Origin: Candidatus Limnocylindria bacterium
GTDB taxonomy: Bacteria; Methylomirabilota; Methylomirabilia; Rokubacteriales; CSP1-6
Length of the DNA stretch: 64,000 nt
Direction of reading: 5' to 3'
Assembly: GCA_035524955.1 (NCBI GenBank)
Contig: DATLFG010000042.1
Span: 45,791-109,790 of the forward strand
Shown here: piece after piece, positions 1-64,000 of the stretch
Layout of the letters: each line of letters opens with the position of its first letter
Position numbering within the stretch: the first letter of the stretch is position 1
Translations under genes and position numbers: made by a program
Notes under the pieces: generated by a model
What the model saw: only the letters and a program-made list of their open reading frames with translations
The model's database searches: none
What the model was told of the DNA's origin: nothing

Positions 1-4
1 CCCA

Positions 5-2008
5 TCACGCGAGGCCTCGCGCCTCGCCGACCCCGGCGGCGACGGGCGCCGGCACGTCCGCGGGAAGCACGGGTCGGCCGTTCGCGACCTCCGGCCCTGC
101 AGTCAAGGGCCGGAACATCGCAACCATCGCGCCGAGCTCCTGCATGACGGCGCCGGTCGCGCCCTTCTCGGCGAAGCGCTCGAGGTCCGCCACGCTGCGT
201 CCGAGACTCGCGGGCGAGAGGTCACGGGCCCATCGGACCCGCCTGATCCCTTCCAGGCGCGACGGCTCGATGGTCTCGTCCGAGGCCACCAGCTCCTCCG
301 AGAGCTTCTCGCCGGGCCGCACCCCAGTGTAGGTGATCGGGATCTCACGCTCCGGGGTGAAGCCGGACAGCCGGATCAGGTTCCGCGCCATGTCCACCAC
401 CCTGATCTCGTCGCCCATGTCGAGGACGTACAGCGCTCCATTCTCGCCGAGCGCGGCGGCTTGGAGCACGAGCTGCACCGCTTCCGGGATCAGCATGAAG
501 TACCGACGCATGTCGGGATGCGTGACGGTGACCGGCCCGCCGCCCTTGATCTGCTCGAGGAAGAGCGGGATCACGCTGCCGTTGCTTCCCATCACGTTGC
601 CGAAACGCACCGCCACGAACCCGGTCGGGCCTCGCTCGGCCAGGGCCATCGCGAGCAGCTCCGCCACCCGCTTGGTGGCACCCATGACGCTCGAGGGGTT
701 GACTGCCTTGTCGCTCGAGATCAGGACGAACCGCTCCACCCCGTGGCGGACCGCGGCCTCTCCGACGATCCGCGTGCCCTTGACGTTGTTCTTGATCGCC
801 TCGCAGGGATTGAGCTCCATGAGGGGCACGTGCTTGTGGGCGGCCGCGTGAAGGATCAGCTCCGGACGATGCTCGGCCAGCACCTCGTCGACCCGTCCCT
901 CGTCGGTGACGTCCGCGATGACGGAATACACCCTCCCGCCGGGCTTCAGCCCGGCCACCGACCGCTCCACCGCCCAGAGCGCGTTCTCGTAGCGCTCGAA
1001 CAGCACGAGGCTCTTCGGCCCCAGCGCCGCGATCTGTCGACTGAGCTCGGATCCGATGCTCCCGCCGGCGCCGGTCACGAGTACCCGCTTCCCCTCGACC
1101 AGATGCCTCACGGTATCCATGTCGAGCCCGACCGGCACCCGCCCGAGCAGATCCGCGACGGCAAGGTCGCGGACGTCGTGGAGCCTTGCGCGTCCGTCGA
1201 GAATGTCCCGGAGGTGTGGCATCACCTTGATCGGCAGCTTGTACGACTCGAGTGCCTTCACCACGCCCCGGAACATCTCGGGGGCGGCCCGGGCGATCGC
1301 CACCAGCACCTCGCTCGGATTTGTCTGGGCGATGATGCGCGGCAGGTCCGCCCGCGTTCCGAGCACCGGGATCCCGTGGATCCGCTGGCCCACCTTGGTC
1401 GGGTCGTCGTCCACGAATCCGACGGGCCGATAGCCGTGCTCGCCCCCGTTCAGGATCTCCCGGACGATCGTCTCGCCTGCGTCACCCGCGCCGAAGATGA
1501 GCACGCTCCTCGTCCGGGCGTTCGCGCGGTACTCCCGCCCCAGGCGCCAACCGACCCGCGCCGCCGCCATGAGGAACACCACGAGCACCAGGTCCATCAA
1601 GAACACCGAGCGGGGATAGGCGCGCAGCCCCAGGACGCCGCGGATCAGCAGGCAGAAGAGGACGCTGCTCGCGGTCACGCTGGCCACGATCGCCCGCAAG
1701 TCCCGGAGGCCCACGTACTGCCAGACCGAGTCGTAGAGGTGGAACGGGATGAAGGAGAGCCCGCGGAGCAGCACGAGCAAGGGAATCGTCTCCCGCCAGA
1801 GGTCCGAGGCGGCGGCGGGGATCGCGCCGTCGAACCGGAGCCAGAAGGCAAAGTAGTTCCCGGCGACGGTCAGCAGCAGGTCCACGAGGACCACCGAGGC
1901 GCGCCTGGTCGTGACGAGCGGTCGTCTCAAAGGGTGCCGACGTCCTGGTCCCGATCCGACCTCGACCCTCGCGATGCGGACCGACCCCGCATCGTCCAGT
2001 CCGCCCAC
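5..2008 (-). CDS. Polysaccharide biosynthesis protein, CapD/PglF/WbpM family (membrane-anchored NAD-dependent nucleotide-sugar 4,6-dehydratase/epimerase)
   Basis: N-terminal hydrophobic helices are followed by a Rossmann 'LVTGAGGSIGSEL', then 'ISSDKAVNPSSVMGATKR' and 'VRFGNVMGSNGSVIP'. This is the typical CapD/PglF/WbpM C-terminal catalytic domain. The ORF overlaps the upstream wzc-like gene by about 80 nt, so the true start is probably downstream of 2008. Confidence 0.75.
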   Translation of the reverse strand: MGGLDDAGSVRIARVEVGSGPGRRHPLRRPLVTTRRASVVLVDLLLTVAGNYFAFWLRFDGAIPAAASDLWRETIPLLVLLRGLSFIPFHLYDSVWQYVGLRDLRAIVASVTASSVLFCLLIRGVLGLRAYPRSVFLMDLVLVVFLMAAARVGWRLGREYRANARTRSVLIFGAGDAGETIVREILNGGEHGYRPVGFVDDDPTKVGQRIHGIPVLGTRADLPRIIAQTNPSEVLVAIARAAPEMFRGVVKALESYKLPIKVMPHLRDILDGRARLHDVRDLAVADLLGRVPVGLDMDTVRHLVEGKRVLVTGAGGSIGSELSRQIAALGPKSLVLFERYENALWAVERSVAGLKPGGRVYSVIADVTDEGRVDEVLAEHRPELILHAAAHKHVPLMELNPCEAIKNNVKGTRIVGEAAVRHGVERFVLISSDKAVNPSSVMGATKRVAELLAMALAERGPTGFVAVRFGNVMGSNGSVIPLFLEQIKGGGPVTVTHPDMRRYFMLIPEAVQLVLQAAALGENGALYVLDMGDEIRVVDMARNLIRLSGFTPEREIPITYTGVRPGEKLSEELVASDETIEPSRLEGIRRVRWARDLSPASLGRSVADLERFAEKGATGAVMQELGAMVAMFRPLTAGPEVANGRPVLPADVPAPVAAGVGEARGLA

Positions 2009-4224
2009 ATCGACGCCCCGGAGGGGAGTGGTTCGTGGTGGTAGTACTGATAGCCGGCGGCGGTGTTTCGAACGTCCGCGTGATTGAGGACGACACCCAG
2101 GAGGCGCGCGCGGACCGATCCGAGCATCTGCACGGCACGCTGCGCGGCGTCCCGACCCGCGTGCCGGTGGCGGAGGACGAGGATGACGCCTTCCACCCGT
2201 GGCGCGAGCACCAGGGTGTCGCTAACCCCCAGCAGGGGCGGCGTGTCGATCACGATGTGAGCGAACCGCTCACCGAGCGCGGCCAAGGCCTGCGTGAATC
2301 GCGGAGAGAAAAGCAGCTCCGCCGGGTTCGTCGGCACCGGGCCCGCCGGGATCACGAAGAGCCTCGGGATTCGCGTCGGTCGGATGACCTCCGTCACTCC
2401 CACGCCCCCCACGAGCAGGTCGGACACGCCGGGCGTCTGGGGAACGCCGAGGATCCGGTGGAGATCGGGATGGCGCAGGTCCGCGTCCACCAGCAGCACG
2501 TCACCCATCCCGAGCTGGGCCAGGGTGATCGCGCAGTTCGTCGAGACGGAGGTCTTGCCGTCCTGCTGCTGGAGCGAGGTCACCAGCATGGTCTTGGGCG
2601 GGCGCTCCGGCGTGGCGTATACCACGCTCGTCCGCAGGTTGCGGAACGCCTCCGCGAGAATGGAGCTGGTCGCCTGGTGAGCCACCAGCGCGAAGGCGCC
2701 GGGGGGGCCGTCGCCCGCTCCGAGGGGCCGGCCGTCGAGGTGGGCCGGGAGCGCGGAGCGCGTCGGCACCAGCCCGAGAGTGGGGACGCGGAGGATGGCC
2801 TCGACCTCACGGGGATCCCGGATGCTCGTGTCCAGGTACTCGAAGAGAAACGCGAGGGCCACGCCGCCGACCAGGCCCACCATGCACCCGATCAACAGAT
2901 TGAGCCCGGTGCGCGGGCTCGAGCGTTTCAGCGGAACATCGGCGCGGTCCACCACCGAGATGTTCGAGAGCAGCAGCGACGAGGAAACCTGCGTCTCCTT
3001 CAGCCGCGTGGACAAGCCGGTGTAAAGCTCGCGGTTCGTGTCCACTTCCCGCCGGAGCAGGTTGTACCGCGCCATCTGGCCGTCCAGCTTCCGCGCCAAC
3101 CCTCGCTGCTCGTCCGCGAGCTTCCGGACCTCCGTCTCCTTCTGAAGTGCCGCTCGGTACTCCGCGCGGGCCGCTTCGACGAACCGTTGGATCTCCGCGT
3201 GAATCTGCCGCCGCACCTCCTTGATGTTCTCGGACAGCCGCTGCATGCGCGGATACTCGGCCTTGAAGGACTGGCCAAGCTCCCGGTATCTCCCCTCGAG
3301 CTTGGTCGCCTCCTCCTTGAGATGGGCGATCAGTGGGTCCTGCAGGACCGCCGGGAGGGAGTCGGCGGTCGCCCGGGTCGCCTGGGTGAGCATGCTCTCC
3401 TTGGCGATGCGCTCAGCCTTGGCCTCGAGGAGCGAATCGGACAGGGTCGCCAGCTCCTGGCTGATCAGGGCCTGGCGCTCGCCGACCCGCTCCCCGATGC
3501 GCTCCCCGCCGACGAACAGGATGTCGTTCTCCTCCAGGAACCGGCTCAACTGCACCTCGCTCGAGTGCAGCGCCTGCCGCAATTCATTCACCTGCGCGGT
3601 CAGGAACCGCGTGGCGTACTGGCTCGCGTCCTTCCTGTCGTCGAGCTGCTGGGCGATGACCTCGTCGGCCAGCGTATTCGCGACCTGCGCGGCCAGCTCG
3701 GGGCTGCGGCTCTCGAACGAGAGCTTGACCAGCCGCGTGTTCCGGACCGGCTCGACCTGGAGCCGGTCGAGGAACGCGTCGGTCAGCTCCCCCGGCCGAC
3801 GTCCGACCGAGCTAAACTCAGGATGACGTTCGAGGCCCACGAGCGCGATGACCCGGTTGGCGAGCGTGCGACGTTGCAGGAGGCGGCGCTCCGTCTGCAT
3901 CTGGGTCTGCGTGGACTCGCCCCCGGTGTCGTCGCGCCTGGGCGGCTCGAACTTGAGGATCCGGGGCTCGTCCTTCTCGATGCGGAGCATCGCGGTGCCG
4001 GTGAACACGGGCCGCGCGGTCACGCTCCAGACGAACGCGGTGAGCACCGCCCCCACGAATACCATGACCACCGTCCGCCGGTGCCGGGTGAGCACCGCCC
4101 AGTAGTCCCAGAAGTGCGCGTCGCCTTCCCAGGACCGGCGGGAATCCGCCTCGAGTCGGGCCGGGGGGAGCGGCGCCGGGAGGTCCCGGCCATTCGTTAG
4201 AGCGCGATGAGTTTGGTCGCTCAT
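1927..4224 (-). CDS. Polysaccharide co-polymerase fused to BY-family tyrosine autokinase (Wzc/EpsB-like)
   Basis: Long coiled-coil periplasmic region with a Wzz-like transmembrane segment 'LNLLIGCMVGLVGGVALAFLF'. C-terminal kinase with Walker A-like 'DGKTS', Walker A' 'VLLVDADLRHP', Walker B 'IVIDTPP' and a Tyr cluster 'GYQYYHH'. The start overlaps the wza-like stop by 4 nt. Confidence 0.8.
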   Translation of the reverse strand: MSDQTHRALTNGRDLPAPLPPARLEADSRRSWEGDAHFWDYWAVLTRHRRTVVMVFVGAVLTAFVWSVTARPVFTGTAMLRIEKDEPRILKFEPPRRDDTGGESTQTQMQTERRLLQRRTLANRVIALVGLERHPEFSSVGRRPGELTDAFLDRLQVEPVRNTRLVKLSFESRSPELAAQVANTLADEVIAQQLDDRKDASQYATRFLTAQVNELRQALHSSEVQLSRFLEENDILFVGGERIGERVGERQALISQELATLSDSLLEAKAERIAKESMLTQATRATADSLPAVLQDPLIAHLKEEATKLEGRYRELGQSFKAEYPRMQRLSENIKEVRRQIHAEIQRFVEAARAEYRAALQKETEVRKLADEQRGLARKLDGQMARYNLLRREVDTNRELYTGLSTRLKETQVSSSLLLSNISVVDRADVPLKRSSPRTGLNLLIGCMVGLVGGVALAFLFEYLDTSIRDPREVEAILRVPTLGLVPTRSALPAHLDGRPLGAGDGPPGAFALVAHQATSSILAEAFRNLRTSVVYATPERPPKTMLVTSLQQQDGKTSVSTNCAITLAQLGMGDVLLVDADLRHPDLHRILGVPQTPGVSDLLVGGVGVTEVIRPTRIPRLFVIPAGPVPTNPAELLFSPRFTQALAALGERFAHIVIDTPPLLGVSDTLVLAPRVEGVILVLRHRHAGRDAAQRAVQMLGSVRARLLGVVLNHADVRNTAAGYQYYHHEPLPSGASMWADWTMRGRSASRGSRSDRDQDVGTL

Positions 4225-5336
4225 ATTGGCTTCGCCACGCCGAGGGCGCCTCTGAAGAAGTCGATGAACCCGTAGAAGAAGGCCTTGCCGGCGTGCTTCC
4301 CGACGATCACCACGTCGTTGCGCTGCAGCTCGGGCGCCGGCTTGCCCTGCTCGAACGCGTCGATGTCGTAGCTGGTAACCTCGACTTCCCCGGACGGCCT
4401 CTTCCGATAGAGGCGCACGTCACTCCAGTCCGCCACGTCCTTGACACCACCGGCAGCGACAATGGCCTGCTGGACCGTCGTCTTGCCCCTCACCAGAAAC
4501 GATCCAGGGCGCTCGACCGAGCCACCGACGTAGACGGACCCCGCCCGCGGCACATGCACCACGTCGCCGGATCGAAGCGCGACGTTCAGGTCGTCGCGCC
4601 CGTCCGCCAGCTCGGAGAGGTCGATCGGGGCCATCACTTCGGCGGTCGCATCCCCGGCCGGCGGCGGTCCGCTCCTCGCGCTAGCTCCGCCGTCTCCCGT
4701 CGCGGTGACCGCGCTGAGCGGTGCGCGGCGGATCACGTACACGAGACGATCGGCCTCGTCGGTCAGCCCTTCCGCGAGGCCGAGGGCGTCGGCCAGGCGG
4801 AGCGGCCGGTTCAGGTTGAACACGCCGCCCTTCCGTACCGCGCCGATGACCGAGATGCGTTGGCTGTTGTGCTCCAGCAGGAAGACGGAGACCTGCGGGT
4901 CGTGCATGAACTTCCGCTGGAGTCGGGAACGGATCTCATCCTCCAGCTCAGAGGTGGTGCGACCGGTCGCCTGGATCTGGCCGAGCAGAGGCAGCGTGAC
5001 GACCCCCCGATGGGGAACGCGGAGCCGAATCCGGGACAACTCCTCCACCTCGAAGACGCTTACCTCGAGCAGGTCTCCCGCGCCGACCGGGAGATCGGCG
5101 CCGTCCGCCGACCGTGCCGCCTGCTCCAGGAGCCGGCGATTCAACGCCGTGGTGTTCGGCGAGGAGCCGGCCTCGAGCGATCCTCCTGCTCGGCCGGAGC
5201 CGCTCGCCGCGGAGGCAACGCCTCCCGTCTCCCGGAGCAGCGATCCCTGGTCGGGACCGGTGGCAGGAACCGACATCCCGCATCCCGCCATGGCGATCGC
5301 GATGACGGTGGTCAATACGTAACGCGTGTTCCTCAT
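4221..5336 (-). CDS. Polysaccharide export outer-membrane lipoprotein (Wza-like, Poly_export + SLBB)
   Basis: Lipoprotein signal 'MRNTRYVLTTVIAIAMAGCG'. Poly_export-like region 'VGAGDLLEVSVFEVEELS...LPLLGQIQATGRTTSELEDEI'. SLBB-like 'LRSGDVVHVP'. The ATG at 5334-5336 is preceded by a GGAGG RBS. Confidence 0.75.
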   Translation of the reverse strand: MRNTRYVLTTVIAIAMAGCGMSVPATGPDQGSLLRETGGVASAASGSGRAGGSLEAGSSPNTTALNRRLLEQAARSADGADLPVGAGDLLEVSVFEVEELSRIRLRVPHRGVVTLPLLGQIQATGRTTSELEDEIRSRLQRKFMHDPQVSVFLLEHNSQRISVIGAVRKGGVFNLNRPLRLADALGLAEGLTDEADRLVYVIRRAPLSAVTATGDGGASARSGPPPAGDATAEVMAPIDLSELADGRDDLNVALRSGDVVHVPRAGSVYVGGSVERPGSFLVRGKTTVQQAIVAAGGVKDVADWSDVRLYRKRPSGEVEVTSYDIDAFEQGKPAPELQRNDVVIVGKHAGKAFFYGFIDFFRGALGVAKPI

Positions 5337-5770
5337 CGTCCGCCTCCAGTAAAGACGATCGGCTCGTCCGGTCGCCGTGATCCCCGATCTCGGCGATCTG
5401 AGTGGGCGAATACTCACGCGCCGCTCCCCGGTCGTCAACTAGACGAAGGTCATCGCCATGCGACCGCGTGGTTATATCGCTACGACTTTGGTCGTACGAC
5501 TCGCGGCGCAGCGGCGCGGAGGCGCACTTCCTGCGTGGACGGGCGCCGCACGCCGGTATTCGTTTCCCGGTGCCGCGCGCCGCGTCCAGCGGCGCGGAGA
5601 TTTCCCGAGCGCGCCCGCGCGCCGCGTCGCGCTTGACAACGTCGTGCGCAGGGGTGCCGCAGTCTGATAGACTCCTTGACGGCCGCCTGAGGAGAAGGCA
5701 GAGCGCGCTTCCGGGAAGATCTTCGGTGAATGGTCCAGCACCAAGGTCTCGCCCGGGAAAAGGCGCGCGC
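5337..5770. promoter_or_regulatory. Divergent intergenic region between the polysaccharide export operon (minus) and the LuxR-family regulator (plus)
   Basis: A ~430 nt non-coding gap between two divergently oriented, well-supported genes. Promoters were not mapped. Confidence 0.3.
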
Positions 5771-6526
5771 GTGATACGTCGGAAAGCACGATCAGTCGCC
5801 AGACCGCCGGCCCCGCCCCCTGCGAAAGCCACGCCGCCCTCCGCGGCGACGTCCACCCTGATCCGCATCGCAGTACTGAGCGACAGCGGCCTCTTTCGCT
5901 CCGGCCTCCGAAGGATCCTGGAAGCCTATCGCTCCGTCGCGCTGGTAGGAGAAGGAAGCGCGCCTCCGGTGCGCGACCTCGTGCGAGCGTGCGCTCCGCA
6001 CATCCTCCTCGTGGACGCGCAGATCGAAGACGCTCTCGCGGTATGCGGCGAGCTTCGTCAGAACGGCGCCAGGCCGCGGGTGATCCTGGCGGGCGCCGAG
6101 GGAGATGACGGCTGGGCCCTCCAGGCGCTGAAGTCGGGCGCGCGGGGCATCCTGGGCAAGAGCGCCACCGTGGAGACCCTGCTCAAGGCCGTCCGGGTAG
6201 TCCACGAGGGTGAAGTGTGGGCGAGCAAGCGAGTGTTGACACTCACCGTCGAGGAGCTGGCCGCCCGCGGCCTCAGCCCCAGGCAGGCCGAGCCGTCGAT
6301 CAAGAACCGCCTGAGCGAGCGCGAGCAGGAGGTCGTCCGGCTCATCGCGAGCGGCCTGAGGAACAAGGAGGTGGCCGACCGCCTCGCGATCACCGAAGCG
6401 ACGGTGAAGGCGCACCTCACCCACGTCTTCCAGAAGCTCATGCTGCGCGGTCGCGGCCAGCTCGCGGCCCTCTACCACCAGAGCCTTATGCCGCTGGCCA
6501 CGAAGAACGGGGCCCGGCTCGGCTAG
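5771..6526 (+). CDS. LuxR/NarL(FixJ)-family response regulator (REC + LuxR-type HTH)
   Basis: Receiver-like 'IRIAVLSDSGLF...HILLVDAQIED...GILGKSAT'. C-terminal HTH 'LSEREQEVVRLIASGLRNKEVADRLAITEATVKAHLTHVFQKL'. The listed ORF starts at 5402. A GTG at 5771 is a plausible start, but the true start is uncertain. Confidence 0.6.
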   Translation: MIRRKARSVARPPAPPPAKATPPSAATSTLIRIAVLSDSGLFRSGLRRILEAYRSVALVGEGSAPPVRDLVRACAPHILLVDAQIEDALAVCGELRQNGARPRVILAGAEGDDGWALQALKSGARGILGKSATVETLLKAVRVVHEGEVWASKRVLTLTVEELAARGLSPRQAEPSIKNRLSEREQEVVRLIASGLRNKEVADRLAITEATVKAHLTHVFQKLMLRGRGQLAALYHQSLMPLATKNGARLG

Positions 6527-6616
6527 TCGGCTACGCTCCGGTTGACAGTCGGCCCGACCCGCGCACAATCGACACCCCCAGTCGACCTCAGGCCTTCGTG
6601 ATTCAAGGGCGGGCCC

Positions 6617-7042
6617 ATGTCGCTCACTCACCCCTACATGGTCCTCTACGCTCTGCACGACGCCCTGGTGAAGCCCATGCCCGGCCAGCCCCGTGCGCCG
6701 AGCCCGGCCGGGTCGTGGTCGGTCTCCAAGGACGGCCTCGTCTACGAGTTCGTGCTCCGGAAGGGCGCGCTCTTCCACAACGGCGACCCGGTCGCCGCGG
6801 ACGACGTGCAGTACTGGCTCGAGCGCTACCGCGGCACCGCGGTCAAGGCGCTGAAGAAGCGCGTGGCCGGCGTGGAGACGCCGGACTCCGGGCCCGTGCG
6901 CATCCGCTTGAAGTATCCCTGGCCCGACTTCCTGGCCTTCCTGAATGGCGTCGGGCCCCGCGTGCGCGAGTCGCGCCTTGGCCTGATCGCGGGCCACGCC
7001 TACTCGGCGCCCTACGAGGACGTCACGCTGAAGGGCAGGTAA
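6617..7042 (+). pseudogene. Fragment of an ABC-transporter substrate-binding protein (SBP family 5, peptide/nickel type)
   Basis: 'SVSKDGLVYEFVLRKGALFHNGDPVAADDVQYWLERY' matches the conserved N-terminal region of family-5 SBPs. The ORF is only 141 aa against about 500 aa expected, and both ends are missing. Confidence 0.45.
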
Positions 7043-7443
7043 GTGAAGACGAGGTGCGGGGGGAGGTAGAGCACGAGCGAGAACGCGACGAGCAGCAAGG
7101 CGAGGTAAGCCCAGGGGGGCAGCGCGGTCTGGGGTCGGCCGAGCCCGTGCACCCAGTTGACGTTCTCCGCCGGATCCGTGAGCCAGTAGGTCACCGGCAG
7201 CACGACGAGGGCGAGCAGGCTCTGGTAGAGCCACGCCCGCCGGTCGTAACCGAGCCGGGCCACGAGCCACACGAGCCCCGCCGGCAGCGGCACGTGGAAG
7301 AGAGAGAGCGCGCGGAGATAGCGCGGCGTGGCCGCGTCGAACATGTATGCGCTCATGCCGAACATCGGGCGCCCGGTGAGCTGCCGGCCGAAGAACTCGA
7401 GGTTCCACGCGAGCTCGGGCAGCAGCACCGCCAGCATCATCAT
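7012..7443 (-). CDS. Hypothetical membrane protein
   Basis: 143-aa ORF with several hydrophobic helices (LAVLLPELAW, LVWLVARLGY, LLALVVLPVTYWL, AYLALLLVAFSLVLYL). No recognisable family. Confidence 0.35.
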   Translation of the reverse strand: MMMLAVLLPELAWNLEFFGRQLTGRPMFGMSAYMFDAATPRYLRALSLFHVPLPAGLVWLVARLGYDRRAWLYQSLLALVVLPVTYWLTDPAENVNWVHGLGRPQTALPPWAYLALLLVAFSLVLYLPPHLVFTYLPFSVTSS

Positions 7444-7571
7444 GCTGGCGAGCAGCGGGCTCTCCAGAGAAAGTTCTTCGGGCCGTAGTGCGTCCAGTAC
7501 ACCGGCACCAGGACGAGAAGGAAAAGCGTGTAGGCGAGCTTGATCCCGAGGTGGATCTGATCGCCCGCCAC

Positions 7572-7901
7572 CTAGATGATCACCTTCTCCTCGACCACGA
7601 AGGTCTTGTTGCCGCCGATGAAGAGCGCCCCGTCGGCGTGGAGCGTGGCCATCTCGGGTGCGGCGAGGGCGCCGTCCATGCCCGCGCGGTCCTCGAACCA
7701 GAGCTCGGCGATGCCGTCCACCTCGATGGGCGTGGTCGGGATGTCGGGGCGCCGGTACTCCTCGACGATCTGCGACTGCACGGAGCGGCCCAGCCCGGGC
7801 ACCGCGTGGGCCAGCGGGGCGTGCACCTCGAGCCAGTGGCGCGTGAACTGCTCGCGCGTCATGCCCGCCTTCGGGGTCAGCAGCGAGACGCGCTTGATCA
7901 T
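7572..7901 (-). CDS. EthD-family protein
   Basis: ~109 aa: 'MIKRVSLLTPKAGMTREQFTRHWLEVHAPL...IAELWFEDRAGMD' resembles the EthD/Dabb ferredoxin-like domain. The listed ORF extends upstream in a GC-rich frame. The start was chosen at MIKRV. Confidence 0.5.
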   Translation of the reverse strand: MIKRVSLLTPKAGMTREQFTRHWLEVHAPLAHAVPGLGRSVQSQIVEEYRRPDIPTTPIEVDGIAELWFEDRAGMDGALAAPEMATLHADGALFIGGNKTFVVEEKVII

Positions 7902-8575
7902 GACGGCAGAATGGGATTGATCCGCTTGTAGACGACCGGCGAGCCCGCGTCGAGCCGCATGTGATGCCGCACCCGGCGGGTCCACGGGTTCGCGTCGCGC
8001 ACCCGGTTCCAGGCCTCGCTGTCGGGCACGTCGGGCCGCTCGAACTCGTAGACCGTGAGGTACTTGGGCTGGCCTTCCACCGCCATGAAGCGGCGGGCGC
8101 GAATTACCCCGGGCACCGTGAGGTAGTCCGGGAGGTAGACCCAGTTGTACCAGTCGTTCCACTCCTCCTCCATGTGGGCCGGGATGTCCATGCGCCCCAT
8201 CTGCAGATAGGGCGACGGCCCCATGGTCAGCTCCACCGGGTTGGTACGCGCCGGGAAGATCTGACGGTAGCCGTTCAGCAGGTAGTTGCGCCCGACATGG
8301 CCGCCCGAAATTTGCTGCCGGCGCGCGGAGGGGCGGAAGCGCACCTCGTCGAGGAAGGCGGCGGTGCGCAGCACGCCGGCCTCCTCCAGCTCGTACATCG
8401 CGAGGTACTTGGGCCCGCCGCGCACGGCCACGTAGCGCGAGGCGGAGAGGAAGCCGGGCACCTTGAGCAGCCGGTCGAGATGCTCCTCGTCGTACCAGCG
8501 GTTGAACTCGGCCTCGTACTGCGCGTCCACGTCCGTCCACAGCATCAGCAGCCCGGTGCCGCGCGTCTTGGCCAT
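7898..8575 (-). CDS. Hypothetical protein with two tandem ~110-aa ferredoxin-like repeats
   Basis: Internal duplication: 'WTDVDAQYEAEFNRWYDEEHLDRLLKVPGFLSASRYVAV.GGPKYLAMYELE' and 'MEEEWNDWYNWVYLPDYLTVPGVIRARRFMAVEGQPKYLTVYEFE'. The start was chosen at MAKTRG (8575). Confidence 0.4.
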   Translation of the reverse strand: MAKTRGTGLLMLWTDVDAQYEAEFNRWYDEEHLDRLLKVPGFLSASRYVAVRGGPKYLAMYELEEAGVLRTAAFLDEVRFRPSARRQQISGGHVGRNYLLNGYRQIFPARTNPVELTMGPSPYLQMGRMDIPAHMEEEWNDWYNWVYLPDYLTVPGVIRARRFMAVEGQPKYLTVYEFERPDVPDSEAWNRVRDANPWTRRVRHHMRLDAGSPVVYKRINPILPS

Positions 8576-8682
8576 GCTCGCTCCCTCGTGGATGCGCCCT
8601 TGACTGCCCGGTCGGCGTCGCGCAGGATCGGCGGCGGTCGACGTGTACGCGCCGACGATACGGCAGCGGGAGGAGAGACGCA

Positions 8683-9573
8683 ATGGGACTGCTCGACGGC
8701 AAGGTGGCGGTGGTGACGGGCGGCGGCACGGGCATCGGGCGCGCGGTCTCGATCGGCTTGGCGGCGGCGGGCGCCCGCGTCGTCGTGAACGACTACGGGG
8801 TCAGCGTGGACGGGATGGATCCCTCCCGCGAGCCGGCGAACCAGGTGGTGGCGGAGATCCGCAAGGCGGGCGGCCGCGCGGTGGCGGCGGCGGACAGCGT
8901 GGCCACCATGGCGGGCGGGCGCGCGGTGGTGGAGCTCGCGCTCAAGGAGTTCGGCGATCTCCACGTGCTGGTCTGCTGCGCGGGCATCCTGCGCGAGCGC
9001 ATGATCTTCAACATGAGCGAGGAAGAGTGGGACGCGGTGATCGCGGTGCACCTGAAGGGCCACTTCACGGTCATGCAGCCGGCCACGCGCCACATGCGCG
9101 AGCGCCGAGCGGGCAGCATCATCACCTTCACCTCCGCCGCGGGCCTCGAGGGCAGCCCCGGCCAGCCCAACTACTCGGCGGCCAAGGAAGGCATCGTGGG
9201 GCTCACCCGCTCGACCGCGCTCGCCATGGCGAAGTACGGGGTGCGCTGCAACGCGATCTCGCCCACCGCCGACACGCGGATGACCCAGCGGCTGCCCGGT
9301 GAGCGCCGCGGCGCCGCCACCGCCACGCCGCCCGAGGCCATCGCGCCGGTCGCGACCTTCCTGGTGAGCGACCGGGCCCGTCACATCACCGGCCAGGTGA
9401 TCGGCGTGCGCGGGAGCGAGGTGACCGTGTTCTCCCACCCGGCCCCGCTGCGCACGGCCAGCACGCCGGGCGAGTGGACCGCGGAGCAGCTCGCGGAAAC
9501 CTGGGACCGCACGCTCGGCCAGGACCGGCTGCGCCGGCTCGACACGATGAAGATCGCCTGGCCGCCCGCCTGA
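8683..9573 (+). CDS. Short-chain dehydrogenase/reductase (SDR family)
   Basis: 'KVAVVTGGGTGIGRAV' Rossmann motif, 'NAG' region, catalytic 'YSAAKEG' (YxxxK), 'VRCNAISP'. RBS GGAGAG before the ATG. Confidence 0.85.
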   Translation: MGLLDGKVAVVTGGGTGIGRAVSIGLAAAGARVVVNDYGVSVDGMDPSREPANQVVAEIRKAGGRAVAAADSVATMAGGRAVVELALKEFGDLHVLVCCAGILRERMIFNMSEEEWDAVIAVHLKGHFTVMQPATRHMRERRAGSIITFTSAAGLEGSPGQPNYSAAKEGIVGLTRSTALAMAKYGVRCNAISPTADTRMTQRLPGERRGAATATPPEAIAPVATFLVSDRARHITGQVIGVRGSEVTVFSHPAPLRTASTPGEWTAEQLAETWDRTLGQDRLRRLDTMKIAWPPA

Positions 9574-9839
9574 CGCGGCTCCGGCGGGGCTCCTCATCGT
9601 GGTCGCGACCGCCGGCCTCTCGACGGTGACTCCGCCCGAGGCGAGCCCTTCGGTCCTGGGCCTGGGCGCGTCGCGACCTGCTCGATCCGCGCGGCTGAAA
9701 GGCGGCTGACACTCTGACGGTAATCGTCCACCCGTGAGCGCCGCCGGCGCCGGCGGCTCCGCAATCCCGCCTTCAATCCCGTGCTTGGGACCATGGCACA
9801 ACGCGTCCCGGTGGCACAGGCGATGCAACCCTCCGAGAC

Positions 9840-10517
9840 ATGTCCCCCCGTGCATTCCTTGCCCTCGCCACGCTCGGTTGTCTCCTCGTCACGGGCGCCG
9901 AGGCCGGGGCGCCCACCACCACGCTGCGGGCCACGTTCGACCGGGCCAACCAGATCATCGCCGATCCGGCTCTGGAGGAGCGGCCGCTCGAGCGCCTCGT
10001 CGCGATCCGCGCCCTGTTCAGCAAGGTCTTCGACTTCCGCGGCGCGGCGGAGGACGTGCTCGGACGGGAGTGGAAGGCGCGCACCGCGGTCGAGCAGCGG
10101 GAGTTCACCTCCATCTTCTCCGGCTTCGTCCAGCGCGGCTTCGTCTACTGGCTCGCGGCGGCGGCCGAGATCGACGCCAGCGGAATCACCGTCCACTACC
10201 TGGGTGAGTCCGTGGAGCGCGACCGGGCGGGGGTGCGCACCACCATCGTGGGCCGCGGTGGCCGGCAGATCCGCCTCGACCACTGGATGGTCTACCACGG
10301 CAATCGCTGGCTCGTGCGGGACATCACGATCGACGGCGTCAGCCTGATCACGAACTACCGGGCGCAGTTCGAACGCGTGATCCGGGGCTCGTCCTACCGC
10401 CACCTCGTGGTCCGCATGCGGGAACGGGTGGGCGCCGAGCTGCCGCGCCCCGCCTCGGGCGGCGAGCTGCTCAACGCCGAGACGAGGCCGTCGCTCTTCC
10501 TCTACGAGATGCGCTGA
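9840..10517 (+). CDS. MlaC/Ttg2D-family periplasmic lipid-binding protein
   Basis: Signal peptide 'MSPRAFLALATLGCLLVTGAEA', ~200 aa mature protein. 'ALFSKVFDFRGAAEDVLGREWKARTAVEQREF...GFVYWLAA' resembles toluene-tolerance Ttg2D/MlaC. Confidence 0.55.
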   Translation: MSPRAFLALATLGCLLVTGAEAGAPTTTLRATFDRANQIIADPALEERPLERLVAIRALFSKVFDFRGAAEDVLGREWKARTAVEQREFTSIFSGFVQRGFVYWLAAAAEIDASGITVHYLGESVERDRAGVRTTIVGRGGRQIRLDHWMVYHGNRWLVRDITIDGVSLITNYRAQFERVIRGSSYRHLVVRMRERVGAELPRPASGGELLNAETRPSLFLYEMR

Positions 10518-10533
10518 TCCCGCCTCATCGCGC

Positions 10534-10782
10534 CTACCCCTGCGGCCAGAGGCGGGAGCGCCGCAGCAGCCCGACCAGCACGAGCAGCATGCACGCGGCG
10601 GGATAGACCGCCGCGCCGCGCGGCCCGGCGTGCGCGACCAGGTAGCCGATCAGCAGGGCGCCGACGGGCGCCCCACCCATCAGACCGAGCTGGAAGAGCG
10701 AGAGGATCCGTGCGCGGTGCGTCTCCGGCGCGGCCAACTGCACCAGCGTCCGGGCCTGCGTCATGACCACGCCCGCCCCCAC
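10534..10782 (-). pseudogene. C-terminal fragment of an MFS transporter
   Basis: 82-aa ORF 'ILSLFQLGLMGGAPVGALLIGYLVAHAG' resembles the last two helices of MFS exporters. It abuts the OsmC stop with no room for the rest of an MFS gene. Confidence 0.35.
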
Positions 10783-10788
10783 GCCGGC

Positions 10789-11211
10789 TCAGGCCAGCCG
10801 CGTGCGGATGTCGATCTCGGAAACGAGGGTGCGATGCACCGGGCAGCGGTTGGCGATCTCGAGCAGCCGCGCCCGCTGCTCGCCGCTGAGGGGGCCGGTC
10901 AAGCCGATCTCCCGCTCGATGCGATCGAGCATACCCTCCTTCGTCTCGCACTCCGCGCAGTCCTGGGCGTGGATCCGCGCGTACCGCAGCCGCACCGTGA
11001 CCCCCTCGAGGGGCCATTGCTTGCGCCGCGCGTACATGGACACCGTCATGGAAGTGCAGGCGCCCAGCGCGGCCAGCAGCAGGTCGTAGGGCGAGGCGCC
11101 CGCGTCCGTGCCGCCGACCTCGCCCGGCTCGTCGGCGATCAAGCGATGGCGGCCCGCCTCGATCTCCTGGGCGAACCCGGTGGCGCCGCCTCTGACGATC
11201 ACGCTGGCCAT
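10789..11211 (-). CDS. OsmC/Ohr-family peroxiredoxin-like protein
   Basis: 140 aa with '[25 protein letters not shown]' and 'CPVHRTL' (two conserved Cys), typical of the OsmC family. Confidence 0.8.
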
Positions 11212-11292
11212 GCGAACCTCCTCTGGATCGTGTGCGCGGGCCTGATTATAAAAGAGCGCCCGCCAGCACGGGGTTTGATATCAAGGAAGGGT

Positions 11293-13218
11293 ATGTCCAC
11301 CGTCCTGGCCAAGCCCCCGACCGCCGAGCCGAAGGCGGCCCCATCCGCGGCCGAGATGGGCGCCCGCCAGCGGGAGATCTCGGTCTCCGAGTTCTTCACC
11401 AAGAACCGCCACCTGCTCGGCTTCGACAATCCGCGCAAGGCCCTCCTCACCTGCGTCAAGGAGGCGGTGGACAACGCGCTCGACGCCGCCGAGGAGGCCG
11501 GCATCCTGCCCGAGGTCGTCGTCACGCTCGAGGTCGCGGCAAACGGCGAGGCGGCAGCGCCGGCCAGCCAGGCGACCCGCTTCCGGGTCACGGTGATCGA
11601 CAACGGTCCCGGCATCGTCCGCCAGCAGATCCCGCCCATCTTCGCCAAGCTCCTCTACGGCTCGAAGTTCCACCGGCTGCGCATGAGCCGCGGCCAGCAG
11701 GGCATCGGCATCTCCGCGGCGGGCATGTACGCCCAGCTCACGACCGGCAAGCCGGTGCAGATCACCTCGAGCACCGGGGCGCGGGCCGCGACGCACTACT
11801 TCGAAGTCCAGATCGACACCAAGAAGAACGAGCCGAGGATCTTCGAGAGCAAGAAGATCGACTGGGACCACCCGCGGGGCACGCAGGTGACGCTCGAGAT
11901 CGAGGGACGCTACCAGAAAGGCCGCGCCTCGGTGGACGAGTTCCTCGAGCAGGTGGCCATCGCCAATCCGCACGTGAGGCTCGTCTACCATGCGCCGGAG
12001 GGGGAGACCCGGCACTACCCGCGGACGATCCAGGAGCTGCCGCCGCAGCCCCGGGAGATCAAGCCGCATCCCTACGGCATCGAGTTCGGCGTGCTCCTCC
12101 GGATGCTCCACGACACCCGGAGCCACTCGCTCTCGGGCTTCCTCGCCGGCGACTTCAGCCGAGTCTCCCCGGCCGTCGCGGTGGAGATCTGCAAGACGGC
12201 CAAGCTCTCGGCGGACGCGCGGCCGCGCAACGTCCACGGCGACGCCGCCGAGGCACTCTACAAGGCCATTCAGGCGACCCGCATCATGGCGCCGCCCTCG
12301 AACTGCATCTCGCCCATCGGCGAGAAGGCGATCCTCCACGGCCTCTACAAGCAGATCAAGGGCGAATTCTACACCGCGGTGACCCGGCCCGCGGCCGTGT
12401 ACCGGGGCAACCCGTTCATCATCGAAGCGGGCCTGGCGTACGGGAAGGGTCCGGACCAGGTGGCGGTCACCCCGGACGCGGCCGCGGTCCCGCTCGCGGA
12501 AGGCGAGCAGCGGGAGGACGACAACGAGCTGGCCCGGGTCATTCGGTACGCCAATCGCGTCCCCCTGCTCTACCAGCAGTCGGCCTGCGCGACCTTCAAG
12601 GCGGTGCTCGAGACCGCCTGGCGCAACTACGGGGTGGCCCAGTCCCGGGGCGCGCTCCCGGCCGGCCCCATGGTGGTGTTCGTCCACATGGGCTCGGTCT
12701 GGGTGCCGTTCACCAGCGAGTCCAAGGAAGCGATCGCCGACTACGACGAGATCCGGAAGGAGATCAAGCTCGCGCTGCAGGAGTGCGGGCGCCGACTCGG
12801 CATGTTCCTGCGGCGGCGCGAGCGGGCCAAGAGCGAGTTTCGCCGGCGCAACATCTTCGAGCTGTACATCGAGGAGGTCGTCGAGGCCTGCGGCCGGCTG
12901 AAGGGCGGTAAGCTGGCCAAGGAGAAGCTCAAGGCCCAGCTCCAGAAGATCGCCCTGAAGCGCACCGGCGGTCCCCGGACCGACGCGATCCTGGGTCACG
13001 AGGGCGGTCCGGAAGGCCTCCCCCACTCGATCATCGTCACCGCCGACGGGCCGGAAGGGGAGGCGCCGGCATTGCCCGGCGCCGAGGGGAGCGCTGTTGC
13101 GCCGCCCGAAGAGGCCCGGCCGGAGAAGACCAAGCCCGCGCCCGCGCGACGGAAGGGCAAGGGCAAGGCCAAGGCGGCAAAGCCCAAGACCAAGGCGCCA
13201 AAGCGCAGGAAGAGGTAG
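11293..13218 (+). CDS. top6B: DNA topoisomerase VI subunit B (GHKL ATPase)
   Basis: 'FFTKNRHLLGFDNPRKALLTCVKEAVDNALDA' Bergerat ATP-binding fold, 'TVIDNGPGI', 'GQQGIGISAA'. Directly followed by top6A. Start ATG at 11293 with an AAGGAAGG RBS. Lys/Arg-rich C-terminal tail. Confidence 0.85.
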   Translation: MSTVLAKPPTAEPKAAPSAAEMGARQREISVSEFFTKNRHLLGFDNPRKALLTCVKEAVDNALDAAEEAGILPEVVVTLEVAANGEAAAPASQATRFRVTVIDNGPGIVRQQIPPIFAKLLYGSKFHRLRMSRGQQGIGISAAGMYAQLTTGKPVQITSSTGARAATHYFEVQIDTKKNEPRIFESKKIDWDHPRGTQVTLEIEGRYQKGRASVDEFLEQVAIANPHVRLVYHAPEGETRHYPRTIQELPPQPREIKPHPYGIEFGVLLRMLHDTRSHSLSGFLAGDFSRVSPAVAVEICKTAKLSADARPRNVHGDAAEALYKAIQATRIMAPPSNCISPIGEKAILHGLYKQIKGEFYTAVTRPAAVYRGNPFIIEAGLAYGKGPDQVAVTPDAAAVPLAEGEQREDDNELARVIRYANRVPLLYQQSACATFKAVLETAWRNYGVAQSRGALPAGPMVVFVHMGSVWVPFTSESKEAIADYDEIRKEIKLALQECGRRLGMFLRRRERAKSEFRRRNIFELYIEEVVEACGRLKGGKLAKEKLKAQLQKIALKRTGGPRTDAILGHEGGPEGLPHSIIVTADGPEGEAPALPGAEGSAVAPPEEARPEKTKPAPARRKGKGKAKAAKPKTKAPKRRKR

Positions 13219-13224
13219 CAACCC

Positions 13225-14331
13225 ATGGCGCGCGCAAAGGCGAAGAAGATCGGAGCCGTCGAGAAGAAGCTCATCAGCGTGGCGGACGCGGTGATCACCG
13301 CCGCCGATCGCAGCAAGGACCCCATGCTGTCGATCCCCGTGCGCAGCCTCGCCAACGTCAACTTCAACGAGAAGCGCGGCATCATCGAGATGGGCAAGCG
13401 CAAGCAGGAGCGCACGTTCTTCAACGTGAGCATGGCGAAGAAGTTCATGCAGACGGTGCTGGTGGCCGACGCCCTGTCCGAGCTGCAGCGGGCCGACCTC
13501 ACGACGTCGCTGCGCGAGATCTACTACCGCACCAAGCACACCATGAAGGACTCGAACGAGAACACGTTCGACAACCAGAACGAATCCGACCCGCTGATCG
13601 AGGACCTCGAGGTCTCGCTGGCCGCGCTGCGCGAAGAGCTCCACGTGCGTGCCGAGAACGCGGGCAGCATCGTGGGGCCCGTCGTCTTCGGCGACGACGG
13701 CGACCGGGTGGACTGCGCGCGCCTCGGCAAGGGCGGTTACTCGGTCCCGTCCATCGTCGAGCCCGACTTCATCGAGATCCGCCGCTGCACCGCCGACTTC
13801 GTCCTGCTCGTCGAGAAGGGCACCCAGTGGAACCGCCTCTCGGAGGATAAGTTCTGGCGCCGGTACAACTGCGTGCTGCTCACCGGGAACGGTCAGCCGC
13901 CCCGCGGAGTCCGGCGCCTGGCGCGCCGCCTGCACGAGGAATACAAGATCCCGGTGTACGTCCTCGTGGACAACGACCCCTGGGGCTACTACATCTACTC
14001 GGTCGTCAAGCAGGGCTCGATCAACCTCGCGTTCGAGAGCGAGCGGATGGCCATCCCCAAGGCCAAGTTCATCGGCCTCTCGAGCGCCGACCCCGACCGC
14101 TACGGCCTCCCCCGCAACGTGGGCATCAAGCTCAACGACAAGGACATCAGCCGCGCCAAGGAGCTGCTCAAGTACCGCTGGCTTCAGAAGAAGCCCTGGC
14201 AGGAAGAGATCAAGCGGATGCTCGCGAGCGGCCTCAAATATGAGCTCGACGCGCTCGCCAACAAGGACTTCCGCTACCTGACCAAGACCTACCTGCCGCG
14301 GAAGCTCAAAGAGGAAGACTGGCTGGACTAG
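13225..14331 (+). CDS. top6A: DNA topoisomerase VI subunit A (Spo11-like, 5Y-CAP + Toprim)
   Basis: Catalytic Tyr motif 'SLREIYYRT'. Toprim 'FVLLVEKGTQWNRL...CVLLTGNGQPPRGVRRLARRL...VYVLVDNDPWGYYIYS'. Confidence 0.9.
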   Translation: MARAKAKKIGAVEKKLISVADAVITAADRSKDPMLSIPVRSLANVNFNEKRGIIEMGKRKQERTFFNVSMAKKFMQTVLVADALSELQRADLTTSLREIYYRTKHTMKDSNENTFDNQNESDPLIEDLEVSLAALREELHVRAENAGSIVGPVVFGDDGDRVDCARLGKGGYSVPSIVEPDFIEIRRCTADFVLLVEKGTQWNRLSEDKFWRRYNCVLLTGNGQPPRGVRRLARRLHEEYKIPVYVLVDNDPWGYYIYSVVKQGSINLAFESERMAIPKAKFIGLSSADPDRYGLPRNVGIKLNDKDISRAKELLKYRWLQKKPWQEEIKRMLASGLKYELDALANKDFRYLTKTYLPRKLKEEDWLD

Positions 14332-14360
14332 CGCTCGGCCCCGCATGCCCCCGTCCACCA
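14232..14360 (+). repeat. Direct repeat copy 1: 3' end of top6A plus ~30 nt downstream
   Basis: About 90% identical over ~130 nt to 23643-23772, including the stop codon. Both copies share 'gagctcgacgcgctcgccaac.aggacttccgc.acctgaccaagacctacctgccgcggaagctcaa.ga.ga.gactggctggactagcgctc.gccccgcat.cccccgt'. Confidence 0.7.
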
Positions 14361-15025
14361 TCAGCGTGGTCGCAGTGACGAAGCGCGACGACCCGGATCC
14401 GGCGCCGCGCCGCCTCCCGGGCGACTGTGCGCATGAGTCCGACCTGGGCGTGCTTGGCCGTCACGTAGGCGACCGAGCCCGGCGCGCCCATGGCCCCGAC
14501 GACGCTGGAGGTGATGATGACGCTGCCGCCATCGTTCATGCGCGGGAGCCCGTACTTGCAGGCGAGGAAGGCCCTGCGCACGTGCACGGCGAGAAGCGCG
14601 TCGAAGGCGTCCTCGGGATACTCGGTCACGGGGACCACCGGGCCCTGGTTGCCGGCGTTGCTGAAGGACACATCGAGCGGGCCGAAGCGCGCGACGGTCC
14701 GCTCGATGTAGCCACGCGCCCCCGTCGCCTGGCTGACGTCCGCGGCGACGGCGTCGACGTGCGGGCTGGCGAGGTCGGCGACCGTGCGCGCGAGCGCGGC
14801 GCCGTCGAGGAATAACGTCGGCTTCAGTTCACGGACCAGAACCGGCCACCGACATCGCTTCTTCCCGCTGACTCGTGCGCCGGCCTTCAGCTCGTCAGCG
14901 TGAAGCGAGCGGTACTCGCGAGGGCTGGCCCCCGGAAGCGCACGGCGCGGCGGGCCCGCCGGCCGCCGGCGGGGGCCCTGCGGGCGATCACCGGCCCGAG
15001 AGCAGACCCCACTCCTGGGCTCTGA
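14306..15025 (-). pseudogene. SDR-family gene fragment lacking the N-terminal Rossmann motif and the normal C-terminus
   Basis: The minus-frame reading 'ALARTVADLASPHVDAVAADVSQATGARGYIERTVARFGPLDVSFSNAGNQGP...GGSVIITSSVVGAMGAPGSVAYVTAKHAQVGLMRTVAREAARRRIRV' is collinear with the intact SDR at 8683-9573. The TGxxxGxG N-terminus is absent and the C-terminus diverges and overlaps the top6A stop. Confidence 0.5.
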
Positions 15026-15100
15026 TCACCGCCTTGACCCGCGTATCCACCCCCAGGGCGTCGAAGATGGCCTTCAGGTGGGCCTTGGCCGTCCGCTCGC
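14988..15100 (-). pseudogene. Fragment of a LuxR-type HTH (C-terminal half only)
   Basis: 'AEIAEGPGISERTAKAHLKAIFDALGVDTRVKAVIRAQEWGLL' matches the second half of the LuxR/GerE HTH. No receiver or sensor domain lies upstream. Confidence 0.35.
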
Positions 15101-15198
15101 TGATCCCCGGGCCCTCGGCAATCTCGGCGTGCGCTCCGGGAACTCCTCGGCGACCACGGTGAGGTGGCGCCGGCGGCCCCACCGATGCCGAGGGCCAG

Positions 15199-15813
15199 AT
15201 GCCCGGCATGCGGCCGATCACCAAGCGGCTGGTTCACGGCCGGGACCACGGGGTGGCCCTCCTGGCCGAGGGTCTCCTCGTGGATCCGGGAGACCCCGGC
15301 GAGAAGCTCGACCCGCAGACGCTGGGGTCGGTGGAGCGCGACGCCTACGGAAACGTGCGCCCGGAAGAGCTGGAGCTGGCGCGGCTGCTCAAGACGCGGG
15401 TGGCGGCGAGCCTGGCGGCGCGGGGTATCGGGACCGGCATCGTGGCCAAGGATCTCGGCTACGAGCTCCGCTGCGCCCCGCCGGGTGGGTTCGACATCCA
15501 GTACTGCCGGAGCCTCGGCTACTGGGCCACACGCTTCCTGCTCGACGGCGGCACCGAAGCGCTGGCGACGATCCAGGGCGGCCGGCTGGTTCCGATCCCG
15601 TTCGGGGATCCACTCGACCCGACGACGGGCAAGATTCGCTTTCGCTACGCGGACATCCACTCGGAGGCGTACCGGACGCTCCACGCTTACATGATCCGCC
15701 TCAAACGTGAGGACTTCGAGCGGCCCGAGCAGCGGGAGGCTCTCGCTCGGGCCGCCAAGCTGAGCGAGCCGGAGTTCGTCCACCGTTTCGGATACGTCGC
15801 CGGCTACGGCTGA
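15199..15813 (+). pseudogene. 3' fragment of a pyrophosphate/ATP-dependent 6-phosphofructokinase gene
   Basis: 204 aa: 'IVAKDLGYELRCAPPGGFDIQYCRSLGYWATRFLLDGGTEALATIQGGRLVPIPFGDPLDPTTGKIRFRYADIHSEAYRTLHAYMIRLKREDF' resembles the C-terminal ~200 aa of PFK (group III/PPi type). The N-terminal ~150-200 aa are absent upstream. Confidence 0.5.
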
Positions 15814-16117
15814 GGAGAATGCCCGAGCGAGCATGCGCCACAGAACCGCGACGGTCCGGATGGCAACCACAAGCTACCCACGGGTGGCTCGGATGAACAA
15901 CCTCCTGACACTTCACACCCCAGTCGCCTCAGCAGGTTGATCACGTACCGGGCGGCGTTGGATCAACCGCCCGCTCCCAGCTTGTCTCGAGCCTGGCATC
16001 CGCATCCGCCCTCGGCTTAGAAGTGCACCTCAGGGACCTGCGACGAATTCAGACCAAGTTCCAGTGATACATAGTCGTTGATTACGAGGCAACCGGCGAC
16101 CCGCCGCGCTTCGATGC

Positions 16118-16792
16118 CTAACGGGCTTCTACCAAGGCGCTCAACTCGGCACTCGATCCAGGCAGCAGCTCCGAGGCGGGGGCCAGATAGACGCTGCCGG
16201 GGCGAGTGTTGCGGGTGATCAGCGCACCTGCGCCAACAATGCAGCCGGCAGCGACCGTCACACCCGCCCTCACCGTGGCGTTGGCGCCGATGATGCAGTA
16301 GGGCTCAACGGTAGAATCCCCCAAGACCACACTATGCGGCCCCAGAAAGCAGTGATCCTGGATTTCCGTATGGTGACCCACAACACTTCCGGTCTCGATC
16401 ATCACGTTGCTTCCGATACGCGCGAATGGCTTTATCACCACGTTCTCGTAAACAAAACAGTTCTCCCCGACCACCGCTTCCGGCCATGTCACGGCCCGGG
16501 AGCTCACGTAGCTCACGAGTCGGTAGCCTTTAGCCTGCGCCTGCTGAAACTTCTCCGCACGCAGTTGGTTGACTCTCTTCAGACCGATGGGAACCGCCAT
16601 CAGATACTCCTCCGGCGGATATTGTTGAGCGATCTCTTCAAACGGAACCACGGGACAGCCCTGCAACTCAGGCTGCCTTATGTACGCCCGGTCCACGGTA
16701 AACGCAGCGACTTCGTGGGGTGAATCGTGACTCAGGTAGAAGTGATTCATCTCCGCGAAAGGCTCGTTGCCGAAAATCACAACCTTGCTCAT
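16118..16792 (-). CDS. Hexapeptide-repeat acyltransferase, NeuD/PglD-like sugar N/O-acyltransferase family
   Basis: 224 aa. N-terminal alpha/beta domain followed by a left-handed beta-helix with hexapeptide repeats '(I/V)G.N..I...' such as 'IGSNVMIETGSVVGHHTEI', 'LGDSTVEPYCIIGANATV', 'GCIVGAGALI'. The start ATG overlaps the NRPS stop (ATGA). Confidence 0.7.
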   Translation of the reverse strand: MSKVVIFGNEPFAEMNHFYLSHDSPHEVAAFTVDRAYIRQPELQGCPVVPFEEIAQQYPPEEYLMAVPIGLKRVNQLRAEKFQQAQAKGYRLVSYVSSRAVTWPEAVVGENCFVYENVVIKPFARIGSNVMIETGSVVGHHTEIQDHCFLGPHSVVLGDSTVEPYCIIGANATVRAGVTVAAGCIVGAGALITRNTRPGSVYLAPASELLPGSSAELSALVEAR

Positions 16793-19700
16793 TCCCGAGC
16801 CCCCTCGTTGTCAGCCGCCAGCAAGAATGCCGCCAGCTTGTCGACGGTAGAATAGCGAAATAGATCCGCGATTGCGACCGGCCGGTCTACGAGCGGGCTG
16901 ATACGCCGGTGCAACTGTATGGTTAGCAAAGAGTGTCCGCCGAGGTCGAAAAAATCGTCGTGAACGTCGACCCGGGGAACACCCAATACTTCCTGCCAGA
17001 TCGAAACGAGTTGCTGCTCCAGACCGCCAAGGCGCTCGGACGGAACGGCCCCCAGCTCAACGACTGGGACCGGAGTCGCGCCCGGCGGTGGAAGCGCTTT
17101 GCGGTCGATCTTCAAGTTGGGCGTTAGCGGGAATTCGCGGATTTCGACGAAGTGCGACGGCACCATGATCTCGGGCAGCTTTGCGCGAAGATGGTCGCGC
17201 AGCTCTATCACCGGGACACCGGCGGATCCGTTAGGCGTCACATACGCGACCAGGCGCTTGTCCCCGGGAGTATCTTCACGCGCCAGCACCACGGACTTGC
17301 CGACACCAGGGTGCCCGTCGAGCAGGGCTTCGATCTCGCCGAGCTCGATGCGATAGCCGCGCAGCTTCACCTGGCCGTCGCTCCGGCCCAGAAATTCGAC
17401 ATTGCCGTCGGAGCGATAGCTCGCCACGTCACCGGTCCGGTAGAGGCGTCCGTCAGAACCGCCGAATGGGTCGCTCACAAACCGGTCGGCGGTCAGATCG
17501 GGCCGCTTCCAATATCCGCGAGCAACCCCCTTCCCGCCGATGTACAAGTCACCCGCCGTGCCGATGGGTACCAACTGCATGCGGTGGTCAAGGATGTACA
17601 TAGCGGTGTTGGCGATCGGCCGTCCGATGGGAATCGTGGTCTCGTTGCCGGTAACCGTATAGGTGGACGACCAGACCGTGGTTTCCGTGGGGCCATACAT
17701 GTTGATCAGCTTCCCGAGTACAAGCTCTCCCAGATCCTGGGCCTGTGTTGCGGGAAGCGCCTCGCCCCCCACCATCATCACCCTCAAGCCGCGCAGGGCC
17801 AGACGCGACTCCCGATCGGCGGTCAACAGACCGGCCATTGACGGGGTGCACTGCAGATGCGTCACCTTGTGGCGGGCGATCAGGGCCGGGATGGCCGACT
17901 GCCCCGCCGTTTGCACCGGAACGTCAGCGGCGAGCCTCCGCAAGCGATTCAGATGCTCCAGATGCTGAAACGCGGTTGAGGAGGCAACCCCGAAGTCGAT
18001 CAGGCAGGCAAGCTCATCGATGCCGATTCCCTTCAATCGATGAACCATCGCGAGGCAGGTCTCGACCGTCCCGAATAGTCCGCTCGTCTCGAAGTACCGA
18101 TCGAAGGCGTGGTTCAGGATGCCAGACTTCTCCTCTGGCGTGAGGCTCTGTGCAGCAAACATCTGGCTGAGGGTTTGCCCCGTTGCAGAGGCGCGCTCCT
18201 TGAACGCCGGGAACGACCAGGCGGCCTGCTCGGTCAGATCCAGCGCGCTGGCCAGGTAGTCAATCATCGGCTCACGCACGACTTCGCGCACCTGACCATC
18301 ATCGTCGCCGACGAAGGTATGCAGCATCAGCGTCACGTAGCCATCGCCCGGATGCCCGTGTTCCCGCCACGCTTTACGGTAGATGGAGAGCTTCTCGGCC
18401 AGTTGCTCCACACCTTGCCCCAACAGGTGGGTGAGAATCCGGAAGCCTCCGGTGCCCGCCCTGCGAAACGTCTCCGGGTTTCCCGCCACTGTGACCCAGA
18501 CCGGCAACTCGGCTTGAACGGGCCGAGGCAGGGTCCGCACTTCAACCTCTTTGTGGTCGGGGCCGGGAAAGCGGATCGTTTCCCCCCGCCACAGCCGGCG
18601 GACAGTCTCGATACCGCGAAACATCGTATCCTGCCGGTTGGCGTACTGCTCCGGTTGCAGCACGAAGTCGTTCGGCTGCCAGCCGGAGGCAAACGAGATC
18701 CCGACGCGGCCACCGGAAATGTTGTCTACGACCGACCATTCCTCGGCGATCCGGATGGGGCTGTGCAAGGGAGATACGCAGCTACCCGCGCGGAGGCCGA
18801 TCGATTTCGTGATCGACGCCAGAGCGGCGCTGGTGACAGACGGATTGGGATACAATCCGCCAAACGCACCGAAGTGCCGTTCCGGTGTCCATACCGCGGC
18901 GAAGCCATTCTGGTCGGCGAACTTGGCCCCTTCGAGCAGGAGAGCGTACTTATTGGCGGCGTTCTCTCCTTCGTCGCTGGCGAAATAGAACAGGCTGAAG
19001 TCGATGCCGGCCGCTCGAGTTCCCCTCTCCGTGCCACCGTGGAGGATTACCTTGAACCCACGCGCCATGGTCCAAAACAACTCCAGCACCGAGATGTCGA
19101 AGGAGAGGCTGGTCACCGCCAGCCAGGTCCCCGGTGGACTGTGCGGAATACAATCATCCATTCCCGCGAAGAGGTTCGTGACGTTGCGGTGCTCGACCAT
19201 CACACCCTTGGGCCTGCCGGTGGACCCCGACGTATAAATGACATAGATCAAGTTACTGCCAGTCACGCCGCTGTCCAGATTGTCCTCGGGTTCCCGTTCG
19301 ATGCTCCCCCAGTCAGTGTCGATGCAGACGATCTTCGCGCGATGAGGAGGCAGCCGGTGGAGCAGACCTTGTTGCGTCAGTAGAATCGCGCACCGGGCGT
19401 CTTCGACCATCAACGCCAGCCGGTCCGCGGGATAGGCGGGATCGAGCGGAACATACGCCGCGCCGGCTTTGAGAATCCCGTAGACGCCCGTCAGCAGATC
19501 GATCGAGCGTTCCACGCAAATACCGACGAGCACTTCAGGTCCTGCGCTCAAGTTCCGCAGGTGTCGGGCCAGTTGGTTGGCCGCGCGATTCAGCTCGTCG
19601 TAGGTCCGCCGTTGGTCTCCACAGACCAGGGCTACCGCGTGCGGGGTCCGCTTCACCTGTTGCTCGAAGAGTTCGTGAACGCTCGCGTCGACCGGATACG

Positions 19701-21351
19701 CCTTGTGAGTGGCATTCCACGTTACCAGGAGCCGTTCGCGTTCAGCGTCCGTGAGGATGGGGACGCCCGCTAGAGGCGCGTCGAGATGTGCCGCCAGGTG
19801 CTGCAGGAATGCCGTGAAGGCGCGCTGGAGTTCGAGAATATGAGCCTGGCCGAAGACCGAGGTCCGATAGGTCCAATGACTCGTGCATCCGTCGCGCGAC
19901 ACAGCGATCGTCAGGTCGTTATCCGCGGCGTTCTCTGGTTCGTCCCGTTGAAGGATCCCGATCGGCAGCCGCATGGCCCGGCCGGCCAGTTCCGGAGTGC
20001 GAGCTACCAGGGAACGCGCATACGTCTGATTGGCTCGGGCGCTCTCCAGGTCGTTCAGCACGGCACGCAGTGCAGCGTCCACGCTGGCGTCACCGTCCAA
20101 TGTGACGCGCACCGGGACCTGAAGAGCGAAGAATTGCTCAAGACCCGACAGCGACTCCTCCAAGCCGACGTGTCCGAAGCCGATATCAAAGGAAGTGTGT
20201 CCTGTGGTCCGCGCCAGGTACAGAATCAACGCTGCTGTCAGGACATCCACGGGTTCGCCCGCCGCGGTGGGGACCGGCGGGACGGAGAGGGCCGCCGTCC
20301 CACGAGACTCCACTCCTTGCGTGCTCGCGCCCCGGCCCTCGGAGGGAAGTTCCAGGGGTGCAAGCTGCAGGAGGCGCTGCAGCCAGAATTCCTCGTGCCG
20401 GACGATACTCTGACCTAGCTGCGTGAGAGTTACTGCGGTACCCGCTGGGAGCGCCTCGAAGCGGTAGCCGGCAGTAATCCCAGCCGTGGCGACGTCCAAC
20501 GCCTCTCCACCGATGTCGAGCAACTGAGAAACTACAACTTGATTGGTCGACGTGGCCACACGAACGGAATTACCGTCGACAGATAGCACCGTACCCGGCG
20601 GGCTCTCAGAGAATGCCGGCAGCACCTCCAGCTTCGGCACGAGAAGCACGGTTTCGCCGCTGATCACCTTTGGAATCTCGAGGGGATTCGGATAAGGGCG
20701 GAAGTCGAGGGAACGCACAAAGGCGGCTATTGTTTCGGCGGGCAGGCTCCAGTCGATGCAAGCCTGGGCCGCGGGCCGCGCGTGCTTCGCAAAATACGTT
20801 CGCTCGGAAAGGCTCTGCGGGAGGGCTCGAAGCGTCCCATCGCCCAAGGCTTTGATCAGCTCCTCAAAGGAATCGATTCCGGCCTTGAAGCATTTGCGAT
20901 TCAGCGTAAACGCCGTTTCATCGGGAGCGAGCGCAAAGAAACGCTGCTGGAAAATGTCGCCTGTATCCACGATCTCTCGCATCTCGTGCCAAGTGACGCC
21001 GTGGGACGTCTCCTGATTGAGGATGGCCCACGTGGTGGCGTGCAAACCGGCGTATCTCGGCAACGGACCATCGTGAAAATTAATGGCGCCAAAACGAGGC
21101 AGCGCCAAGATCCGAGCCGGAACGAGGGATAGGTTGGCAATACTGAACAGGTAATCGAAGGGCCGACCATCCATCGAAGAGAGAACTTCGTCCTGGCGGG
21201 AGACACAACGGATCTTCTGTTCTTGGGCCCATTCTTGGATCACATCGTTGGCGGACACGATGATCTCTATCTTGTGCTTGTAGCGAAGAAGAATCTCCGC
21301 GCAGGGGATCAGAAGAGCTCCCTCCCCCAGAATGAGCGTGCTGAATGTCAT
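16789..21351 (-). CDS. Single-module non-ribosomal peptide synthetase: formyltransferase domain, partial (C-terminal) condensation domain, adenylation domain with inserted luciferase-like monooxygenase domain, thiolation domain
   Basis: aa ~1-290 resemble Fmt N- and C-domains ('HDGPLPRYAGLHATTWAI'). aa ~290-560 resemble the post-C3 half of a C domain ('EFWLQRLLQLAPLELPSEG', 'LTDAERERLLVTWN') with no HHxxxDG. A domain motifs: A1 'TYDELNRAANQLA', A2 'LKAGAAYVPLDP', A3 'YTSGSTGRPKG', A4 'SFDIS', then a ~340-aa LLM domain ('IDFSLFYF...ALLLEGAKFADQNGFAAVWTPERHF...SGGRVGISFASGW'), then A5 'NMYGPTETT', A7 'YRTGD', A8 'GRSDGQVKLRGYRIELGEIE', A10 'PNLKIDRKAL'. PCP 'FFDLGGHSLL'. There is no TE, R or C-terminal C domain. 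Confidence 0.9.
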   Translation of the reverse strand: MTFSTLILGEGALLIPCAEILLRYKHKIEIIVSANDVIQEWAQEQKIRCVSRQDEVLSSMDGRPFDYLFSIANLSLVPARILALPRFGAINFHDGPLPRYAGLHATTWAILNQETSHGVTWHEMREIVDTGDIFQQRFFALAPDETAFTLNRKCFKAGIDSFEELIKALGDGTLRALPQSLSERTYFAKHARPAAQACIDWSLPAETIAAFVRSLDFRPYPNPLEIPKVISGETVLLVPKLEVLPAFSESPPGTVLSVDGNSVRVATSTNQVVVSQLLDIGGEALDVATAGITAGYRFEALPAGTAVTLTQLGQSIVRHEEFWLQRLLQLAPLELPSEGRGASTQGVESRGTAALSVPPVPTAAGEPVDVLTAALILYLARTTGHTSFDIGFGHVGLEESLSGLEQFFALQVPVRVTLDGDASVDAALRAVLNDLESARANQTYARSLVARTPELAGRAMRLPIGILQRDEPENAADNDLTIAVSRDGCTSHWTYRTSVFGQAHILELQRAFTAFLQHLAAHLDAPLAGVPILTDAERERLLVTWNATHKAYPVDASVHELFEQQVKRTPHAVALVCGDQRRTYDELNRAANQLARHLRNLSAGPEVLVGICVERSIDLLTGVYGILKAGAAYVPLDPAYPADRLALMVEDARCAILLTQQGLLHRLPPHRAKIVCIDTDWGSIEREPEDNLDSGVTGSNLIYVIYTSGSTGRPKGVMVEHRNVTNLFAGMDDCIPHSPPGTWLAVTSLSFDISVLELFWTMARGFKVILHGGTERGTRAAGIDFSLFYFASDEGENAANKYALLLEGAKFADQNGFAAVWTPERHFGAFGGLYPNPSVTSAALASITKSIGLRAGSCVSPLHSPIRIAEEWSVVDNISGGRVGISFASGWQPNDFVLQPEQYANRQDTMFRGIETVRRLWRGETIRFPGPDHKEVEVRTLPRPVQAELPVWVTVAGNPETFRRAGTGGFRILTHLLGQGVEQLAEKLSIYRKAWREHGHPGDGYVTLMLHTFVGDDDGQVREVVREPMIDYLASALDLTEQAAWSFPAFKERASATGQTLSQMFAAQSLTPEEKSGILNHAFDRYFETSGLFGTVETCLAMVHRLKGIGIDELACLIDFGVASSTAFQHLEHLNRLRRLAADVPVQTAGQSAIPALIARHKVTHLQCTPSMAGLLTADRESRLALRGLRVMMVGGEALPATQAQDLGELVLGKLINMYGPTETTVWSSTYTVTGNETTIPIGRPIANTAMYILDHRMQLVPIGTAGDLYIGGKGVARGYWKRPDLTADRFVSDPFGGSDGRLYRTGDVASYRSDGNVEFLGRSDGQVKLRGYRIELGEIEALLDGHPGVGKSVVLAREDTPGDKRLVAYVTPNGSAGVPVIELRDHLRAKLPEIMVPSHFVEIREFPLTPNLKIDRKALPPPGATPVPVVELGAVPSERLGGLEQQLVSIWQEVLGVPRVDVHDDFFDLGGHSLLTIQLHRRISPLVDRPVAIADLFRYSTVDKLAAFLLAADNEGARE

Positions 21352-21878
21352 AGGATTGCCGCCTTGACCACTGCCAGGATCACCAAGATGCTAGCCGGGA
21401 TGTACTGGCCACCACCCCGGCACCCCTGCTGGCATAGACCTCGAGGCCGCCGTGCGTGATGTGCGAGCCACGGGCCGGCTCCAGTGCCTGGCGTGATCAG
21501 CGTGGCGGTGATGCCCTGAAGGGGGCTGATAGTGCTACGGATAGATCTGGCTACCACGATGAACCGGGCACGCACAGACACCCTCCAGCGAAGGCCCTAC
21601 TGCCTCTCCTCAGAGGGCGTGGAGCGCGAGTATAAGCGGAGCGGGCGGGAGGAGCAAGGGCTGAACCGGCAACAGCGGCTTTTCAAGACGGCGGGCGTCT
21701 GATCCGACATGCCCGGTCCTTCACCCTGCAGGTGGCCGAAAGCCAGCTGGCGCTGACTCTCTTTCAACAGATCATCGGGCGCCTCGAACGACTCGCATGG
21801 GATCCGACGTGACCGAGCGGACTGTCCAGACGGGGAGCAGGTGCGGCGCCGGCGGGAGTGCCAGCACGGCGGGCGCAG
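21352..21878 (-). promoter_or_regulatory. Long (~525 nt) non-coding leader/promoter region upstream of the NRPS gene
   Basis: No convincing ORF between the NRPS start (21351) and the upstream acetyltransferase stop (21879). Only short off-frame ORFs are present. Confidence 0.25.
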
Positions 21879-22505
21879 TTAAGGCCGGGTTTGGGAAGGA
21901 ATCGGCCGTGCCGGCACACCGACGACCGTCGTGGCTGGCTCGACATTCTTGGTAACCACGGCACCCGCGCCCACAACCGCCCAATCGCCGACATGTAACC
22001 CGGGAAGCACGATGCTCCCGAGCGCAAGGAAGACGCCTTCACCGATCGACGCGCCACCGCCGAGGTGCGCAACAGCGATATGGGCATAGTCGCCGACGTG
22101 GCAGTGATGGTCGACGCTCGCTTTGGTGTTCAAGATGACGTGAGCACCGATGCAGGCGCCGGCTTGGACGATGCCGCCGGCAAACACGACGCTGCCAGGG
22201 CCTAGGGTCACATCCGGATGGACCGAAGAGAATGGATGCACCGCGGTTGTCCACTCGATCTCGATCTCGTGGCTGATGCGTTTGCGCACGTGATTGTCAC
22301 CGACGCCGATGATGGCGCGCGTGCAGGTGGAATCACGCACAGCCGCGATCGGCCCGCGGATGGGAACGCCCAAGACGTTGTTTCCCCAATTCTTGGGCGA
22401 GTCATCGAAGAGTGCGACGACCTTCCGGCCCATCGCATGCAGAGTGGCGACGACCACCGCCGCGTGCCCCCCTGCGCCAAGAACCGCGATGCGCTCGTCA
22501 GCCAC
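21879..22505 (-). CDS. PglD/NeuD-family hexapeptide sugar N-acetyltransferase-like protein
   Basis: 208 aa. N-terminal 'IAVLGAGGHAAVVVATL' Rossmann-like domain typical of PglD/NeuD, then hexapeptide beta-helix 'IGAHVILNTKASVDHHCHVGDYAHIAVAHLGGGASIGEGVFLALGSIVLPGLHVGDWAVVGAGAVV'. Confidence 0.7.
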   Translation of the reverse strand: MADERIAVLGAGGHAAVVVATLHAMGRKVVALFDDSPKNWGNNVLGVPIRGPIAAVRDSTCTRAIIGVGDNHVRKRISHEIEIEWTTAVHPFSSVHPDVTLGPGSVVFAGGIVQAGACIGAHVILNTKASVDHHCHVGDYAHIAVAHLGGGASIGEGVFLALGSIVLPGLHVGDWAVVGAGAVVTKNVEPATTVVGVPARPIPSQTRP

Positions 22506-22748
22506 GGCGCGACCTTACTCGCCCTCTGACACCAAAACAAGAGACAGATATGCGAATCTACCGGGAGGACTTCCATCGCTCTCCTGAACCGATACCGTTC
22601 GGCTCTTGCCGGAGCCAGTTTGCCGAGGTGGGGGATGACCTCGATCCTGCCCAGCTCGAAGCTTCCCGGACCTCATTCAGCGTCACCTGCGCCCCTCGGG
22701 GTTCAACGTTGACGAGCACACCAAAAAGCGCGTAGCATCCATCCCACA

Positions 22749-23564
22749 ATGCGGTATGCTTCACTACCTATCGACGAAGTTCATCTCTGGTGCGCGCACC
22801 CCAGTGAGCTCAACCGCGACGACGTTTACGACGTCGCTCGACATATGATCACTTCAGAAGAGGCTCAGCGGCTGGAGCGCTTCTGCTTCGCTCGGGACCG
22901 ACAGACTTATCTGGCAACTCGTGTTCTCGTCCGTACGGTACTTTCCCGGTACGAGCCACTGGCGCCGGCTGCTTGGCGATTCATCGTCGGACAGTACGGC
23001 CGCCCAGAGATCGTACACGATCAACCAGCGCTCCATTTTAATCTCTCTCACACCAATGGGCTTGTCGTCTGTGCCGTCGCCCGAGATCTTGATGTCGGAG
23101 TCGATGTCGAACACATCGGCCGCCCAGCGCCTCTTGAGGTCGTCGATCATTTTTTCGCGCCCACGGAGATCGCGGCCTTGCGCGCGCTACCGGACGCTGA
23201 GCAGCAGCGCCGATTCTTCGATTACTGGACACTCAAAGAAAGTTACATCAAGGCTCGGGGCTTGAGCCTAGCGCTGCCCGTCGATCGCTTTGCCTTCACG
23301 CTCTCGGCGGACGGCAAAGCGAACCTCAGAATAGATCCCGCGCTTGGGGAAGGTGCACCATGGCAATTTACTCGGCATTGGCCAACCTCCGAACACATAG
23401 TTTCCGTGTGCGTGACACGTCGCCGCGACGAGGACGCGAAGATCATCCTCGGATGGCACTCGTTGGCCAGATCAATCGCGGACAGCGGCCACGAGGGCGC
23501 AACCCATTTCACAAGCTGGTCGAGGCCGCCGAACAAGGTCTCGATCTCCGATGCGGTATTGTAG
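22749..23564 (+). CDS. Sfp-type 4'-phosphopantetheinyl transferase
   Basis: 'FNLSHTNG', 'VGVDVE', 'FFDYWTLKESYIKARG' are the signature motifs of Sfp/EntD-type PPTases. Divergent from the upstream acetyltransferase gene. Confidence 0.8.
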   Translation: MRYASLPIDEVHLWCAHPSELNRDDVYDVARHMITSEEAQRLERFCFARDRQTYLATRVLVRTVLSRYEPLAPAAWRFIVGQYGRPEIVHDQPALHFNLSHTNGLVVCAVARDLDVGVDVEHIGRPAPLEVVDHFFAPTEIAALRALPDAEQQRRFFDYWTLKESYIKARGLSLALPVDRFAFTLSADGKANLRIDPALGEGAPWQFTRHWPTSEHIVSVCVTRRRDEDAKIILGWHSLARSIADSGHEGATHFTSWSRPPNKVSISDAVL

Positions 23565-23642
23565 ATGGAGGCTGAGGCGCGCAGCACCTCTCCACTGGTG
23601 CAGCTGTCAGCCACAGGCTGTGCGCACGTGCATGCTCGCGTC

Positions 23643-23772
23643 CGGCCCCAAGTACGAGCTCGACGCGCTCGCCAACGAGGACTTCCGCGACCTGACCAAG
23701 ACCTACCTGCCGCGGAAGCTCAAGGAAGAGGACTGGCTGGACTAGCGCTCAGCCCCGCATACCCCCGTTCGC
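23643..23772 (+). repeat. Direct repeat copy 2: displaced or duplicated top6A 3' end (last ~31 codons plus stop plus ~30 nt)
   Basis: Encodes 'KYELDALANEDFRDLTKTYLPRKLKEEDWLD*' against top6A 'KYELDALANKDFRYLTKTYLPRKLKEEDWLD*'. The post-stop sequences are also similar: 'tagcgctc(g/a)gccccgcat(g/a)cccccgt'. Confidence 0.7.
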
Positions 23773-23783
23773 CCCGACTGCCC

Positions 23784-24560
23784 TCAAGGCCGCACGGCGG
23801 GCGAGTCGATGGTCATCCCTCTCGCTCGCCACATCAGGAACACCTCGAGGTCCACGAACTCGCGACCCCCATACTCGTACGGCTCCGCCCGCATCCCGAC
23901 CATGCAGTTGCGTAACCGCCGCTGGAGCGAGCCCAGCCCCTGCCACTCCAGCCGGTAGAGCGGATACCCCGTCGGGTGCCCCTGCGGGATCACGTTCCCG
24001 GCGAGCCGCCGCCCCCAGTGGTCGTCATGACACTGACTGCACGCCAGATTGAGCTGCCCCTGCCGCCGATAGAACGTAGCGCGTCCGGCATCGACGAACG
24101 CCTGCATCCGCGGGTCGACGACCCGGTTGATCGGCATCCCGCGCGACTGCCGCGCGACGAAGGCGGCCAACGCCAGCAGATCGCGACCCTCCCAGGCCAG
24201 CCGCGGCGCCTGCTGCCGGTCGACCCGGCAGCGGTTGATCCGCTGCTCGAGGTTGACCGGCCGTCCCATCCCCGCGTCGAACGCCGGATGCCGCGCCGCC
24301 ACGCCCTTCATGCTGGTCCGAGCATCGCCATGGCAGTCCGCGCAGGCCCGTCCCGCCGCCCCGACCTTCCGCCCCCACAGCGACTCGCCCTCGAGCACCC
24401 AGAGCATCCCGGGATTCGCGGTGTCGTCGTCCTGCATCGCCCGCGTCTCCCGGCTCATGAAGTCGTACCCCGCCCGGCGCTCGCCCAGGGGGATCTCGCC
24501 GGCCGGGGCCGACGCCGCTACCACCACGATACCGAACAGCGCGGCCCCCACGAGCCGCAC
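23784..24560 (-). CDS. soxA: Diheme cytochrome c SoxA (thiosulfate oxidation)
   Basis: Signal peptide, two CxxCH motifs ('CADCH', 'CSQCH'), ~258 aa. Adjacent to the soxZ, soxY and soxX homologues. Confidence 0.7.
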   Translation of the reverse strand: MRLVGAALFGIVVVAASAPAGEIPLGERRAGYDFMSRETRAMQDDDTANPGMLWVLEGESLWGRKVGAAGRACADCHGDARTSMKGVAARHPAFDAGMGRPVNLEQRINRCRVDRQQAPRLAWEGRDLLALAAFVARQSRGMPINRVVDPRMQAFVDAGRATFYRRQGQLNLACSQCHDDHWGRRLAGNVIPQGHPTGYPLYRLEWQGLGSLQRRLRNCMVGMRAEPYEYGGREFVDLEVFLMWRARGMTIDSPAVRP

Positions 24561-24564
24561 GCGG

Positions 24565-24909
24565 CTAGCTGACCGTGATGGCCGCCGACTCCGTCACCGA
24601 GAAGCCGTTGTCGCCGGTCCAGGTGAAGGTCAGTGTGCCGCTCTCGGTGGCGACGGTCGAGAACACGAGGAACGGATTGGCGGCGATCGCCGGATGCAGG
24701 TCGGCGCGAAAGACCTCGGCGCCGTTGTAGGTGCAGACGAACTGCCGGATGATGTCGCGGGCGATCGGCGCGCCGGCCTCGGTGCGGCGGTGACCGGTCT
24801 CCATGACGTGGGAGATCAGCGTCTTGATCTCGATGATCTCGCCGCGCCTGGCCTGGCCCGGGACGTTGATCAGCGCGCGCGCCACGGCTAGAGGGGCCCT
24901 TCCAGGCAC
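24565..24909 (-). CDS. soxZ: Thiosulfate oxidation carrier complex protein SoxZ
   Basis: 114 aa with a SoxZ-like beta-sandwich sequence ('IIEIKTLISHVMETG', 'FTWTGDNG'). Overlaps the soxY-like gene by ~20 nt. Confidence 0.7.
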   Translation of the reverse strand: MPGRAPLAVARALINVPGQARRGEIIEIKTLISHVMETGHRRTEAGAPIARDIIRQFVCTYNGAEVFRADLHPAIAANPFLVFSTVATESGTLTFTWTGDNGFSVTESAAITVS

Positions 24910-25352
24910 GCGGCCAGGGTGACCACGACGGTGGCGCGATCCGACCAGAACGAGCCGTCGCTCAGCTCGCCGATGGCGACGACGGTCTGCGTGTTGGCGA
25001 GCCGGACGCGGGTCGACACGCGCGCCCGGCCGGAGCGGGGGCTGAAGCGGAACGTGGCGACGTCGGGCAGCGGGTTGATCTCGGTGAAGACGTGGACGGC
25101 CCGGACGTGGTCGGCCTCGGTCATCGGGCTCTCGACGCTGACCGTCAGCGGGACGGCGTGGCCGTTCTCGGACAGCGGGGGCAGCTCGAGCTTCACCCGG
25201 CCCGGCGTGACGGGGGCGGAGCCCACCACCCGGCGGATGGCGGCCTGCATCCGCTCGGGGGTCGCCCCGGTGGGGCGAACGGCGACGATCGACACCAGGC
25301 CGAGCCCGGCGCCGGCGGTCCGGAGGAACGCGCGGCGGTCCATGTCTGTCAC
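24888..25352 (-). CDS. soxY: Thiosulfate oxidation carrier protein SoxY
   Basis: Tat signal 'RRAFLRTAGAGLGL', ~154 aa with a C-terminal Cys-containing tail ('VTLAACLEGPL'). Position between soxX and soxZ. Confidence 0.65.
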   Translation of the reverse strand: MTDMDRRAFLRTAGAGLGLVSIVAVRPTGATPERMQAAIRRVVGSAPVTPGRVKLELPPLSENGHAVPLTVSVESPMTEADHVRAVHVFTEINPLPDVATFRFSPRSGRARVSTRVRLANTQTVVAIGELSDGSFWSDRATVVVTLAACLEGPL

Positions 25353-25816
25353 TCTCGCAGCGTCGTCAAGAAGGCGACCACGTCCTCGATCTGCTCGGCG
25401 GTCAGCACGGGCTTGCCGCGGAACGCGGGGGCGACCCGTGTCAGGCCGTCGGTCCGATGATACGCCGGCATGATCGTCGCCGGGTTGACCCGGGCGGGAT
25501 CGACGATCCGCTGGCGGATCTGCGCCTCGGACAGCCGGCTGCCGACGCCGGCCAGGTTGGTGGCCAGCTCACCCTGGAAGCGTTCCTCCGGGAACGGCCC
25601 GCTGTGGCAGAGCAGGCAGAGTCCGACCTGGCGGTCGGCGACGATCGCCCGGCCGCGCGCCGGATCGCCTGGGGCGCCGGTGAGCGACTCCGGGATCCCG
25701 TCCCGTCCGTGCGCCACACCGGCCACCAGGCAGCTCATCGCGACGAGGGCGGCGGCGGCCGCGCGCCGTGGGGTTGGCGCCGCCCGGCCCGGCCCGGTCC
25801 GCCCGTCTCTCACCAT
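25349..25816 (-). CDS. soxX: Monoheme cytochrome c SoxX
   Basis: Single 'CLLCH' heme motif and a hydrophobic N-terminus ('MSCLVAGVAHG'). The listed ORF (to 25954) has a GC-rich, Arg-rich N-terminal extension that is probably not translated. Confidence 0.55.
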   Translation of the reverse strand: MVRDGRTGPGRAAPTPRRAAAAALVAMSCLVAGVAHGRDGIPESLTGAPGDPARGRAIVADRQVGLCLLCHSGPFPEERFQGELATNLAGVGSRLSEAQIRQRIVDPARVNPATIMPAYHRTDGLTRVAPAFRGKPVLTAEQIEDVVAFLTTLRE

Positions 25817-25823
25817 GGGTGAC

Positions 25824-27098
25824 CTACCCGAACACCTCGGCGGTGATGGTCCGGAACCAGGCCTCGGCCAGCACCGCCTCCGCCGCGCGCGTCTCGCGCG
25901 GCGCGCCGGCCGGGCTGACGCCGCCGGCGCCCTTGACCTCGGCCAGCTGCCCACCCGACGGCTCGTAGACGCCGGCCACCGAGATGCCGTAGTCGGGCGC
26001 GATCAGGCTGTAGCACGTGTTGATGAGCTTGGGGTCGGACGGGGCGGCGCCGGTGAGGAGCCGGGCGACCACCACGGCGCACGTCTTGGCCTGGGAGTTG
26101 GCGGCGAAGGCCGACTTCGGCATGGCGCCGGCGATGGCGGCGTCGCCGATGACGTGGATGCGGGGCTCGAGCCTCGACTCGAACGTCACCGGATCGATCG
26201 GGCACCAGCCGCTGCGGTCGGCGACGCCCGCGACCTCCGCGATGCGGCCGGCCTTCTGCGGCGGGATGACGTTGGCCACGTCGGCCTTGTGGCGGCCGAA
26301 ATCGGTGACGAACGTGCGGGTCGTGGGGTCCACCGCGGTGACGGCGCCTCCCCGGGAGACCGGGACCCACTCGAGCAGGCCGGGGTACAGCTCCGCCCAG
26401 GCCTGCTGGAACAACCGCTGCTTGGAGAACACGTCCTTGGCGTCGAGCACGATCAGCTTGGAGCGCGGCTTCCTGGTCTTGAGGAAGTGCGCGATCAGAC
26501 TGGCGCGCTCGTAGGGGCCGGGCGGGCAGCGGAACGGGTTGGCGGGCGCCGAGATGACGACCACCCCGCCGTCCGGCATGGCCTCGAGCTGGCGGCGCAG
26601 CCGCAGCGTCTGCTCACCCGCGCGCCAGGCGTGGGGCATGCTCGCGGACGCCGCCTCGTCGTAGCCGGGTAGCGCGCCCCACCTGATGTCGATGCCGGGC
26701 GCCATCACCAGCCGGTCGTACGGCAAGCGCGCGCCGTCGGCGAGCGTGACCGACCGCGCGGCCGCGTCGACGGCCGTGGCGCTCGTGCCGGCGAGCGTGA
26801 TGCCCGCGGCCGCGACGTGCTCGTAGGTGAACTGCTGGGCGCTCAGCTCGCGCAGGCCGGCGACCACGTTGTTGCTGAACGGGCAGGCGGTGAACGTCGG
26901 GTTCGGCTCCACCAGCGTGACCGCGATGGCCGGATCGATCGTCCGGAGCGCGCGGGCGCAGCTGGCGCCCGCGAAGCCACCACCGATCACCACCACCTTC
27001 GGCGCGGCGCCGCGCGCGAACACGGGATACGGACACAGCGCGGTCGAAGCCGCGGCCGCGGCGCCGAGCTTCAGGAACTCCCGGCGGCCCGGGCTCAC
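25824..27098 (-). CDS. Flavocytochrome c sulfide dehydrogenase flavoprotein subunit (FccB/SoxF-like FAD oxidoreductase)
   Basis: Tat signal 'RREFLKLGAAAAAS', FAD Rossmann 'KVVVIGGGFAGASCA', ~420 aa. The GTG start at 27098 overlaps the stop of the upstream cytochrome subunit gene. Confidence 0.75.
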   Translation of the reverse strand: MSPGRREFLKLGAAAAASTALCPYPVFARGAAPKVVVIGGGFAGASCARALRTIDPAIAVTLVEPNPTFTACPFSNNVVAGLRELSAQQFTYEHVAAAGITLAGTSATAVDAAARSVTLADGARLPYDRLVMAPGIDIRWGALPGYDEAASASMPHAWRAGEQTLRLRRQLEAMPDGGVVVISAPANPFRCPPGPYERASLIAHFLKTRKPRSKLIVLDAKDVFSKQRLFQQAWAELYPGLLEWVPVSRGGAVTAVDPTTRTFVTDFGRHKADVANVIPPQKAGRIAEVAGVADRSGWCPIDPVTFESRLEPRIHVIGDAAIAGAMPKSAFAANSQAKTCAVVVARLLTGAAPSDPKLINTCYSLIAPDYGISVAGVYEPSGGQLAEVKGAGGVSPAGAPRETRAAEAVLAEAWFRTITAEVFG

Positions 27099-27379
27099 CT
27101 CTGTCCCGCGTACCAGGCCGCGATGGCCCGGATCTCGTCGTCCGTGAATCCCTTGGCGATCCGGTCCATGACGGTGCCCGGGCGCTGCCCCGAGCGGAAC
27201 TCCTGCATGGCCTTCACGATCGCGGCCTGGTCGACCCCGAGCAGCCGCGGCACGGGCGTGGTCACGCGCGCCGAGGTCGCGTGACACCCCGAGCACGAGA
27301 CGGCGCCGGCCGGAGGCTCGGCCGACGCGGTCGCCGCGATCGAGGCGACCCCGATCGCAGCGACCAGGAGCCTCCCCAT
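27095..27379 (-). CDS. Cytochrome c subunit of flavocytochrome c sulfide dehydrogenase (FccA/SoxE-like)
   Basis: 94 aa with a signal peptide and a single 'CSGCH' heme motif. Immediately upstream of the flavoprotein gene. Confidence 0.6.
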   Translation of the reverse strand: MGRLLVAAIGVASIAATASAEPPAGAVSCSGCHATSARVTTPVPRLLGVDQAAIVKAMQEFRSGQRPGTVMDRIAKGFTDDEIRAIAAWYAGQR

Positions 27380-27386
27380 CCCGGAC

Positions 27387-29564
27387 CTACACCAGCGTGA
27401 TGCCGTGGTTCTTCAGCGGGACGCTGCGGATGCGCTTGCCGGTGGCGGCGAAGAACGCATTCAGCACCGCGGGCGCCGCCACGCAGATCGTGGGCTCGCC
27501 CACGCCGCCCCAGAAGCCGCCGGACGGCATGACGATCGACTCCACCTTCGGCATCTGGCGGATGCGCATCGAGTCGTACTCGTGGAAGTTGGTCTGCTCG
27601 ATGCGGCCGTCCTTGACCGTGCACTCCTCCATGAACAGCGCGGACAGGCCGTAGACGAACGAGCCGGCGATCTGCCGCTCGATCTGCGCGGGGTTGACGG
27701 CATAGCCTGGGTCGGTCGCGCAGACGATGCGGTGCACCTTCACCTTGTTGCCGTCGGTGACGGAGATCTCGGCGCACGCCGCCACATAGCTGGCGAACGC
27801 CTTCATCTGGGCCAGGCCGCGGAACACGCCCGGCGGCGCCGGCTTCCCCCAGCCCGCCCGGGCGGCCACCGCGTTGAGCACGGCCAGATGCTTGGGGTGG
27901 TTGGCCATCAGCTTGCGGCGGAACTCGAGCGGGTCCTGGCCGGCGGCCTGCGCCAGCTCGTCCATGAAGCACTCGAGGAAGATGGCGTTCTGGTTGATAT
28001 TCACGCCGCGCCAGAACCCGGGCGGCACATGCGTGTTGCGCATGGCGTGATCGATCAGGAGGTTGGGGACGGTGTAGCCGATGGCGAAGTCGCCGCTGGC
28101 GTGCAGTCCCTGGAAGGTGAGGAAGTCCATCCCGTTCTGCAGCATCTGCGGGAACACGGCGGTGAGGATCGACTGGCCCGACAGGCGCAGGTGCAGGCCG
28201 GTCAGGTTGCCACTCGCGTCGAGCCCGCCCGTGAGCTTCGAGTGCATGACCGGGTGGTACTTGCCGTGGAGCATGTCCTCCTCGCGCGACCAGAGGAGCT
28301 TCACCGGAGTGCCCGGGATCTGCTTGGCGATGAGCACGGCCTGGGTGACGTAGTCGTGGAAGGCGCCGCGCCGGCCGAAGCCGCCGCCGAGGTTGATCTT
28401 GTAGACCTCGCACTTGTCGGCGGGCAGGCCGGAGGCCGCCAGGGTGGCCGCGAACGCGGCCTCGCCGTTCTGGGTGGGCACCCAGACCTCGCACCGGTCC
28501 GGGGTGTACTTTGCCGTCGCGTTCATCGGCTCCATCGGCGCGTGGTTCTGGAAGGGATAGGAGTAGACGGCCTCGATCTTCTTCGTCGCGCCGGCGAGCG
28601 CGGCCTTCGCGTCGCCGTTCGTGTTGTTGACGAAGGCCTGCTCCGCGCTGAGGCCTTCCGCGCACATGGCGGCGATGATGGCGCTGGAGACCTTGGCGTT
28701 GGGGCCCTCGTCCCAGACGATGGGCAGCGCGTCGAGGGCGGTCTTGGCCTCCCAGTACGTGTCGGCCACGACGGCGACGGCGGAGCCCCCCACCGGCAGC
28801 ACGTGCCGCACGCCCGGCATGCCCTTGACCTTGTCCGCCTCGTAGCTCTTCACCGTGCCCCCGAAGACGGGGCAGTCCTTGATGGTGGCGGTGAGCATCC
28901 CGGGCAGCTTCAGGTCGAACCCGTAGACCTGGGCGCCGGTCACCTTCCCGAGCGTGTCCAGGCGCTTCACGGACTTGCCGATGATCTTCCACTCCTTCGG
29001 GTCCTTGAGCGGCACCTTGTCGGGCGGCGTGAGCTTGGCCGCCGCCTCCGCCACACTCCCGTACGTGGTGGTGCGACCGGTCGGCCGGTGCGTGATCACG
29101 CTGCTGGCGACGCTGCACTCGGCGACGGGCACGCCCCAGCCGTTGGCCGCGGCCTGGACCAGCATCGTGCGGGCGACGGCGCCGCCCTGGCGGACGTACT
29201 CGTGCGACATCCGGATGCCGCGGCTGCCGCCCGTCGAGAAGTCGCCCCACACGCGCTTGCGCTTGACGCTCTGCCCCGGCGTCGGGTACTCGGTCGTCAC
29301 CTTCGACCAGTCGCACTCGAGCTCCTCGGTCACCATCTGGGCGAGGCCGGTGATCGTGCCCTGTCCCATCTCGGAGCGGGCGACGCGGATGACGACCGTG
29401 TCGTCCGGGCGGATGACCACCCAGGCGTTGATCTCAGGCGAGCCATCCTGCGCGCGGACGACCTCGGGGCCGAACGGGATCTTCAGGCCCAGGGCGAGGC
29501 CGCTGCCGACCGCCGCCGAGCCGATGACGAACTTGCGCCGGCTGATCTCTGGCGTGGTGATCAT
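27387..29564 (-). CDS. Molybdopterin-dependent aldehyde oxidase/xanthine dehydrogenase-family large subunit (IorB-like)
   Basis: Tat signal 'ISRRKFVIGSAAVGSGLALG'. Ald_Xan_dh domains ('GGGFGRRG', 'GEPTICVAAPAVLNA'). ATG start at 29562-29564. The listed ORF extends further upstream in a GC-rich frame. Confidence 0.8.
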   Translation of the reverse strand: MITTPEISRRKFVIGSAAVGSGLALGLKIPFGPEVVRAQDGSPEINAWVVIRPDDTVVIRVARSEMGQGTITGLAQMVTEELECDWSKVTTEYPTPGQSVKRKRVWGDFSTGGSRGIRMSHEYVRQGGAVARTMLVQAAANGWGVPVAECSVASSVITHRPTGRTTTYGSVAEAAAKLTPPDKVPLKDPKEWKIIGKSVKRLDTLGKVTGAQVYGFDLKLPGMLTATIKDCPVFGGTVKSYEADKVKGMPGVRHVLPVGGSAVAVVADTYWEAKTALDALPIVWDEGPNAKVSSAIIAAMCAEGLSAEQAFVNNTNGDAKAALAGATKKIEAVYSYPFQNHAPMEPMNATAKYTPDRCEVWVPTQNGEAAFAATLAASGLPADKCEVYKINLGGGFGRRGAFHDYVTQAVLIAKQIPGTPVKLLWSREEDMLHGKYHPVMHSKLTGGLDASGNLTGLHLRLSGQSILTAVFPQMLQNGMDFLTFQGLHASGDFAIGYTVPNLLIDHAMRNTHVPPGFWRGVNINQNAIFLECFMDELAQAAGQDPLEFRRKLMANHPKHLAVLNAVAARAGWGKPAPPGVFRGLAQMKAFASYVAACAEISVTDGNKVKVHRIVCATDPGYAVNPAQIERQIAGSFVYGLSALFMEECTVKDGRIEQTNFHEYDSMRIRQMPKVESIVMPSGGFWGGVGEPTICVAAPAVLNAFFAATGKRIRSVPLKNHGITLV

Positions 29565-29575
29565 GGCCGCCCCCC

Positions 29576-30025
<450 letters not shown>

Positions 30026-30221
30026 GGCTTCCCTCCTCGGGTGGCTGGTGCCGGAAAATATCCTCCATCGGGTCCACGAAGGCAAGCGATGCCGCGGTTC
30101 GTGACGCCCGGCGTGACGCGGCGCATCGAACCCACCTGCTCCTCTACCCGGATCCCGCCGCGGTGCACTTCGAGATCCACGCGATCGTACGGGCTTCTGC
30201 CGTGACTGCGTCGGCGCGTAG

Positions 30222-33146
30222 TCACTCCACGTCGCGCACTTTACGGAGGCTCCGGAGGGCCCGCCGCTCGAGCGCCGGCGCGCGCTGATGCCGCGCGATT
30301 TCTAGCGCGGTCTCGAAACACCCCGTGACCGCGGCGGGGTCTTGCCCCGTCGCCAGCAGCAGCTCGCCCCTCAACCGATGGAGCTCCGCCGCGTAGAAAC
30401 GCTCGCCGCTTCGCTCGACGGCGGCCAGCGCCTCCGCGGTGACATCGAGGGCGGCCCCGGGCTGACCCGCGCTGGCGAGCGTCTCGGCCAGCAAGCCGAG
30501 GAAATACGTCTTGAACTCTTCCGAGCCCAGGGTTCGAATGGTCGCGACCCCGTCGCGCATCCTCGCGAGTCCCTCTTCGATTTCCCCCGCTTCAGCCAGC
30601 GCCCACCCGCCGGTCATCGCCGCCCACGCCTGGAGTTGGACGAACCCCCGCTCGCGGGCGAGCACGGCGGCCGCCTCGGCTCGGTCACGCGTCGTCCGCC
30701 AGTCGCCGCGGAACTGATGCAGCCGGGCCCCGTAGAGCAGGGCGTGGGCTTCGCTGAAGGGGTGGCCGAGCGTCCGCGCCAGTGCCACCGCGGCCTCGCT
30801 CTGCCGGCTCGCCTGCTCGGGCTCACCGGAGAGCTCGAGCGCCCAGGCTCCGTGGCCGAGCGCACAAACGGCTGGGTCGTGGTTGCCGTAGACGGCGGCG
30901 AGCGCCGCGTGCCGGTCGGGATCGTAGAGACCCACCGCCCGGGCCGCGTGGTCTCGGGCGGCCGCCAGCTCACCGCGCGCGAACAGAGTCGCCCACAGCG
31001 CGTGATGAGCCTCGATGAGGAGCCCGGGGTCGCCGGTGCGCTGGGCCAGCGCGAGGAGGCGCTGGCTGAACCCGTGGGCGACGTCGATCTCGCCTCGGCT
31101 CCGGCGGAACAGAAACAGACCCCAGAGAACCGGGAAGAGTCGAGAGGCGTCGCCGATCTGCTGGCAGAGATCCTGCGCCCGTGTGTAGACCCGCTCGACC
31201 TCGGGCGCGCCGCGGCCCTTCATCGCCATGAGCGGCCCCCCGAGCGCGATCTGGAGGGCGACCTCTTGCTCGGCTCGCTGCGGGGTATCCGGCTCGGCCT
31301 GGAGCAGGTCGAGCCCTCGTGTCAGGTGCCCTACCGCTTCGCGCGTCGCGCTACGTTGCGTGGCGATCTCGCCCGCCAGACGCAGATATCGGACCGCGCG
31401 GCTCACGTCGTGGCCCCGATCGAAGTGCATGGCCAGCTCGGTCGCGACCTCGACGGCACGCGGACCCAGGCCGGCCTCGAGCCGCTCGCCGATCCGGCGG
31501 TGCAGCTTCACGCGGCGTCCCGTCGCGATGCGCTCGTAGACGACTTCTTGATGGAGCGCATGGCGGAACCCGTAGCGTCCAGCGACCGTCCCGTCCGACC
31601 ACGTCTCGGAGCCGTGCGACGTCAGGAACGAGGCGTGCCGGGCCAGCTCGGCGCAACAGTGCTCGACGTCGTCGAGGCTCAGCTGCTCGGCAGCCGCGAC
31701 GACGGCGGCGGAGAACTCCACGCCGGCGGCGCTCGCCGCCTCGAGGATCCGGCGCTGGCGGGGAAGCACTCGGTCGAGCTCGTGGCCGATCATCCGGCGA
31801 ACGTCCTCGGGGATGACGATGTTGACGGCCAGGGGCCGCCCCGCGACTTCGACTTCCCGGCGCCCAGCGCCCTCGATCAGGCCGGCGCGCCTCCCGAGGT
31901 CGTCAGCGACGTTGACGACGAACAGCGGATTGCCACCGGTGCGCCGATGGATCACCCCGGCCAGCTCGGTGAGCGGCCCGGCGGCCGGAAAGCGGCGGGC
32001 CAGGTACTCGCCTACCGCCGTCTCGTCCAGCCGCGCGAGCGCGACTTCGCGGCAGTATCCATGCACTTTCAGCTCGTCCTTGGTCGCCTCGAGCGGATGC
32101 CCCCGCGTCAGCGCCTCGCCCGGCCGGTACGAGCCGAGAACCAGAACGCGCGCCAGCCCGGGACGCCTCGCCAGGTAGGCCAGCCAATCCACGGTCGATG
32201 GATCACCCCAGTGGAGATCCTCGAGCCAGAGGACCAAGGGGACCTCTTCCGCCATGACCTCCACGGCCTCGGCCAGCTCGCGCAGCATCCGCTCCCGTGT
32301 GACGCCGTAGGTTTGCCGCTTGAGTGTTCCCAGCTCCGAGGTGCCCAGGACCGAGGGCATCTGGGCGAGCCACGTGGGGGCGTGATGGCGGAGCAGGCGG
32401 GCGATCAGCTGCCCGCCCGGCTCGCGGCAGAGGCGGGTCATGGCTTCAAGGAGCGGCAAGTAGGCCTCCCCCGCCCCATGGGTCTCGATGCATCGACCTT
32501 GAGCCATGCGAAGCCGACCGCCACTGGCCGCCTCCGCCAGGAACACCTCGACGGCCGTCGTCTTCCCGATCCCGGACTCGCCGGTGACGAAGACGATCTG
32601 GCGGTCCCCGTCCGTGGCCCGCTCGAGGCAGGCGCGCAGCTCCCTCAGCTCCCGGTCACGCCCGACGACCAGCGCCGGCGCCCGCGGCCCCGGCCGCGTT
32701 GGCGACGACGAATCGCCGGCCGCGCCCGCGGGCGCCGACAGGACCGTGGGAGCGACGAACCGGTATCCCCGGCGGTGCCGCGTCTCGATGAAGCGGGGGC
32801 GTCTGGCGTCGTCGTCGAGGGCCCCCCGAAGCTCCTGGATGCAGGCCGTGAGCGCCGCGTCGCCCACGACCACGTCCCTCCATACGGACTGGAACAGCTC
32901 GGCCCGCGTGACCGGTTGCCCGGCGCGCTCGATCAGCGCCGCCAGCACAGCCGCCGCCCGTGGCGTGAGCTTGACTTCGCGCCGGCCGGCCCAGAGGCGC
33001 CCGGTGCCCGGATCGAAGCGGTGGCGGCCGAAGCTAACCTCTTGTCCCATCGGCATTGCCGGCGGTCTCATCGCCTGCCGTCGTCTCAGAAGAATCTCAC
33101 GGTTCTCTTGGGACTTCCGATGTCCCGGGCCCCTACTCTCTGACAC
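30222..33146 (-). CDS. Large transcriptional regulator: OmpR/PhoB-type winged helix + P-loop STAND ATPase + TPR repeats
   Basis: N-terminal '[30 protein letters not shown]...[11 protein letters not shown]' (trans_reg_C). Walker A '[15 protein letters not shown]'. Long helical TPR-like C-terminus. The true start is probably near 33070 ('[10 protein letters not shown]'). Confidence 0.7.
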
Positions 33147-33199
33147 ATACGAGGGTCAACAGCAAGTGGCGTAGCCGTCTGGCAAAGGAGGATCGCCCG

Positions 33200-33823
33200 A
33201 TGAAACCGCGCTTCATAGTGGTGGTCGCAGGTCTCGTCCTCGTGTGGCTGTCTACGGCATTGGCGTTCGCGCAGCCGGGGGGAGTGGGTGTCGCCGGCTC
33301 CGGCACGCTCGTCATCAAGCCACTGATCGAGAAGAAGGTCACGGAGCTGCCACCTGGACCGCTCTTCTGGCGAGTGGAGAGCTTCGCCACCCTGGCCCGG
33401 GCGCAGGCCGCCGCCGGTCAGCTGGGCCTCGTGACCGAGTCCGGTGGCAAGGTCTGGCTCCTCACGCTCGGTCCGGCCGGCGGGTCGTCGGATGGCGGCA
33501 CGAAGATGGCGGAGATCGGACCACTCCCCCCGGTCGCGGCGCCCGCCTATCTGCTCCGGGTCAATGAAGCCCGCGGTCCATCGGGCAGCGTCACGCCCGT
33601 GCACAGCCACCCGGGCGCCGAGGCCGCCTACGTGCTCGCGGGGGAGCAAACCTTCCGGACGCCCCATGGCGTGAAGCGAGTCGCCGCCGGCCAGGCCGAG
33701 GCCGGCCGCGCCGCCGGGACGCCGATGCAAGTCTCCAGCAGCGGCTCGGTGGACCTCCATGCACTGGTCATGTTCGTGGTCGACGCCACCAAGCCGTTCT
33801 CGAGTCCGGCGACGCTCAAATGA
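33200..33823 (+). CDS. Secreted cupin-domain protein
   Basis: Signal peptide 'MKPRFIVVVAGLVLVWLSTALAFA'. Cupin-like 'VTPVHSHPGAEAAYVLAGEQTFRTPHG'. The start ATG is preceded by an AAAGGAGG RBS. Confidence 0.5.
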   Translation: MKPRFIVVVAGLVLVWLSTALAFAQPGGVGVAGSGTLVIKPLIEKKVTELPPGPLFWRVESFATLARAQAAAGQLGLVTESGGKVWLLTLGPAGGSSDGGTKMAEIGPLPPVAAPAYLLRVNEARGPSGSVTPVHSHPGAEAAYVLAGEQTFRTPHGVKRVAAGQAEAGRAAGTPMQVSSSGSVDLHALVMFVVDATKPFSSPATLK

Positions 33824-33948
33824 CCGGTACTGTGCACCCCATCAACGGGCTCCTGGTCAGCCGTGGCGAGGCCTCGGCGCGCGGCCGATCCCAGCCCGGT
33901 AAGGTCCCACTGACGAATCACGACGCGCGTTCCTGAACTGCCGACCGA

Positions 33949-33983
33949 AAAACAGCGGGCGCTTCCGATGCTCCGGAAGCGCC
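33949..33983 (-). terminator. Rho-independent terminator downstream of tRNA-Lys (minus strand)
   Basis: On the minus strand, an 11-bp stem (gggcgcttccg / cggaagcgccc) with a 5-nt loop is followed by 'GCTGTTTTT'. Confidence 0.5.
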
Positions 33984-33992
33984 CGTCTTGAT

Positions 33993-34068
<76 letters not shown>

Positions 34069-34114
34069 GCGTCTTCGCGGGTGCTGCGACATCCGGGTGC
34101 TGCTACGACAGAAG

Positions 34115-34191
34115 TGGTGCGCCCAAGAGGATTCGAACCTCTGACCTTTAGCTCCGGAGGCTAACGCTCTATCCAGCTGAGCTATGGGCGC
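34115..34191 (-). tRNA. tRNA-Arg (anticodon CCG)
   Basis: Reverse complement reads GCGCCCATAGCTCAGCTGGATAGAGCGTTAGCCTCCGGAGCTAAAGGTCAGAGGTTCGAATCCTCTTGGGCGCACCA. Anticodon loop CUCCGGA. Confidence 0.9.
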
Positions 34192-34215
34192 CCGAGCACT
34201 GGCCGACTTCAGGAG

Positions 34216-34293
34216 TGGGGTGACCGAAGGGAATCGAACCCTCAACCCCTGGAGCCACAGTCCAGTGCTCTAACCAATTGAGCTACGGTCACC
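34216..34293 (-). tRNA. tRNA-His (anticodon GTG, with G-1)
   Basis: Reverse complement reads GGTGACCGTAGCTCAATTGGTTAGAGCACTGGACTGTGGCTCCAGGGGTTGAGGGTTCGATTCCCTTCGGTCACCCCA. Anticodon loop CUGUGGC. The extra 5' G is typical of tRNA-His. Confidence 0.9.
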
Positions 34294-34359
34294 GTCCCGG
34301 GACGACAGCCAAGTTGTGACTGTACCGTATGTTTCGGGGCTGGTCAACGGCGCGGCCGC

Positions 34360-35247
34360 TCAGGCGCTCTGGGCCGGCGCCTCGAGCGCCGCGCGCATCG
34401 CGCGCAGCCCCGCCTCGACGCCGCGCAGCGGGGTGCGAAGCTGCGCCTGGGCTCGCTCGATGCGCAGGCCGCCGTTGAGCGGGCGCGCCACCTTCTGCCC
34501 GAGCTCGGCGGTGGTCGCAGGCGTGAGGCAGGAGGCGTCCAGGTCGAAGACGCGGCAGACCAGGAGCGCGTAGGCCATGCGATCCAGCACGTCGGCGCCG
34601 GCCAGGTGCCAGGTGCCGGAGAGCTCCCGCTCGCAGCACTCCACGGTGGCGGCGGCCACGTCGTGGTTGTAGCTGGGGCTCGCGCGCTGGTCCATCGCGG
34701 CGCGGAAGCCCTTGCCGCCGCGGCAGGCGCGAATGAGCTGGTAGACGGAGTTCTTCTCCTGGCGCTCGGGGCCGTAGACCACGCTGGTGCGCACCACCAG
34801 CGCGCGCTCGAGCGCGCCCAGCACCGCCTGCTCGCCCTCCCACTTGCTCTGCCCGTAGACGCCGAGCGGGCGGGGGCGGGCATCTTCGGCGTAGGGCCCG
34901 TCCACGCCGTCGAAGACGTAGTCGGAGGAGTAGTAGACGAAGCCGGCGCCGACGCGGGCGGTGGCCTTCGCGGCGGCGAGGGGGCCGTGCACGTTCGCGG
35001 CGAAGGCCTCCTCCGGGTGCTCCTCGCAGTAGTCGACGTGGCTCAACGCGGCGGGGCAGATGACCCAGTCGGGGTGTGTGTCGGCGACGAGGCGCTCCGT
35101 CGCCGCGGGATCGGTGAAGTCGAGCGGCACGAGACCGGGGAAGACCTCGTGGGCCCACGTGCCGGTGGCCTCGTGGCCGCGCGCGGCCAGCACGCGGAGC
35201 AAGGCCGCGCCCACCTGTCCGGAAGCCCCGATCACGAGCGCGCGCAT
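34360..35247 (-). CDS. rmlD: dTDP-4-dehydrorhamnose reductase
   Basis: 'MRALVIGASGQVGAAL' Rossmann, 'YGQSKWEGE' (YxxxK), ~295 aa RmlD-like. ATG at 35245-35247. Confidence 0.8.
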   Translation of the reverse strand: MRALVIGASGQVGAALLRVLAARGHEATGTWAHEVFPGLVPLDFTDPAATERLVADTHPDWVICPAALSHVDYCEEHPEEAFAANVHGPLAAAKATARVGAGFVYYSSDYVFDGVDGPYAEDARPRPLGVYGQSKWEGEQAVLGALERALVVRTSVVYGPERQEKNSVYQLIRACRGGKGFRAAMDQRASPSYNHDVAAATVECCERELSGTWHLAGADVLDRMAYALLVCRVFDLDASCLTPATTAELGQKVARPLNGGLRIERAQAQLRTPLRGVEAGLRAMRAALEAPAQSA

Positions 35248-35346
35248 GAGCCTGCACCTTACCGGAGGCTCCGGCACTGGGCAACCCGCAGGGCTTGCCG
35301 CGCCGACGGCGCGAGGCTACGATCCCGCGGGGAGGACTCACCCGAC

Positions 35347-36309
35347 ATGGCCGCCGATCGCCCGCTCGTGCTGCTCTGGATCCACGATGCCGCGCCGTAC
35401 CGCCAGGGGCTCGCGCGGGTCGGGCTCGATCAGCGCGTGGACGTCGTCCACGTGCCGCTCGGCGAGACGCCCGGGCCCGAGTTGCTCGCCCGCTGCGAGG
35501 CCATGCTGGCCTTCCGGGCGGGCGCGGGCGTGCTCGCGCGGATGCCGCGGCTGCGATGGCTGCAGGCGCTGACCGCCGGGGTGGAAGGCTGGCTGGCGCT
35601 GCCCGACCTGCCGGCAGGGCTCATGCTCACCTGCGCGCGCGGCACCCACCGGGTGCAGATGCCGGAGAACATCCTGGGCGCGCTCTTTCACCTCACCAAG
35701 CCCTATGCCGGCATCGCGCTCGACCAGAAGGACAAGCGCTGGCGGCGGCGGGTCTCGGAGACCCTGGCCGGCACCACGCTCGGCATCCTGGGCCTGGGTG
35801 CGATCGGGCAGGAGCTGGCGCGCAAGGCCGAGGCGCTCGAGATGCGCGTGATCGGCACGCGGCGTCGCCCGGTCCCGATGCCCCACGTGGAGCGCGTGTA
35901 CGGGCCGGCGGACACCGACGCCGTGCTGGGCGCCTCCGACTTCGTGCTGCTGCTGCTGCCGGTGACGCCGGAGACGCGCGGCTTCATGAACGCGGCCCGG
36001 CTCAAGCGCATGAAGCCCGGCGCCTACCTCCTCAACTTCGGCCGGGGCGAGCTGATCGTGGACGCCGACCTGATCGAGGCCGTCACCGCGCGGACGATCG
36101 CGGGCGCGGTGCTCGACGTGTTCACCACCGAGCCCCTGCCCGCCGAGCATCCGTTCTGGGGCACCGAGGGCATCCTGGTACTGCCCCACATCGGCGGGCT
36201 CCACCCGGGACGCGATCAGATCGTCGCCGAGCTCTTCGCCGACAACCTGCGGCGCTTCCTCGCGGGGCAGCCCCTGCGGGAGACCGTGCACCTCGCGCGC
36301 GGCTACTAG
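35347..36309 (+). CDS. D-isomer-specific 2-hydroxyacid dehydrogenase (glyoxylate/hydroxypyruvate reductase-like)
   Basis: 'LGILGLGAIGQELARKA' NAD-binding motif, 'LLNFGRGELIVDADL', catalytic 'VLDVFTTEP...HPF...LPHIGG' region. Start ATG at 35347. Confidence 0.8.
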   Translation: MAADRPLVLLWIHDAAPYRQGLARVGLDQRVDVVHVPLGETPGPELLARCEAMLAFRAGAGVLARMPRLRWLQALTAGVEGWLALPDLPAGLMLTCARGTHRVQMPENILGALFHLTKPYAGIALDQKDKRWRRRVSETLAGTTLGILGLGAIGQELARKAEALEMRVIGTRRRPVPMPHVERVYGPADTDAVLGASDFVLLLLPVTPETRGFMNAARLKRMKPGAYLLNFGRGELIVDADLIEAVTARTIAGAVLDVFTTEPLPAEHPFWGTEGILVLPHIGGLHPGRDQIVAELFADNLRRFLAGQPLRETVHLARGY

Positions 36310-36316
36310 CGCGGCG

Positions 36317-36790
36317 ATGAGCCGGTCACTCGGCCCCAGGCTCCCGCCGGGACTGCTCACGCGCCTCTCCCAGACGGATCTCCCCTCGCGGCTCGGACGC
36401 GGGTTGCCCTTCGTCACGCTCGCCGCCGACGGCACCCTGCACCCGATGCTCTGTAGCTACCTCGAGTGGCTCGCGGTCGACGCCCGGACGCTCCGCCTCG
36501 CCCTGGCCGCCGCGAGTCGCAGCGCGCGCAATCTCGAGGAGCGCGGCGTCGGCTCGCTGCTCCTGGTCGAGCCCGCGCTCACGATGTACATCAAGTGCCG
36601 GGCGATGGGCGCGCCGCTTCGCCGGGGTGAGCTCGCGCGCTTCAGCCTCACGGTCGAGGACGTGCTGGAGGATGCGCCCACCGAGGCGGAAGGGGACGTG
36701 CGGATCACCGGCGGGATCACCTACGCGCCGGCGCCGGCGCTCGAGGAGGCGTGGGTGAAGGCGGTGCTGGCCGCGCTGCGGGAGGAGTAG
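36317..36790 (+). CDS. Hypothetical protein, possibly pyridoxamine 5'-phosphate oxidase-like split-barrel family
   Basis: 157 aa with weak resemblance to PPOX-like FMN/F420-binding split barrels ('LPFVTLAADGTLHPMLCSYLEW'). Ends immediately before a GC-rich hairpin repeat. Confidence 0.35.
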   Translation: MSRSLGPRLPPGLLTRLSQTDLPSRLGRGLPFVTLAADGTLHPMLCSYLEWLAVDARTLRLALAAASRSARNLEERGVGSLLLVEPALTMYIKCRAMGAPLRRGELARFSLTVEDVLEDAPTEAEGDVRITGGITYAPAPALEEAWVKAVLAALREE

Positions 36791-36896
36791 CCCGCCCCCT
36801 CGCCACCGGTCCCCTCACCACCCGCCCCCTCACCACCCGCCCCCTCACCCTGCCCTCTCCCCCTCCGGGGGCGAGGGAGAAGAGGGGCTAGACTTC
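36786..36896. repeat. GC-rich hairpin repeat element, copy A
   Basis: Three tandem 'ccccctcaccacccg'-like units followed by the hairpin 'ccctctccccc tcc gggggcgaggg'. Lies between convergent genes. Confidence 0.55.
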
Positions 36897-37709
36897 GAGC
36901 AGGTCGGTGCCGATGACGAGCGGGCCCGCGTAGTGGCGGCGGGCTGCGGCCTCCAGCTCGCCCGGCTCCGACCCCGGCATGAGGTGCGTCACCGCGAGCT
37001 TCCGGGCTCGCGCGCCCGCGGCCACGCGGCCGAGATCATCGGGCTGCGTGTGGTAGGAGGCCAGGCCGCGGATCTTCTCCTCCAGGCTGGGCCAGCCGCA
37101 GCCCGGGTACCAGGAGGTCCTGGCCATCTCGCAGCACTCGTGGATGAGGCAGTCCACGTCTCGGCTCCAGCGCATCAGGTTGTCGCAGGGCCGCGTGTCG
37201 CCCGAGACGACCACGCTGCGGCCGCCGCCGTCGAAGCGATAGCCGAAGGCGGGCTTCACCGGATCGTGCTCGACCAGGAAGGCGCTCACGGTCACGCCGC
37301 CCGCCTGCATGATCTGCCCGTCCTCGATCTCGGTCACCGTCACCGCGGGAGGCCTGCGCTCGACCATGTGATGGCGGCGGACCTCGATGTCCCAGTGCAG
37401 GTAGTCGAGCAGCTTGTCCATCTGCCGCTTCGTGCCCGCGGGGCCCCAGATCTCGAGCGGGGCGTTCTGCCCCACGATCCAGCGCGTGATCAGCAGGTGG
37501 CCCAGGTCGATCACGTGGTCGGAGTGGTGGTGGGTGATGAGCACGCGCGGCCAGTCGTAGGGCCGCACGCCCGCCTGCACGAGCTGGACGCCCACGCCCG
37601 AGCCCGCGTCCACCAGGAAGCGCTCCGCGCCGAGCGACAGCAGGGTGGAGGGGCCGCGCCGCATCGGGTTGGGCGGGGGCGAGCCGGTGCCGAGGAGGAC
37701 GGCCTGCAC
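36888..37709 (-). CDS. MBL-fold metallo-hydrolase
   Basis: 'VQAVLLGTGSPPPNP...STLL' start region, 'HHHSDHVIDLGHL' metal-binding motif, 'SGDTRPC', 'HECC'. The listed ORF extends upstream. A GTG near 37709 was chosen as start. Confidence 0.7.
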   Translation of the reverse strand: MQAVLLGTGSPPPNPMRRGPSTLLSLGAERFLVDAGSGVGVQLVQAGVRPYDWPRVLITHHHSDHVIDLGHLLITRWIVGQNAPLEIWGPAGTKRQMDKLLDYLHWDIEVRRHHMVERRPPAVTVTEIEDGQIMQAGGVTVSAFLVEHDPVKPAFGYRFDGGGRSVVVSGDTRPCDNLMRWSRDVDCLIHECCEMARTSWYPGCGWPSLEEKIRGLASYHTQPDDLGRVAAGARARKLAVTHLMPGSEPGELEAAARRHYAGPLVIGTDLLEV

Positions 37710-37711
37710 GG

Positions 37712-39763
37712 TCAGGGCGCCGGCGGCAGCGCCGCGCCGATCTCGAACTGCGGCAGCACGGGCTCGATCCGGCGGCCGCCGGAGACGAAGAACCGCGCGA
37801 CCTGCTCCTGGGCGGCGCGCCCGATCGTGTGCACCTCCGGGAAGATCGTCCAGACGAGGAATCCGTGCGGGTTCTGGAAGCGCGCCGAGACGCCGGCCAG
37901 GTCGTGCCGGTACAGCGAGGACACCGGCTGCAGCAGACCCGCGCGCAGCAGCGCCGCGGTGGTGGGGTTGGGCACCGTGCGATCCCCCACCGCCCACTGG
38001 TAGAGCACCGCCTTCACGCCGACGGCCAGCAGGGGCGCCTGCCTGAGGTAGGGCGCGAACGCGACCGGATTCGCGGGCTGGCTGAGCCACTCCGCGCGAT
38101 CGAAATAGGCTTGGATGTCGAGCGCGCCCCCGGCCGGCTCGCGCACGGGCGCCTCACCCGGCAGCGGGATGGACTCGGTGAAGTCCTGCTCGCCGTTCAT
38201 CAGCGGCGGCTGCCGGCGCTTGAGCTGGTCCGCCACCAGCCCGCGGAAGACCGGGGACTGGCGCGCGATCTCCACGATGGGCCCGCCCGCCACGCTGAGC
38301 ACGCCCACGCGGACCAGCGGATCCACCGCCATCAGGAGCGTGCCGTAGATGCCGCCGAACGACTGTCCGAAGTAGGCGATGCGCTCGCGATCGAGATCCA
38401 CGGCGCCGTCACCGTCCACGTCCACGCCGCGCCGGATGGCGCGGACGAGCTGCATGAGGTCCGCGGTGGTCTGGCGGAGCCCGTCGCGGGTGCCGACGAG
38501 CGCGAGCGGCGATCCCGCGAGGGTCCCGACGCCCTCGGTGGCCCCGATGCGCCCGTCGCCGTCCTGGTCGATGCCGCGCCCGCCCGCGGGCAGCGTGACC
38601 GCGTCCCGGCCGGTGCGGAGCACGGTGAGCGTGCCCTCGGGCCCACCGCCGTGGCCCACCACGTTGAGGGCCACGGTGGCGAAGCCGAAGCGCGCCATCG
38701 TGCCGGCCACCGCCATCGGGACCACGTGGCGGTCATTGCCGAAGCCGTGGCCGAAGAGCGCTACCGGCCAGCCGCCGGACGGCGTGGTGCCGCTCGGCAG
38801 GTAGACCGTGACGTCCACGTCCTCGCGGCCCTGGACCGCGGGCGCCTCCGCCCGGGTCGCGGTGGCGGGGACGACGCGGTCGGCGGTGAGGAAGGACCGG
38901 GAGGGGAACCGGCCGTACGCGATGATGCGGATATCCGTGGGCGGCACCAGCGGCAGCGGCAGCGTCACCGGCTCCCCGAAGCGCGCCGCGGGATCGGTGG
39001 CGACGTGACGGCGCAGCTCGACGCCGTCGAGCTCCACGCGCGCGTAGGCCGACCGGGCGCCGGCCGGCCCCAGGGCGAAGCGCAGCTCGGGCGCGGGACC
39101 GGCCTCGATCACCGCGCGCATCTGCTCGAGCCCGGCCGTCACGCTCTGGGTGGTGAAGACGGTGACGGCGGCGACCTCGCGCCGCGTGATGCCGAGCGGC
39201 TTGAGCCGCTGGAGCACCACGCCCTGGGCGGAGACGCCGTAGGCGGCCTCGGAGACCAGGGGGGCGTTGAGGACCGGCGCGAGCGGCTGGCCGGCATCGT
39301 CCAGGACGCGCGTGGTGAGCACCAGCGCGTAGCGCCGCGCCTGGAGCAAGGCGCGCTCGGGGCGGGCGTAGAGCGTATGGCTCGCCCCGTCCCAGACGAG
39401 CTGGCCGAGCCCGATGGGCGCCGGCAAGGCCTCGGGCAAGAGCGGGACGATGAACGCGCTGGCCTTCGTGAGGCTATCGAGCGCGACGGGGCCCGAGAAC
39501 CGGATGGCCACGCGCGGGTTGACGCTCCACCCATCCAGCTCGTTGACGAGGCGGATCTCGTCGCAGCCCGCGGCGTCGACGCGGCAATCGGGCAGCGGGA
39601 GCGCCACGCGGCGTCCGGTGGCCTGACGCGGATCGGGCACCGTGTGCCGGTCCGAGGGGAAGAGCGCCTCGACCTCGGCGCCGACCGCCCGGGTCGGCTC
39701 GAAACTGACCGCGAGCGAGAGCCCGAGCGCGAGGCGACCGGCGAGGCGCCCGACGCGGCCCAC
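37712..39763 (-). CDS. Secreted alpha/beta-hydrolase (lipase/esterase-like)
   Basis: Signal peptide 'MGRVGRLAGRLALGLSLAVS'. Nucleophile elbow 'YFGQSFGG' (GxSxG). ~680 aa. Confidence 0.6.
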   Translation of the reverse strand: MGRVGRLAGRLALGLSLAVSFEPTRAVGAEVEALFPSDRHTVPDPRQATGRRVALPLPDCRVDAAGCDEIRLVNELDGWSVNPRVAIRFSGPVALDSLTKASAFIVPLLPEALPAPIGLGQLVWDGASHTLYARPERALLQARRYALVLTTRVLDDAGQPLAPVLNAPLVSEAAYGVSAQGVVLQRLKPLGITRREVAAVTVFTTQSVTAGLEQMRAVIEAGPAPELRFALGPAGARSAYARVELDGVELRRHVATDPAARFGEPVTLPLPLVPPTDIRIIAYGRFPSRSFLTADRVVPATATRAEAPAVQGREDVDVTVYLPSGTTPSGGWPVALFGHGFGNDRHVVPMAVAGTMARFGFATVALNVVGHGGGPEGTLTVLRTGRDAVTLPAGGRGIDQDGDGRIGATEGVGTLAGSPLALVGTRDGLRQTTADLMQLVRAIRRGVDVDGDGAVDLDRERIAYFGQSFGGIYGTLLMAVDPLVRVGVLSVAGGPIVEIARQSPVFRGLVADQLKRRQPPLMNGEQDFTESIPLPGEAPVREPAGGALDIQAYFDRAEWLSQPANPVAFAPYLRQAPLLAVGVKAVLYQWAVGDRTVPNPTTAALLRAGLLQPVSSLYRHDLAGVSARFQNPHGFLVWTIFPEVHTIGRAAQEQVARFFVSGGRRIEPVLPQFEIGAALPPAP

Positions 39764-39768
39764 CGTCC

Positions 39769-40923
39769 TCAGCGAGGAGGCTGGGGCGACGGCTGGCGCG
39801 GACCGGGCGCGGGCACCATGCGGCGCGGGACGCGCGGCGCGGCCTGGTAGGCCCCCACCGTCACCGCGACCTCGGTCTCCTTGCCTTCGCGCATGAGCGA
39901 GATCTTGACGCTCTTGCCCACCGGCGTGCTCGAGATGATCCGCTGGAGATCGCGCGGGCCTTCGACCGCCGTCCCGTCCACGGAGACCACCACGTCATTG
40001 GCCCGGATCCCGCCCTGGTCGGCCGGCTGGCCGGCCACCACCTGGCGGATCAGCACACCCTTGGCCTCCTTGAGCCCGAACTTGGCGGCCTCCTCGTCCG
40101 GCACCTCGGCGATGCTGACGCCGAGCCACCCCCACTCGACCTTGCCCTTCTCGGCGAGCTGGGGCAGCAGCGCCTTCACCAGGTTCACCGGGATGGCGAA
40201 GCCGATCGTGCCGTTGACGGCGGCCATGCTGTTGACGCCCACGACCTCGCCCGCCATGTTGACGAGCGGGCCGCCCGAGTTGCCCGGGTTCACCGCGGCG
40301 TCCGTCTGGATGAACTCGAATCCGGGCGCGGCGACCTGGATCGGGGCCCCCTTGCGGCTCACGATCCCGAAGGACACCGACTGCTCGAGGCCGAAGGGGT
40401 GCCCGAGCGCCAGCACGAACTCGCCCACGCGGGTGCGGTTGGAATCGCCGAGCGCGGCCACCGGCAGCCCCGCGGCGTCGATCTTGACCAGGGCCAGGTC
40501 CACCCGCTCGTCCAGGCCGACCACCTTGCCCTCGAACCGTCGGCCGTCGATCAGGCGAACCTGGATCCGCTCGGCGTCCCCCACCACGTGGGCGTTCGTG
40601 ACCAGGTAGCCGTCCTCGCGGATGATGAAGCCCGACCCCTGGCTCCGGCGCTCGTCCGGTGCCTCGGGCTGCTGCTCCTGGCCTTCCGCCAGGGCCTCCA
40701 CCGTCCGACGCACCCGGATCTGGACCAGCGGTGGCTTGAGGCGCTCGGCCAGGTCGTGCATGAAGTCGTTCAGGCGCACGATATCGGGTGGCGCCGCGGG
40801 GCCCTGGCTCTCCTTCCACAGCGGGCCCGCGGGCCCCGCCTGGGCGAAGGCCCCCGGGGGCACCATGGCGGCGGGGATCACGAGAGACAGCGCGAGAGCG
40901 AGGGAGAGGGCTGAACGACGCAT
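39769..40923 (-). CDS. htrA: Periplasmic serine protease DegP/HtrA family (trypsin-like + PDZ)
   Basis: Signal peptide. Catalytic triad context 'TNAHVV', 'DLALVKI', 'GNSGGPLV'. C-terminal PDZ domain. ATG at 40921-40923 with a GGAGG RBS. Confidence 0.85.
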   Translation of the reverse strand: MRRSALSLALALSLVIPAAMVPPGAFAQAGPAGPLWKESQGPAAPPDIVRLNDFMHDLAERLKPPLVQIRVRRTVEALAEGQEQQPEAPDERRSQGSGFIIREDGYLVTNAHVVGDAERIQVRLIDGRRFEGKVVGLDERVDLALVKIDAAGLPVAALGDSNRTRVGEFVLALGHPFGLEQSVSFGIVSRKGAPIQVAAPGFEFIQTDAAVNPGNSGGPLVNMAGEVVGVNSMAAVNGTIGFAIPVNLVKALLPQLAEKGKVEWGWLGVSIAEVPDEEAAKFGLKEAKGVLIRQVVAGQPADQGGIRANDVVVSVDGTAVEGPRDLQRIISSTPVGKSVKISLMREGKETEVAVTVGAYQAAPRVPRRMVPAPGPRQPSPQPPR

Positions 40924-41002
40924 CTGCAAGCCTCCTGGAGTGTCTGGTGCTCGGGGGACCGGACCGATTATACCCCGCCGCGCCAATTCACCTACCGCCC
41001 AC

Positions 41003-41521
41003 CTACCGCCGCACCTCGCGGAGGACGTGGCCGAGCTCGGGGATGATCAGCTTCTCGAGCGCGAGCCGGCAGGCATTGGGAGAGCCCGGCAGCGAGAAGA
41101 GCGCCCGCCCGCGGACGACCCCACCCTGGGCGCGCGAGAGCATGGCGGCGGCGCCGACCTCCTGGTAGGAGAGCATCCGGAAGAGCTCACCGAACCCGGT
41201 GAGCCGCTTGTCGAGCAGGGCCTCGACCGCCTCGAAGGTGGAGTCGCGCGAGGTGACCCCGGTGCCGCCCGTGAGGACGAACGCCTCGACGGCGGGATCC
41301 TCGCAGCCCTTGCGGATCACCGCGGTGACCTCCGAGGGCTCGTCGCGGACGATGCAGTGGCCGACCACGGCGTGCCCGGCCTGGGTGAGCCGCTCGCGGA
41401 TCAGCGCGCCGCTCGTGTCGGTCTCCGGCGTCTTGGAGTCGGAGATGGTCAGGACGAAGCAGCCGATGGCGCGCGGCGCATTCGCCTTGTGCTCGGTCGG
41501 CACGGCGTCGGGCCGGCTCAC
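41003..41521 (-). CDS. moaB: Molybdenum cofactor biosynthesis protein B (MoaB/MogA family)
   Basis: 'FVLTGGTGVTSRDST' is the MoCF_biosynth GGTG motif. ~170 aa. Confidence 0.75.
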   Translation of the reverse strand: MSRPDAVPTEHKANAPRAIGCFVLTISDSKTPETDTSGALIRERLTQAGHAVVGHCIVRDEPSEVTAVIRKGCEDPAVEAFVLTGGTGVTSRDSTFEAVEALLDKRLTGFGELFRMLSYQEVGAAAMLSRAQGGVVRGRALFSLPGSPNACRLALEKLIIPELGHVLREVRR

Positions 41522-41832
41522 TCCGCTTCCTCCAGGTAGACGGCGCCGTCCTCGACGGTGGCCGTGTAGCGCGGGAGGCTCTCGCCGGGCACCGTCATGC
41601 AGGCGCCGGTGCGCATGTCGAATTCCCAGCCGTGGAGCGGGCAGATCACGATCTCGCCCTCGACCCAGCCCTCGCAGAGGCTACCGCCCTGGTGCGGGCA
41701 GTCGTCGCCGATGGCCAGGATCTCCTGGCCGCGCCGGTAGACGCCCACGTTGTGCCCGTTCACGCTGACGAGCACGCCCCTGCTGGGCGGCAGCTCCGAC
41801 AGCCCCAGGACCTTCACGCGGGCCACGCGCAT
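41518..41832 (-). CDS. Rieske [2Fe-2S] domain protein (NirD-like small subunit)
   Basis: 'CPHQGGSL...CPLHGWEF' are the Rieske motifs (CxH...CxxH). 104 aa. Confidence 0.7.
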   Translation of the reverse strand: MRVARVKVLGLSELPPSRGVLVSVNGHNVGVYRRGQEILAIGDDCPHQGGSLCEGWVEGEIVICPLHGWEFDMRTGACMTVPGESLPRYTATVEDGAVYLEEAE

Positions 41833-41835
41833 CTC

Positions 41836-41912
41836 CCCCTCACGGCCTGCCCCCTCACCCGGCCCTCTCCCCCTCCGGGGGAGAGGGAGAATGCGGGGGC
41901 GAGGGGTCGCCG
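41836..41912. repeat. GC-rich hairpin repeat element, copy B
   Basis: 'ccccctcac' units followed by a perfect 11-bp stem 'ccctctccccc' / 'gggggagaggg' with a 3-nt loop (tcc). Overlaps the 3' end of glcF. Confidence 0.55.
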
Positions 41913-43219
41913 TAGGCCTGATCGAGGAGCTCCACGATGTGGAGCACCTGGATCGGCACCCCCTTCGCGCGCAGCCCCTGAACGATCTGGATGATGCAGC
42001 CCGGGTTGGCGGTGACCACCGCGTCGGCGCCGGTGGCCCGCACGTGGGCGACCTTGCGCTCCTGCAGGCGCGTGGCCATCTCCGGCTGGGTCAGGTTGTA
42101 GGTGCCCGCGGAGCCGCAGCACCAGTCGGACTCCTTCAGCTCCACCACGCGCAGGCCCGGAATCTGCGCGAGCAGCGCGCGCGGCTGCGTGCGGATCTGC
42201 TGGCCGTGCGCCACGTGACACGGATCGTGGTAGGTGACGGTCCGCCGCACTTCCCGCAGGGGCCCCCGCAGCGGCTCGGCGGCCAGGAACTCGGAGACGT
42301 CACGCACGCTCGCCGCGAAGCGCGCCGCGCGGCCGCGCCAGGCCGGATCGTCCGCGAGCAGCGTGCCGTAGGCCTTCATGTGGGCGCCGCAGCCGGACGT
42401 GTTCACGATGACGCGCTCCACGCCGGCGGCCTCGAAGGTCTCGATGGTGCGCCGGGCCAGGTCGAGCGCGGTGGCGTGCTCGCCCGCGTGGGCGTGGAGC
42501 GCGCCGCAGCAGGCCTGGGTCCGCGGCGCGATCACCTCGGCCCCGTTCCGGGCGAGCACGCGGGCCGTCGCGCGGTTGTGGGGGCCGAAGGCCACCTGCT
42601 GGATGCAGCCGGTGAGCAGGCCCACCCGCATGCGGCGCGCGCCGGTGGCCGGCGTCACCTCGGGCAGGGGCGCGCGGTCGGCGCCGGACGGGAGGTCCGG
42701 CAGCAGGGGCTCCCAGTGGCGCAGCGGCTCGGGCAGGTACCGGAGCAGCCCGGAGGCGCGAACCAGTCGCCGCAGGCCGCTGGCCTGGTAGAAGCGGAGG
42801 CCGGCGGCGGCCAGGCGCAGCAGCGACGGATTCGGCAGCAGCAGCGAGAAGTTGACCCACCGGAACGCCCGGCGCAGGGGCCCACCCGGCCGCTGCCGCT
42901 CGATCTCGGCCCGCGCGGCCTCGATGAGCTGGCCGTAGGGCACGCCGGACGGGCAGACCGTCTCGCAGGCGCGGCAGCCCAGGCAGAGATCGAGGTGCGC
43001 GACCGCGGAGTCGGTGAGCTTGATGCGGCCCTCGGCGAGCGACTTGATCAGCAGGATGCGGCCGCGGGGCGAGTCCATCTCGGTCCCCAGCTCGGAGAAG
43101 GTCGGGCAGTAGGCGAGACAGAGCCCGCAGTGCACGCAGCGGTCCACCCCCTCGACGTTCAGCCCGTGCAGGGTGAGCGGCGGCGACGGCTTCGTCTCGG
43201 TGACCGGCGGGTGCGCCAT
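41855..43219 (-). CDS. glcF: Glycolate oxidase iron-sulfur subunit
   Basis: Two 4Fe-4S motifs ('CVHCGLCLAYCP', 'CLGCRACETVCP') and two CCG cysteine-rich domains. Upstream of the glcE and glcD homologues. Confidence 0.8.
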   Translation of the reverse strand: MAHPPVTETKPSPPLTLHGLNVEGVDRCVHCGLCLAYCPTFSELGTEMDSPRGRILLIKSLAEGRIKLTDSAVAHLDLCLGCRACETVCPSGVPYGQLIEAARAEIERQRPGGPLRRAFRWVNFSLLLPNPSLLRLAAAGLRFYQASGLRRLVRASGLLRYLPEPLRHWEPLLPDLPSGADRAPLPEVTPATGARRMRVGLLTGCIQQVAFGPHNRATARVLARNGAEVIAPRTQACCGALHAHAGEHATALDLARRTIETFEAAGVERVIVNTSGCGAHMKAYGTLLADDPAWRGRAARFAASVRDVSEFLAAEPLRGPLREVRRTVTYHDPCHVAHGQQIRTQPRALLAQIPGLRVVELKESDWCCGSAGTYNLTQPEMATRLQERKVAHVRATGADAVVTANPGCIIQIVQGLRAKGVPIQVLHIVELLDQAYGDPSPPHSPSPPEGERAG

Positions 43220-43223
43220 CGGG

Positions 43224-44543
43224 TCAGATGCCTCCCACGAAGCGCCCCGGGTTCAGGATGCCGTGCGGGTCGAGGCGTTCCTTGATGCCCTTCATCAGGC
43301 GCAGGGTGGGGCCGGCCGTGTCCCACACCGCCACCCGCTCCTTCACGGCGAGCGGGGCCGACTCGATCATCGCGTGCCCGCCCACACGGTTGGCCAGGGC
43401 GCGCCACTCGGTGAGCGCGGAGACCACCGCGTTCGGATTCGTGCCGCCGGCCAGCACCGCGGTCACGATGCCGACGCCGGCATGCGCGGTGAACGCGCCG
43501 ACGAGGCCGTTGCGCCGCGCGGCCGCCGCGCCCGCCTCCATGAGCTCGGCGATCTGGGCGGGCAGCACGGCCCACTTCATCACCGCGGCGACCCGATCGT
43601 GGCCCGGCCGGCCGAGCCCGGCCAGCGCGCGCCAGGCGTCATCGCGCGCGCCGCCGTCGAGCACGGAGGTCTCCCCGAGGCCGAGCGGCCCGAGCAGGCG
43701 CTGGAGCTCGGCCACCTGCCAGTCCACCTGTGGGGCGATCCCGTCGAGGCCGACCAGGAGCGCGGCGCCGCCGCCCAGGCCCAGGCGCCGGAGCGCCTCG
43801 GCGTCCGCCAGCTCGAGCGCCGAGGGAAGGAGGTCCGAGCCCAGCACCGCGCGCGCGGCCGCGCCCGCGGCCTTCAGCCGATCGAACCGCGCGACCACGA
43901 CCCGGTCCACGTCCGCGCGGGGCCGGAGCTTCAGCGTCGCCTCCGCCAGGACGCCGAGGGTGCCGAAGGAGCCGACGTAGAGCTTCGGGAGATCGTAGCC
44001 GGCCACGTTCTTGACCACCTTGCCGCCGCCGCGTACCAGGCTGCCGTCGGCCATGACCACGGTGAGCCCGATCACCAGATCCCGCGCGGTGCCGTAGAGA
44101 TGCCGGCGCGGGCCCGAGGCGTCGCTGGCGAGCATGCCGCCCACCGTGGCCCGCTCGGTCGCGCCCGCGTCGAGCGAGAGCCACTGCCCGCGCTTGCCCA
44201 GCTCGGCCTGCAGCGTCTCGAACGGCAGCCCCGCCTCGACGGTGACCGTGAGATCGCCCGGCTCGTGCTCGAGGATGCGGTCGAGCCGCTTGAGCCCCAG
44301 CACCAGACCGAGGCGGTTCGGCGGCGAGCCGATCGCCATCTTGGTGCCCGCGCCCCACGGCGTGACCGGCAGGCCCGCCTCGCCGGCCGCCCGCAGCACG
44401 GCGGCGATCTCCTCCTTCGTGCCCGGGAAGACCACCGCCTCCGGCGCGCGGCCCTCCACCACGAACGGCGAGCAGTCGACGCCCGTGAGCACGTGGGATG
44501 CGCCGACGAGGGTGCGTAGCTTGTCCGGCAGGGCTGACGGCAC
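43224..44543 (-). CDS. glcE: Glycolate oxidase FAD-binding subunit
   Basis: FAD_binding_4 (PCMH) domain with 'VVKNVAGYDLPKL'. Position between glcD and glcF. Confidence 0.75.
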   Translation of the reverse strand: MPSALPDKLRTLVGASHVLTGVDCSPFVVEGRAPEAVVFPGTKEEIAAVLRAAGEAGLPVTPWGAGTKMAIGSPPNRLGLVLGLKRLDRILEHEPGDLTVTVEAGLPFETLQAELGKRGQWLSLDAGATERATVGGMLASDASGPRRHLYGTARDLVIGLTVVMADGSLVRGGGKVVKNVAGYDLPKLYVGSFGTLGVLAEATLKLRPRADVDRVVVARFDRLKAAGAAARAVLGSDLLPSALELADAEALRRLGLGGGAALLVGLDGIAPQVDWQVAELQRLLGPLGLGETSVLDGGARDDAWRALAGLGRPGHDRVAAVMKWAVLPAQIAELMEAGAAAARRNGLVGAFTAHAGVGIVTAVLAGGTNPNAVVSALTEWRALANRVGGHAMIESAPLAVKERVAVWDTAGPTLRLMKGIKERLDPHGILNPGRFVGGI

Positions 44544-44568
44544 GGCGACGAGCGTCCCGATGCCCGCG

Positions 44569-46041
44569 CTAGAACCGCTGGGCGAGGCCCTTCTCTTCGA
44601 TCGGGTGCGGGCGGTAGGCCGGGCCGACCTCGACGCAGGCCTTGTTGCTCGGGAAGATCTTGCCGGGATTGCAGAGGCCGGTCGGATTGAACGCCTCCTT
44701 CACCCGGCGCATGCAGGCCAGATCGGCCTCCGAGAAGATGAACGGCATGTAGTCCGCCTTCTCGAGCCCGATGCCGTGCTCGCCCGAGATGGAGCCGCCG
44801 ACCTCGGCGCACACCTTCAGGATCTCGGCGCCCGCCGCCACCACCCGCGCCTCCTCCCCCGGCCGCCGCGGGTCGTACAGGATGTTTGGATGGAGGTTGC
44901 CGTCGCCGGCGTGGAACACGTTGCCGACGCGCAGGCCGTGCGCGGCCACGATCGCGTTCACGCGCCCGAGCACGTACGGCAGCTTGGTGCGCGGGATCAC
45001 GCCGTCCATCACCATGTAGGCGGGCGAGATGCGGCCGTAGGCGCCGAAGGCGGACTTGCGGCCCTTCCAGAGGAGCTGGCGCTCGGCTTCGTCGCGCGCC
45101 GCCCGCACGTCGCGGGCGCCGCAGTCGCGACAGGCGGCCACCACCCGCTCGGCCTGCGCCTCCATGCCGGCGGCCAGGCCGTCCAGCTCGATCAGGAGCG
45201 CGGCCGCCGCGTCGCGCGGGTAGCCGCACCCGAACGCGTCCTCCACCGCCTCGATGGTGAGCTGGTCGATCATCTCCATCGCGGCGGGCACGAGGCCGCG
45301 CGCGATGATGGCGGAGACCGCGGCCGAGGCCTGGTCCACCTGGTCGAAAACTGCCAACACTGTTTTTACTGCCTGAGGCTTCCTGAGGATGCGGACCACG
45401 ATCTTGGTCGCGATGCCGAAGGTGCCCTCGGAGCCCACGAAGAGGCCGACCAGATCGTAGCCCTGCGTGTCGCGCGTCTTGCCGCCGAGCCACATCAGCT
45501 CGCCGTCCGGCAGCACCACCTCGAGGCCGAGCACGTGGTTGGTCGTGACCCCGTACTTGAGCGTGTGCGGGCCCCCGGAGTTGTTCGCGATATTGCCGCC
45601 GATCGTGCAGGCCTGCTGGCTCGAGGGATCGGGCGCATAGTAGAAACCCCGCGGGCCCACCGCCCACGTGAGGTGGAGGTTCACCAGCCCCGGCTCCACC
45701 ACCGCGAACTGGTTGTCGTAGTCCACCTCGAGCACGCGATTCATCCGCATCAGCGAGATGACGAGGCCGCCCTCGGACGGCAGGCAGCCGCCGGAGAGCC
45801 CGGTCCCGGCGCCGCGGGCCACGAAGGGGATGCCTTCCCGGCCGGCGAGCTTGACCAGGGCCGCCACCTGCTCCGCGCTCCGCGGGAACACCACGAAGTC
45901 GGCGAGGGCCCGGAAGAGGGTGAGGCCATCGGACTCGTAGACCAGCAGCTCTTCGGGATCGGAGAGGACGCCGTCCGGCCCGAGCAGGGCCTCCATCTCG
46001 CGACGGAGAAGCGTCTTCCGGGCCGGGCTCAGGGGGGTCAC
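44569..46041 (-). CDS. glcD: Glycolate oxidase subunit (FAD-linked oxidase)
   Basis: FAD-binding PCMH and FAD-oxidase_C domains ('GAGTGLSGG', 'LGLEVVLPDGE', 'GEHGIGLEK'). The upstream limit is constrained by tRNA-Asn. A GTG at 46041 or a downstream ATG could be the start. Confidence 0.8.
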   Translation of the reverse strand: MTPLSPARKTLLRREMEALLGPDGVLSDPEELLVYESDGLTLFRALADFVVFPRSAEQVAALVKLAGREGIPFVARGAGTGLSGGCLPSEGGLVISLMRMNRVLEVDYDNQFAVVEPGLVNLHLTWAVGPRGFYYAPDPSSQQACTIGGNIANNSGGPHTLKYGVTTNHVLGLEVVLPDGELMWLGGKTRDTQGYDLVGLFVGSEGTFGIATKIVVRILRKPQAVKTVLAVFDQVDQASAAVSAIIARGLVPAAMEMIDQLTIEAVEDAFGCGYPRDAAAALLIELDGLAAGMEAQAERVVAACRDCGARDVRAARDEAERQLLWKGRKSAFGAYGRISPAYMVMDGVIPRTKLPYVLGRVNAIVAAHGLRVGNVFHAGDGNLHPNILYDPRRPGEEARVVAAGAEILKVCAEVGGSISGEHGIGLEKADYMPFIFSEADLACMRRVKEAFNPTGLCNPGKIFPSNKACVEVGPAYRPHPIEEKGLAQRF

Positions 46042-46060
46042 GGGCCGATTATAGCATCGG
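46036..46060 (-). promoter_or_regulatory. Candidate -10 element (TATAAT) immediately upstream of glcD
   Basis: The minus strand reads 'gatgctataatcggcccgtg', with TATAAT 7 nt before the candidate GTG start. Confidence 0.25.
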
Positions 46061-46077
46061 GGGCTCGGGCGGGAGGG

Positions 46078-46152
46078 TGGCTCCCCGAGCAGGACTCGAA
46101 CCTGCAACCCTCCGGTTAACAGCCGGATGCTCTACCATTGAGCTATCGGGGA
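46078..46152 (-). tRNA. tRNA-Asn (anticodon GTT)
   Basis: Reverse complement reads TCCCCGATAGCTCAATGGTAGAGCATCCGGCTGTTAACCGGAGGGTTGCAGGTTCGAGTCCTGCTCGGGGAGCCA. Anticodon loop CUGUUAA. Confidence 0.9.
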
Positions 46153-46212
46153 ATCAGGGAGGGAGCCGTCCGGTCTGTTCTATCACACGTCCCGGACGCG
46201 CGCCAAGCCTCC

Positions 46213-46815
46213 CTACCCCATCTCGCGCCGTCCCTCCATCGCCTTGGACAGCGTCACCTCGTCGGCGTACTCGAGGTCGCCGCCCACCGGCAGCCCACGG
46301 GCGATGCGGGTAATCCGCATGCCGAGCGGCTTGAGCAGCTTGGCGAGATAGATGGCGGTGGCCTCGCCCTCCACGCTCGGGTTGGTGGCCAGGATCACCT
46401 CCTCGACCCGGTCGTGCTCCAGCCGGACCAGCAGCTCGCGCACCCGTAGGTCCTCCGGCCCGATCCCGTCGAGCGGCGACAGCGCGCCCAGCAGCACGTG
46501 GTAGCGGCCGCGGAACTCGCCGGTGCGCTCGAGCGCGAGCAGGTCGTTGGGCTCCTCCACCACGCAGAGCGTCCGCTGCTCCCGTTGCGGGTCCGCGCAG
46601 ATGCGGCAGGGATCCTGCTCGGTGACGTTGAAGCACACCGTGCAGTGGACGATGAGCTGCTTGAGCTGGGTCAGCGCCTCCCCGAGCGCGGCGACCTCGG
46701 GGGCGGGGCGCTTGAGGAGGAAGAAGGTGAGCCGCTGGGCCGTCTTGGGCCCGATGCCGGGCAGCCGCTGGAGCGCGTCGATGAGCCGCGCCACCGGCTC
46801 GGGGTAATAGGCCAT
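46213..46815 (-). CDS. recR: Recombination protein RecR
   Basis: HhH 'LPGIGPKTAQRL', C4 zinc finger 'CTVCFNVTEQDPCRIC', Toprim 'LCVVEEPNDLLALE'. Confidence 0.9.
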   Translation of the reverse strand: MAYYPEPVARLIDALQRLPGIGPKTAQRLTFFLLKRPAPEVAALGEALTQLKQLIVHCTVCFNVTEQDPCRICADPQREQRTLCVVEEPNDLLALERTGEFRGRYHVLLGALSPLDGIGPEDLRVRELLVRLEHDRVEEVILATNPSVEGEATAIYLAKLLKPLGMRITRIARGLPVGGDLEYADEVTLSKAMEGRREMG

Positions 46816-47144
46816 TACACTCCGAGTCCTGGGCCGAGGCCGGGGATCTTGAGCCCGGCCGTGATCTTGCTCATCTCGCCCTGCACCATCTCCTTGGACT
46901 TGCGCAGCGCCTCGTTGCAGGCCGCCAGCACGAGATCCTCGAGCATCTGCGCGTCCTCGGGGTTGATGACCTCGCGGTCGATCTTGATGGACACGATCTC
47001 CTGCTTGCCGTTCGCCACCACCGTGACCATGCCGCCGCCCGCGGTGGCCTCCACCGTCTTCTTGGCCGCCTCCGCCTGGAGCTGCTCCATCTGGGCCTGG
47101 AGCTTCTGCGCCTCCTTCATGATGTTGCCGAAGCCTTTCACCGT
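46815..47144 (-). CDS. ybaB: Nucleoid-associated protein YbaB/EbfC
   Basis: 'GFGNIMKEAQKLQAQMEQLQAE...VTVVANGKQEIVSIKID' is the typical YbaB sequence. Located between dnaX and recR. Confidence 0.8.
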   Translation of the reverse strand, partial: TVKGFGNIMKEAQKLQAQMEQLQAEAAKKTVEATAGGGMVTVVANGKQEIVSIKIDREVINPEDAQMLEDLVLAACNEALRKSKEMVQGEMSKITAGLKIPGLGPGLGV

Positions 47145-48913
47145 GACTCTCCTTCCTCCGGGCTCCGCGGCCGCACCGCGACCACCTCCCCCTGGAATGC
47201 GCTCAGCGCGGCCTGCACCGCCGGGTGGTTCCGGGCTCCCCCGCCGCTGCTCCCCGCGCCACCATTGGCATCGAGCTCGAACCGCCGCGCCGACGCCACG
47301 TGGCGCCGCACGGCCTCGTTGATCAGCTCCTTGTTGCCGCGATCGTTCAGCATCTCCCGGTGGAAGCCGCTGGCCTCGAGCACCAGCGTGAGCACGCCGT
47401 CCTCCACCCGCTGCGGCGTCGCGTGCTGGAGCACCGAGCCCAGCACCGCCTTGCGCTTCATGACGTCGGCGACGACGCGCTCCCACGCGTCTCCAAGCCC
47501 GGCGGGCGCTGGGAGCCCGGCGGGCGGGGGCGGGGCGGGCTCGGTGGCCTCCATGTCGGCGGCCGCGGCCTCGATGAGGGGCTCGACGTCGAGCGGCCGG
47601 CCGCTCCTGCCCGGGACCGCGGGCGCCGGGGCCGGCATCGCGGGAGCCGGCCCGCGCGCGGGCGCCGGCCGCGCATCGAGCAGCGTCTCCTGCACGACCA
47701 CGGCGCGGCCCGTCGCGCTCGCCGCGGCAGACGGCATCCGGCGCAGCCGTGCCTCCGCCTCCTCGAGCTTGCCGATCAGCGTCTCGATGGCCTGCGGCTG
47801 CGGGCGCTGGGTGGCGCGCACCGTCGCGATCTCGAGCTCGACGCGGGGGTGCGGCGAGCGGCGCATCTCGGCGTCCGCGTCGAGAAACGCCCGGAGCACG
47901 TAGAGCAGCTCGTCGGCCGACACCGGCTCCGCGACCGCCTTCAGCTCGGCGGCCTCGGCGGGCGTCAGGTCGACGAACGGGGCGCCCGGGGCCACCTTCG
48001 TCACGAGCAGGCGGCGGGTCATCTCGACCGCCTCGCGGCAGAGCGTGCCCAGGTCCTCCCCCGCCGTCGCGGCGCGATCCACCGCTTCCAGCGCGGCGCC
48101 CCCGTCGCGCGCGAGCAGGGCGCCCACGAAGCCGCGCACGTGCACCGGGGAGGACGAGCCGAGCAGCCGGGCCACGCCCGCCTCGTCGAGCTTGCCCTCG
48201 CCGTAGGCGATCGCGGTGTCGAGCAGCGAGAGCGCGTCCCGCAGGCTGCCCTCGGCGGCGCGGATGAGGAGCGGCAGGGCCCCCGGCTCGAAGGGCACGC
48301 GCTCCTCCTCGAGGATGCGGGTGAGGCTCGCGGCCAGCAGCTCGGGCGGGATCGGCCGGAAGTCGAAGCGCTGGCAGCGCGAGAGCACGGTGGCCGGGAT
48401 CTTCTTGGGGTCGGTGGTGGCGAGGATGAAGACCACGTGCGCGGGCGGCTCCTCCAGCGTCTTCAGGAACGCGTTGAAGGCCGCGCCGGAGAGCATGTGG
48501 ACCTCGTCCACGATGTAGACCTTGAAGCGGCCTCGGGCCGGCGAGTACTTCACGTTTTCCCGGAGGGTCCGGATGTCGTCCACGCTCGTGTTGGATGCCG
48601 CGTCGATCTCCATCACGTCCACCGGCGCGCCCGAGACGAAGTCCTGGCAGGACGGGCAGGCGCCGCACGCCTCGGTGCCGGCGCGCGCGGTGCACGCCAG
48701 CGCCTTGGCCAGGAGGCGCGCGGTGGTGGTCTTGCCGACGCCGCGCGGGCCGGTGAACAGATACGCGTGGGCCACGCGGCCCGAGGCGAGCGCATTGCGC
48801 AGCGTGCGCGTGACGGGATCCTGCCCCACGACCGCGTCGAAGACCTGCGGCCGCCACTTCCGCGCCAGGACCTGGTAGGTCAAAGACCGTGCACCCTCAA
48901 TCGAACCGCCCAT
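47138..48913 (-). CDS. dnaX: DNA polymerase III subunits gamma/tau
   Basis: 'YQVLARKWRPQVFDAVVGQDPV', Walker A 'GPRGVGKTTTARLLAKALAC', Zn module 'CGACPSCQ', 'IVDEVHMLS', 'SRCQRFDFR'. Confidence 0.9.
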   Translation of the reverse strand: MGGSIEGARSLTYQVLARKWRPQVFDAVVGQDPVTRTLRNALASGRVAHAYLFTGPRGVGKTTTARLLAKALACTARAGTEACGACPSCQDFVSGAPVDVMEIDAASNTSVDDIRTLRENVKYSPARGRFKVYIVDEVHMLSGAAFNAFLKTLEEPPAHVVFILATTDPKKIPATVLSRCQRFDFRPIPPELLAASLTRILEEERVPFEPGALPLLIRAAEGSLRDALSLLDTAIAYGEGKLDEAGVARLLGSSSPVHVRGFVGALLARDGGAALEAVDRAATAGEDLGTLCREAVEMTRRLLVTKVAPGAPFVDLTPAEAAELKAVAEPVSADELLYVLRAFLDADAEMRRSPHPRVELEIATVRATQRPQPQAIETLIGKLEEAEARLRRMPSAAASATGRAVVVQETLLDARPAPARGPAPAMPAPAPAVPGRSGRPLDVEPLIEAAAADMEATEPAPPPPAGLPAPAGLGDAWERVVADVMKRKAVLGSVLQHATPQRVEDGVLTLVLEASGFHREMLNDRGNKELINEAVRRHVASARRFELDANGGAGSSGGGARNHPAVQAALSAFQGEVVAVRPRSPEEGESR

Positions 48914-48919
48914 ACCGCG

Positions 48920-49040
48920 ATCTCCGTACGAAACCTGCTCCGGTCAGGTACTCCCACGGCACACGAGAGGGGCGCCTTACCGTTGCTCCCTTCCGGGCCT
49001 GGCGGGGTTCGACGCATCCCGTTGCGTGGGGCCCAACCTT
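48920..49040 (-). ncRNA. ffs: Signal recognition particle RNA (small 4.5S type), putative
   Basis: The minus strand contains 'GGCCCGGAAGGGAGCAACGGUAAGGCG...GUGUGCCGUGGGAGUACCUGACCGGAG', resembling the SRP RNA domain IV consensus. Positioned immediately upstream of dnaX, as in many bacteria. Boundaries are approximate. Confidence 0.5.
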
Positions 49041-49342
49041 CAACGCCGTCCCGTACGGCTCATTCGACACGACCGACCCTCGAGAGGGAATTCAACCCCG
49101 CTATAGCGGATTGCGGGTTACAGGGCACCGCTACCTCCCCGTCTAGCACGGCCCACCTGCGCCGGCCGCCGATAAGGGCCCAGTGGCTTCGTTGGCGCCC
49201 TCGAGCGCACGCTCGACGTACAGGGAGTACGCCTCGCGTGCGCTCTTCGGGCGCCGCCTCGCCACTGGACCCTTCTCGCCGCCCGGCAAGCTCATCACGC
49301 TTCGCTACTCCGGCGCGCTCATGACGCACGCGCGGCTGGAAA

Positions 49343-49432
49343 TGGCGGAGGGGGTGGGATTCGAACCCACGGTACAGTTGCCCGTACACGGCATTTCCAG
49401 TGCCGCACCTTCGGCCACTCGGCCACCCCTCC
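49343..49432 (-). tRNA. tRNA-Ser (anticodon GGA)
   Basis: Reverse complement reads GGAGGGGTGGCCGAGTGGCCGAAGGTGCGGCACTGGAAATGCCGT...GGGTTCGAATCCCACCCCCTCCGCCA. Long variable arm. Anticodon loop CUGGAAA. Confidence 0.85.
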
Positions 49433-49469
49433 GCGCGTCTCCGGCACACTCCTGAAGGTGCGATCAAAT

Positions 49470-49561
49470 TGGCGGAGGGGAGAGGATTTGAACCCCCGAG
49501 GGACTTGCGCCCCTATCCGATTTCGAGTCGGACGCCTTCAACCGGGCTCGGCCACCCCTCC
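49470..49561 (-). tRNA. tRNA-Ser (anticodon CGA)
   Basis: Reverse complement reads GGAGGGGTGGCCGAGCCCGGTTGAAGGCGTCCGACTCGAAATCGGAT...GGGTTCAAATCCTCTCCCCTCCGCCA. Long variable arm. Anticodon loop CUCGAAA. Confidence 0.85.
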
Positions 49562-50285
49562 GCTATGCTATTCAGCACTTAGCTCGCTACTGCACCATCG
49601 GTCGCGCTGTCCGTTCCCTACAAGGTCCACGTTGAGACCCCCACTCGCCTGCAGCCAACCAGGCGACCTACGGCCGCCAGGGGGTGCTCAGGCTTGGCCT
49701 GCCCTCAAGCTGGTTCGGGTCCTGGCCCAGGGTCCTGAGTATAGCCTGAGCTCCAGAGACGGTCCCGGGGAAAGAACTTCGCCGCCGCTCGACCGGGGCA
49801 CGCGAAGCGAGAGGCAGAGATGGGCGAGCTCGCTGGCGGGCCGCTGCACCGCGTCTTAGCCCGCCCCGATCCCAGCCGCGCAGTCTTTTCAGGGAATCGG
49901 CATCTCTAGATGTGGGTAATCGCCTGATACCCCCTGAGTAATCGCGTACCGCGCACTTCGCGACCGCAGCTTCGTAACCCGGCACAGAATCACGCAGGCC
50001 AGCCTGGGTACGGTCCTTGCTCACCTTGGTGAAGCGTGGATATTTTGCCATGCGTCGCATGTTCGGTCCCGCGCACGGCCATCGGCTACCTCGTCGATCG
50101 CGTGGCTGGCGCTGTGTCTGGCTTCGTGATCCTGGTGGGGCTCCTCCCCTTGGCGTGGCTTTTCGGGACGCCCTGACCATGCGTTACCACCCCCACGGAA
50201 GGATCGACTATTCCACCGCCCCGGCCAGGCGGGACCCGTCACCCGCAGTCGGCTCAAGTCGTGCCGGCGACCGAGGCGAGCCGCG

Positions 50286-51992
50286 TTGGCAACGTCGCGT
50301 TGCTGCGCGCAGTCCTCGGCGAGGGGCGATGCGGTGAGCGAGGTAACGATCGTGGCATCGGTCGCATTCGTCTCGGCACTCGTGGGTGTCGGGTGGTACA
50401 CGCCTCGCTTTGGGCTCGGAGCCCGGAATCAAGATGGGCGCATCCAGCCGGCTACCGGAAGAGCGCTGGCGTTCGCTTGCTGCGTGGCCCTCGCCACCGC
50501 GATCATGGCCTGGCGTTATGTGGGCTTTCAGTCCAGCGACGACGGCCACTACCTGGCGGCGGCGCTGGGCTGGCTCGAGCATTTCCCTTACGTGGGGGGC
50601 GCGCACCGGACGTTGCGTCACACGATTGCGTTGCCCGTCGCGGCGACGGTCGGGCTGTTCGGCCTGAAGGAGCTCGCGGTGAGCCTGTCCGGCATTCTGT
50701 ACTTCCTGGGCCTCGTCGCCGTGAACACCTTCTGGGCGTCGCGCTTCATCGGGCTCCTGCCCGCCTTCACCGGGACGCTTCTGATGGTCACCGCGCCCGG
50801 GTTCGTCGTGACCGCCACCTACCTGAACGCCGACCTCGTCGAGTTGTTCTACATTTCGGCTGCGTTCTGGGCCTTCGTGTACTCGATCGAAAACCCGGAC
50901 AAGCGGTGGCCGCTGGTTCTGGCCGGGGTGGCGGCCGCCCTGGGCATCTTGACCCGCGAGACGGCGGCCGCCTTCGCCCTCTTCCTGGGGCTCCTCTTCC
51001 TGTTCCACCCGATGATGCCCCGGAAGAACTATTTCACCATTGCGGCGGGGGCGCTCGCCGTGCTGGGTGCCGAGTGGGCATATCTCACGGCAATGACCGG
51101 CAACCCTCTGTACCGAATCGGCGTCGTCGAGCACCACGACGTCATCAGCCGGGCGGCCGAGCTTGCGCGGACCCTCGAGCGAGGAGCCCTGATCGATGCG
51201 GAAGGCACCGTGTCGGTCAGCGTCTGGCTCGATCCGATCCTCAGTCTCTTCGTGACCCAGAAGTACGGCTTGCTCTTCTGGGCCGCGATTCCCGCCGCCG
51301 TCCTGCTGCTCAAGGATCGGGCCACCGCGCCCAGATCCTCGCGGGTGCTCCGGCTGATATCGAGCTTCGCCCTCGTCTGGTACGCCTTCATCGTCCTGAA
51401 CCCGAAGCTGTACCTCGTGCCCCGGTATCTGGTTGTGACCGCCTCCTTCATGAGCCTGCTCGTGGGCTGGTGGCTGACCATGCAGTGGCAGGCGGGCCGG
51501 CGCGCCCTCACGGCCGCGCTTGCCGGCGTCCTGGTCGGGGTGAATCTGCTCGGGTTGAGCGTGGCAATCGTCAATCCGCGCTTTGCCGAGCGCGAGCTCG
51601 TGCGGGTCGTGACCGCGCATCCGGGCGAGACGATCTACACCGATCCGGGCACCAAGCGCCGTGCGGAGTTCTTCCTGCGCTTCCAGGGGTTGGATGAGCG
51701 GACCGTCTCGTCCGGAATGCCACCCGCCCACGCGCTCGTCCTCTACAACGAAGAGTCGATGGCCCGCTGCGCGCGCACGGTCCGCTGCCTGGAGGCTCTC
51801 ACCGGCTATGCGCCGAAGAGCAACTGGCAAGAGATTGCTCGAATCGACCCGCCCCGCAGCCTGGCCGCGGAGGTGGTCGAGGTGCAGCCCCTGCAGGGGC
51901 TGCTGCCGCGAGACGTGCTGCGCAAGATCACGCAGCCGGTGACCCCCGTCGTCCTGTACCGCGTCCCGAGCTCCGGGGACGGTAGGAGCTAG
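50286..51992 (+). CDS. GT39/ArnT/PMT-family membrane glycosyltransferase (polyprenyl-phosphate-sugar dependent)
   Basis: Multiple transmembrane helices with an N-terminal loop containing 'SSDDGHYL'. Overall ArnT/PMT-like topology, ~550 aa. The start is uncertain. Confidence 0.65.
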   Translation: MATSRCCAQSSARGDAVSEVTIVASVAFVSALVGVGWYTPRFGLGARNQDGRIQPATGRALAFACCVALATAIMAWRYVGFQSSDDGHYLAAALGWLEHFPYVGGAHRTLRHTIALPVAATVGLFGLKELAVSLSGILYFLGLVAVNTFWASRFIGLLPAFTGTLLMVTAPGFVVTATYLNADLVELFYISAAFWAFVYSIENPDKRWPLVLAGVAAALGILTRETAAAFALFLGLLFLFHPMMPRKNYFTIAAGALAVLGAEWAYLTAMTGNPLYRIGVVEHHDVISRAAELARTLERGALIDAEGTVSVSVWLDPILSLFVTQKYGLLFWAAIPAAVLLLKDRATAPRSSRVLRLISSFALVWYAFIVLNPKLYLVPRYLVVTASFMSLLVGWWLTMQWQAGRRALTAALAGVLVGVNLLGLSVAIVNPRFAERELVRVVTAHPGETIYTDPGTKRRAEFFLRFQGLDERTVSSGMPPAHALVLYNEESMARCARTVRCLEALTGYAPKSNWQEIARIDPPRSLAAEVVEVQPLQGLLPRDVLRKITQPVTPVVLYRVPSSGDGRS

Positions 51993-51998
51993 ATCAGA

Positions 51999-53054
51999 AT
52001 GGCAGACCGTATCGAGCCACAGCCTGACGCCGCCGAGCCGTACCGGATCGCGGTGCTGGTGCCGTGCTACAACGAGGAAGCCGCCGTCGGCGCGGTGGTG
52101 AGGGATTTTCGCGCCGCCCTGCCCGAGGCGACGATCTACGTCTACGACAATAACTCGAGGGACTGCACGGTCGACGTCGCGCGGGCCGCCGGCGCGATCG
52201 TGCGCCATGAGCCCTTGCCGGGCAAGGGCAACGTCGTGAGACGAATGTTTGCCGACGTCGAGGCAGACATCTATGTCCTGGTGGACGGTGACGCGACCTA
52301 TCATGCGGCCAGCGCTCCGGTCATGATCGACAAGCTCATCACCGAGCAGCTCGACATGGTGGTCGGGTGCCGGGTCGGTTCGGACAGCCGAGCCTACCGG
52401 GCCGGCCACCGGCTCGGCAATGCGCTGTTCACGGGCTCCGTGGCCAAGCTGTTCGGCAACCGCTTCACCGATATCCTGTCTGGCTACCGAGTGTTCTCAC
52501 GCCGATTCGTCAGGTCGTTCCCCGCGCTGGCCCAGGGATTCGAGATCGAGACCGAGCTTTGCGTGCACGCGCTCGAGCTGCGTATGCCAATCGGCGAGAT
52601 CAATACACACTACGGGGCGCGGCCCGAGGGCTCGCAGAGCAAGCTGTCCACGTTCCGCGACGGCTTTCGTATTCTGGTCATGATCCTTGCTCTCTTCAAG
52701 AACGAGCGGCCGCTGCAATACTTCAGCATCGCCTTCGCCCTGCTGGCGAGTGTGTCGCTGGTGCTGGCCGCTCCCCTCGTCCAGACGTATCTGGAGAGCG
52801 GCCTCGTGCCGCGATTCCCGACCGCGCTCCTCGCCACCGGTATCATGCTCCTGGCCTTCCTGAGTCTCACGTGCGGAGTCATCCTCGATACCGTGACCCA
52901 CGGACGCCGCGAGATGAAGCGGCTCGCGTACCTCTCGATCCCGGGACCCCGGCCCGGGAACCTGGGGGATGATTCCTCGGGGTTCCGGGTCGCCGACACG
53001 CTCCCCGCTGATCGCGCGGGGATCGGTGAGCCCGAGCGCTCGCAAATGATCTAG
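51999..53054 (+). CDS. GT2-family polyprenyl-phosphate sugar synthase (DPM1/ArnC-like) with C-terminal membrane anchor
   Basis: 'IAVLVPCYNEE' is a GT-A start, with 'DNNSRD' and 'VLVDGDATY' (DxD). C-terminal transmembrane helices. Adjacent to the GT39 gene. Confidence 0.8.
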   Translation: MADRIEPQPDAAEPYRIAVLVPCYNEEAAVGAVVRDFRAALPEATIYVYDNNSRDCTVDVARAAGAIVRHEPLPGKGNVVRRMFADVEADIYVLVDGDATYHAASAPVMIDKLITEQLDMVVGCRVGSDSRAYRAGHRLGNALFTGSVAKLFGNRFTDILSGYRVFSRRFVRSFPALAQGFEIETELCVHALELRMPIGEINTHYGARPEGSQSKLSTFRDGFRILVMILALFKNERPLQYFSIAFALLASVSLVLAAPLVQTYLESGLVPRFPTALLATGIMLLAFLSLTCGVILDTVTHGRREMKRLAYLSIPGPRPGNLGDDSSGFRVADTLPADRAGIGEPERSQMI

Positions 53055-53116
53055 CGGGAGAGTCGACCCTTACCGCCGGGCGGGGTCAGAGCCTGCGCGC
53101 GGGCGACCGCGAGCGC

Positions 53117-53635
<519 letters not shown>

Positions 53636-53832
53636 CTAGGGGGCCGGGCGAAGCTGCATGCGGTTGTCGAGAGGCGAACTGCCGACAGGCGACGGGCACT
53701 CACCCGTCCAGCCCAATCTCTCCCATGACTCGGCCGTCTGGTCGACCGAGCGGATGCGGGACGCCAAGAGGCCACTGCCCTGCGCAGCCGCGGGGGGCCG
53801 TCCGGGCGCCCCCTCGCAACTGCGCGTCGAAA

Positions 53833-53909
53833 TGGTGCGCCCTAGAGGAATCGAACCTCTGGCCTTCGGATTCGTAGTCCGACGCTCTATCCATCTGAGC
53901 TAAGGGCGC
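53833..53909 (-). tRNA. tRNA-Arg (anticodon ACG)
   Basis: Reverse complement reads GCGCCCTTAGCTCAGATGGATAGAGCGTCGGACTACGAATCCGAAGGCCAGAGGTTCGATTCCTCTAGGGCGCACCA. Anticodon loop CUACGAA. Confidence 0.9.
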
Positions 53910-53912
53910 GCA

Positions 53913-54006
53913 TGGCGGAGAGGCCGGGATTCGAACCCGGGACAGAGGTTTTGCCCCTGTAACCGCTTAGCAGGCGGCTGCCTTCGGCCGACTCGGCCAC
54001 CTCTCC
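53913..54006 (-). tRNA. tRNA-Ser (anticodon GCT)
   Basis: Reverse complement reads GGAGAGGTGGCCGAGTCGGCCGAAGGCAGCCGCCTGCTAAGCGGTT...GGGTTCGAATCCCGGCCTCTCCGCCA. Long variable arm. Confidence 0.85.
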
Positions 54007-54144
54007 AAACGTCAAGCCCACAGAGTATATGCCATTCGAGCCGCGCGGACTACCGGGAAGCTGGTGCTTCGGCTGGTCGTCACGCCGCACGAGGCCGGCG
54101 CGGCCACCGTCGAGCAGGCCGCGGGCCGCGGCCGAGATGGAGAA

Positions 54145-54234
54145 TGGCGGAGGGGGAGGGATTCGAACCCCCGATCCCTTGCGGGATTCCGGTTTTCAAG
54201 ACCGGCGCCTTCAACCGGACTCGGCCACCCCTCC
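54145..54234 (-). tRNA. tRNA-Ser (anticodon TGA)
   Basis: Reverse complement reads GGAGGGGTGGCCGAGTCCGGTTGAAGGCGCCGGTCTTGAAAACCGGAAT...GGGTTCGAATCCCTCCCCCTCCGCCA. Long variable arm. Anticodon loop CUUGAAA. Confidence 0.85.
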
Positions 54235-54246
54235 GCGTCGAGCTGC

Positions 54247-55548
54247 CTAGCGTCCCGTCGTGGCCGGGCCGATGCGCTCGAGGCCGCCCATGTAGGGGCG
54301 GAGCGCGGCGGGCACCGTGACGGATCCGTCGGCCTCCTGATAGTTCTCCAGCACCGCGATCAGCGTGCGGCCCACCGCGAGCCCGGAGCCGTTGAGCGTG
54401 TGGCAGAGATCCACCCGGCCGCCGCCCGCGGGACGGTACTTGATGTCGAGCCGGCGCGCCTGGTAGGCCTCGCAGTTCGAGCACGAGGAGATCTCGCGGT
54501 ACTTGCCCTGCCCCGGCAGCCACACCTCGAGGTCGTAGGTCTTCGCGGAGTGGAAGCCCATGTCGCCGGTGCAGAGCGTCACCACGCGGTACGGCAGCTC
54601 GAGCCGCTGGAGCACCGCCTCTGCGCTCCGCACCATCGCCTCGAGCTCGTCATAGGACTGCCCGGGAACGGTCAGCTTCACCATCTCGACCTTGTCGAAC
54701 TGGTGCTGCCGGATCATGCCCTTGGTGTCCTGCCCGTAGGTGCCGGCCTCGCGCCGGTAGCAGGGCGTGAGCGCGCAGTAGCGCCGCGGCAGCTCGGCCT
54801 CGGGCAGGATCTCGCCTCCGTGCAGCGCGGTGAGCGCGACCTCCGCGGTCGGGATCAGGTAGAGCGTGCGACCGGCGTCCGGCTCCACCGTCTTGAACAT
54901 CTGCTCCTCGAACTTGGGCAGCATCGCCACCCCGGTCATGGTCTCCGGGTTCACGAGATGCGGGACCCACACCTCGGTGAACCCGTGCTCGCGCGTGTGC
55001 AGGTCGAGCATCAGCTGCGCGAGCGCGCGCCCGATCCGGGCGGCCGCGCCCCACATCACGGTGAAGCGCGCCTTGGCGATCTTGCTGGCGCGATCGAAAT
55101 CGAGGATCCCGAGCGCCTCGCCGATCTCGAAGTGCTGCTTCGGCTCGAACCCGAACTGCCGCGGCGTCCCCCAGCGGCGCACCTCGACGTTGTCGTCCGC
55201 CGAGCGGCCCTCCGGCACGCTCGCGTGCGGAAGATTCGGGATCTCGAGCAGCAGCGTCTCCAGCCGCGCGTCGGTCTCCTTGATGAGGGCATCGAGCGCC
55301 TTGATGCGGTCGGAGACCTCGCGCATGCGCGCCATCGCGGCCTGCGGGTCCTCGCCGCGCCGCTTGGCCTGGCCGATGGCCTCGGAGGCGCGGTTGCGCT
55401 CGGCCTTCAGCTCCTCGGCATCGGTCACCAGGCGCCGGCGCTCGGTGTCCGCCGCGAGCACGGGCGCGAGCGACACGGAGGCGCCGCGCGTCGCCAGCGC
55501 GCCTTCCACCGCCGCGGGACCTTCTCGGATCAGCTTGATGTCGAGCAC
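54247..55548 (-). CDS. serS: Seryl-tRNA synthetase
   Basis: 'VLDIKLIRE' N-terminal coiled-coil. Class II motifs ('FRREAG', 'GSGLAVGRTLIAVLEN'). The listed ORF extends upstream through a GC-rich hairpin. The start was chosen at the GTG before 'LDIKLIRE'. Confidence 0.9.
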   Translation of the reverse strand: MLDIKLIREGPAAVEGALATRGASVSLAPVLAADTERRRLVTDAEELKAERNRASEAIGQAKRRGEDPQAAMARMREVSDRIKALDALIKETDARLETLLLEIPNLPHASVPEGRSADDNVEVRRWGTPRQFGFEPKQHFEIGEALGILDFDRASKIAKARFTVMWGAAARIGRALAQLMLDLHTREHGFTEVWVPHLVNPETMTGVAMLPKFEEQMFKTVEPDAGRTLYLIPTAEVALTALHGGEILPEAELPRRYCALTPCYRREAGTYGQDTKGMIRQHQFDKVEMVKLTVPGQSYDELEAMVRSAEAVLQRLELPYRVVTLCTGDMGFHSAKTYDLEVWLPGQGKYREISSCSNCEAYQARRLDIKYRPAGGGRVDLCHTLNGSGLAVGRTLIAVLENYQEADGSVTVPAALRPYMGGLERIGPATTGR

Positions 55549-55554
55549 CGCCTT

Positions 55555-55600
55555 GCCTCCGCCCCCCTCCCCCTCTCCCCTGAGCGGGAGAGGGAGAAAA
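55555..55600. repeat. GC-rich hairpin repeat element, copy C (shorter)
   Basis: 'gcccccctccccctctcccc tgagc gggagagggagaa' is related to copies A and B. Located between the gyrA stop and the serS start. Confidence 0.45.
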
Positions 55601-55669
55601 CCATAACAAAAAGGAGGCCGCAGCGGCGCGCGGCCTCCGTCACCCCGTCCGACGCTCCGCCGGCGGGGC

Positions 55670-58114
<2,445 letters not shown>

Positions 58115-58130
58115 GGACCGGGTCCGTCTC

Positions 58131-61597
<3,467 letters not shown>

Positions 61598-61621
61598 CGA
61601 TTTTCGCTCCCATGAGAGCCG

Positions 61622-62722
61622 TTAAATCCTCATGGGCATGATAACACACAGGGTTCCCTCGTCCTCGAAGCTTTTGAACACTCCGGGGCTCAAACCGTCC
61701 TTCAGCTCGATCAGAACCTGCTCGCCGCCCTGCGCGCCCAGCGCGTCGAGCACGTAGCGCGAGTTGAATCCGATCGTGATCTCTTCTCCCGCGAACTGCG
61801 CTTCCATCTGCTCTTCGGCTTCACCGTAGTCCGGGCTATTCGCCGTCAACTTGAGCTGACCCGGCACGAACAGGAAGCGCACCGGCTTCGTCCGCTCCTC
61901 GGAGAGCACGGACACCCGCCGCAGCGCGGCCGTCAGCGCCGCGCGCGACAGCGTGACCCGATGCGGGTGCGCGCGCGGCACGACCTGCTCGTAGTTCGGA
62001 AACGTACCCTCGATCAGGCGGGCCATCAGGAGGACGTTCGGCATGCGGATCATGAACTGGTTGTCGCTGACCGCGATCTGTACCTCCTCGCCGGATCCCA
62101 CGATGCGGGCGACTTCCTGAACCGCCTTGCGCGGAACGATCCCGGACATCGCCGGGCCCGCGCTCGGGAGCTGGCGCACCGCCAGGGCCAGCCGGTGTCC
62201 GTCGGTGGCGACCATCCGAAGCTCCTTGTCCTGCACCGCGAACAGGACCCCGTTCAGGGCATAGCGGCTCTCGTCGTGGGAGATCGCGAAGGTCGTCTGG
62301 CCCAGCATGTCGCGGAGGATCTTGCCGTCGATCCCGAGCCAGCCGGTCATCGCCCCGTCCCCCACCGCGGGAAACTCCTCGGGCGTGAGACCGACCAGCC
62401 GATACGAGGCTCCCGCGCAGCGCAAGGCAACCCATGCGTTCTCCTGCACCTTCAGGGCGAGCGGCGCCGACGGCAGCTCCTTGACGATCTCCATCAGCTT
62501 GCGCGCCGAGATCGTGATGGTCCCGGGCTTGACCACCTTGGCAGGACCCGTGACGCGCACGCTAACCTCGAGATCGGTCGCCGTCATCGTCAGAGTGTCG
62601 CCCTGGGCCTCGAGCAGAACATTCGCCAGCACCGGCAGGGTTTGGCGCGGCTCGACCACGTTGTGCACCATCTGGAGGCCACGCATGAATGCGTCACGGT
62701 CCACAAGGACTTCCATAAGCAT
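61622..62722 (-). CDS. dnaN: DNA polymerase III beta subunit (sliding clamp)
   Basis: Three-domain beta clamp: 'QTLPVLANVLLEA', 'RYVLDAL'. ~366 aa. Confidence 0.9.
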   Translation of the reverse strand: MLMEVLVDRDAFMRGLQMVHNVVEPRQTLPVLANVLLEAQGDTLTMTATDLEVSVRVTGPAKVVKPGTITISARKLMEIVKELPSAPLALKVQENAWVALRCAGASYRLVGLTPEEFPAVGDGAMTGWLGIDGKILRDMLGQTTFAISHDESRYALNGVLFAVQDKELRMVATDGHRLALAVRQLPSAGPAMSGIVPRKAVQEVARIVGSGEEVQIAVSDNQFMIRMPNVLLMARLIEGTFPNYEQVVPRAHPHRVTLSRAALTAALRRVSVLSEERTKPVRFLFVPGQLKLTANSPDYGEAEEQMEAQFAGEEITIGFNSRYVLDALGAQGGEQVLIELKDGLSPGVFKSFEDEGTLCVIMPMRI

Positions 62723-62783
62723 CTCCGTTGTTCAGATTGTAGAAAGAAACAGAAGATGTCGGCGTCGTAGGGAAAGGCGGACG

Positions 62784-62792
62784 TGTGGATAG
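62784..62792 (+). promoter_or_regulatory. DnaA box-like 9-mer (TGTGGATAG) in the dnaN-dnaA intergenic region
   Basis: Matches 8 of 9 positions of the TGTGGATAA consensus. A relatively AT-rich stretch lies next to it at 62731-62760. Confidence 0.4.
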
Positions 62793-62883
62793 CCGGGCGG
62801 ACGAAAAAGACCGTCGTGGGATGCGAGGTTAGCGGGAGCACGGCGGTGGATCGCGCTGGGGATGAGGCGGAAGAAGGCGCGGA

Positions 62884-64000
62884 TCACAGGGAGATGCTCT
62901 GGGTAAGTGTGTCGATGGACTTCTTGAATTTGGGATCGTCCTGGATCATCGCCTGGATCTTCTCGACCGCGTGGAGCACGGTGGTGTGGTCCTTGCCGCC
63001 GAAGGCCCGGCCGACCTCGGTGAGGGAGGCGTGGGTGAGCTGGCGGGCGAGGAACATGGCGATCTGCCGGGGGAAGGCGATGGCCTTGGTGCGGTTCTTC
63101 GCGCGCATGTCGGAGAGCTTGATGGCGAAGAACTCGGCCGCCTTGCGCTGGATGTGCTCGATCGTGATGATCTTCTCTTCCTCGCCCCAGAGGTCGGAGA
63201 GCACTTCCTGGGCGAGGTCCACGCTCATCTCGCGGCCGCTCAGGGAGCAGAAGGCGATCATGCGGGTGAGCGAGCCTTCGATCTCGCGGATATTGGCCTT
63301 GATGCGGCTCGCGATGAGGTAGGCGACGTCGTCGGGAAGGCGGACGCGCTCGATCTCCGCTTTCTTCTTGAGGATGGCGACGCGCGTCTCGAAGTCCGGC
63401 GGCTGGATGTCGGCGATGAGGCCCCACTCGAAGCGGGAGCGGAGGCGCTCCTCGATCTCGGGGATCTCCTTGGGGGCGGAGTCGGACGAGACCACGATCT
63501 GCTTCCGGGCCTCGTAGAGGTCGTTGAAGGTGTGGAAGAACTCCTCCTGCGTCCGCTCCTTGCCCGAGATGAACTGGATGTCGTCGATGAGGAGGAGGTC
63601 AATGGTGCGGTACTTGGCGCGGAACTCGGCGGTGCGGTCGTAACGGATCGCGTTGATCAGGTCGTTCGTGAAGCGCTCGGTCGACAGGTAGAGCAGGCGG
63701 AGCGAGGGATAGAGCCGCGCGATCTCGTGGCCGACCGCGTGCAGCAGGTGGGTCTTGCCGAGGCCGACCCCGCCGTAGATGAAGAGCGGGTTGTAGGCCT
63801 TCGACGGGAGCTCCGCCACCGCCTGGCTGGCGGCCTGCGCGAACTGGTTGGAGTTACCGATGACGAAGGACTCGAAGGTGTAGCGCGGAGACAGCCCGTT
63901 CGACAGCGGGACCGCGGGGAGCTCGCGCGGCGGCGCGGGCGCGCGCTCGGGCTCGCGATCGATCTCGATCGAGACGACGGGAGTGCCGCCAAGGACGGTG
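62884..64000 (-). CDS. dnaA: Chromosomal replication initiator DnaA (5' end beyond window)
   Basis: AAA+ '[21 protein letters not shown]', '[11 protein letters not shown]', sensor motifs and C-terminal DNA-binding '[17 protein letters not shown]...[20 protein letters not shown]'. The frame continues open to the window edge. The listed 63657-63992 ORF is an off-frame reading. Confidence 0.9.

Follow-up and report, generated by a model that had tools for sequence, protein, structure and literature searches.

Integrases can insert elements into the 3' end of a protein-coding gene and supply a replacement end, as is known for e14 and phage 21 in icd of Escherichia coli and for SCCmec in rlmH/orfX. 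Gene ends may also be displaced by recombination. During conjugation in E. coli, fragments with one homologous end gave rise to homology-facilitated illegitimate recombination (HFIR), and single-crossover products, in which 109-950 bp of the anchor locus were duplicated, were more common than HFIR events (PMC3240628). For HFIR and the integration of recircularised fragments, PMC5361080 cites de Vries & Wackernagel (2002) and Prudhomme et al. (2002). Rhs, CDI, and T6SS loci can carry orphan immunity arrays and orphan 3' ends of genes (Kirchberger et al. 2017, PMC5361080; Jackson et al. 2009, as cited there), and HFIR was proposed as the mechanism (PMC5361080).

This study analyzed a direct repeat of the 3' end of top6A, a topoisomerase VI gene, in a 64,000-nucleotide stretch of DNA (the window) from an uncultivated soil bacterium. 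Pairwise alignment of copy A (14218-14354) with copy B (23632-23768), both on the plus strand, revealed 125 identical positions out of 137 (91.2%) without gaps in the best ungapped register, and the 60 nt flanking the repeat on each side matched at the chance level (28-32%). The direct repeat of approximately 130 bp described in the original prediction is thus real, although the homology starts approximately 11-14 nt further to the left than had been proposed. The two copies share a 34-nt identical core (14276-14309 and 23690-23723), which occurs exactly twice in the window, with none expected on the basis of 100 shuffles; the next-longest direct repeats within the 9-30 kb part of the window are at most 36 nt long, with approximately 75% identity. 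As detailed below, the second top6A tail is probably an orphaned gene end, located where two alternative versions of the neighbourhood were joined by recombination.

Copy A lies at the end of the intact top6A gene, downstream of top6B. The gene top6B (topoisomerase VI subunit B; 11293-13218, plus strand), identified from its ORF translation (start MSTVLAKPP), forms a conserved left anchor that is colinear with the related contigs L170 and L172 at 91% nucleotide identity, and the Topo-VIb Pfam domains were observed in the L170 orthologue. It is followed by an intact top6A of 368 aa (13225-14331, plus strand; Pfam TP6A_N, Topo_VI_alpha, and Toprim, with E-values down to 9e-61), and an identical protein is encoded in four contigs from other samples. 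Copy A comprises top6A codons 332-368 (from Met332), the stop codon, and the 3' end of a convergent SDR pseudogene (14335-14810, minus strand), which was recognized by Pfam adh_short and by comparison with the intact 252-aa SDR of contigs L083 and L175-L177. Internally, the pseudogene has lost 173 bp at 14389/14390; it is truncated at its 5' end at 14810, and a mutation has removed its stop codon (plus strand TCG, minus strand CGA).

Copy B lies 9.4 kb downstream of the real top6A and consists of an orphan top6A tail, the SDR stop codon, and the last approximately seven SDR codons. As had been claimed, it keeps the top6A frame and stop, reading MLASGPKYELDALANEDFRDLTKTYLPRKLKEEDWLD up to a TAG at 23743-23745. 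The motif after this stop is also shared by the two copies, but it is not anonymous sequence: the final seven codons of the convergent SDR lie here on the minus strand, together with the SDR stop, and the repeated unit is therefore the top6A/SDR junction. The SDR TGA stop (23749-23751, minus strand) is retained in copy B, where the SDR C-terminus ends in ANGGMRG versus VDGGMRG in the intact gene of L083. Of the five changes unique to copy B in 114 coding nucleotides, three are derived amino-acid substitutions (L to P, K to E, and Y to D) at positions that do not vary among the related top6A genes; copy B is therefore a decaying relic. A block of three synonymous sites in copy B (AAG GAA GAG) was found in no sampled same-species allele of either locus type described below, and the source allele of copy B therefore lies outside those sampled. 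This lack of a match counts against the joining of two versions.

The DNA between the copies begins with gene debris. Following the SDR pseudogene, we identified a fragment of a LuxR-type (GerE) helix-turn-helix regulator (15020-15128, minus strand; six-frame Pfam scan, PF00196, E = 8e-4) and a pseudogene fragment corresponding to the C-terminal half of a PPi-dependent phosphofructokinase (PPi-PFK; 15199-15813, plus strand), which matches positions 219-407 of the 407-position NCBIfam profile NF041103 (E = 3e-57) and PDB 9dqm (E = 3e-32). The original prediction had included these gene fragments in a candidate insertion. The SDR, LuxR, and PPi-PFK fragments (14334-16086) are also present in same-species contigs from other samples and are decaying chromosomal genes, which does not support that assignment.

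The debris is followed by an NRPS-like cluster (cluster N; 16087-23630, minus strand; 61.7% GC), which was delineated through Pfam and NCBIfam matches. It encodes a NeuD-family acetyltransferase (16118-16792, minus), a protein with the order formyltransferase, C-like domain, adenylation domain interrupted by an LLM, and PCP (16789-21351, minus), a PglD/NeuD-like acetyltransferase (21879-22505, minus), and an Sfp-type PPTase (22749-23564, plus), and it ends in a SufS-like C-terminal relic (approximately 23531-23630, minus). Beyond copy B, ORF and Pfam analyses delineated segment X (23784-33964, minus strand), containing soxA, soxZ, soxY, soxX, fccB, XDH/aldehyde oxidase subunits, a SARP/AAA regulator, and a cupin gene. 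Segment X ends at the terminator of tRNA-Lys and lies outside it. The right anchor, identified using ARAGORN (33965-34292, minus strand), comprises tRNA-Lys(ctt), tRNA-Arg(ccg), and tRNA-His(gtg) with a terminator; it is conserved, and colinearity with L172 begins at 33965. Segment X was also considered as a tRNA-targeting island, and this candidate was rejected because no integrase was found in it and no tRNA-Lys fragment was found near 23500-23800.

Comparison with relatives revealed two versions of this locus. In the N type, the order is top6BA, the SDR/LuxR/PFK debris (where present), the NRPS-like cluster, and tRNA-Lys. The cluster adjoins top6A in L170 and L172, in the same position and orientation as in the window, and adjoins tRNA-Lys in L172 and L173; colinearity across cluster N is 93-96% for L170, 89-91% for L172, and 97% for L173. 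None of these three contigs has a second top6A tail within 7-10 kb, and segment X is absent from the window's position in L172 and L173. In the X type, represented by L175-L177 from three samples, top6A, an intact SDR, PEBP, and soxA lie within 1.6 kb, and no NRPS cluster is present; the order is top6BA, SDR, PEBP, and the sox-fccB cluster, the recovered contigs stopping short of the far side of sox. The window is colinear with L175-L177 up to 14810 and again from approximately 23770, at 94-95.6% nucleotide identity, and its segment X is 94.5% identical to theirs. These contigs carry approximately 850 bp (the SDR 5' end and the PEBP gene) that is missing from the window, and at the position of the junction between the tail and soxA they have the SDR body, PEBP, and a spacer, totalling approximately 1.5 kb. 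Both types occur in this Rokubacteria (Methylomirabilota) group and, at least within the ingroup, share the convergent top6A/SDR junction as their starting point.

The window carries both versions in series: an N-type part running from top6BA to the truncated SufS pseudogene, and, from 23630/31, an X-type part that opens at about top6A codon 332-337. No relative with exactly this arrangement was recovered outside run SRR8556377. The NRPS homologues form a graded series from 96 to 72% identity within Methylomirabilota, whereas SoxA homologues drop abruptly from 97% to 84% identity, which indicates that the two cargoes differ in their history.

Both edges of copy B are illegitimate. At the left edge (junction at 23623-23631), homology to L170 stops exactly at 23630, inside the SufS relic, which runs on in L170 as DMARALSDSYGVMCRSGYMCAQP. 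Because copy B thus cuts a pseudogene at an arbitrary point, this edge is an illegitimate junction and not the terminus of an element, and the overlap at the join with top6A is ambiguous by at most 1-5 nt. At the right edge, comparison with L175-L177 places a deletion junction between the SDR tail and the soxA 3' flank at 23769-23783, and a single deletion from the X-type order yields exactly the observed junction. The homology between copy A and the X-type locus continues for 450 nt into the SDR, to 14810, which indicates that the 137-nt size of the repeat was set by a later deletion on the copy B side and not by an att site. Copy B retains a functional SDR TGA, as in L083, whereas the stop in copy A is mutated; copy B therefore derives from a locus whose SDR was live, as it is in the X type.

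These comparisons suggest the following course of events. DNA of one type may have entered a cell of the other type and been fixed by one homologous crossover, located either to the left, in the top6BA-SDR region, or to the right, in the tRNA region, together with one illegitimate join between the SufS pseudogene that terminates the NRPS cluster and codon 332-337 or so of the X-type top6A. The route could have been HFIR of a linear fragment or, topologically equivalent, a single crossover of a recircularised fragment; either would place both cargoes in series and duplicate the top6A/SDR junction in direct orientation. The second SDR body and the PEBP gene would then have been lost in a later deletion of approximately 1.5 kb that left 137 nt, after which the orphan tail presumably decayed. 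The anatomy of the window agrees with this route in that top6BA, the tail, and the SDR are colinear with the X type to 14810 at 94-95.6% identity, the join at 23630 is non-homologous, and both parental arrangements exist (L170, L172, and L173; L175-L177).

An alternative is that an integrative element, made up of the NRPS cluster and the SDR-PFK debris, entered the top6A 3' end by site-specific insertion and brought a replacement tail, with copies A and B as attL and attR and the integrase since deleted. The direct repeats do bracket DNA that X-type relatives are without, top6A is intact while the displaced copy decays, and a 34-nt identical core is present; homologous recombination between diverged alleles gives the same pattern of a 137-nt repeat with a 34-nt core. 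Pfam searches of all larger ORFs and six-frame scans of 14332-16120 and 21340-22760 revealed no recombinase or transposase remnant, so that the earlier statement that no integrase remains holds at Pfam sensitivity, and neither inverted repeats nor tRNA-type att sites were found. Two further contigs with the NRPS cluster, L171 and L174, have a Phage_integrase gene near it, but a tRNA-Arg gene lies in between, and these contigs contain no top6A sequence.

The anatomy of the relatives also opposes such an element. L170, L172, and L173 have the cluster without a second tail, and the same repeats do not bound the cluster in any of L170-L174. Since top6A and soxA are only 1.6 kb apart in L175-L177, an empty-like site of the kind sought by comparing orthologous loci does exist; it is not precise, because it has approximately 850 bp extra and its homology to copy A runs 450 nt past the repeat. 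Accordingly, the proposal that the intervening DNA is an insertion is borne out insofar as that DNA is absent from L175-L177, but there is no precise excision product, and the cluster is resident in L170, L172, and L173. Moreover, the repeat includes the SDR end, and this gene would be split between host and element. With its left edge cutting a pseudogene that L170 continues, its right edge set by deletion, and no recombinase, copy B fits the att-site scar originally proposed only in part, and we consider an integrative element unlikely.

Templated duplication in situ would dispense with a second locus version. In this scenario, a replication-based rearrangement (template switching, or filler DNA at a break) would have eliminated the PEBP region beside soxA and copied 137 nt from the resident junction 9.4 kb away. 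The shortness and direct orientation of copy B, its disregard of gene boundaries, and the non-homologous junctions at both of its edges are consistent with this mechanism. Nevertheless, the ancestral SDR stop and AAGTAC codons, which the resident copy no longer has, are still present in copy B, and its three-site synonymous haplotype occurs in no resident-species allele. The 9% divergence between the copies is large compared with the 0.3-3% between strains. The mechanism also needs the sox segment to have been beside the NRPS cluster already, which no relative shows, whereas the X-type order explains the adjacency of the tail and soxA by a single deletion. We therefore regard templated duplication as improbable.

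In L008, a contig from another species, top6A is followed 7.2 kb downstream by a weak second relic of its tail. This relic hints that such events recur, as they would under a site-specific process too, and in this respect it counts against the joining of versions and toward an integrative element. However, the relic starts several codons upstream of the start of copy B, and the two left edges do not coincide. That the top6A 3' end is a recurrent, sequence-specific docking site in Rokubacteria, with the NRPS-like cluster and debris mobilised by a trans-acting or lost recombinase and carrying a replacement tail, so that copy B and the L008 relic would be successive attR scars, appears quite improbable.

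The repeat was also considered as a transposon target-site duplication, a candidate rejected on the basis of its length (137 nt instead of 2-15 bp), the lack of terminal inverted repeats, and the lack of a transposase; the SDR body follows copy A rather than copy B, a topology that does not suit a target duplication. Finally, an assembly artefact merging co-occurring N-type and X-type strains into one contig is highly improbable: both locus types exist in nature and the same-run de Bruijn unitigs (Logan contigs of run SRR8556377; L086 spanning 21600-23719 and L085 spanning 23694-24841) break inside the 34-nt core, but neither the SufS/tail (23630/31) nor the tail/soxA (approximately 23769) junction would arise from merging strains at a shared repeat, both novel junctions are reproduced at 100% identity within the single contigs L086 and L085, respectively, the copy A path (top6A, SDR pseudogene, and debris) was assembled independently in L081 and L082 from other samples, and a 34-nt repeat is shorter than ordinary reads.

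The joining of two locus versions thus remains the most likely explanation, rather than the docking of a mobile element, and the second top6A tail would accordingly be an ordinary scar, a product of ordinary genome plasticity. The locus resembles insertions of the icd and rlmH type in that a direct repeat of a gene 3' end brackets several kilobases while the gene stays intact, and in that the copies differ mostly at synonymous sites, here besides the decay of one copy. Unlike those insertions, it has no recombinase and no precise empty site, its repeat edges arise from an illegitimate join and a deletion, the repeated sequence reaches into the adjacent convergent gene, and relatives without a second copy have the bracketed cluster as a resident at the same position.

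The closer likeness is to HFIR and single-crossover products. In both, one end lies in continuous homology and the other is joined without homology, the insertion is coupled with the loss of recipient DNA, and no dedicated recombinase is needed; in the single-crossover class, an anchor of 109-950 bp is likewise duplicated in direct orientation around the insert. The laboratory inserts are approximately 1-2 kb compared with a cargo of approximately 9-10 kb here, the present event is deduced from comparative anatomy in an uncultivated lineage, and its duplicated segment would have been trimmed later by deletion. Unlike the Rhs, CDI, and T6SS orphans, the present case has a housekeeping-type topoisomerase VI gene as its anchor, metabolic or biosynthetic clusters instead of toxin-immunity modules as its cargoes, and only one displaced copy, with nothing to suggest selection for retaining the orphan. 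The shared features are a conserved upstream gene serving as the recombination anchor, new cargo displacing old cargo downstream, and remnants of the anchor's 3' end left between successive cargoes.

Ungapped alignment in the best register placed the repeat at 14218-14354 (copy A, the 3' end of the intact top6A) and 23632-23768 (copy B, an orphan second copy), with 125 of 137 nt identical (91.2%). The coordinates and the approximate identity of 90% in the original prediction were essentially right, the left edge lying approximately 12 nt further to the left. The 60 nt beyond either repeat edge matched at a background level of 28-32%, and both copies contained an identical 34-nt stretch that was found at no other place and had an expected chance occurrence of 0. 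The resident top6A (13225-14331) carries all three Pfam domains, and copy B preserves both the frame of top6A and its TAG stop codon, as had been read from the sequence. The gene next after top6A, on the opposite strand, encodes a short-chain dehydrogenase (SDR); in the same-species contig L083, it is intact (252 aa) and its stop codon lies 4 nt past that of top6A. The post-stop motif of the original prediction is indeed present in both copies, but it corresponds to approximately the last seven SDR codons plus the SDR stop codon, as read on the minus strand. The SDR C-terminus reads ..VDGGMRG-stop in L083 versus ..ANGGMRG-stop in copy B, with the TGA at 23749-23751, and in 25 other species-level genomes, the region downstream of top6A lacked the motif. 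These findings indicate that the duplicated unit is a piece of the convergent top6A/SDR junction and not a gene end joined to an attachment site.

Copy A is followed by gene debris (segment D, 14334-16086, 70% GC) comprising an SDR pseudogene that lost its stop codon, is truncated at 14810 on its 5' side, and has a deletion of 173 bp, as well as a LuxR-type fragment and a PPi-phosphofructokinase reduced to its C-terminal half. The debris is common to same-species contigs of other samples (L081, L082, and L084; 98.9-99.7%), with small polymorphic indels. At 14389/14390, the SDR of the window is 173 bp shorter than that in L083 and the sox-carrying contig L175; at 15133, L081 and L082 carry an extra 300 bp relative to the window, and at 15556-15626, the window carries an extra 70 bp. 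Decay of the pseudogene debris between top6A and the NRPS-like cluster is ongoing. This cluster (cluster N, 16087-23630, 61.7% GC) encodes two NeuD/PglB-family acetyltransferases, a 1520-aa protein, and an Sfp-type PPTase, and ends with the last approximately 30 codons of a SufS-like gene. The 1520-aa protein contains formyltransferase, C-like (a condensation-like remnant), adenylation, and PCP domains, the adenylation domain being split by a MupA/Atu3671-type luciferase-like monooxygenase. The stretch 16118-23564 is a conserved biosynthetic cluster.

Approximately 15 nt separate copy B from soxA, the start of segment X, which extends to 33964 (71% GC); it contains soxA, soxZYX, fccB, XDH subunits, a SARP-like regulator, and a cupin, and stops at the terminator of a tRNA-Lys/Arg/His cluster. 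The window holds nine tRNA genes in four groups (33993-34292, 46078-46152, 49343-49561, and 53833-54234), of which the group at 33993-34292 is conserved and bounds the variable cargo region on the right. An element of 39-43 nt at 36838-36880 shares 97% identity with a stretch situated 60-100 nt downstream of soxA in contigs L175-L177, has a further match at the orthologous position of contig L172, and may represent a terminator or a small dispersed repeat. When the window was searched for the pattern of an element downstream of soxA in L175, with the query sequence as entered, no match was obtained.

Homologues of the 1520-aa protein on metagenomic contigs, several labelled Methylomirabilota, showed graded identities of 96, 92, 90, 89, and 87% down to 72%; cluster homologues approximately 50% identical occur in Chloroflexota, Acidobacteria, and Burkholderiales (e.g., Piscinibacter and Rhizobacter). 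Three relatives carry cluster N (N type). In L170 (91-96% nucleotide identity), the order is OsmC, top6B, top6A, 273 bp, N, a longer SufS relic, and unrelated genes. L172, a 641-kb contig of approximately 90% identity, shows colinearity with the window to the left and to the right: the left-hand part covers the left flank, top6BA, a SnoaL gene, and N lacking the PPTase, and the right-hand part, 460 bp past N, covers the tRNA-Lys/Arg/His cluster together with the adjoining 9.7 kb of window sequence (33965-43635). L173 (97%), the closest N-type relative, carries the phosphofructokinase pseudogene, N up to window position 23526, and a 43-nt 3' fragment of tRNA-Lys. This fragment (L173:206-248, corresponding to window 33990-34032) abuts the end of N, with unrelated DNA beyond; ARAGORN found no whole tRNA there, and the fragment resembles an attachment-type relic left by an element that had integrated at tRNA-Lys in this strain. 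None of the three relatives carries a second top6A tail. N has therefore long been next to both top6A and the tRNA cluster. The low GC content of N is an old property and not a mark of recent arrival; a recent foreign island was rejected, N being syntenic and 89-97% identical in related genomes. In the related contigs L171 (122-1362) and L174 (2838-4078), a Phage_integrase gene is followed by tRNA-Arg(tct), with N just downstream and top6A absent from both contigs, so N is also found in a second, tRNA-linked context.

SoxA homologues formed a cluster at 97% identity, with the next at 84% and nothing between. Through a member of the 97% cluster, we reached the JGI contigs L175-L177 (94-95.6% identical to the window), in which the order is top6B, top6A, an intact SDR gene on the opposite strand, PEBP, soxA, soxZ, soxY, soxX, and fccB, with top6A and soxA 1.6 kb apart. 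No NRPS cluster was present in these sequences, which span top6B to fccB at most. The window is colinear with them up to 14810 (approximately SDR codon 37) and again from approximately 23770, and subtracting the SDR body and PEBP from their order (approximately 1.5 kb, one deletion) yields the tail/soxA junction of the window. Among the 80 matches listed in a SoxA-anchored search of JGI metagenomes, all at most 82% identical, none had top6A beside soxA. Nucleotide and protein synteny downstream of top6A in 80 species-level genomes revealed nothing conserved past the stop codon, and that set therefore provided no empty site.

We further analyzed the edges and sequence of copy B. The homology of L170 to the window ends exactly at 23630; the SufS frame in L170 extends upstream as ..DMARALSDSYGVMCRSGYMCAQP.., whereas that of the window is cut at ..CAQP and fused to top6A codon 337. 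The left edge of copy B is an illegitimate junction within a pseudogene. Copy B carries five unique changes in 114 coding nt, three of which hit residues invariant across all related top6A (L to P, K to E, and Y to D), and is therefore a decaying relic. An ATG-initiated 64-codon ORF at 23551-23745, antisense of the SufS relic and running into the orphan top6A tail, is, given these replacements, most likely without function. The sequence AAGTAC and the SDR TGA stop are kept in copy B but lost in copy A; copy B therefore originates from a locus whose SDR had not yet become a pseudogene. In copy B, three synonymous sites form a block (AAG GAA GAG) that is shared with L172 and the species-level genomes L003 and L016 and occurs in none of the sampled same-species alleles, pointing to an as yet unsampled allele as the source.

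According to the original prediction, an element had integrated into the 3' end of top6A, with copies A and B as attachment-site scars. The bracketed DNA is missing from the X-type relatives L175-L177, as an empty site would have it, but that site is imprecise because the locus has 850 bp of extra DNA. A weak second tail relic in L008 (approximately 66 nt at approximately 79%, 7.2 kb downstream of its top6A) suggests recurrence; however, this relic and copy B have different left edges. This fragment, at 18250-18325 of L008 (Rokubacteria MAG CAVVOZ010000005.1), is in the same orientation, reads ..DELERMRLSGLRYELDAFATKG.., matches with a tblastn E-value of 5e-4 and 31 of 35 core nt, and lies in a lower-GC stretch close to a nucleotidyltransferase gene; a similar event may have left this tail orphaned as well. 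On the copy A side, homology continues 450 nt beyond the repeat, both edges of copy B are products of non-homologous events, and N occupies the same position in three relatives lacking a second tail. ORF and six-frame scans of the interval, segment X included, revealed no recombinase or transposase, in line with the expectation that no integrase remained. The integrases of L171 and L174 were not counted as part of N, since the tRNA-Arg(tct) gene lies in between and both contigs lack top6A. No tRNA-Lys attachment repeat was present at the far end of the sox segment, and a virus collection gave one unrelated top6A match, no tail patterns, and no provirus link. We consider integration at top6A improbable, retaining it partly on account of the L008 relic; the original interpretation is right in part, in that the bracketed stretch sets the window apart from some relatives in the manner of an insertion. 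Tandem duplication followed by decay in place is disfavoured because copy B holds ancestral states gone from the resident allele. Target-site duplication was rejected, as the SDR body adjoins copy A and not copy B.

Read from the left flank, the window has N-type organisation as far as the truncated SufS relic and X-type organisation starting with top6A codon 337. This arrangement most probably arose by recombination between two alternative locus versions rather than by insertion of a mobile element into top6A. The simplest route would comprise one homologous exchange and one illegitimate join between the two versions, either through homology-facilitated illegitimate recombination of a linear fragment anchored in the top6BA-SDR or tRNA region or, equally, through a single crossover by a recircularised fragment; a 1.5-kb deletion and decay of the orphan tail would have followed. 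The contigs with the exact junctions of the window all derive from a single run (SRR8556377), in which independent unitigs span both novel junctions at 100% identity and end within the 34-nt core; the copy A path was also seen in other samples.

The top6A protein is 94-96% identical to those of MAGs labelled Rokubacteria or Methylomirabilota, and the closest relatives of top6A, the NRPS cluster, and both flanks are contigs so labelled. The SoxA of the window (23784-24560) is identical to HUP35399.1, labelled 'Candidatus Limnocylindria bacterium' (Chloroflexota), and the Limnocylindria label of the MAG looks doubtful. Among the species-level genomes L001-L080, the top6A protein is also 82-86% identical in MAGs labelled Nitrospira, Binatia, 'Deltaproteobacteria', Eisenbacteria, and others, an unusually high conservation across phyla, and the genes flanking top6BA are not conserved; this similarity could reflect horizontal spread of top6BA or mis-binning.

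These findings document that, in soil Rokubacteria, the cargo between top6BA and the tRNA-Lys/Arg/His cluster is replaceable, this slot holding an NRPS-like cluster, a sox (sulfur-oxidation) cluster, or both. Simple homologous recombination between the two direct repeats can remove the NRPS cluster, which could account for its patchy occurrence among close strains. A direct repeat of a gene end may mimic an attachment-site scar although it is a by-product of homology-anchored recombination between locus versions, which calls for caution in genome scans that call integrative elements by repeats alone. No new molecular mechanism is implied, and copy B is a further instance of an already known kind of scar. 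In E. coli, the recircularisation route yields direct duplications of 109-950 bp of the anchor locus (PMC3240628), and a similar anchor-and-displace logic has been proposed for T6SS and Rhs orphan arrays (PMC5361080).

Follow-up and report, generated by a model that had tools for sequence, protein, structure and literature searches.

The window, by which we mean the whole 64-kb stretch of DNA analysed, carries on its reverse strand an uninterrupted open reading frame of ~4.5 kb (16789..21351) whose product has 1520 residues. Pfam and NCBIfam profile searches recover the domain order that an earlier note had read from the DNA (formyltransferase, partial condensation domain, adenylation domain split by a monooxygenase, PCP), and its landmark motifs are present, namely FWLQRL at residue 322, TDAERERLLVTWN at 534, SFDIS at 750, NMYGPTETT at 1217 and GGHSL at 1471. 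Across relatives that are 72-96% identical and come from many samples, the whole gene has a dN/dS of about 0.20.

The formyltransferase (F) domain occupies residues 1-290 (20482..21351, reverse strand, as are all parts of this gene) and is indeed Fmt-like with both N and C subdomains, as the note had claimed: Pfam matches Formyl_trans_N at residues 51-157 (9.6e-14) and Formyl_trans_C, the OB-like subdomain, at residues 195-287. In the PDB, ArnA and Fmt match its sequence best (E about 1e-22), over both subdomains, and sugar N-formyltransferases are also among the best matches; the F domain of LgrA aligns at residues 58-162 only (2e-8). Residues N91, H93 and D129 align with the NxH...D residues of ArnA and are invariant among 11 homologues. 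Identity to the F domains of OzmO/PtxE-type loaders from Streptomyces and Kitasatospora is 39-44%, and in three loci from these genera (L064, L071, and L075) the F-A-PCP gene is followed by an SGGKDS OzmP-like gene, the arrangement of the formylglycine loader type (PMC5764310).

What is left of the condensation domain? Residues 291-545 (19717..20481) correspond to its C-terminal lobe, and the HHxxxDG half is missing. The Pfam Condensation match is confined to residues 473-542, equivalent to profile positions 385-456 of 456, and a scan of the entire 1520-residue protein found no HHxxxD motif; the intact C domain that would have contradicted the earlier reading was looked for and is absent from the protein. 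The structure prediction proposed for this region gave a confident AlphaFold model of residues 285-562 (pLDDT 88, pTM 0.85), whose best Foldseek matches in the PDB are all NRPS condensation domains. TM scores are 0.6-0.68 on the query and about 0.40 on isolated C domains, and thus the region is one lobe of the C fold; the model spans about 40% of an isolated C domain and lacks the two-lobed, CAT-like fold with HHxxxDG. The label "vestigial", however, does not suit a segment that folds with such confidence and has a dN/dS of 0.28-0.32, indicative of purifying selection. The half domain is catalytically dead as a C domain, yet it is not decaying.

The adenylation domain is encoded in two parts, A1-A4 at residues 546-784 (19000..19716) and A5-A10 at residues 1139-1435 (17047..17937), separated by a luciferase-like monooxygenase (LLM or MOx) insert at residues 785-1138 (17938..18999). 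Pfam AMP-binding matches in two stretches (4.2e-83), the first at residues 562-776, and AMP-binding_C matches at 1339-1413. Between SFDIS and NMYGPTETT, that is between A4 and A5 as the note had it, lie a Bac_luciferase match (residues 795-1112, 5.2e-44) and a match to NCBIfam TIGR04020, the MupA/Atu3671 LLM family, that spans residues 785-1138 and scores 506 bits against a cut-off of 244, which settles the identity of the insert as LLM-like. No other part of the protein is under constraint as strong as the insert (dN/dS 0.09-0.10). With the insert spliced out, the A domain aligns over its full length with module 2 of LgrA, and the second A domain of LgrA is its best-aligning partner. The specificity code, whose extraction had been suggested, was read by eye from the alignments: FDISVLE (residues 751-757) supplies Asp, Ile, and Leu at specificity positions 235, 236, and 239, and NMYGPTETTVW and NLKIDR supply the remaining residues. 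The resulting pocket, D-I-L-Q-M-G-M-V-W-K, is conserved across the family and resembles the published glycine code DILQLGLIWK, suggesting a glycine-type A domain. The MOx inserts of glycine-recruiting A domains hydroxylate the C-alpha (PMC11342130, PMC9396620).

The protein closes with a PCP (residues 1436-1520, 16789..17046 including the stop codon; PP-binding 1446-1510) in which S1474 is invariant, and the chain stops 49-50 residues beyond GGHS, lacking a docking tail. Pfam finds no TE, R, working C, or KS domain in the 1520 residues, bearing out the claim of a terminal PCP with neither a release domain nor a downstream module. Likewise, tblastn of the 64 kb with A, LLM, and PKS seeds turned up no further adenylation, LLM, or PKS-type match, in the low-GC segment or elsewhere; Pfam scans of about 30 window ORFs returned no Condensation, TE, or R domain, and the operon holds no TE or downstream module.

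The protein has a partner. The stop codon of the large gene overlaps, as ATGA, the start codon of a gene for a 224-residue hexapeptide acyltransferase of the NeuD/PglB/VioB family, LbH1 (16118..16792, reverse strand), an arrangement of translational coupling. In all 18 complete loci of the window's clade, LbH1 overlaps or abuts the stop codon of the large gene, and it is the one neighbour that never changes. The note, which implied a puzzle of a module without release, had missed this overlap. Upstream of the large gene, beyond a 527-bp spacer (21352..21878) in which we found no ORF with a family match, no Rfam match, and no promoter-like sites above chance, lies a second NeuD/PglD-family acyltransferase of 208 residues, LbH2 (21879..22505, reverse strand; Pfam PglD_N), which is present upstream only in the closest relatives (L002, L093, L105, L145, and L149). 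Both pass TIGR03570 (171 bits for LbH1 and 183 for LbH2, cut-off 160.8). A divergent gene for an Sfp/HetI-type 4'-phosphopantetheinyl transferase (PPTase) follows (22749..23564, forward strand; Pfam ACPS and AASDHPPT_N), and a PPTase adjoins the cassette in L093, L104, L105, L107, L159, and L168 as well. The claimed low-GC segment (15830-23642) is real, with a GC content of 0.618 against 0.695 and 0.705 in the flanks and a GC3 of 0.71-0.74 against 0.85-0.97. Its left edge holds the remains of two genes, namely part of an SDR and one half of a PPi-phosphofructokinase.

The best PDB match of LbH1 is PerB (4ea7, 6e-17, aligned over residues 29-201), and a His of LbH1 falls on a PerB position occupied by His in 4ea7 but by Asn in 4eaa, a variant entry. 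Homologues of LbH1 with 50-55% identity occur among DegT aminotransferases, 4,6-dehydratases, free carrier proteins, AMP-ligases, Wzy/Wzx, and GTs. In one locus whose large protein is 55% identical to ours (L169), the pair lies inside a PglF-like/DegT/Bac_transf/GT4 locus, and in another (L168) it adjoins a PPTase and a GlmU-like gene.

The note regarded the architecture as an undescribed orphan, but it is shared by at least 83 complete loci from many phyla and is common in soil and marine bacteria. These comprise 18 loci of the window's clade, which is probably Methylomirabilota, and 65 PKS/GT-type relatives. In the 65, a basic tail of 17-56 residues follows the PCP, and these tailed relatives adjoin a KS-AT-KR-DH-ACP-TE synthase; the clade's 18 proteins end right after the PCP, and none of their complete loci has a PKS. 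The family thus falls into two sub-families, one with tail and PKS and one with LbH and no tail, a division useful for annotation. We found no literature that names the family's product or the purpose of formylating and alpha-hydroxylating a single glycine.

The family includes the NRPS of a four-gene NRPS/PKS/GT/PPTase cluster that is conserved in Roseobacters, where it is reported from 28 of 57 genomes, and whose product was called uncharacterized in 2015 (PMC4337385, citing Martens et al.). This NRPS has the same F domain, spacer of about 250 residues, Gly-type A(LLM), and PCP, is 42-46% identical over its full length, and is likewise accompanied by a PPTase; however, it carries the basic tail and adjoins the KS-AT-KR-DH-ACP-TE synthase and a GT2, all of which the window lacks, and NeuD-family acyltransferases stand in their place. 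The OzmO/PtxE/CongA loaders of oxazole polyketides similarly combine an Fmt-like F domain, a glycine-type A domain, and a PCP in a separate polypeptide (PMC5764310). Their spacer is equal in length to that of the window protein and opens with the same E..W..RL..L.P..LP motif, beyond which the similarity is weak (E 0.018), but these loaders lack the MOx insert, deliver to a PKS, and have a gene for an OzmP-type cyclodehydratase next in line.

The note's analogies to MtaG/MelG and LgrA offer reasonable mechanisms for single domains, but the protein belongs to neither module type. MtaG and MelG, of the myxothiazol and melithiazol pathways, share the TIGR04020-type LLM inside an A domain, which recruits glycine in their case and probably does so in the window protein, in MtaG also at the A4/A5 position. 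They act as terminal modules of the form C-A(MOx)-PCP-TE, in which a peptidyl-glycine is cut to leave a terminal amide. The window protein, by contrast, has one C lobe with no HHxxxD, no upstream chain, and no TE, and formyl is the only N-acyl group available to it. In MtaG-type modules the terminating TE is present and the glyoxylyl residue is hydrolysed (PMC11342130). The initiation module of LgrA, whose structures have been solved, likewise has a formyltransferase fused before A-PCP, but its F domain lacks the C subdomain and there is no half C domain. LgrA loads valine and hands its product on to a C domain that lies downstream. Of the features of such F-A-PCP initiation modules, the window protein has the F-domain NxH...D residues, a complete A domain, and the GGxS serine of the PCP; the 64-kb window, searched with A/LLM/PKS seeds and in its Pfam-scanned ORFs, offers no C or KS acceptor.

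We propose that the large gene specifies an intact NRPS-like enzyme of one module, kept by selection, whose product is a modified glycyl thioester, and that the modified glycyl group is handed to the partner acyltransferase LbH1 rather than to a downstream module; to this reading as a whole, with the steps that follow, we give about even odds. First, the neighbouring Sfp-type PPTase would prime the PCP. Second, the A domain, with the pocket residues described above, would activate glycine and load it. Third, the F domain, whose catalytic residues are in place, would N-formylate glycyl-S-PCP with N10-formyl-THF in the manner of OzmO/PtxE-type loaders. Fourth, the FMN-dependent MOx would hydroxylate the C-alpha, giving N-formyl-alpha-hydroxyglycyl-S-PCP, which may persist or may collapse to glyoxylyl-S-PCP and formamide. 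Finally, as the gene coupling and the contexts of the relatives suggest, LbH1 would transfer the acyl group off the PCP onto an amine and so replace the missing TE or C domain, while the half-C domain, with no part in condensation catalysis, would sit between F and A as a folded spacer or platform. The most likely acceptor would be a nucleotide-activated 4-amino sugar supplied by genes elsewhere in the genome, in which case the product would decorate a glycan. That NRPS chemistry has been recruited in this way, with a PglD-type transferase moving N-formyl-alpha-hydroxyglycyl or glyoxylyl from PCP to nucleotide amino sugar, is a tentative suggestion, somewhat against the odds.

LbH1 and LbH2 resemble the sugar N-acetyltransferases PerB, PglD, and NeuD in passing TIGR03570, and LbH1 keeps the PerB His. 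As far as is known, members of that family use acetyl-CoA, unlike the PCP-bound donor that the coupling, and the homologues beside carrier proteins, suggest for LbH1; we know of no NeuD-family enzyme with such a donor, although LbH enzymes that place acyl groups from acyl-ACP donors onto UDP-sugars exist in LpxA and LpxD. Three further observations weigh against the proposed reading: in the window's clade no aminotransferase, dehydratase, or priming transferase lies in the 8-10 kb around the cassette; the glycan genes closest to it in the window, for a PglF-like dehydratase together with Wzz and Wza, are at a distance of 11-15 kb, beyond the low-GC segment; and the F domain is nearer to ArnA, a sugar formyltransferase, than to that of LgrA. 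The first of these also favours a reading in which LbH1 is a tailoring enzyme that uses acetyl-CoA to O-acylate the new alpha-hydroxyl or to acylate the free product, while hydrolysis or fragmentation frees a small soluble metabolite from the PCP, either an N-formyl-alpha-hydroxyglycine derivative or glyoxylate together with formamide. Source annotations do call LbH1-type proteins "sialic acid O-acetyltransferase NeuD family", its solved relatives carry acetyltransferase names, and the MtaG-type glyoxylyl residue is simply hydrolysed (PMC11342130). We nevertheless consider tailoring unlikely: the cassette contains no hydrolase or TE, strict translational coupling to a gene ending in a PCP fits a protein-to-protein hand-over, and both LbH1 and the large protein have relatives encoded in amino-sugar loci, next to carrier proteins.

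Could the protein instead be, as the note implied, a true initiation module that acts in trans with an NRPS or PKS elsewhere in the genome, the LbH proteins being unrelated neighbours or late tailoring enzymes? Most relatives, in 65 loci, do feed a one-module PKS, and F-A-PCP proteins of the OzmO/PtxE type are separate polypeptides (PMC5764310). This explanation is quite improbable, however, given that the window's clade has lost, or never possessed, the basic C-terminal tail found on all PKS-linked relatives, that none of its 18 complete loci contains a PKS while the LbH1 pairing is invariant, and that neither the seed searches of the 64 kb nor the Pfam-scanned ORFs produced a second match or a C domain. 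We doubt still more that the F domain formylates a sugar amine, as ArnA does, with glycine, MOx, and PCP forming a separate acyl-donor unit. Its resemblance over both subdomains to ArnA and sugar N-formyltransferases, the poorer LgrA match, and partner enzymes of a sugar-acting type would suit that arrangement, but the same layout of F, 250-residue spacer, Gly-A, and PCP recurs in OzmO/PtxE, for which a pathway from formylglycine has been proposed (PMC5764310), the identity to those F domains is 39-44%, and the fusion to a carrier module is kept in every relative. Lastly, the view that the gene is what remains of a Roseobacter-type NRPS/PKS cluster that was acquired horizontally and is now functionless and decaying, to which the foreign-looking GC content, the fragments at the left edge of the segment, and the missing PKS and GT might point, is very hard to reconcile with an unbroken 4.5-kb ORF that keeps all catalytic motifs at a dN/dS of about 0.2 over 72-96%-identical relatives.

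The window version, with a single synthetase, its coupled transferase, and a PPTase, is the smallest form of the family and consequently the one in which the chemistry should be easiest to establish in vitro. If LbH1 takes its donor from the PCP, it would be a PCP-dependent NeuD-family enzyme and would define a new off-loading route, in which NRPS-bound units are released by sugar-type hexapeptide transferases. Such a route would link secondary-metabolite machinery to cell-surface glycans and open a first functional way into the whole F-A(MOx)-PCP family, with the orphan Roseobacter cluster among its members; to our knowledge, no sugar N-acyl group of the N-formyl-alpha-hydroxyglycyl or glyoxylyl kind has been described. 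Should the result for LbH1 be negative, the picture of an orphan module would still be corrected and the two sub-families would still be defined.

What is the domain content of the large protein, and how far does it point to a function? The ORF (16789..21351, minus strand) runs for 1520 residues without interruption, and Pfam recognizes Formyl_trans_N (aa 51-157), Formyl_trans_C (aa 195-287), Condensation at aa 473-542 only (the final 70 profile positions), AMP-binding in two stretches, Bac_luciferase (aa 795-1112), AMP-binding_C, and PP-binding (aa 1446-1510). The NCBIfam model TIGR04020, which covers MupA/Atu3671-type natural-product LLM domains, spans aa 785-1138 with 506 bits, double its cut-off. 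Such matches greatly exceed what chance would give and, with the uninterrupted ORF, confirm the domain observation of the earlier note as a whole; the motifs that it quoted are found in their places. Its claim that the catalytic HHxxxDG half of the condensation (C) domain is missing also holds, since a motif search finds no HHxxxD in the entire protein and the Pfam match is confined to the domain's end. Likewise, there is no release domain: Pfam detects no TE, R, second C, or KS domain in the protein. With A, LLM, and PKS seeds, tblastn yields no second match in the 64-kb window, and no C, TE, or R domain occurs among the approximately 30 window ORFs scanned by Pfam. The interpretation placed on this architecture, an undescribed orphan with a vestigial C domain, is supported in part only: the losses stand, and the words "orphan" and "vestigial" do not.

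Sequence methods detect just the last 70-80 residues of the half C domain. A structure model of aa 285-562, built on a 38-homologue alignment, is confident (pLDDT 88, pTM 0.85), and its top PDB matches are all NRPS condensation domains: Txo1, Txo2, DhbF, the RzmA starter C, and the LgrA C domain. Normalized to the query, TM-scores are 0.6-0.68; normalized to an isolated C domain, they are approximately 0.40. These matches and scores identify the modeled region as the C-terminal lobe of a C domain plus the C-A linker. It begins at an 'E..FW..RL..L.P.ELP' segment, after core motif C4. Measured against four relatives at 72-89% identity, its dN/dS is 0.28-0.32, compared with 0.20 for the whole gene and 0.09-0.10 for the LLM insert. 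A domain under such selection and with a confident fold is not decaying, and "catalytically dead but structurally retained" is a better fit than "vestigial". A pseudogene reading of the gene was considered and is rejected because of dN/dS. The half C domain may be common to the OzmO-type loaders discussed below; this is tentative because BLASTP against the spacer of a Streptomyces locus (L064) aligned the opening motif alone (E 0.018).

The F domain matches ArnA and Fmt across both subdomains (E about 1e-22), whereas its match to the LgrA F domain is confined to residues 58-162; it is therefore closer to the sugar formyltransferases than to LgrA F. The ArnA N-x-H...D residues correspond in the alignment to N91, H93, and D129, none of which changes in 11 homologues with identities as low as 51%. 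Once the insert is removed, the A domain can be aligned over its full length with A domains of solved structure, and LgrA's second A domain is the best match. Its specificity residues, read by eye from the alignments rather than by a trained predictor, are D-I-L-Q-M-G-M-V-W-K, close to the published glycine code, DILQLGLIWK, and they are kept throughout the family. The PCP serine, S1474, is invariant.

Far from being an orphan, the protein shares its Pfam string with over 100 full-length proteins, 1500-1600 residues long, at identities from 96% down to 49%, whose named sources are Methylomirabilota, Acidobacteria, Chloroflexota, Burkholderiales, and Sandaracinaceae. Scanning metagenomes as well as species-representative genomes yielded 164 loci, 83 of which encode F, LLM, A, and PCP in a single complete ORF, and these fall into two clean types. 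Type 1 comprises 18 loci, some near-identical: the window and relatives at 72-100% identity, mostly from soil metagenomes, the named sources being Methylomirabilota. Here the protein terminates 49-50 residues past GGHS, PKS and glycosyltransferase genes are absent from the 18 loci, and a 224-aa hexapeptide-repeat gene overlaps or abuts the stop codon of the large gene in every one of them. In the window this gene is LbH1 (16118..16792, minus strand), and the overlap is ATGA. The pair is also kept in two remoter type-1 loci, an Acidobacteria MAG (59% identity) and a Logan assembly contig (55% identity). A second such gene, LbH2 (21879..22505, minus strand), lies upstream only in the closest relatives, and a PPTase gene often, though not always, adjoins the type-1 cassette.

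Type 2 comprises 65 loci from Rhodobacteraceae, Burkholderiales, Chloroflexota, Myxococcota, and others. The gene adjoins a synthase of approximately 2150 aa (KS-AT-KR-DH-ACP-TE) and a family-2 glycosyltransferase, and the protein carries a 17-56-residue C-terminal extension ending in a conserved basic stretch (...DAMARRRAMRARR...). In Shimia (L015) the gene order is PKS, GT, NRPS, PPTase; such loci match a four-gene cluster whose conservation was reported for 28 of 57 Roseobacter genomes and whose product, according to that study, "has not yet been characterized" (PMC4337385). Our literature search found no product for that cluster and no description of a MOx-interrupted A domain accompanied by a formyltransferase. 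We note that the basic tail (...R.DAM..RR.MRARR...) occurs in all PKS-linked relatives (L001, L005-L061, and others; L015 16600-16829) and in none of the LbH-linked ones. It resembles a PKS docking element and would serve to tell the two sub-families apart in annotation. In Piscinibacter gummiphilus (L001) the PKS-linked version lies within an exopolysaccharide region (557-9766; 21272-24683), with EpsI, Wzy_C, and beta-helix proteins upstream and a Zn-ADH and two GT2 genes downstream.

A third variant lacks the LLM domain and has the order F, spacer, Gly-A, PCP. In three Streptomyces/Kitasatospora loci (L064, L071, L075) the LLM-less protein is followed by a gene with an SGGKDS motif, which is the OzmO/PtxE formylglycine loader arrangement (PMC5764310). 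Similar LLM-less variants stand beside LbH-type genes in a cyanobacterium (L065, 2307-5903) and a Cytophagia MAG (L066, 124-15768), the latter with DegT, dehydratase, Bac_transf priming transferase, and PPTase genes as well; the LbH pairing is therefore independent of the monooxygenase. The architecture belongs to a large family, known from automatic annotation and unstudied biochemically, within which the PKS-less, LbH-coupled form is a distinct variant of which we found no description.

What could the LbH partner contribute? Both LbH proteins score above the cut-off of the NeuD/PglB/VioB family model, and the closest solved relative of LbH1 is the GDP-perosamine N-acetyltransferase PerB; a His of LbH1 aligns with the PerB position occupied by His in 4ea7 and by Asn in the variant entry 4eaa. 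Homologues of LbH1 at 50-60% identity form a large family. The three whose context we examined all lie in glycan loci containing, in varying mix, DegT aminotransferases, 4,6-dehydratase/epimerases, free-standing carrier proteins, AMP-ligases, acyl-CoA-dehydrogenase-like and FemAB-like genes, Wzy or Wzx, and glycosyltransferases. This layout is the one expected if a carrier protein holds an unusual acyl group during its assembly, before transfer to an amino sugar. In L169, a relative 55% identical to the large protein, the pair lies between a PglF-like dehydratase, a FemAB-like gene, a Bac_transf priming transferase, a DegT aminotransferase, and GT4. This is a bacillosamine-type pathway in which the pair fills the PglD position. 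The FemAB-like (Acetyltransf_6) gene recurs beside LbH1 homologues (L165 15031-15963, L166 8039-8950, L167 5403-6320) and adjoins the cassette in L169 (13216-14277) and L123 (26-760); it may add a further aminoacyl group.

In the window's own clade, PglF, DegT, Bac_transf, FemAB, and GT4 seeds find no match within 8-10 kb of the cassette, which lowers our confidence in a sugar acceptor. A polysaccharide operon (5-5438, minus strand), 11-15 kb from the cassette and extending past the left window end, could supply one; it encodes a Wza-like exporter (4221-5438), a Wzz/BY-kinase (1927-4224), and a 667-aa PglF/CapD-like 4,6-dehydratase (5-2008). This operon, RmlD (34360-35277), and a GT2 gene (51999-53054) are all outside the low-GC segment.

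Domain content, catalytic residues, purifying selection, and the unvarying coupling to LbH1 are shown by the analysis; the reactions that follow are inferred. We propose that glycine would be loaded onto the PCP, N-formylated there in the way suggested for F domains in OzmO/PtxE-type loaders (PMC5764310), and hydroxylated at C-alpha by the MOx insert, the reaction described for MOx inserts of glycine A domains (PMC11342130, PMC9396620). LbH1 would then move the acyl group off the PCP onto an amine, most likely that of a nucleotide amino sugar. The transferred unit may be N-formyl-alpha-hydroxyglycyl, or the glyoxylyl remaining after formamide loss. We speculate that formyl supplies the N-acyl group normally met by MOx-type chemistry, because a loading module has no peptidyl chain. 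To our knowledge no NeuD-family enzyme uses a PCP-bound donor; because of this, the lack of nearby sugar genes, and the ArnA-like F domain, we give the full model a probability of about one half.

Alternatively, LbH1 could be a tailoring acetyltransferase, with release by hydrolysis; its kinship with PerB would suit this, the large protein has no TE domain, and we regard the reading as unlikely. A partner encoded elsewhere and acting in trans would provide the modules that the seed searches and Pfam scans did not find in the window; LbH1 is coupled to the large gene in all 18 type-1 loci, and such a partner seems improbable. More doubtful still is an F domain that acts on a sugar, as the resemblance to ArnA would allow; F is joined to Gly-A and PCP in the LLM-less proteins also. 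That the protein is a dead remnant is barely credible under the purifying selection observed. To a specialist the existence of these domains is unsurprising; this minimal cassette makes it possible to test what formyl plus MOx on one glycine is for, what the Roseobacter cluster produces, and whether there may be a hand-over from PCP to sugar.

The cassette segment has a GC content of 0.618, compared with approximately 0.70 around it, and a GC3 of 0.71-0.74, compared with 0.85-0.97 in neighbouring genes. Horizontal acquisition fits this composition, the differing surroundings of the cassette in its relatives, and two apparent gene fragments at the left edge (14306-15870), which may be a rearrangement scar: the middle third of an SDR (14306-14671, minus strand) and the C-terminal half of a PPi-dependent phosphofructokinase (15199-15813, plus strand; profile 219-407 of 407). 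No integrase marking the segment as a mobile element was found, no tRNA gene adjoins it, and the flanking direct or inverted repeats are just short chance-level matches. Rfam reports no riboswitch or other family in the segment, including the 527-bp spacer, and a promoter/terminator scan gave nothing above chance.

Finally, we note several other genes in the window. The genes for subunits B (862 aa) and A (368 aa) of topoisomerase VI are adjacent at 10630-14331 (plus strand) in an apparently bacterial genome, and the A subunit gene adjoins the cassette in the relative L002 too. Immediately right of the low-GC segment is a sulfur-oxidation gene set (23784-27296, minus strand) encoding SoxA, SoxZ, SoxY, a cytochrome c, and a flavocytochrome c sulfide dehydrogenase flavoprotein. 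Of the nine tRNA genes in the window (33993-34292, 49343-49561, and 53833-54234, minus strand), four are for different tRNA-Ser species and are arranged as two pairs, and three form a Lys-Arg-His group.

Follow-up and report, generated by a model that had tools for sequence, protein, structure and literature searches.

A single-module glycine-type NRPS lacking a release domain and its translationally coupled NeuD/PerB-like acyltransferase, a candidate trans-acting off-loader

Genes and domains of the cassette

The window, by which we mean the whole 64,000-nucleotide stretch of DNA analysed here, carries a single-module NRPS whose gene is flanked by two acyltransferase genes, termed AT1 and AT2. 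The features discussed below are as follows.

5-5438, minus strand: CapD/PglF-type 4,6-dehydratase (5-2008), Wzc (1927-4224) and Wza (4221-5438), from Pfam
14218-14354, no strand: left copy of a 137-bp direct repeat, at the 3' end of a topo VI A gene, from blastn
16118-16792, minus strand: AT1, a NeuD/PerB-like left-handed beta-helix (LbH) acyltransferase and proposed trans off-loading enzyme, from TIGR03570, the PerB alignment and the ATGA overlap
16789-21351, minus strand: NRPS, single module, F - C* - A(LLM) - PCP, from Pfam and NCBIfam domain matches and PDB matches
16822-17016, minus strand: PCP with a GGHSL serine motif, residues 1446-1510 of 1520, PP-binding E=1e-13
17077-17907, minus strand: C-terminal part of the A domain (A5-A10), residues 1149-1425, glycine-type code DILQMGMVWK
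17938-18999, minus strand: MOx, a MupA/Atu3671-type luciferase-like monooxygenase between A4 and A5, residues 785-1138, from TIGR04020 and PuwE
19006-19716, minus strand: N-terminal part of the A domain (motifs A1-A4), residues 546-782, from an AMP-binding match and alignment to LgrA and 1AMU
19717-20454, minus strand: C*, a condensation-domain remnant (C-terminal part only), residues 300-545, from a partial Pfam Condensation match
20482-21351, minus strand: F domain (Formyl_trans_N and Formyl_trans_C), residues 1-290, from Pfam
21879-22505, minus strand: AT2, a canonical PglD/EpsM/PerB-type amino-sugar N-acetyltransferase, accessory to the cassette, from Pfam, TIGR03570, PerB and homologue context
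22749-23564, plus strand: Sfp/HetI-type 4'-phosphopantetheinyl transferase (PPTase), divergent from AT2, from Pfam ACPS and AASDHPPT_N
23632-23768, no strand: right copy of the 137-bp repeat, just beyond the PPTase gene, from blastn

The NRPS reading frame encodes 1520 residues and ends in a TGA stop codon, as seen in the list of open reading frames and in the sequence itself. Among PDB matches, its F domain is nearest to ArnA-FT, Fmt and sugar N-formyltransferases (E ~1e-22), the LgrA F domain being far weaker (1e-5), and the N91/H93/D129 triad is invariant across six homologues. The Pfam Condensation match in C* spans residues 473-542 only (profile positions 385-456 of 456) and translated residues 300-545 show no HHxxxDG motif, so this region is not a complete condensation domain; across the F-C* region, identity to a Streptomyces F-C*-A protein is 31%. 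The A domain matches AMP-binding and AMP-binding_C in Pfam as well as TIGR01733, with its core motifs present, and is interrupted by MOx, which scores 506 bits against TIGR04020 (cut-off 244) and matches PuwE (6KET) with E=3e-113. The insert is flanked by FDISVLE and NMYGPTE of the A domain, which locates it between A4 and A5. The specificity code was read off against 1AMU, whose numbering was verified, and is of the form DILQ[ML]GM[VI]WK in all eight homologues checked. Formylglycyl-S-PCP is the proposed product of F-A(Gly)-PCP modules (PMC4504003), and a MOx between A4 and A5 hydroxylates C-alpha in the Gly modules of myxothiazol and melithiazol (PMC11342130, PMC10204066). From its domains and code, what the NRPS assembles on its PCP is probably a glycine that has been formylated and hydroxylated, and the unit described in the earlier, sequence-only reading as a (formyl/hydroxy)aminoacyl group can be narrowed to one predicted to be glycine-derived.

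That reading had also described the NRPS as PCP-terminated and without a release domain, and the Pfam analysis agrees: no TE, R or terminal C domain was found in the protein, which stops 10 residues past the PCP. The window holds no TE match and no KS or C domain after the module, which is followed directly by AT1. AT1 has 224 residues, and its ATG start shares the tetranucleotide ATGA (16789-16792) with the NRPS stop codon. It scores 171.2 bits against the NeuD/PglB/VioB model TIGR03570 (cut-off 160.8; residues 3-204 aligned), and its best PDB match is PerB (E=6e-17). H140, in the sequence GHH, aligns with the catalytic histidine of PerB (PerB H141 / PglD H125 equivalent; the residue mutated in 4EAA and 4EAB), a position at least 90% conserved among AT1 relatives. 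PglD_N (PF17836) was not matched at E<=0.01, and a low-confidence structure model gives a beta-alpha-beta N-domain. The scores against the LpxD and LpxA equivalog models (48.5 vs 242.5 bits and 36 vs 231 bits, respectively) are far under the cut-offs. On these matches, AT1 is a distant member of the NeuD/PglB/VioB family, whose characterised members use acetyl-CoA.

AT2 (208 residues, GTG start) lies upstream of the NRPS, and in the 527 bp between it and the NRPS start we found no Pfam-positive reading frame, Rfam match or conserved leader. It too passes TIGR03570, with 183.3 bits against the cut-off of 160.8, so two transferases of this family do flank the NRPS, as the sequence-only reading had it. 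AT2 matches PglD_N (PF17836, E=9e-14), Hexapep and PerB (E=1e-33), and keeps the catalytic histidine (VDHH), which aligns with the same PerB residue as H140 of AT1; EpsM is the name given to its homologues by their sources. A 77%-identical homologue lies in a PglF-PglE-PglC-PglD-type cluster (PglF-DegT-Bac_transf) with no carrier protein, and the NRPS is accompanied by AT2 only in near relatives, where AT2 is 93-99% identical. By homology and context, AT2 is a separate acetyl-CoA-type PglD/EpsM enzyme outside the conserved NRPS and AT1 unit.

The PPTase gene also adjoins the cassette at L003, L083/84, L094, L095 and L102. The two repeat copies are 91% identical by blastn. The CapD/PglF-Wzc-Wza genes, a candidate glycan context, sit 11 kb from AT1, and no DegT gene was found inside the window. 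Of the EPS genes named earlier, wza, wzc and capD (by Pfam) and a GT2 gene (51999-53054) were recovered, whereas GT39 was not: the adjoining 568-residue reading frame (50286-51992) has no Pfam match.

Recurrence of the NRPS and AT1 pair

The pairing of this NRPS with a NeuD-type gene recurs in about 27 loci, which answers the question whether it exists elsewhere. A 4- or 8-nt NTGA-type overlap joins NRPS and AT1 in 23 of the 27 homologous junctions, with PCP identities of 68-99%, and the start/stop overlap is therefore not a matter of chance. The pair is kept down to 62% identity, in MAGs whose assignments span several phyla, and its flanks differ. In the reciprocal search we distinguished close NRPS homologues (tier-1) from remoter homologues of the same architecture (tier-2). 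In all 16 tier-1 loci whose sequence continues beyond the PCP, AT1 is the next gene and no TE is present, whereas 12 tier-2 loci encode PCP-TE in cis and no AT1. In a distant homologue (L167), an LbH domain is fused in frame after the PCP; this fusion matches TIGR02353 weakly (48.6 bits, cut-off 423). Because a TE or, once, a fused LbH domain stands where tier-1 has AT1, we place AT1 in the release slot.

Glycan and carrier-protein contexts of the AT1 subfamily

The wider AT1 subfamily is found in DegT/glycan clusters, often beside ACP and AMP-ligase genes. DegT is present in 49 of 80 genome loci with AT1 relatives. About 32 of the 80 encode a carrier protein at 10 kb or less, and mostly at no more than a few kb, from the AT1-like gene. 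The NRPS-linked AT1s form one clade nested among the ACP/ligase-linked relatives. In ACP-linked loci a GNAT gene frequently adjoins the ACP, and the GNAT could be the true ACP-dependent enzyme there. Half of the subfamily, in WbqC/U310-linked loci, has no carrier protein nearby, and for that reason the default donor of the AT1 family may be acyl-CoA. At two loci the NRPS lies inside bacillosamine-type (PglF/PglE/PglC-type) clusters: the gene order is NRPS-AT1-Wza-Wzc-CapD-Bac_transf-DegT in one (L002), and in the other (L015) the NRPS stands between Bac_transf and an AT on one side and ACP, KASIII, AT, GNAT, DegT and Wzc on the other.

The sequence-only reading had called for a phylogenetic comparison of both transferases with PglD-type and LpxA/LpxD-type enzymes, and family matches set the two apart: AT1 falls in its clade among ACP/ligase-linked relatives and does not score as LpxA/LpxD, and AT2 matches the acetyl-CoA-dependent PerB, PglB, VioB and PglD far better than AT1. 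The proposal that one of the two off-loads the PCP is supported for AT1, on its recurrent coupling, the alternation with TE, the DegT/ACP contexts and the two bacillosamine-type loci, and is not supported for AT2 in view of the canonical PglD cluster at 77% identity, the PerB match and an NRPS link confined to near-identical relatives.

Several known systems share parts of this arrangement. AT1 and AT2 resemble PerB, PglD, VioB, PglB-ATD and WeeI (TIGR03570) in family score, in the catalytic histidine and in an alpha/beta N-domain followed by an LbH, a layout that is tentative for AT1; AT1 differs in its coupling to an NRPS PCP, in its clade among ACP/ligase-linked relatives and in giving no PglD_N match in Pfam. 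A published precedent for the proposed transfer is WfpG/WfpD of Flavobacterium psychrophilum, where a PglD homologue with a dedicated carrier protein is predicted to transfer an ACP-bound acyl group onto UDP-Qui2NAc4N (PMC6519341). The 'AT-ACP-ACAD-ligase' loci of the AT1 subfamily fit the same logic. The predicted donor there is a type II FAS-like ACP with 3,5-dihydroxyhexanoyl, whereas here it would be the PCP of an F/MOx NRPS with a glycine-derived unit. MtaG/MelG (C-A(MOx)-PCP-TE; myxothiazol, melithiazol) and SolF (solanimycin) share the Gly A domain with a MupA-type flavin monooxygenase between A4 and A5 (PMC10204066, PMC11342130), and MtaG/MelG, like our tier-2 homologues, end in a TE; unlike them, the present protein is a stand-alone module with a C remnant, an F domain in place of an upstream chain, and a NeuD-type gene instead of a TE. 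The F-A(Gly)-PCP modules of conglobatin, oxazolomycin and rhizopodin (PMC4504003) and the F-A-PCP of LgrA likewise fuse a formyltransferase to a Gly A-PCP, but they feed a PKS/NRPS line, whereas here no module follows and a MOx is embedded. Pls/PosA NRPSs with a terminal LbH (TIGR02353) and LpxA/LpxD are LbH acyltransferases with a carrier-thioester donor; AT1 differs as a separate NeuD-subfamily protein scoring far below the TIGR02353 and LpxA/LpxD cut-offs. In butirosin biosynthesis (BtrI/J/K/O/V/H/G), the carrier-bound amino-acid acyl AHBA is hydroxylated at C-2 by a luciferase-like monooxygenase and transferred to an amino-sugar amine. The resemblance lies in a carrier-built, monooxygenase-hydroxylated acyl group given to an amino sugar, and the differences are that BtrH is not known to be an LbH protein, that loading is by ATP-grasp and that the context is an aminoglycoside.

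Proposed role of AT1 and its alternatives

Our leading explanation, tentative and held at somewhat under an even chance, is that AT1 is the dedicated trans-acting off-loader of a self-contained single-module NRPS and transfers a glycine-derived acyl group to the amine of a 4-amino sugar. We infer every chemical step, the donor, the acceptor and the product from gene and domain content. The adjacent Sfp-type PPTase would prime the PCP, the A domain would load glycine, the ArnA/Fmt-like F domain would N-formylate glycyl-S-PCP with formyl-tetrahydrofolate, and the monooxygenase embedded in the A domain would hydroxylate C-alpha. AT1, a PerB/PglD-like left-handed beta-helix whose translation is coupled to the PCP end, would then move the group from the PCP thioester to an amine. 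The transferred group may be N-formyl-(alpha-hydroxy)glycyl, or glyoxylyl after formamide loss, and the acceptor would most probably be the 4-amino group of a nucleotide-linked 4-amino-4,6-dideoxyhexose from a PglF/PglE-type pathway. The acylated sugar would enter an exported polysaccharide, with AT2 predicted to act in that sugar pathway as an acetyl-CoA-type enzyme.

A rather unlikely alternative, but the one that survives best, is that AT1 off-loads the PCP onto a non-sugar acceptor (a small amine, an amino acid or water), giving a small soluble metabolite such as N-formyl-alpha-hydroxyglycine amide. Natural acyclic alpha-hydroxyglycine amides exist, e.g., spergualin (PMC10204066), and the tier-2 homologues with a TE in cis must release a free acid. 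The cassette is also compact and stands amid unrelated genes (hydantoinases, peptide ABC transporters, MFS, amidohydrolases), and most tier-1 NRPS and AT1 cassettes lack any amino-sugar gene within 10 kb. Against a non-sugar acceptor, the nearest solved relatives of AT1 among PDB matches all act on nucleotide amino sugars, the invariant residues of its N-terminal domain are common to relatives located in DegT/glycan clusters, and L002 and L015 physically join the NRPS to PglF/PglE/PglC-type genes.

It is unlikely that AT1 is instead an acetyl-CoA-dependent tailoring enzyme that acetylates the intermediate, on the PCP or once released, at its alpha-hydroxyl or at another group. In that case release would be spontaneous (e.g., the carbinolamide would collapse and hydrolysis would follow) or would depend on a TE encoded elsewhere. 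In seven tier-2 loci a small LbH gene (146-148 residues) adjoins the NRPS despite the TE in cis, so the presence of an LbH partner does not by itself mark it as the releasing enzyme; many LbH enzymes, including wider NeuD-family members, are O-acetyltransferases by NCBIfam matches, and the WbqC-linked half of the subfamily without a carrier protein is compatible with such a role. However, the tier-2 LbH proteins belong to a different, Maa/WcaF-like subfamily without the NeuD-type N-terminal domain, no tier-1 locus contains a TE, and a gene coupled so strictly, stop to start, with the PCP end suits a stoichiometric partner better than a tailoring enzyme. The idea that the adjacency is meaningless, AT1 and AT2 being ordinary EPS amino-sugar N-acetyltransferases and the NRPS product unrelated, is disfavoured for AT1 and very improbable: both proteins pass the NeuD/PglB/VioB model with the catalytic histidine retained and AT2 relatives occur in plain PglD-type clusters, but the pairing with AT1 persists across phyla and varied flanks with a conserved overlap, and a TE alternates with AT1 in homologues.

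If AT1 is indeed the off-loader onto a 4-amino sugar, the cassette would represent carrier-protein-dependent sugar acylation in a new variant. An AT1 gene in place of a release domain suggests a route by which a cell-surface sugar may be decorated from a carrier-bound glycine unit.

Genes of the cassette and the predicted carrier-bound product

The ORF table and the sequence place two NeuD/PglD-family hexapeptide (LbH) acyltransferase genes, AT1 and AT2, on either side of a single-module NRPS gene, and Pfam/NCBIfam matches identify a phosphopantetheinyl transferase (PPTase) gene beside them:

16118-16792, minus strand: AT1, 224 aa
16789-21351, minus strand: NRPS, 1520 aa
21879-22505, minus strand: AT2, 208 aa, GTG start
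22749-23564, divergent: Sfp/HetI-type PPTase

As the sequence-only reading had described, the ATG of AT1 overlaps the TGA stop codon of the NRPS (ATGA at 16789-16792) and AT2 lies on the upstream side, with 527 bp between it and the NRPS start. Both transferases pass the curated cut-off (160.8 bits) of the NCBIfam model TIGR03570 (NeuD/PglB/VioB), with 171.2 bits for AT1 and 183.3 bits for AT2. The gap between AT2 and the NRPS contains a 77-aa ORF that matches no Pfam family and was ruled out as an MbtH-like protein. An Rfam scan of 15000-24500 returned nothing at E≤0.1, the aligned NRPS upstream regions of 6 loci contain no conserved leader, and a promoter/terminator scan gave signals at or below the shuffle expectation and none above chance, its sole promoter-like site lying before the PPTase gene.

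The same reading held that the NRPS ends in a PCP, and the Pfam/NCBIfam matches uphold this, with no release domain after the PCP in the window protein:

NRPS residues 1-290: Formyl_trans_N and Formyl_trans_C (F domain)
NRPS residues 473-542: condensation-domain remnant (C*), last ~70 profile positions only
NRPS residues 785-1138: MupA/Atu3671-type luciferase-like monooxygenase (MOx or LLM; TIGR04020, 506 bits)
NRPS residues 1446-1510: PCP, followed by ten residues to the protein end

No HHxxxDG motif is visible in the condensation remnant, and the monooxygenase splits the adenylation (A) domain. The F domain is nearest to ArnA-FT, Fmt and sugar N-formyltransferases (E about 1e-22), with the LgrA F domain at 1e-5, and its N91/H93/D129 triad is invariant across six homologues. 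The monooxygenase closely matches PuwE, a domain of known structure (E=3e-113). After removal of the LLM insert, the A domain was aligned to 1AMU (numbering checked) and gave the specificity code DILQMGMVWK, which recurs as DILQ[ML]GM[VI]WK in eight homologues, the most distant of them cyanobacterial. The code fits the Stachelhaus glycine pattern, DILQLGLIWK and its variants. The insert sits between motifs A4 and A5. The same position is occupied in the glycine modules of myxothiazol and melithiazol, in which the monooxygenase hydroxylates C-alpha and collapse of the carbinolamide yields a T-bound glyoxylate for the thioesterase (TE) (PMC11342130, PMC10204066); alpha-hydroxyglycine is kept in solanimycin B and spergualin (PMC10204066). 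F-A(Gly)-PCP loading modules of conglobatin, oxazolomycin and rhizopodin have been proposed to form formylglycyl-S-PCP (PMC4504003). Because of the shared monooxygenase position and these loading-module precedents, the PCP likely carries an N-formylglycyl and then an N-formyl-alpha-hydroxyglycyl species, and possibly a glyoxylyl species as well. A partial Streptomyces niveus protein (P0181) with F, C*-like and A regions lacks the LLM insert and shares 31% identity with the window's F-C* region across 483 residues; the C* linker may therefore be common to F-A loading modules of actinomycete assembly lines.

Recurrence of the NRPS-AT1 pair and the thioesterase position

A tblastn search with the window domains found a full NRPS directly upstream of AT1 in L001 (97%), L002 (84%) and L003 (62%; Acidobacteria, PPTase present), and contig look-ups added L081/82, L083/84 (Methylomirabilota, with an adjoining PPTase), L085/86, L088 and L091. 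The genome-context check for an NRPS paired with a NeuD-type gene elsewhere was thus positive for AT1, with an NTGA-type stop/start overlap of 4 or 8 nt at 23/27 NRPS/AT1 junctions. The labels of similar MAGs clash, L001 being assigned to Propionibacteriaceae, L002 to Dormibacterota and an 82%-identical AT1 to Methylomirabilota; with DNA this similar, the assignments cannot all be right.

In the reciprocal test, the F-C* region served as the query against metagenome contigs; a protein search with F-C* gave mostly truncated proteins, and architectures were counted from the metagenome locus scan instead. The matches split into tier 1, whose F-C* shares 59% identity or more with that of the window, and tier 2, with F-C* 34-50% identical and the F-C*-A(MOx)-PCP architecture unchanged. 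AT1 directly follows the PCP in 16/16 tier-1 loci that extend beyond it, and none of these 16 has a thioesterase, whereas AT1 is absent from the tier-2 loci, twelve of which continue past the PCP into a cis thioesterase of about 285 aa. Because of this reciprocal distribution and the overlapping junctions, AT1 fills, by gene order, the TE slot of the homologues, in trans and with coupled translation. The case for AT1 acting on the product bound to the PCP is made most strongly by this position.

In the tier-2 loci L157, L158 and L161, a C-terminal extension of 183 aa (86 aa in L158; e.g. L161:5766-6317), without a Pfam or NCBIfam family, lies between the PCP and a PPTase gene and might represent a further type of release domain. 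On one metagenome contig (L167:3046-8292), a single 1748-aa ORF joins F-C*-A(MOx)-PCP in frame to a 216-aa hexapeptide LbH domain, which is Maa/WcaF-like and weakly matches the terminal domain of the Pls/PosA NRPS. The TE-bearing L137, L139, L141, L142, L144, L145 and L148 and other tier-2 loci have a common neighbourhood, with a FemAB-like GNAT upstream (in L144/L145 also a polysaccharide deacetylase) and, downstream, a 146-148-aa LbH gene on the opposite strand, a haem-oxygenase-like protein and a stand-alone LLM.

Enzyme families of AT1 and AT2

The best solved relative of AT1 is the GDP-perosamine N-acetyltransferase PerB (E=6e-17), followed by PglD, PglB-ATD, VioB, QdtC and WeeI; H140 of AT1 aligns with the catalytic His of PerB, and AT1 scores far under the cut-offs of the LpxA/LpxD models. 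The AlphaFold model of AT1, built from a 17-sequence alignment, is of low confidence (pLDDT 71.5, pTM 0.47), and all PDB matches of a Foldseek search with this weak model have E values of 0.04 or above, WeeI and PerB being among these weak matches.

More than 1000 relatives of AT1 were found, and a locus scan with one genome per species gave 80 loci, across which the neighbouring genes were clustered. A DegT aminotransferase is present in 49/80, the unassigned cluster U310 (about 310 aa) in 32/80 and a WbqC-like protein (PF08889, also uncharacterised) in 22/80, and Wzm/Wzt, GT2 and Bac_transf genes are frequent as well. Two layouts recur, DegT-WbqC-AT-U310-c23-GT2 and Wzm-Wzt-AT-GNAT-ACP-ACAD-AMP ligase-c25. 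No Pfam family covers U310, c23 (about 225 aa) or c25 (encoded after the AMP ligase, about 385 aa), all three of which are conserved beside AT1-like genes in glycan clusters, for example:

L012:10678-11610: U310
L012:11614-12291: c23
L040:14783-15943: c25

About 32 of the 80 loci have a carrier-protein domain in their 10-kb flanks, mostly no more than a few kb from the AT1-like gene. In an NJ tree without support values, one clade holds the NRPS-linked AT1s and is nested in the ACP/ligase/ACAD-linked half of the family; the WbqC/U310 group makes up the other half, with AT2 as a distant outgroup. In a published annotation, the PglD homologue WfpG is predicted to acylate UDP-Qui2NAc4N with a group taken from the dedicated ACP WfpD (PMC6519341).

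The sequence-only reading had allowed either transferase to unload the PCP, a role that we reject for AT2. Its matches are of the PglD/PerB type (PerB 1e-33, PglB-ATD 1e-26, VioB 1e-21, PglD 1e-20), a PglD_N domain is present, its homologues carry the source name EpsM, and a 77%-identical homologue sits in a PglF-DegT-Bac_transf-AT2-GNAT-GT4 cluster that contains no carrier protein. It accompanies the NRPS only where AT2 is 93-99% identical (L001, L091, L094, L095, L102, L121, L126, L132). By these comparisons, the best reading of AT2 is that of a plain PglD-type N-acetyltransferase, recruited beside the cassette in the lineage of the window.

Genomic setting, acceptor and alternatives

The cassette genes have the following surroundings:

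5-5438, same strand as AT1: CapD/PglF-type dehydratase, Wzc and Wza, 11 kb downstream of AT1
10630-14331, plus strand: bacterial topoisomerase VI B/A gene pair (Topo-VIb_trans, TP6A_N/Toprim), kept beside the cassette in relatives
14218-14354: left copy of a 137-bp direct repeat, forming the 3' end of topo VI A
14306-14671, minus strand: truncated short-chain dehydrogenase, profile positions 83-177 of 195 only
15199-15813, plus strand: 204-aa ORF with host-like codon bias, without a Pfam family
23632-23768: right copy of the repeat, between the PPTase gene, which it closely follows, and soxA
23784-27296, minus strand: sulfur-oxidation block (soxA-like and soxZ-like by eye; SoxY and flavocytochrome c sulfide dehydrogenase flavoprotein by Pfam)
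54247-63819, minus strand: dnaA, dnaN, recF, gyrB, gyrA and serS in a row

AT1, NRPS, AT2 and PPTase form a compositional island within 16000-24000, with a G+C content of 61-62% (window about 70%) and a GC3 of 0.71-0.74 (neighbouring genes 0.85-0.97). Despite this composition, the topo VI A gene adjoins the cassette in the relatives L087 and L091 too, which suggests an old acquisition inherited within the lineage. The repeat copies are 91% identical and enclose AT1-NRPS-AT2-PPTase together with some 1.7 kb of gene fragments, with no integrase between them, and the same repeat fragment adjoins the PPTase on a 100%-identical contig (L094). The two pieces between topo VI A and AT1 (14306-14671 and 15199-15813) look like rearrangement debris; an assignment of the latter by eye as a phosphofructokinase fragment was dropped, as it has no Pfam match. 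Compared with L091, the sulfur-oxidation block, a Mo-enzyme and a regulator were apparently inserted between an epimerase and AT2. From the dnaA-serS row, the window adjoins the chromosomal replication origin region. Its diderm features (Wza, MlaC) and its G+C content of 70% would, as a conjecture, best suit a soil organism of the Methylomirabilota/Rokubacteria type.

We regard it as plausible, if short of probable, that AT1 off-loads the NRPS: it would take the glycine-derived acyl group off the PCP and pass it to an amine, most probably that of a 4-amino nucleotide sugar. The narrower claim that AT1 is a partner of the PCP deserves more confidence. The evidence for a link to glycans is mixed. 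The export genes wza/wzc/capD noted from the sequence are indeed present in the window, and since CapD is cut by the left window edge, PglC-/PglE-like genes may sit just outside. In the close relative L002, a single contig carries NRPS-AT1, a LuxR regulator and then Wza-Wzc-CapD-Bac_transf-DegT, and in the cyanobacterial L015 the NRPS lies within GT4-Bac_transf-AT-NRPS-ACP-KASIII-AT-GNAT-DegT-Wzc. Most tier-1 cassettes lie among unrelated genes, with sugar genes absent within 10 kb, and the sugar acceptor is therefore a candidate only. Doubtful in its full detail is a route in which a PerB/PglD-like LbH transferase in the place of the TE hands the PCP-bound glycine-derived acyl group to the 4-amino group of a bacillosamine-type sugar. 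The acyl group would be N-formyl-alpha-hydroxyglycyl, or a reactive glyoxylyl after loss of the formamide, and the outcome would be NRPS-decorated exopolysaccharides or glycoproteins, by a widespread and uncharacterised route in soil bacteria of several phyla.

Off-loading by AT1 onto a non-sugar acceptor seems unlikely to us. It is less likely still that AT1 is an acetyl-CoA-dependent tailoring enzyme and that release occurs by other means; the small Maa/WcaF-like LbH gene kept beside seven TE-bearing homologues prompts this reading. That the NRPS-AT adjacency is without meaning is very improbable beside its recurrence across loci.

Each component has a precedent: the NeuD/PerB fold, the F-A(Gly)-PCP module, the A(MOx) glycine module, and LbH transferases that depend on a carrier protein, among them LpxA/D and the Pls/PosA NRPS terminal domain. 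What seems new is their combination, a stand-alone F-C*-A(Gly, MOx)-PCP whose TE is replaced by a translationally coupled NeuD-family gene; searches of the open-access literature returned no account of an F-A(MOx)-PCP paired with NeuD. The minimal cassette is NRPS plus AT1, a PPTase gene adjoining it in some loci only, the window included, and is small enough for direct in vitro reconstitution. Its inferred chemistry is directly testable, with the TE-bearing, LbH-fused and AT1-coupled homologues as natural controls. If off-loading by AT1 is correct, AT1 would be the first NeuD-family enzyme with a peptidyl carrier protein as acyl donor, the donor range of PglD/PerB enzymes would grow from acyl-CoA to peptidyl carrier proteins, and a sugar-type LbH transferase could stand in for a thioesterase in NRPS release. 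Two fields usually kept apart, nonribosomal peptide assembly and nucleotide-sugar tailoring, would be joined, and an unusual glycan substituent, an alpha-hydroxyglycine carbinolamide or a glyoxylyl aldehyde, would be predicted in uncultivated soil lineages.
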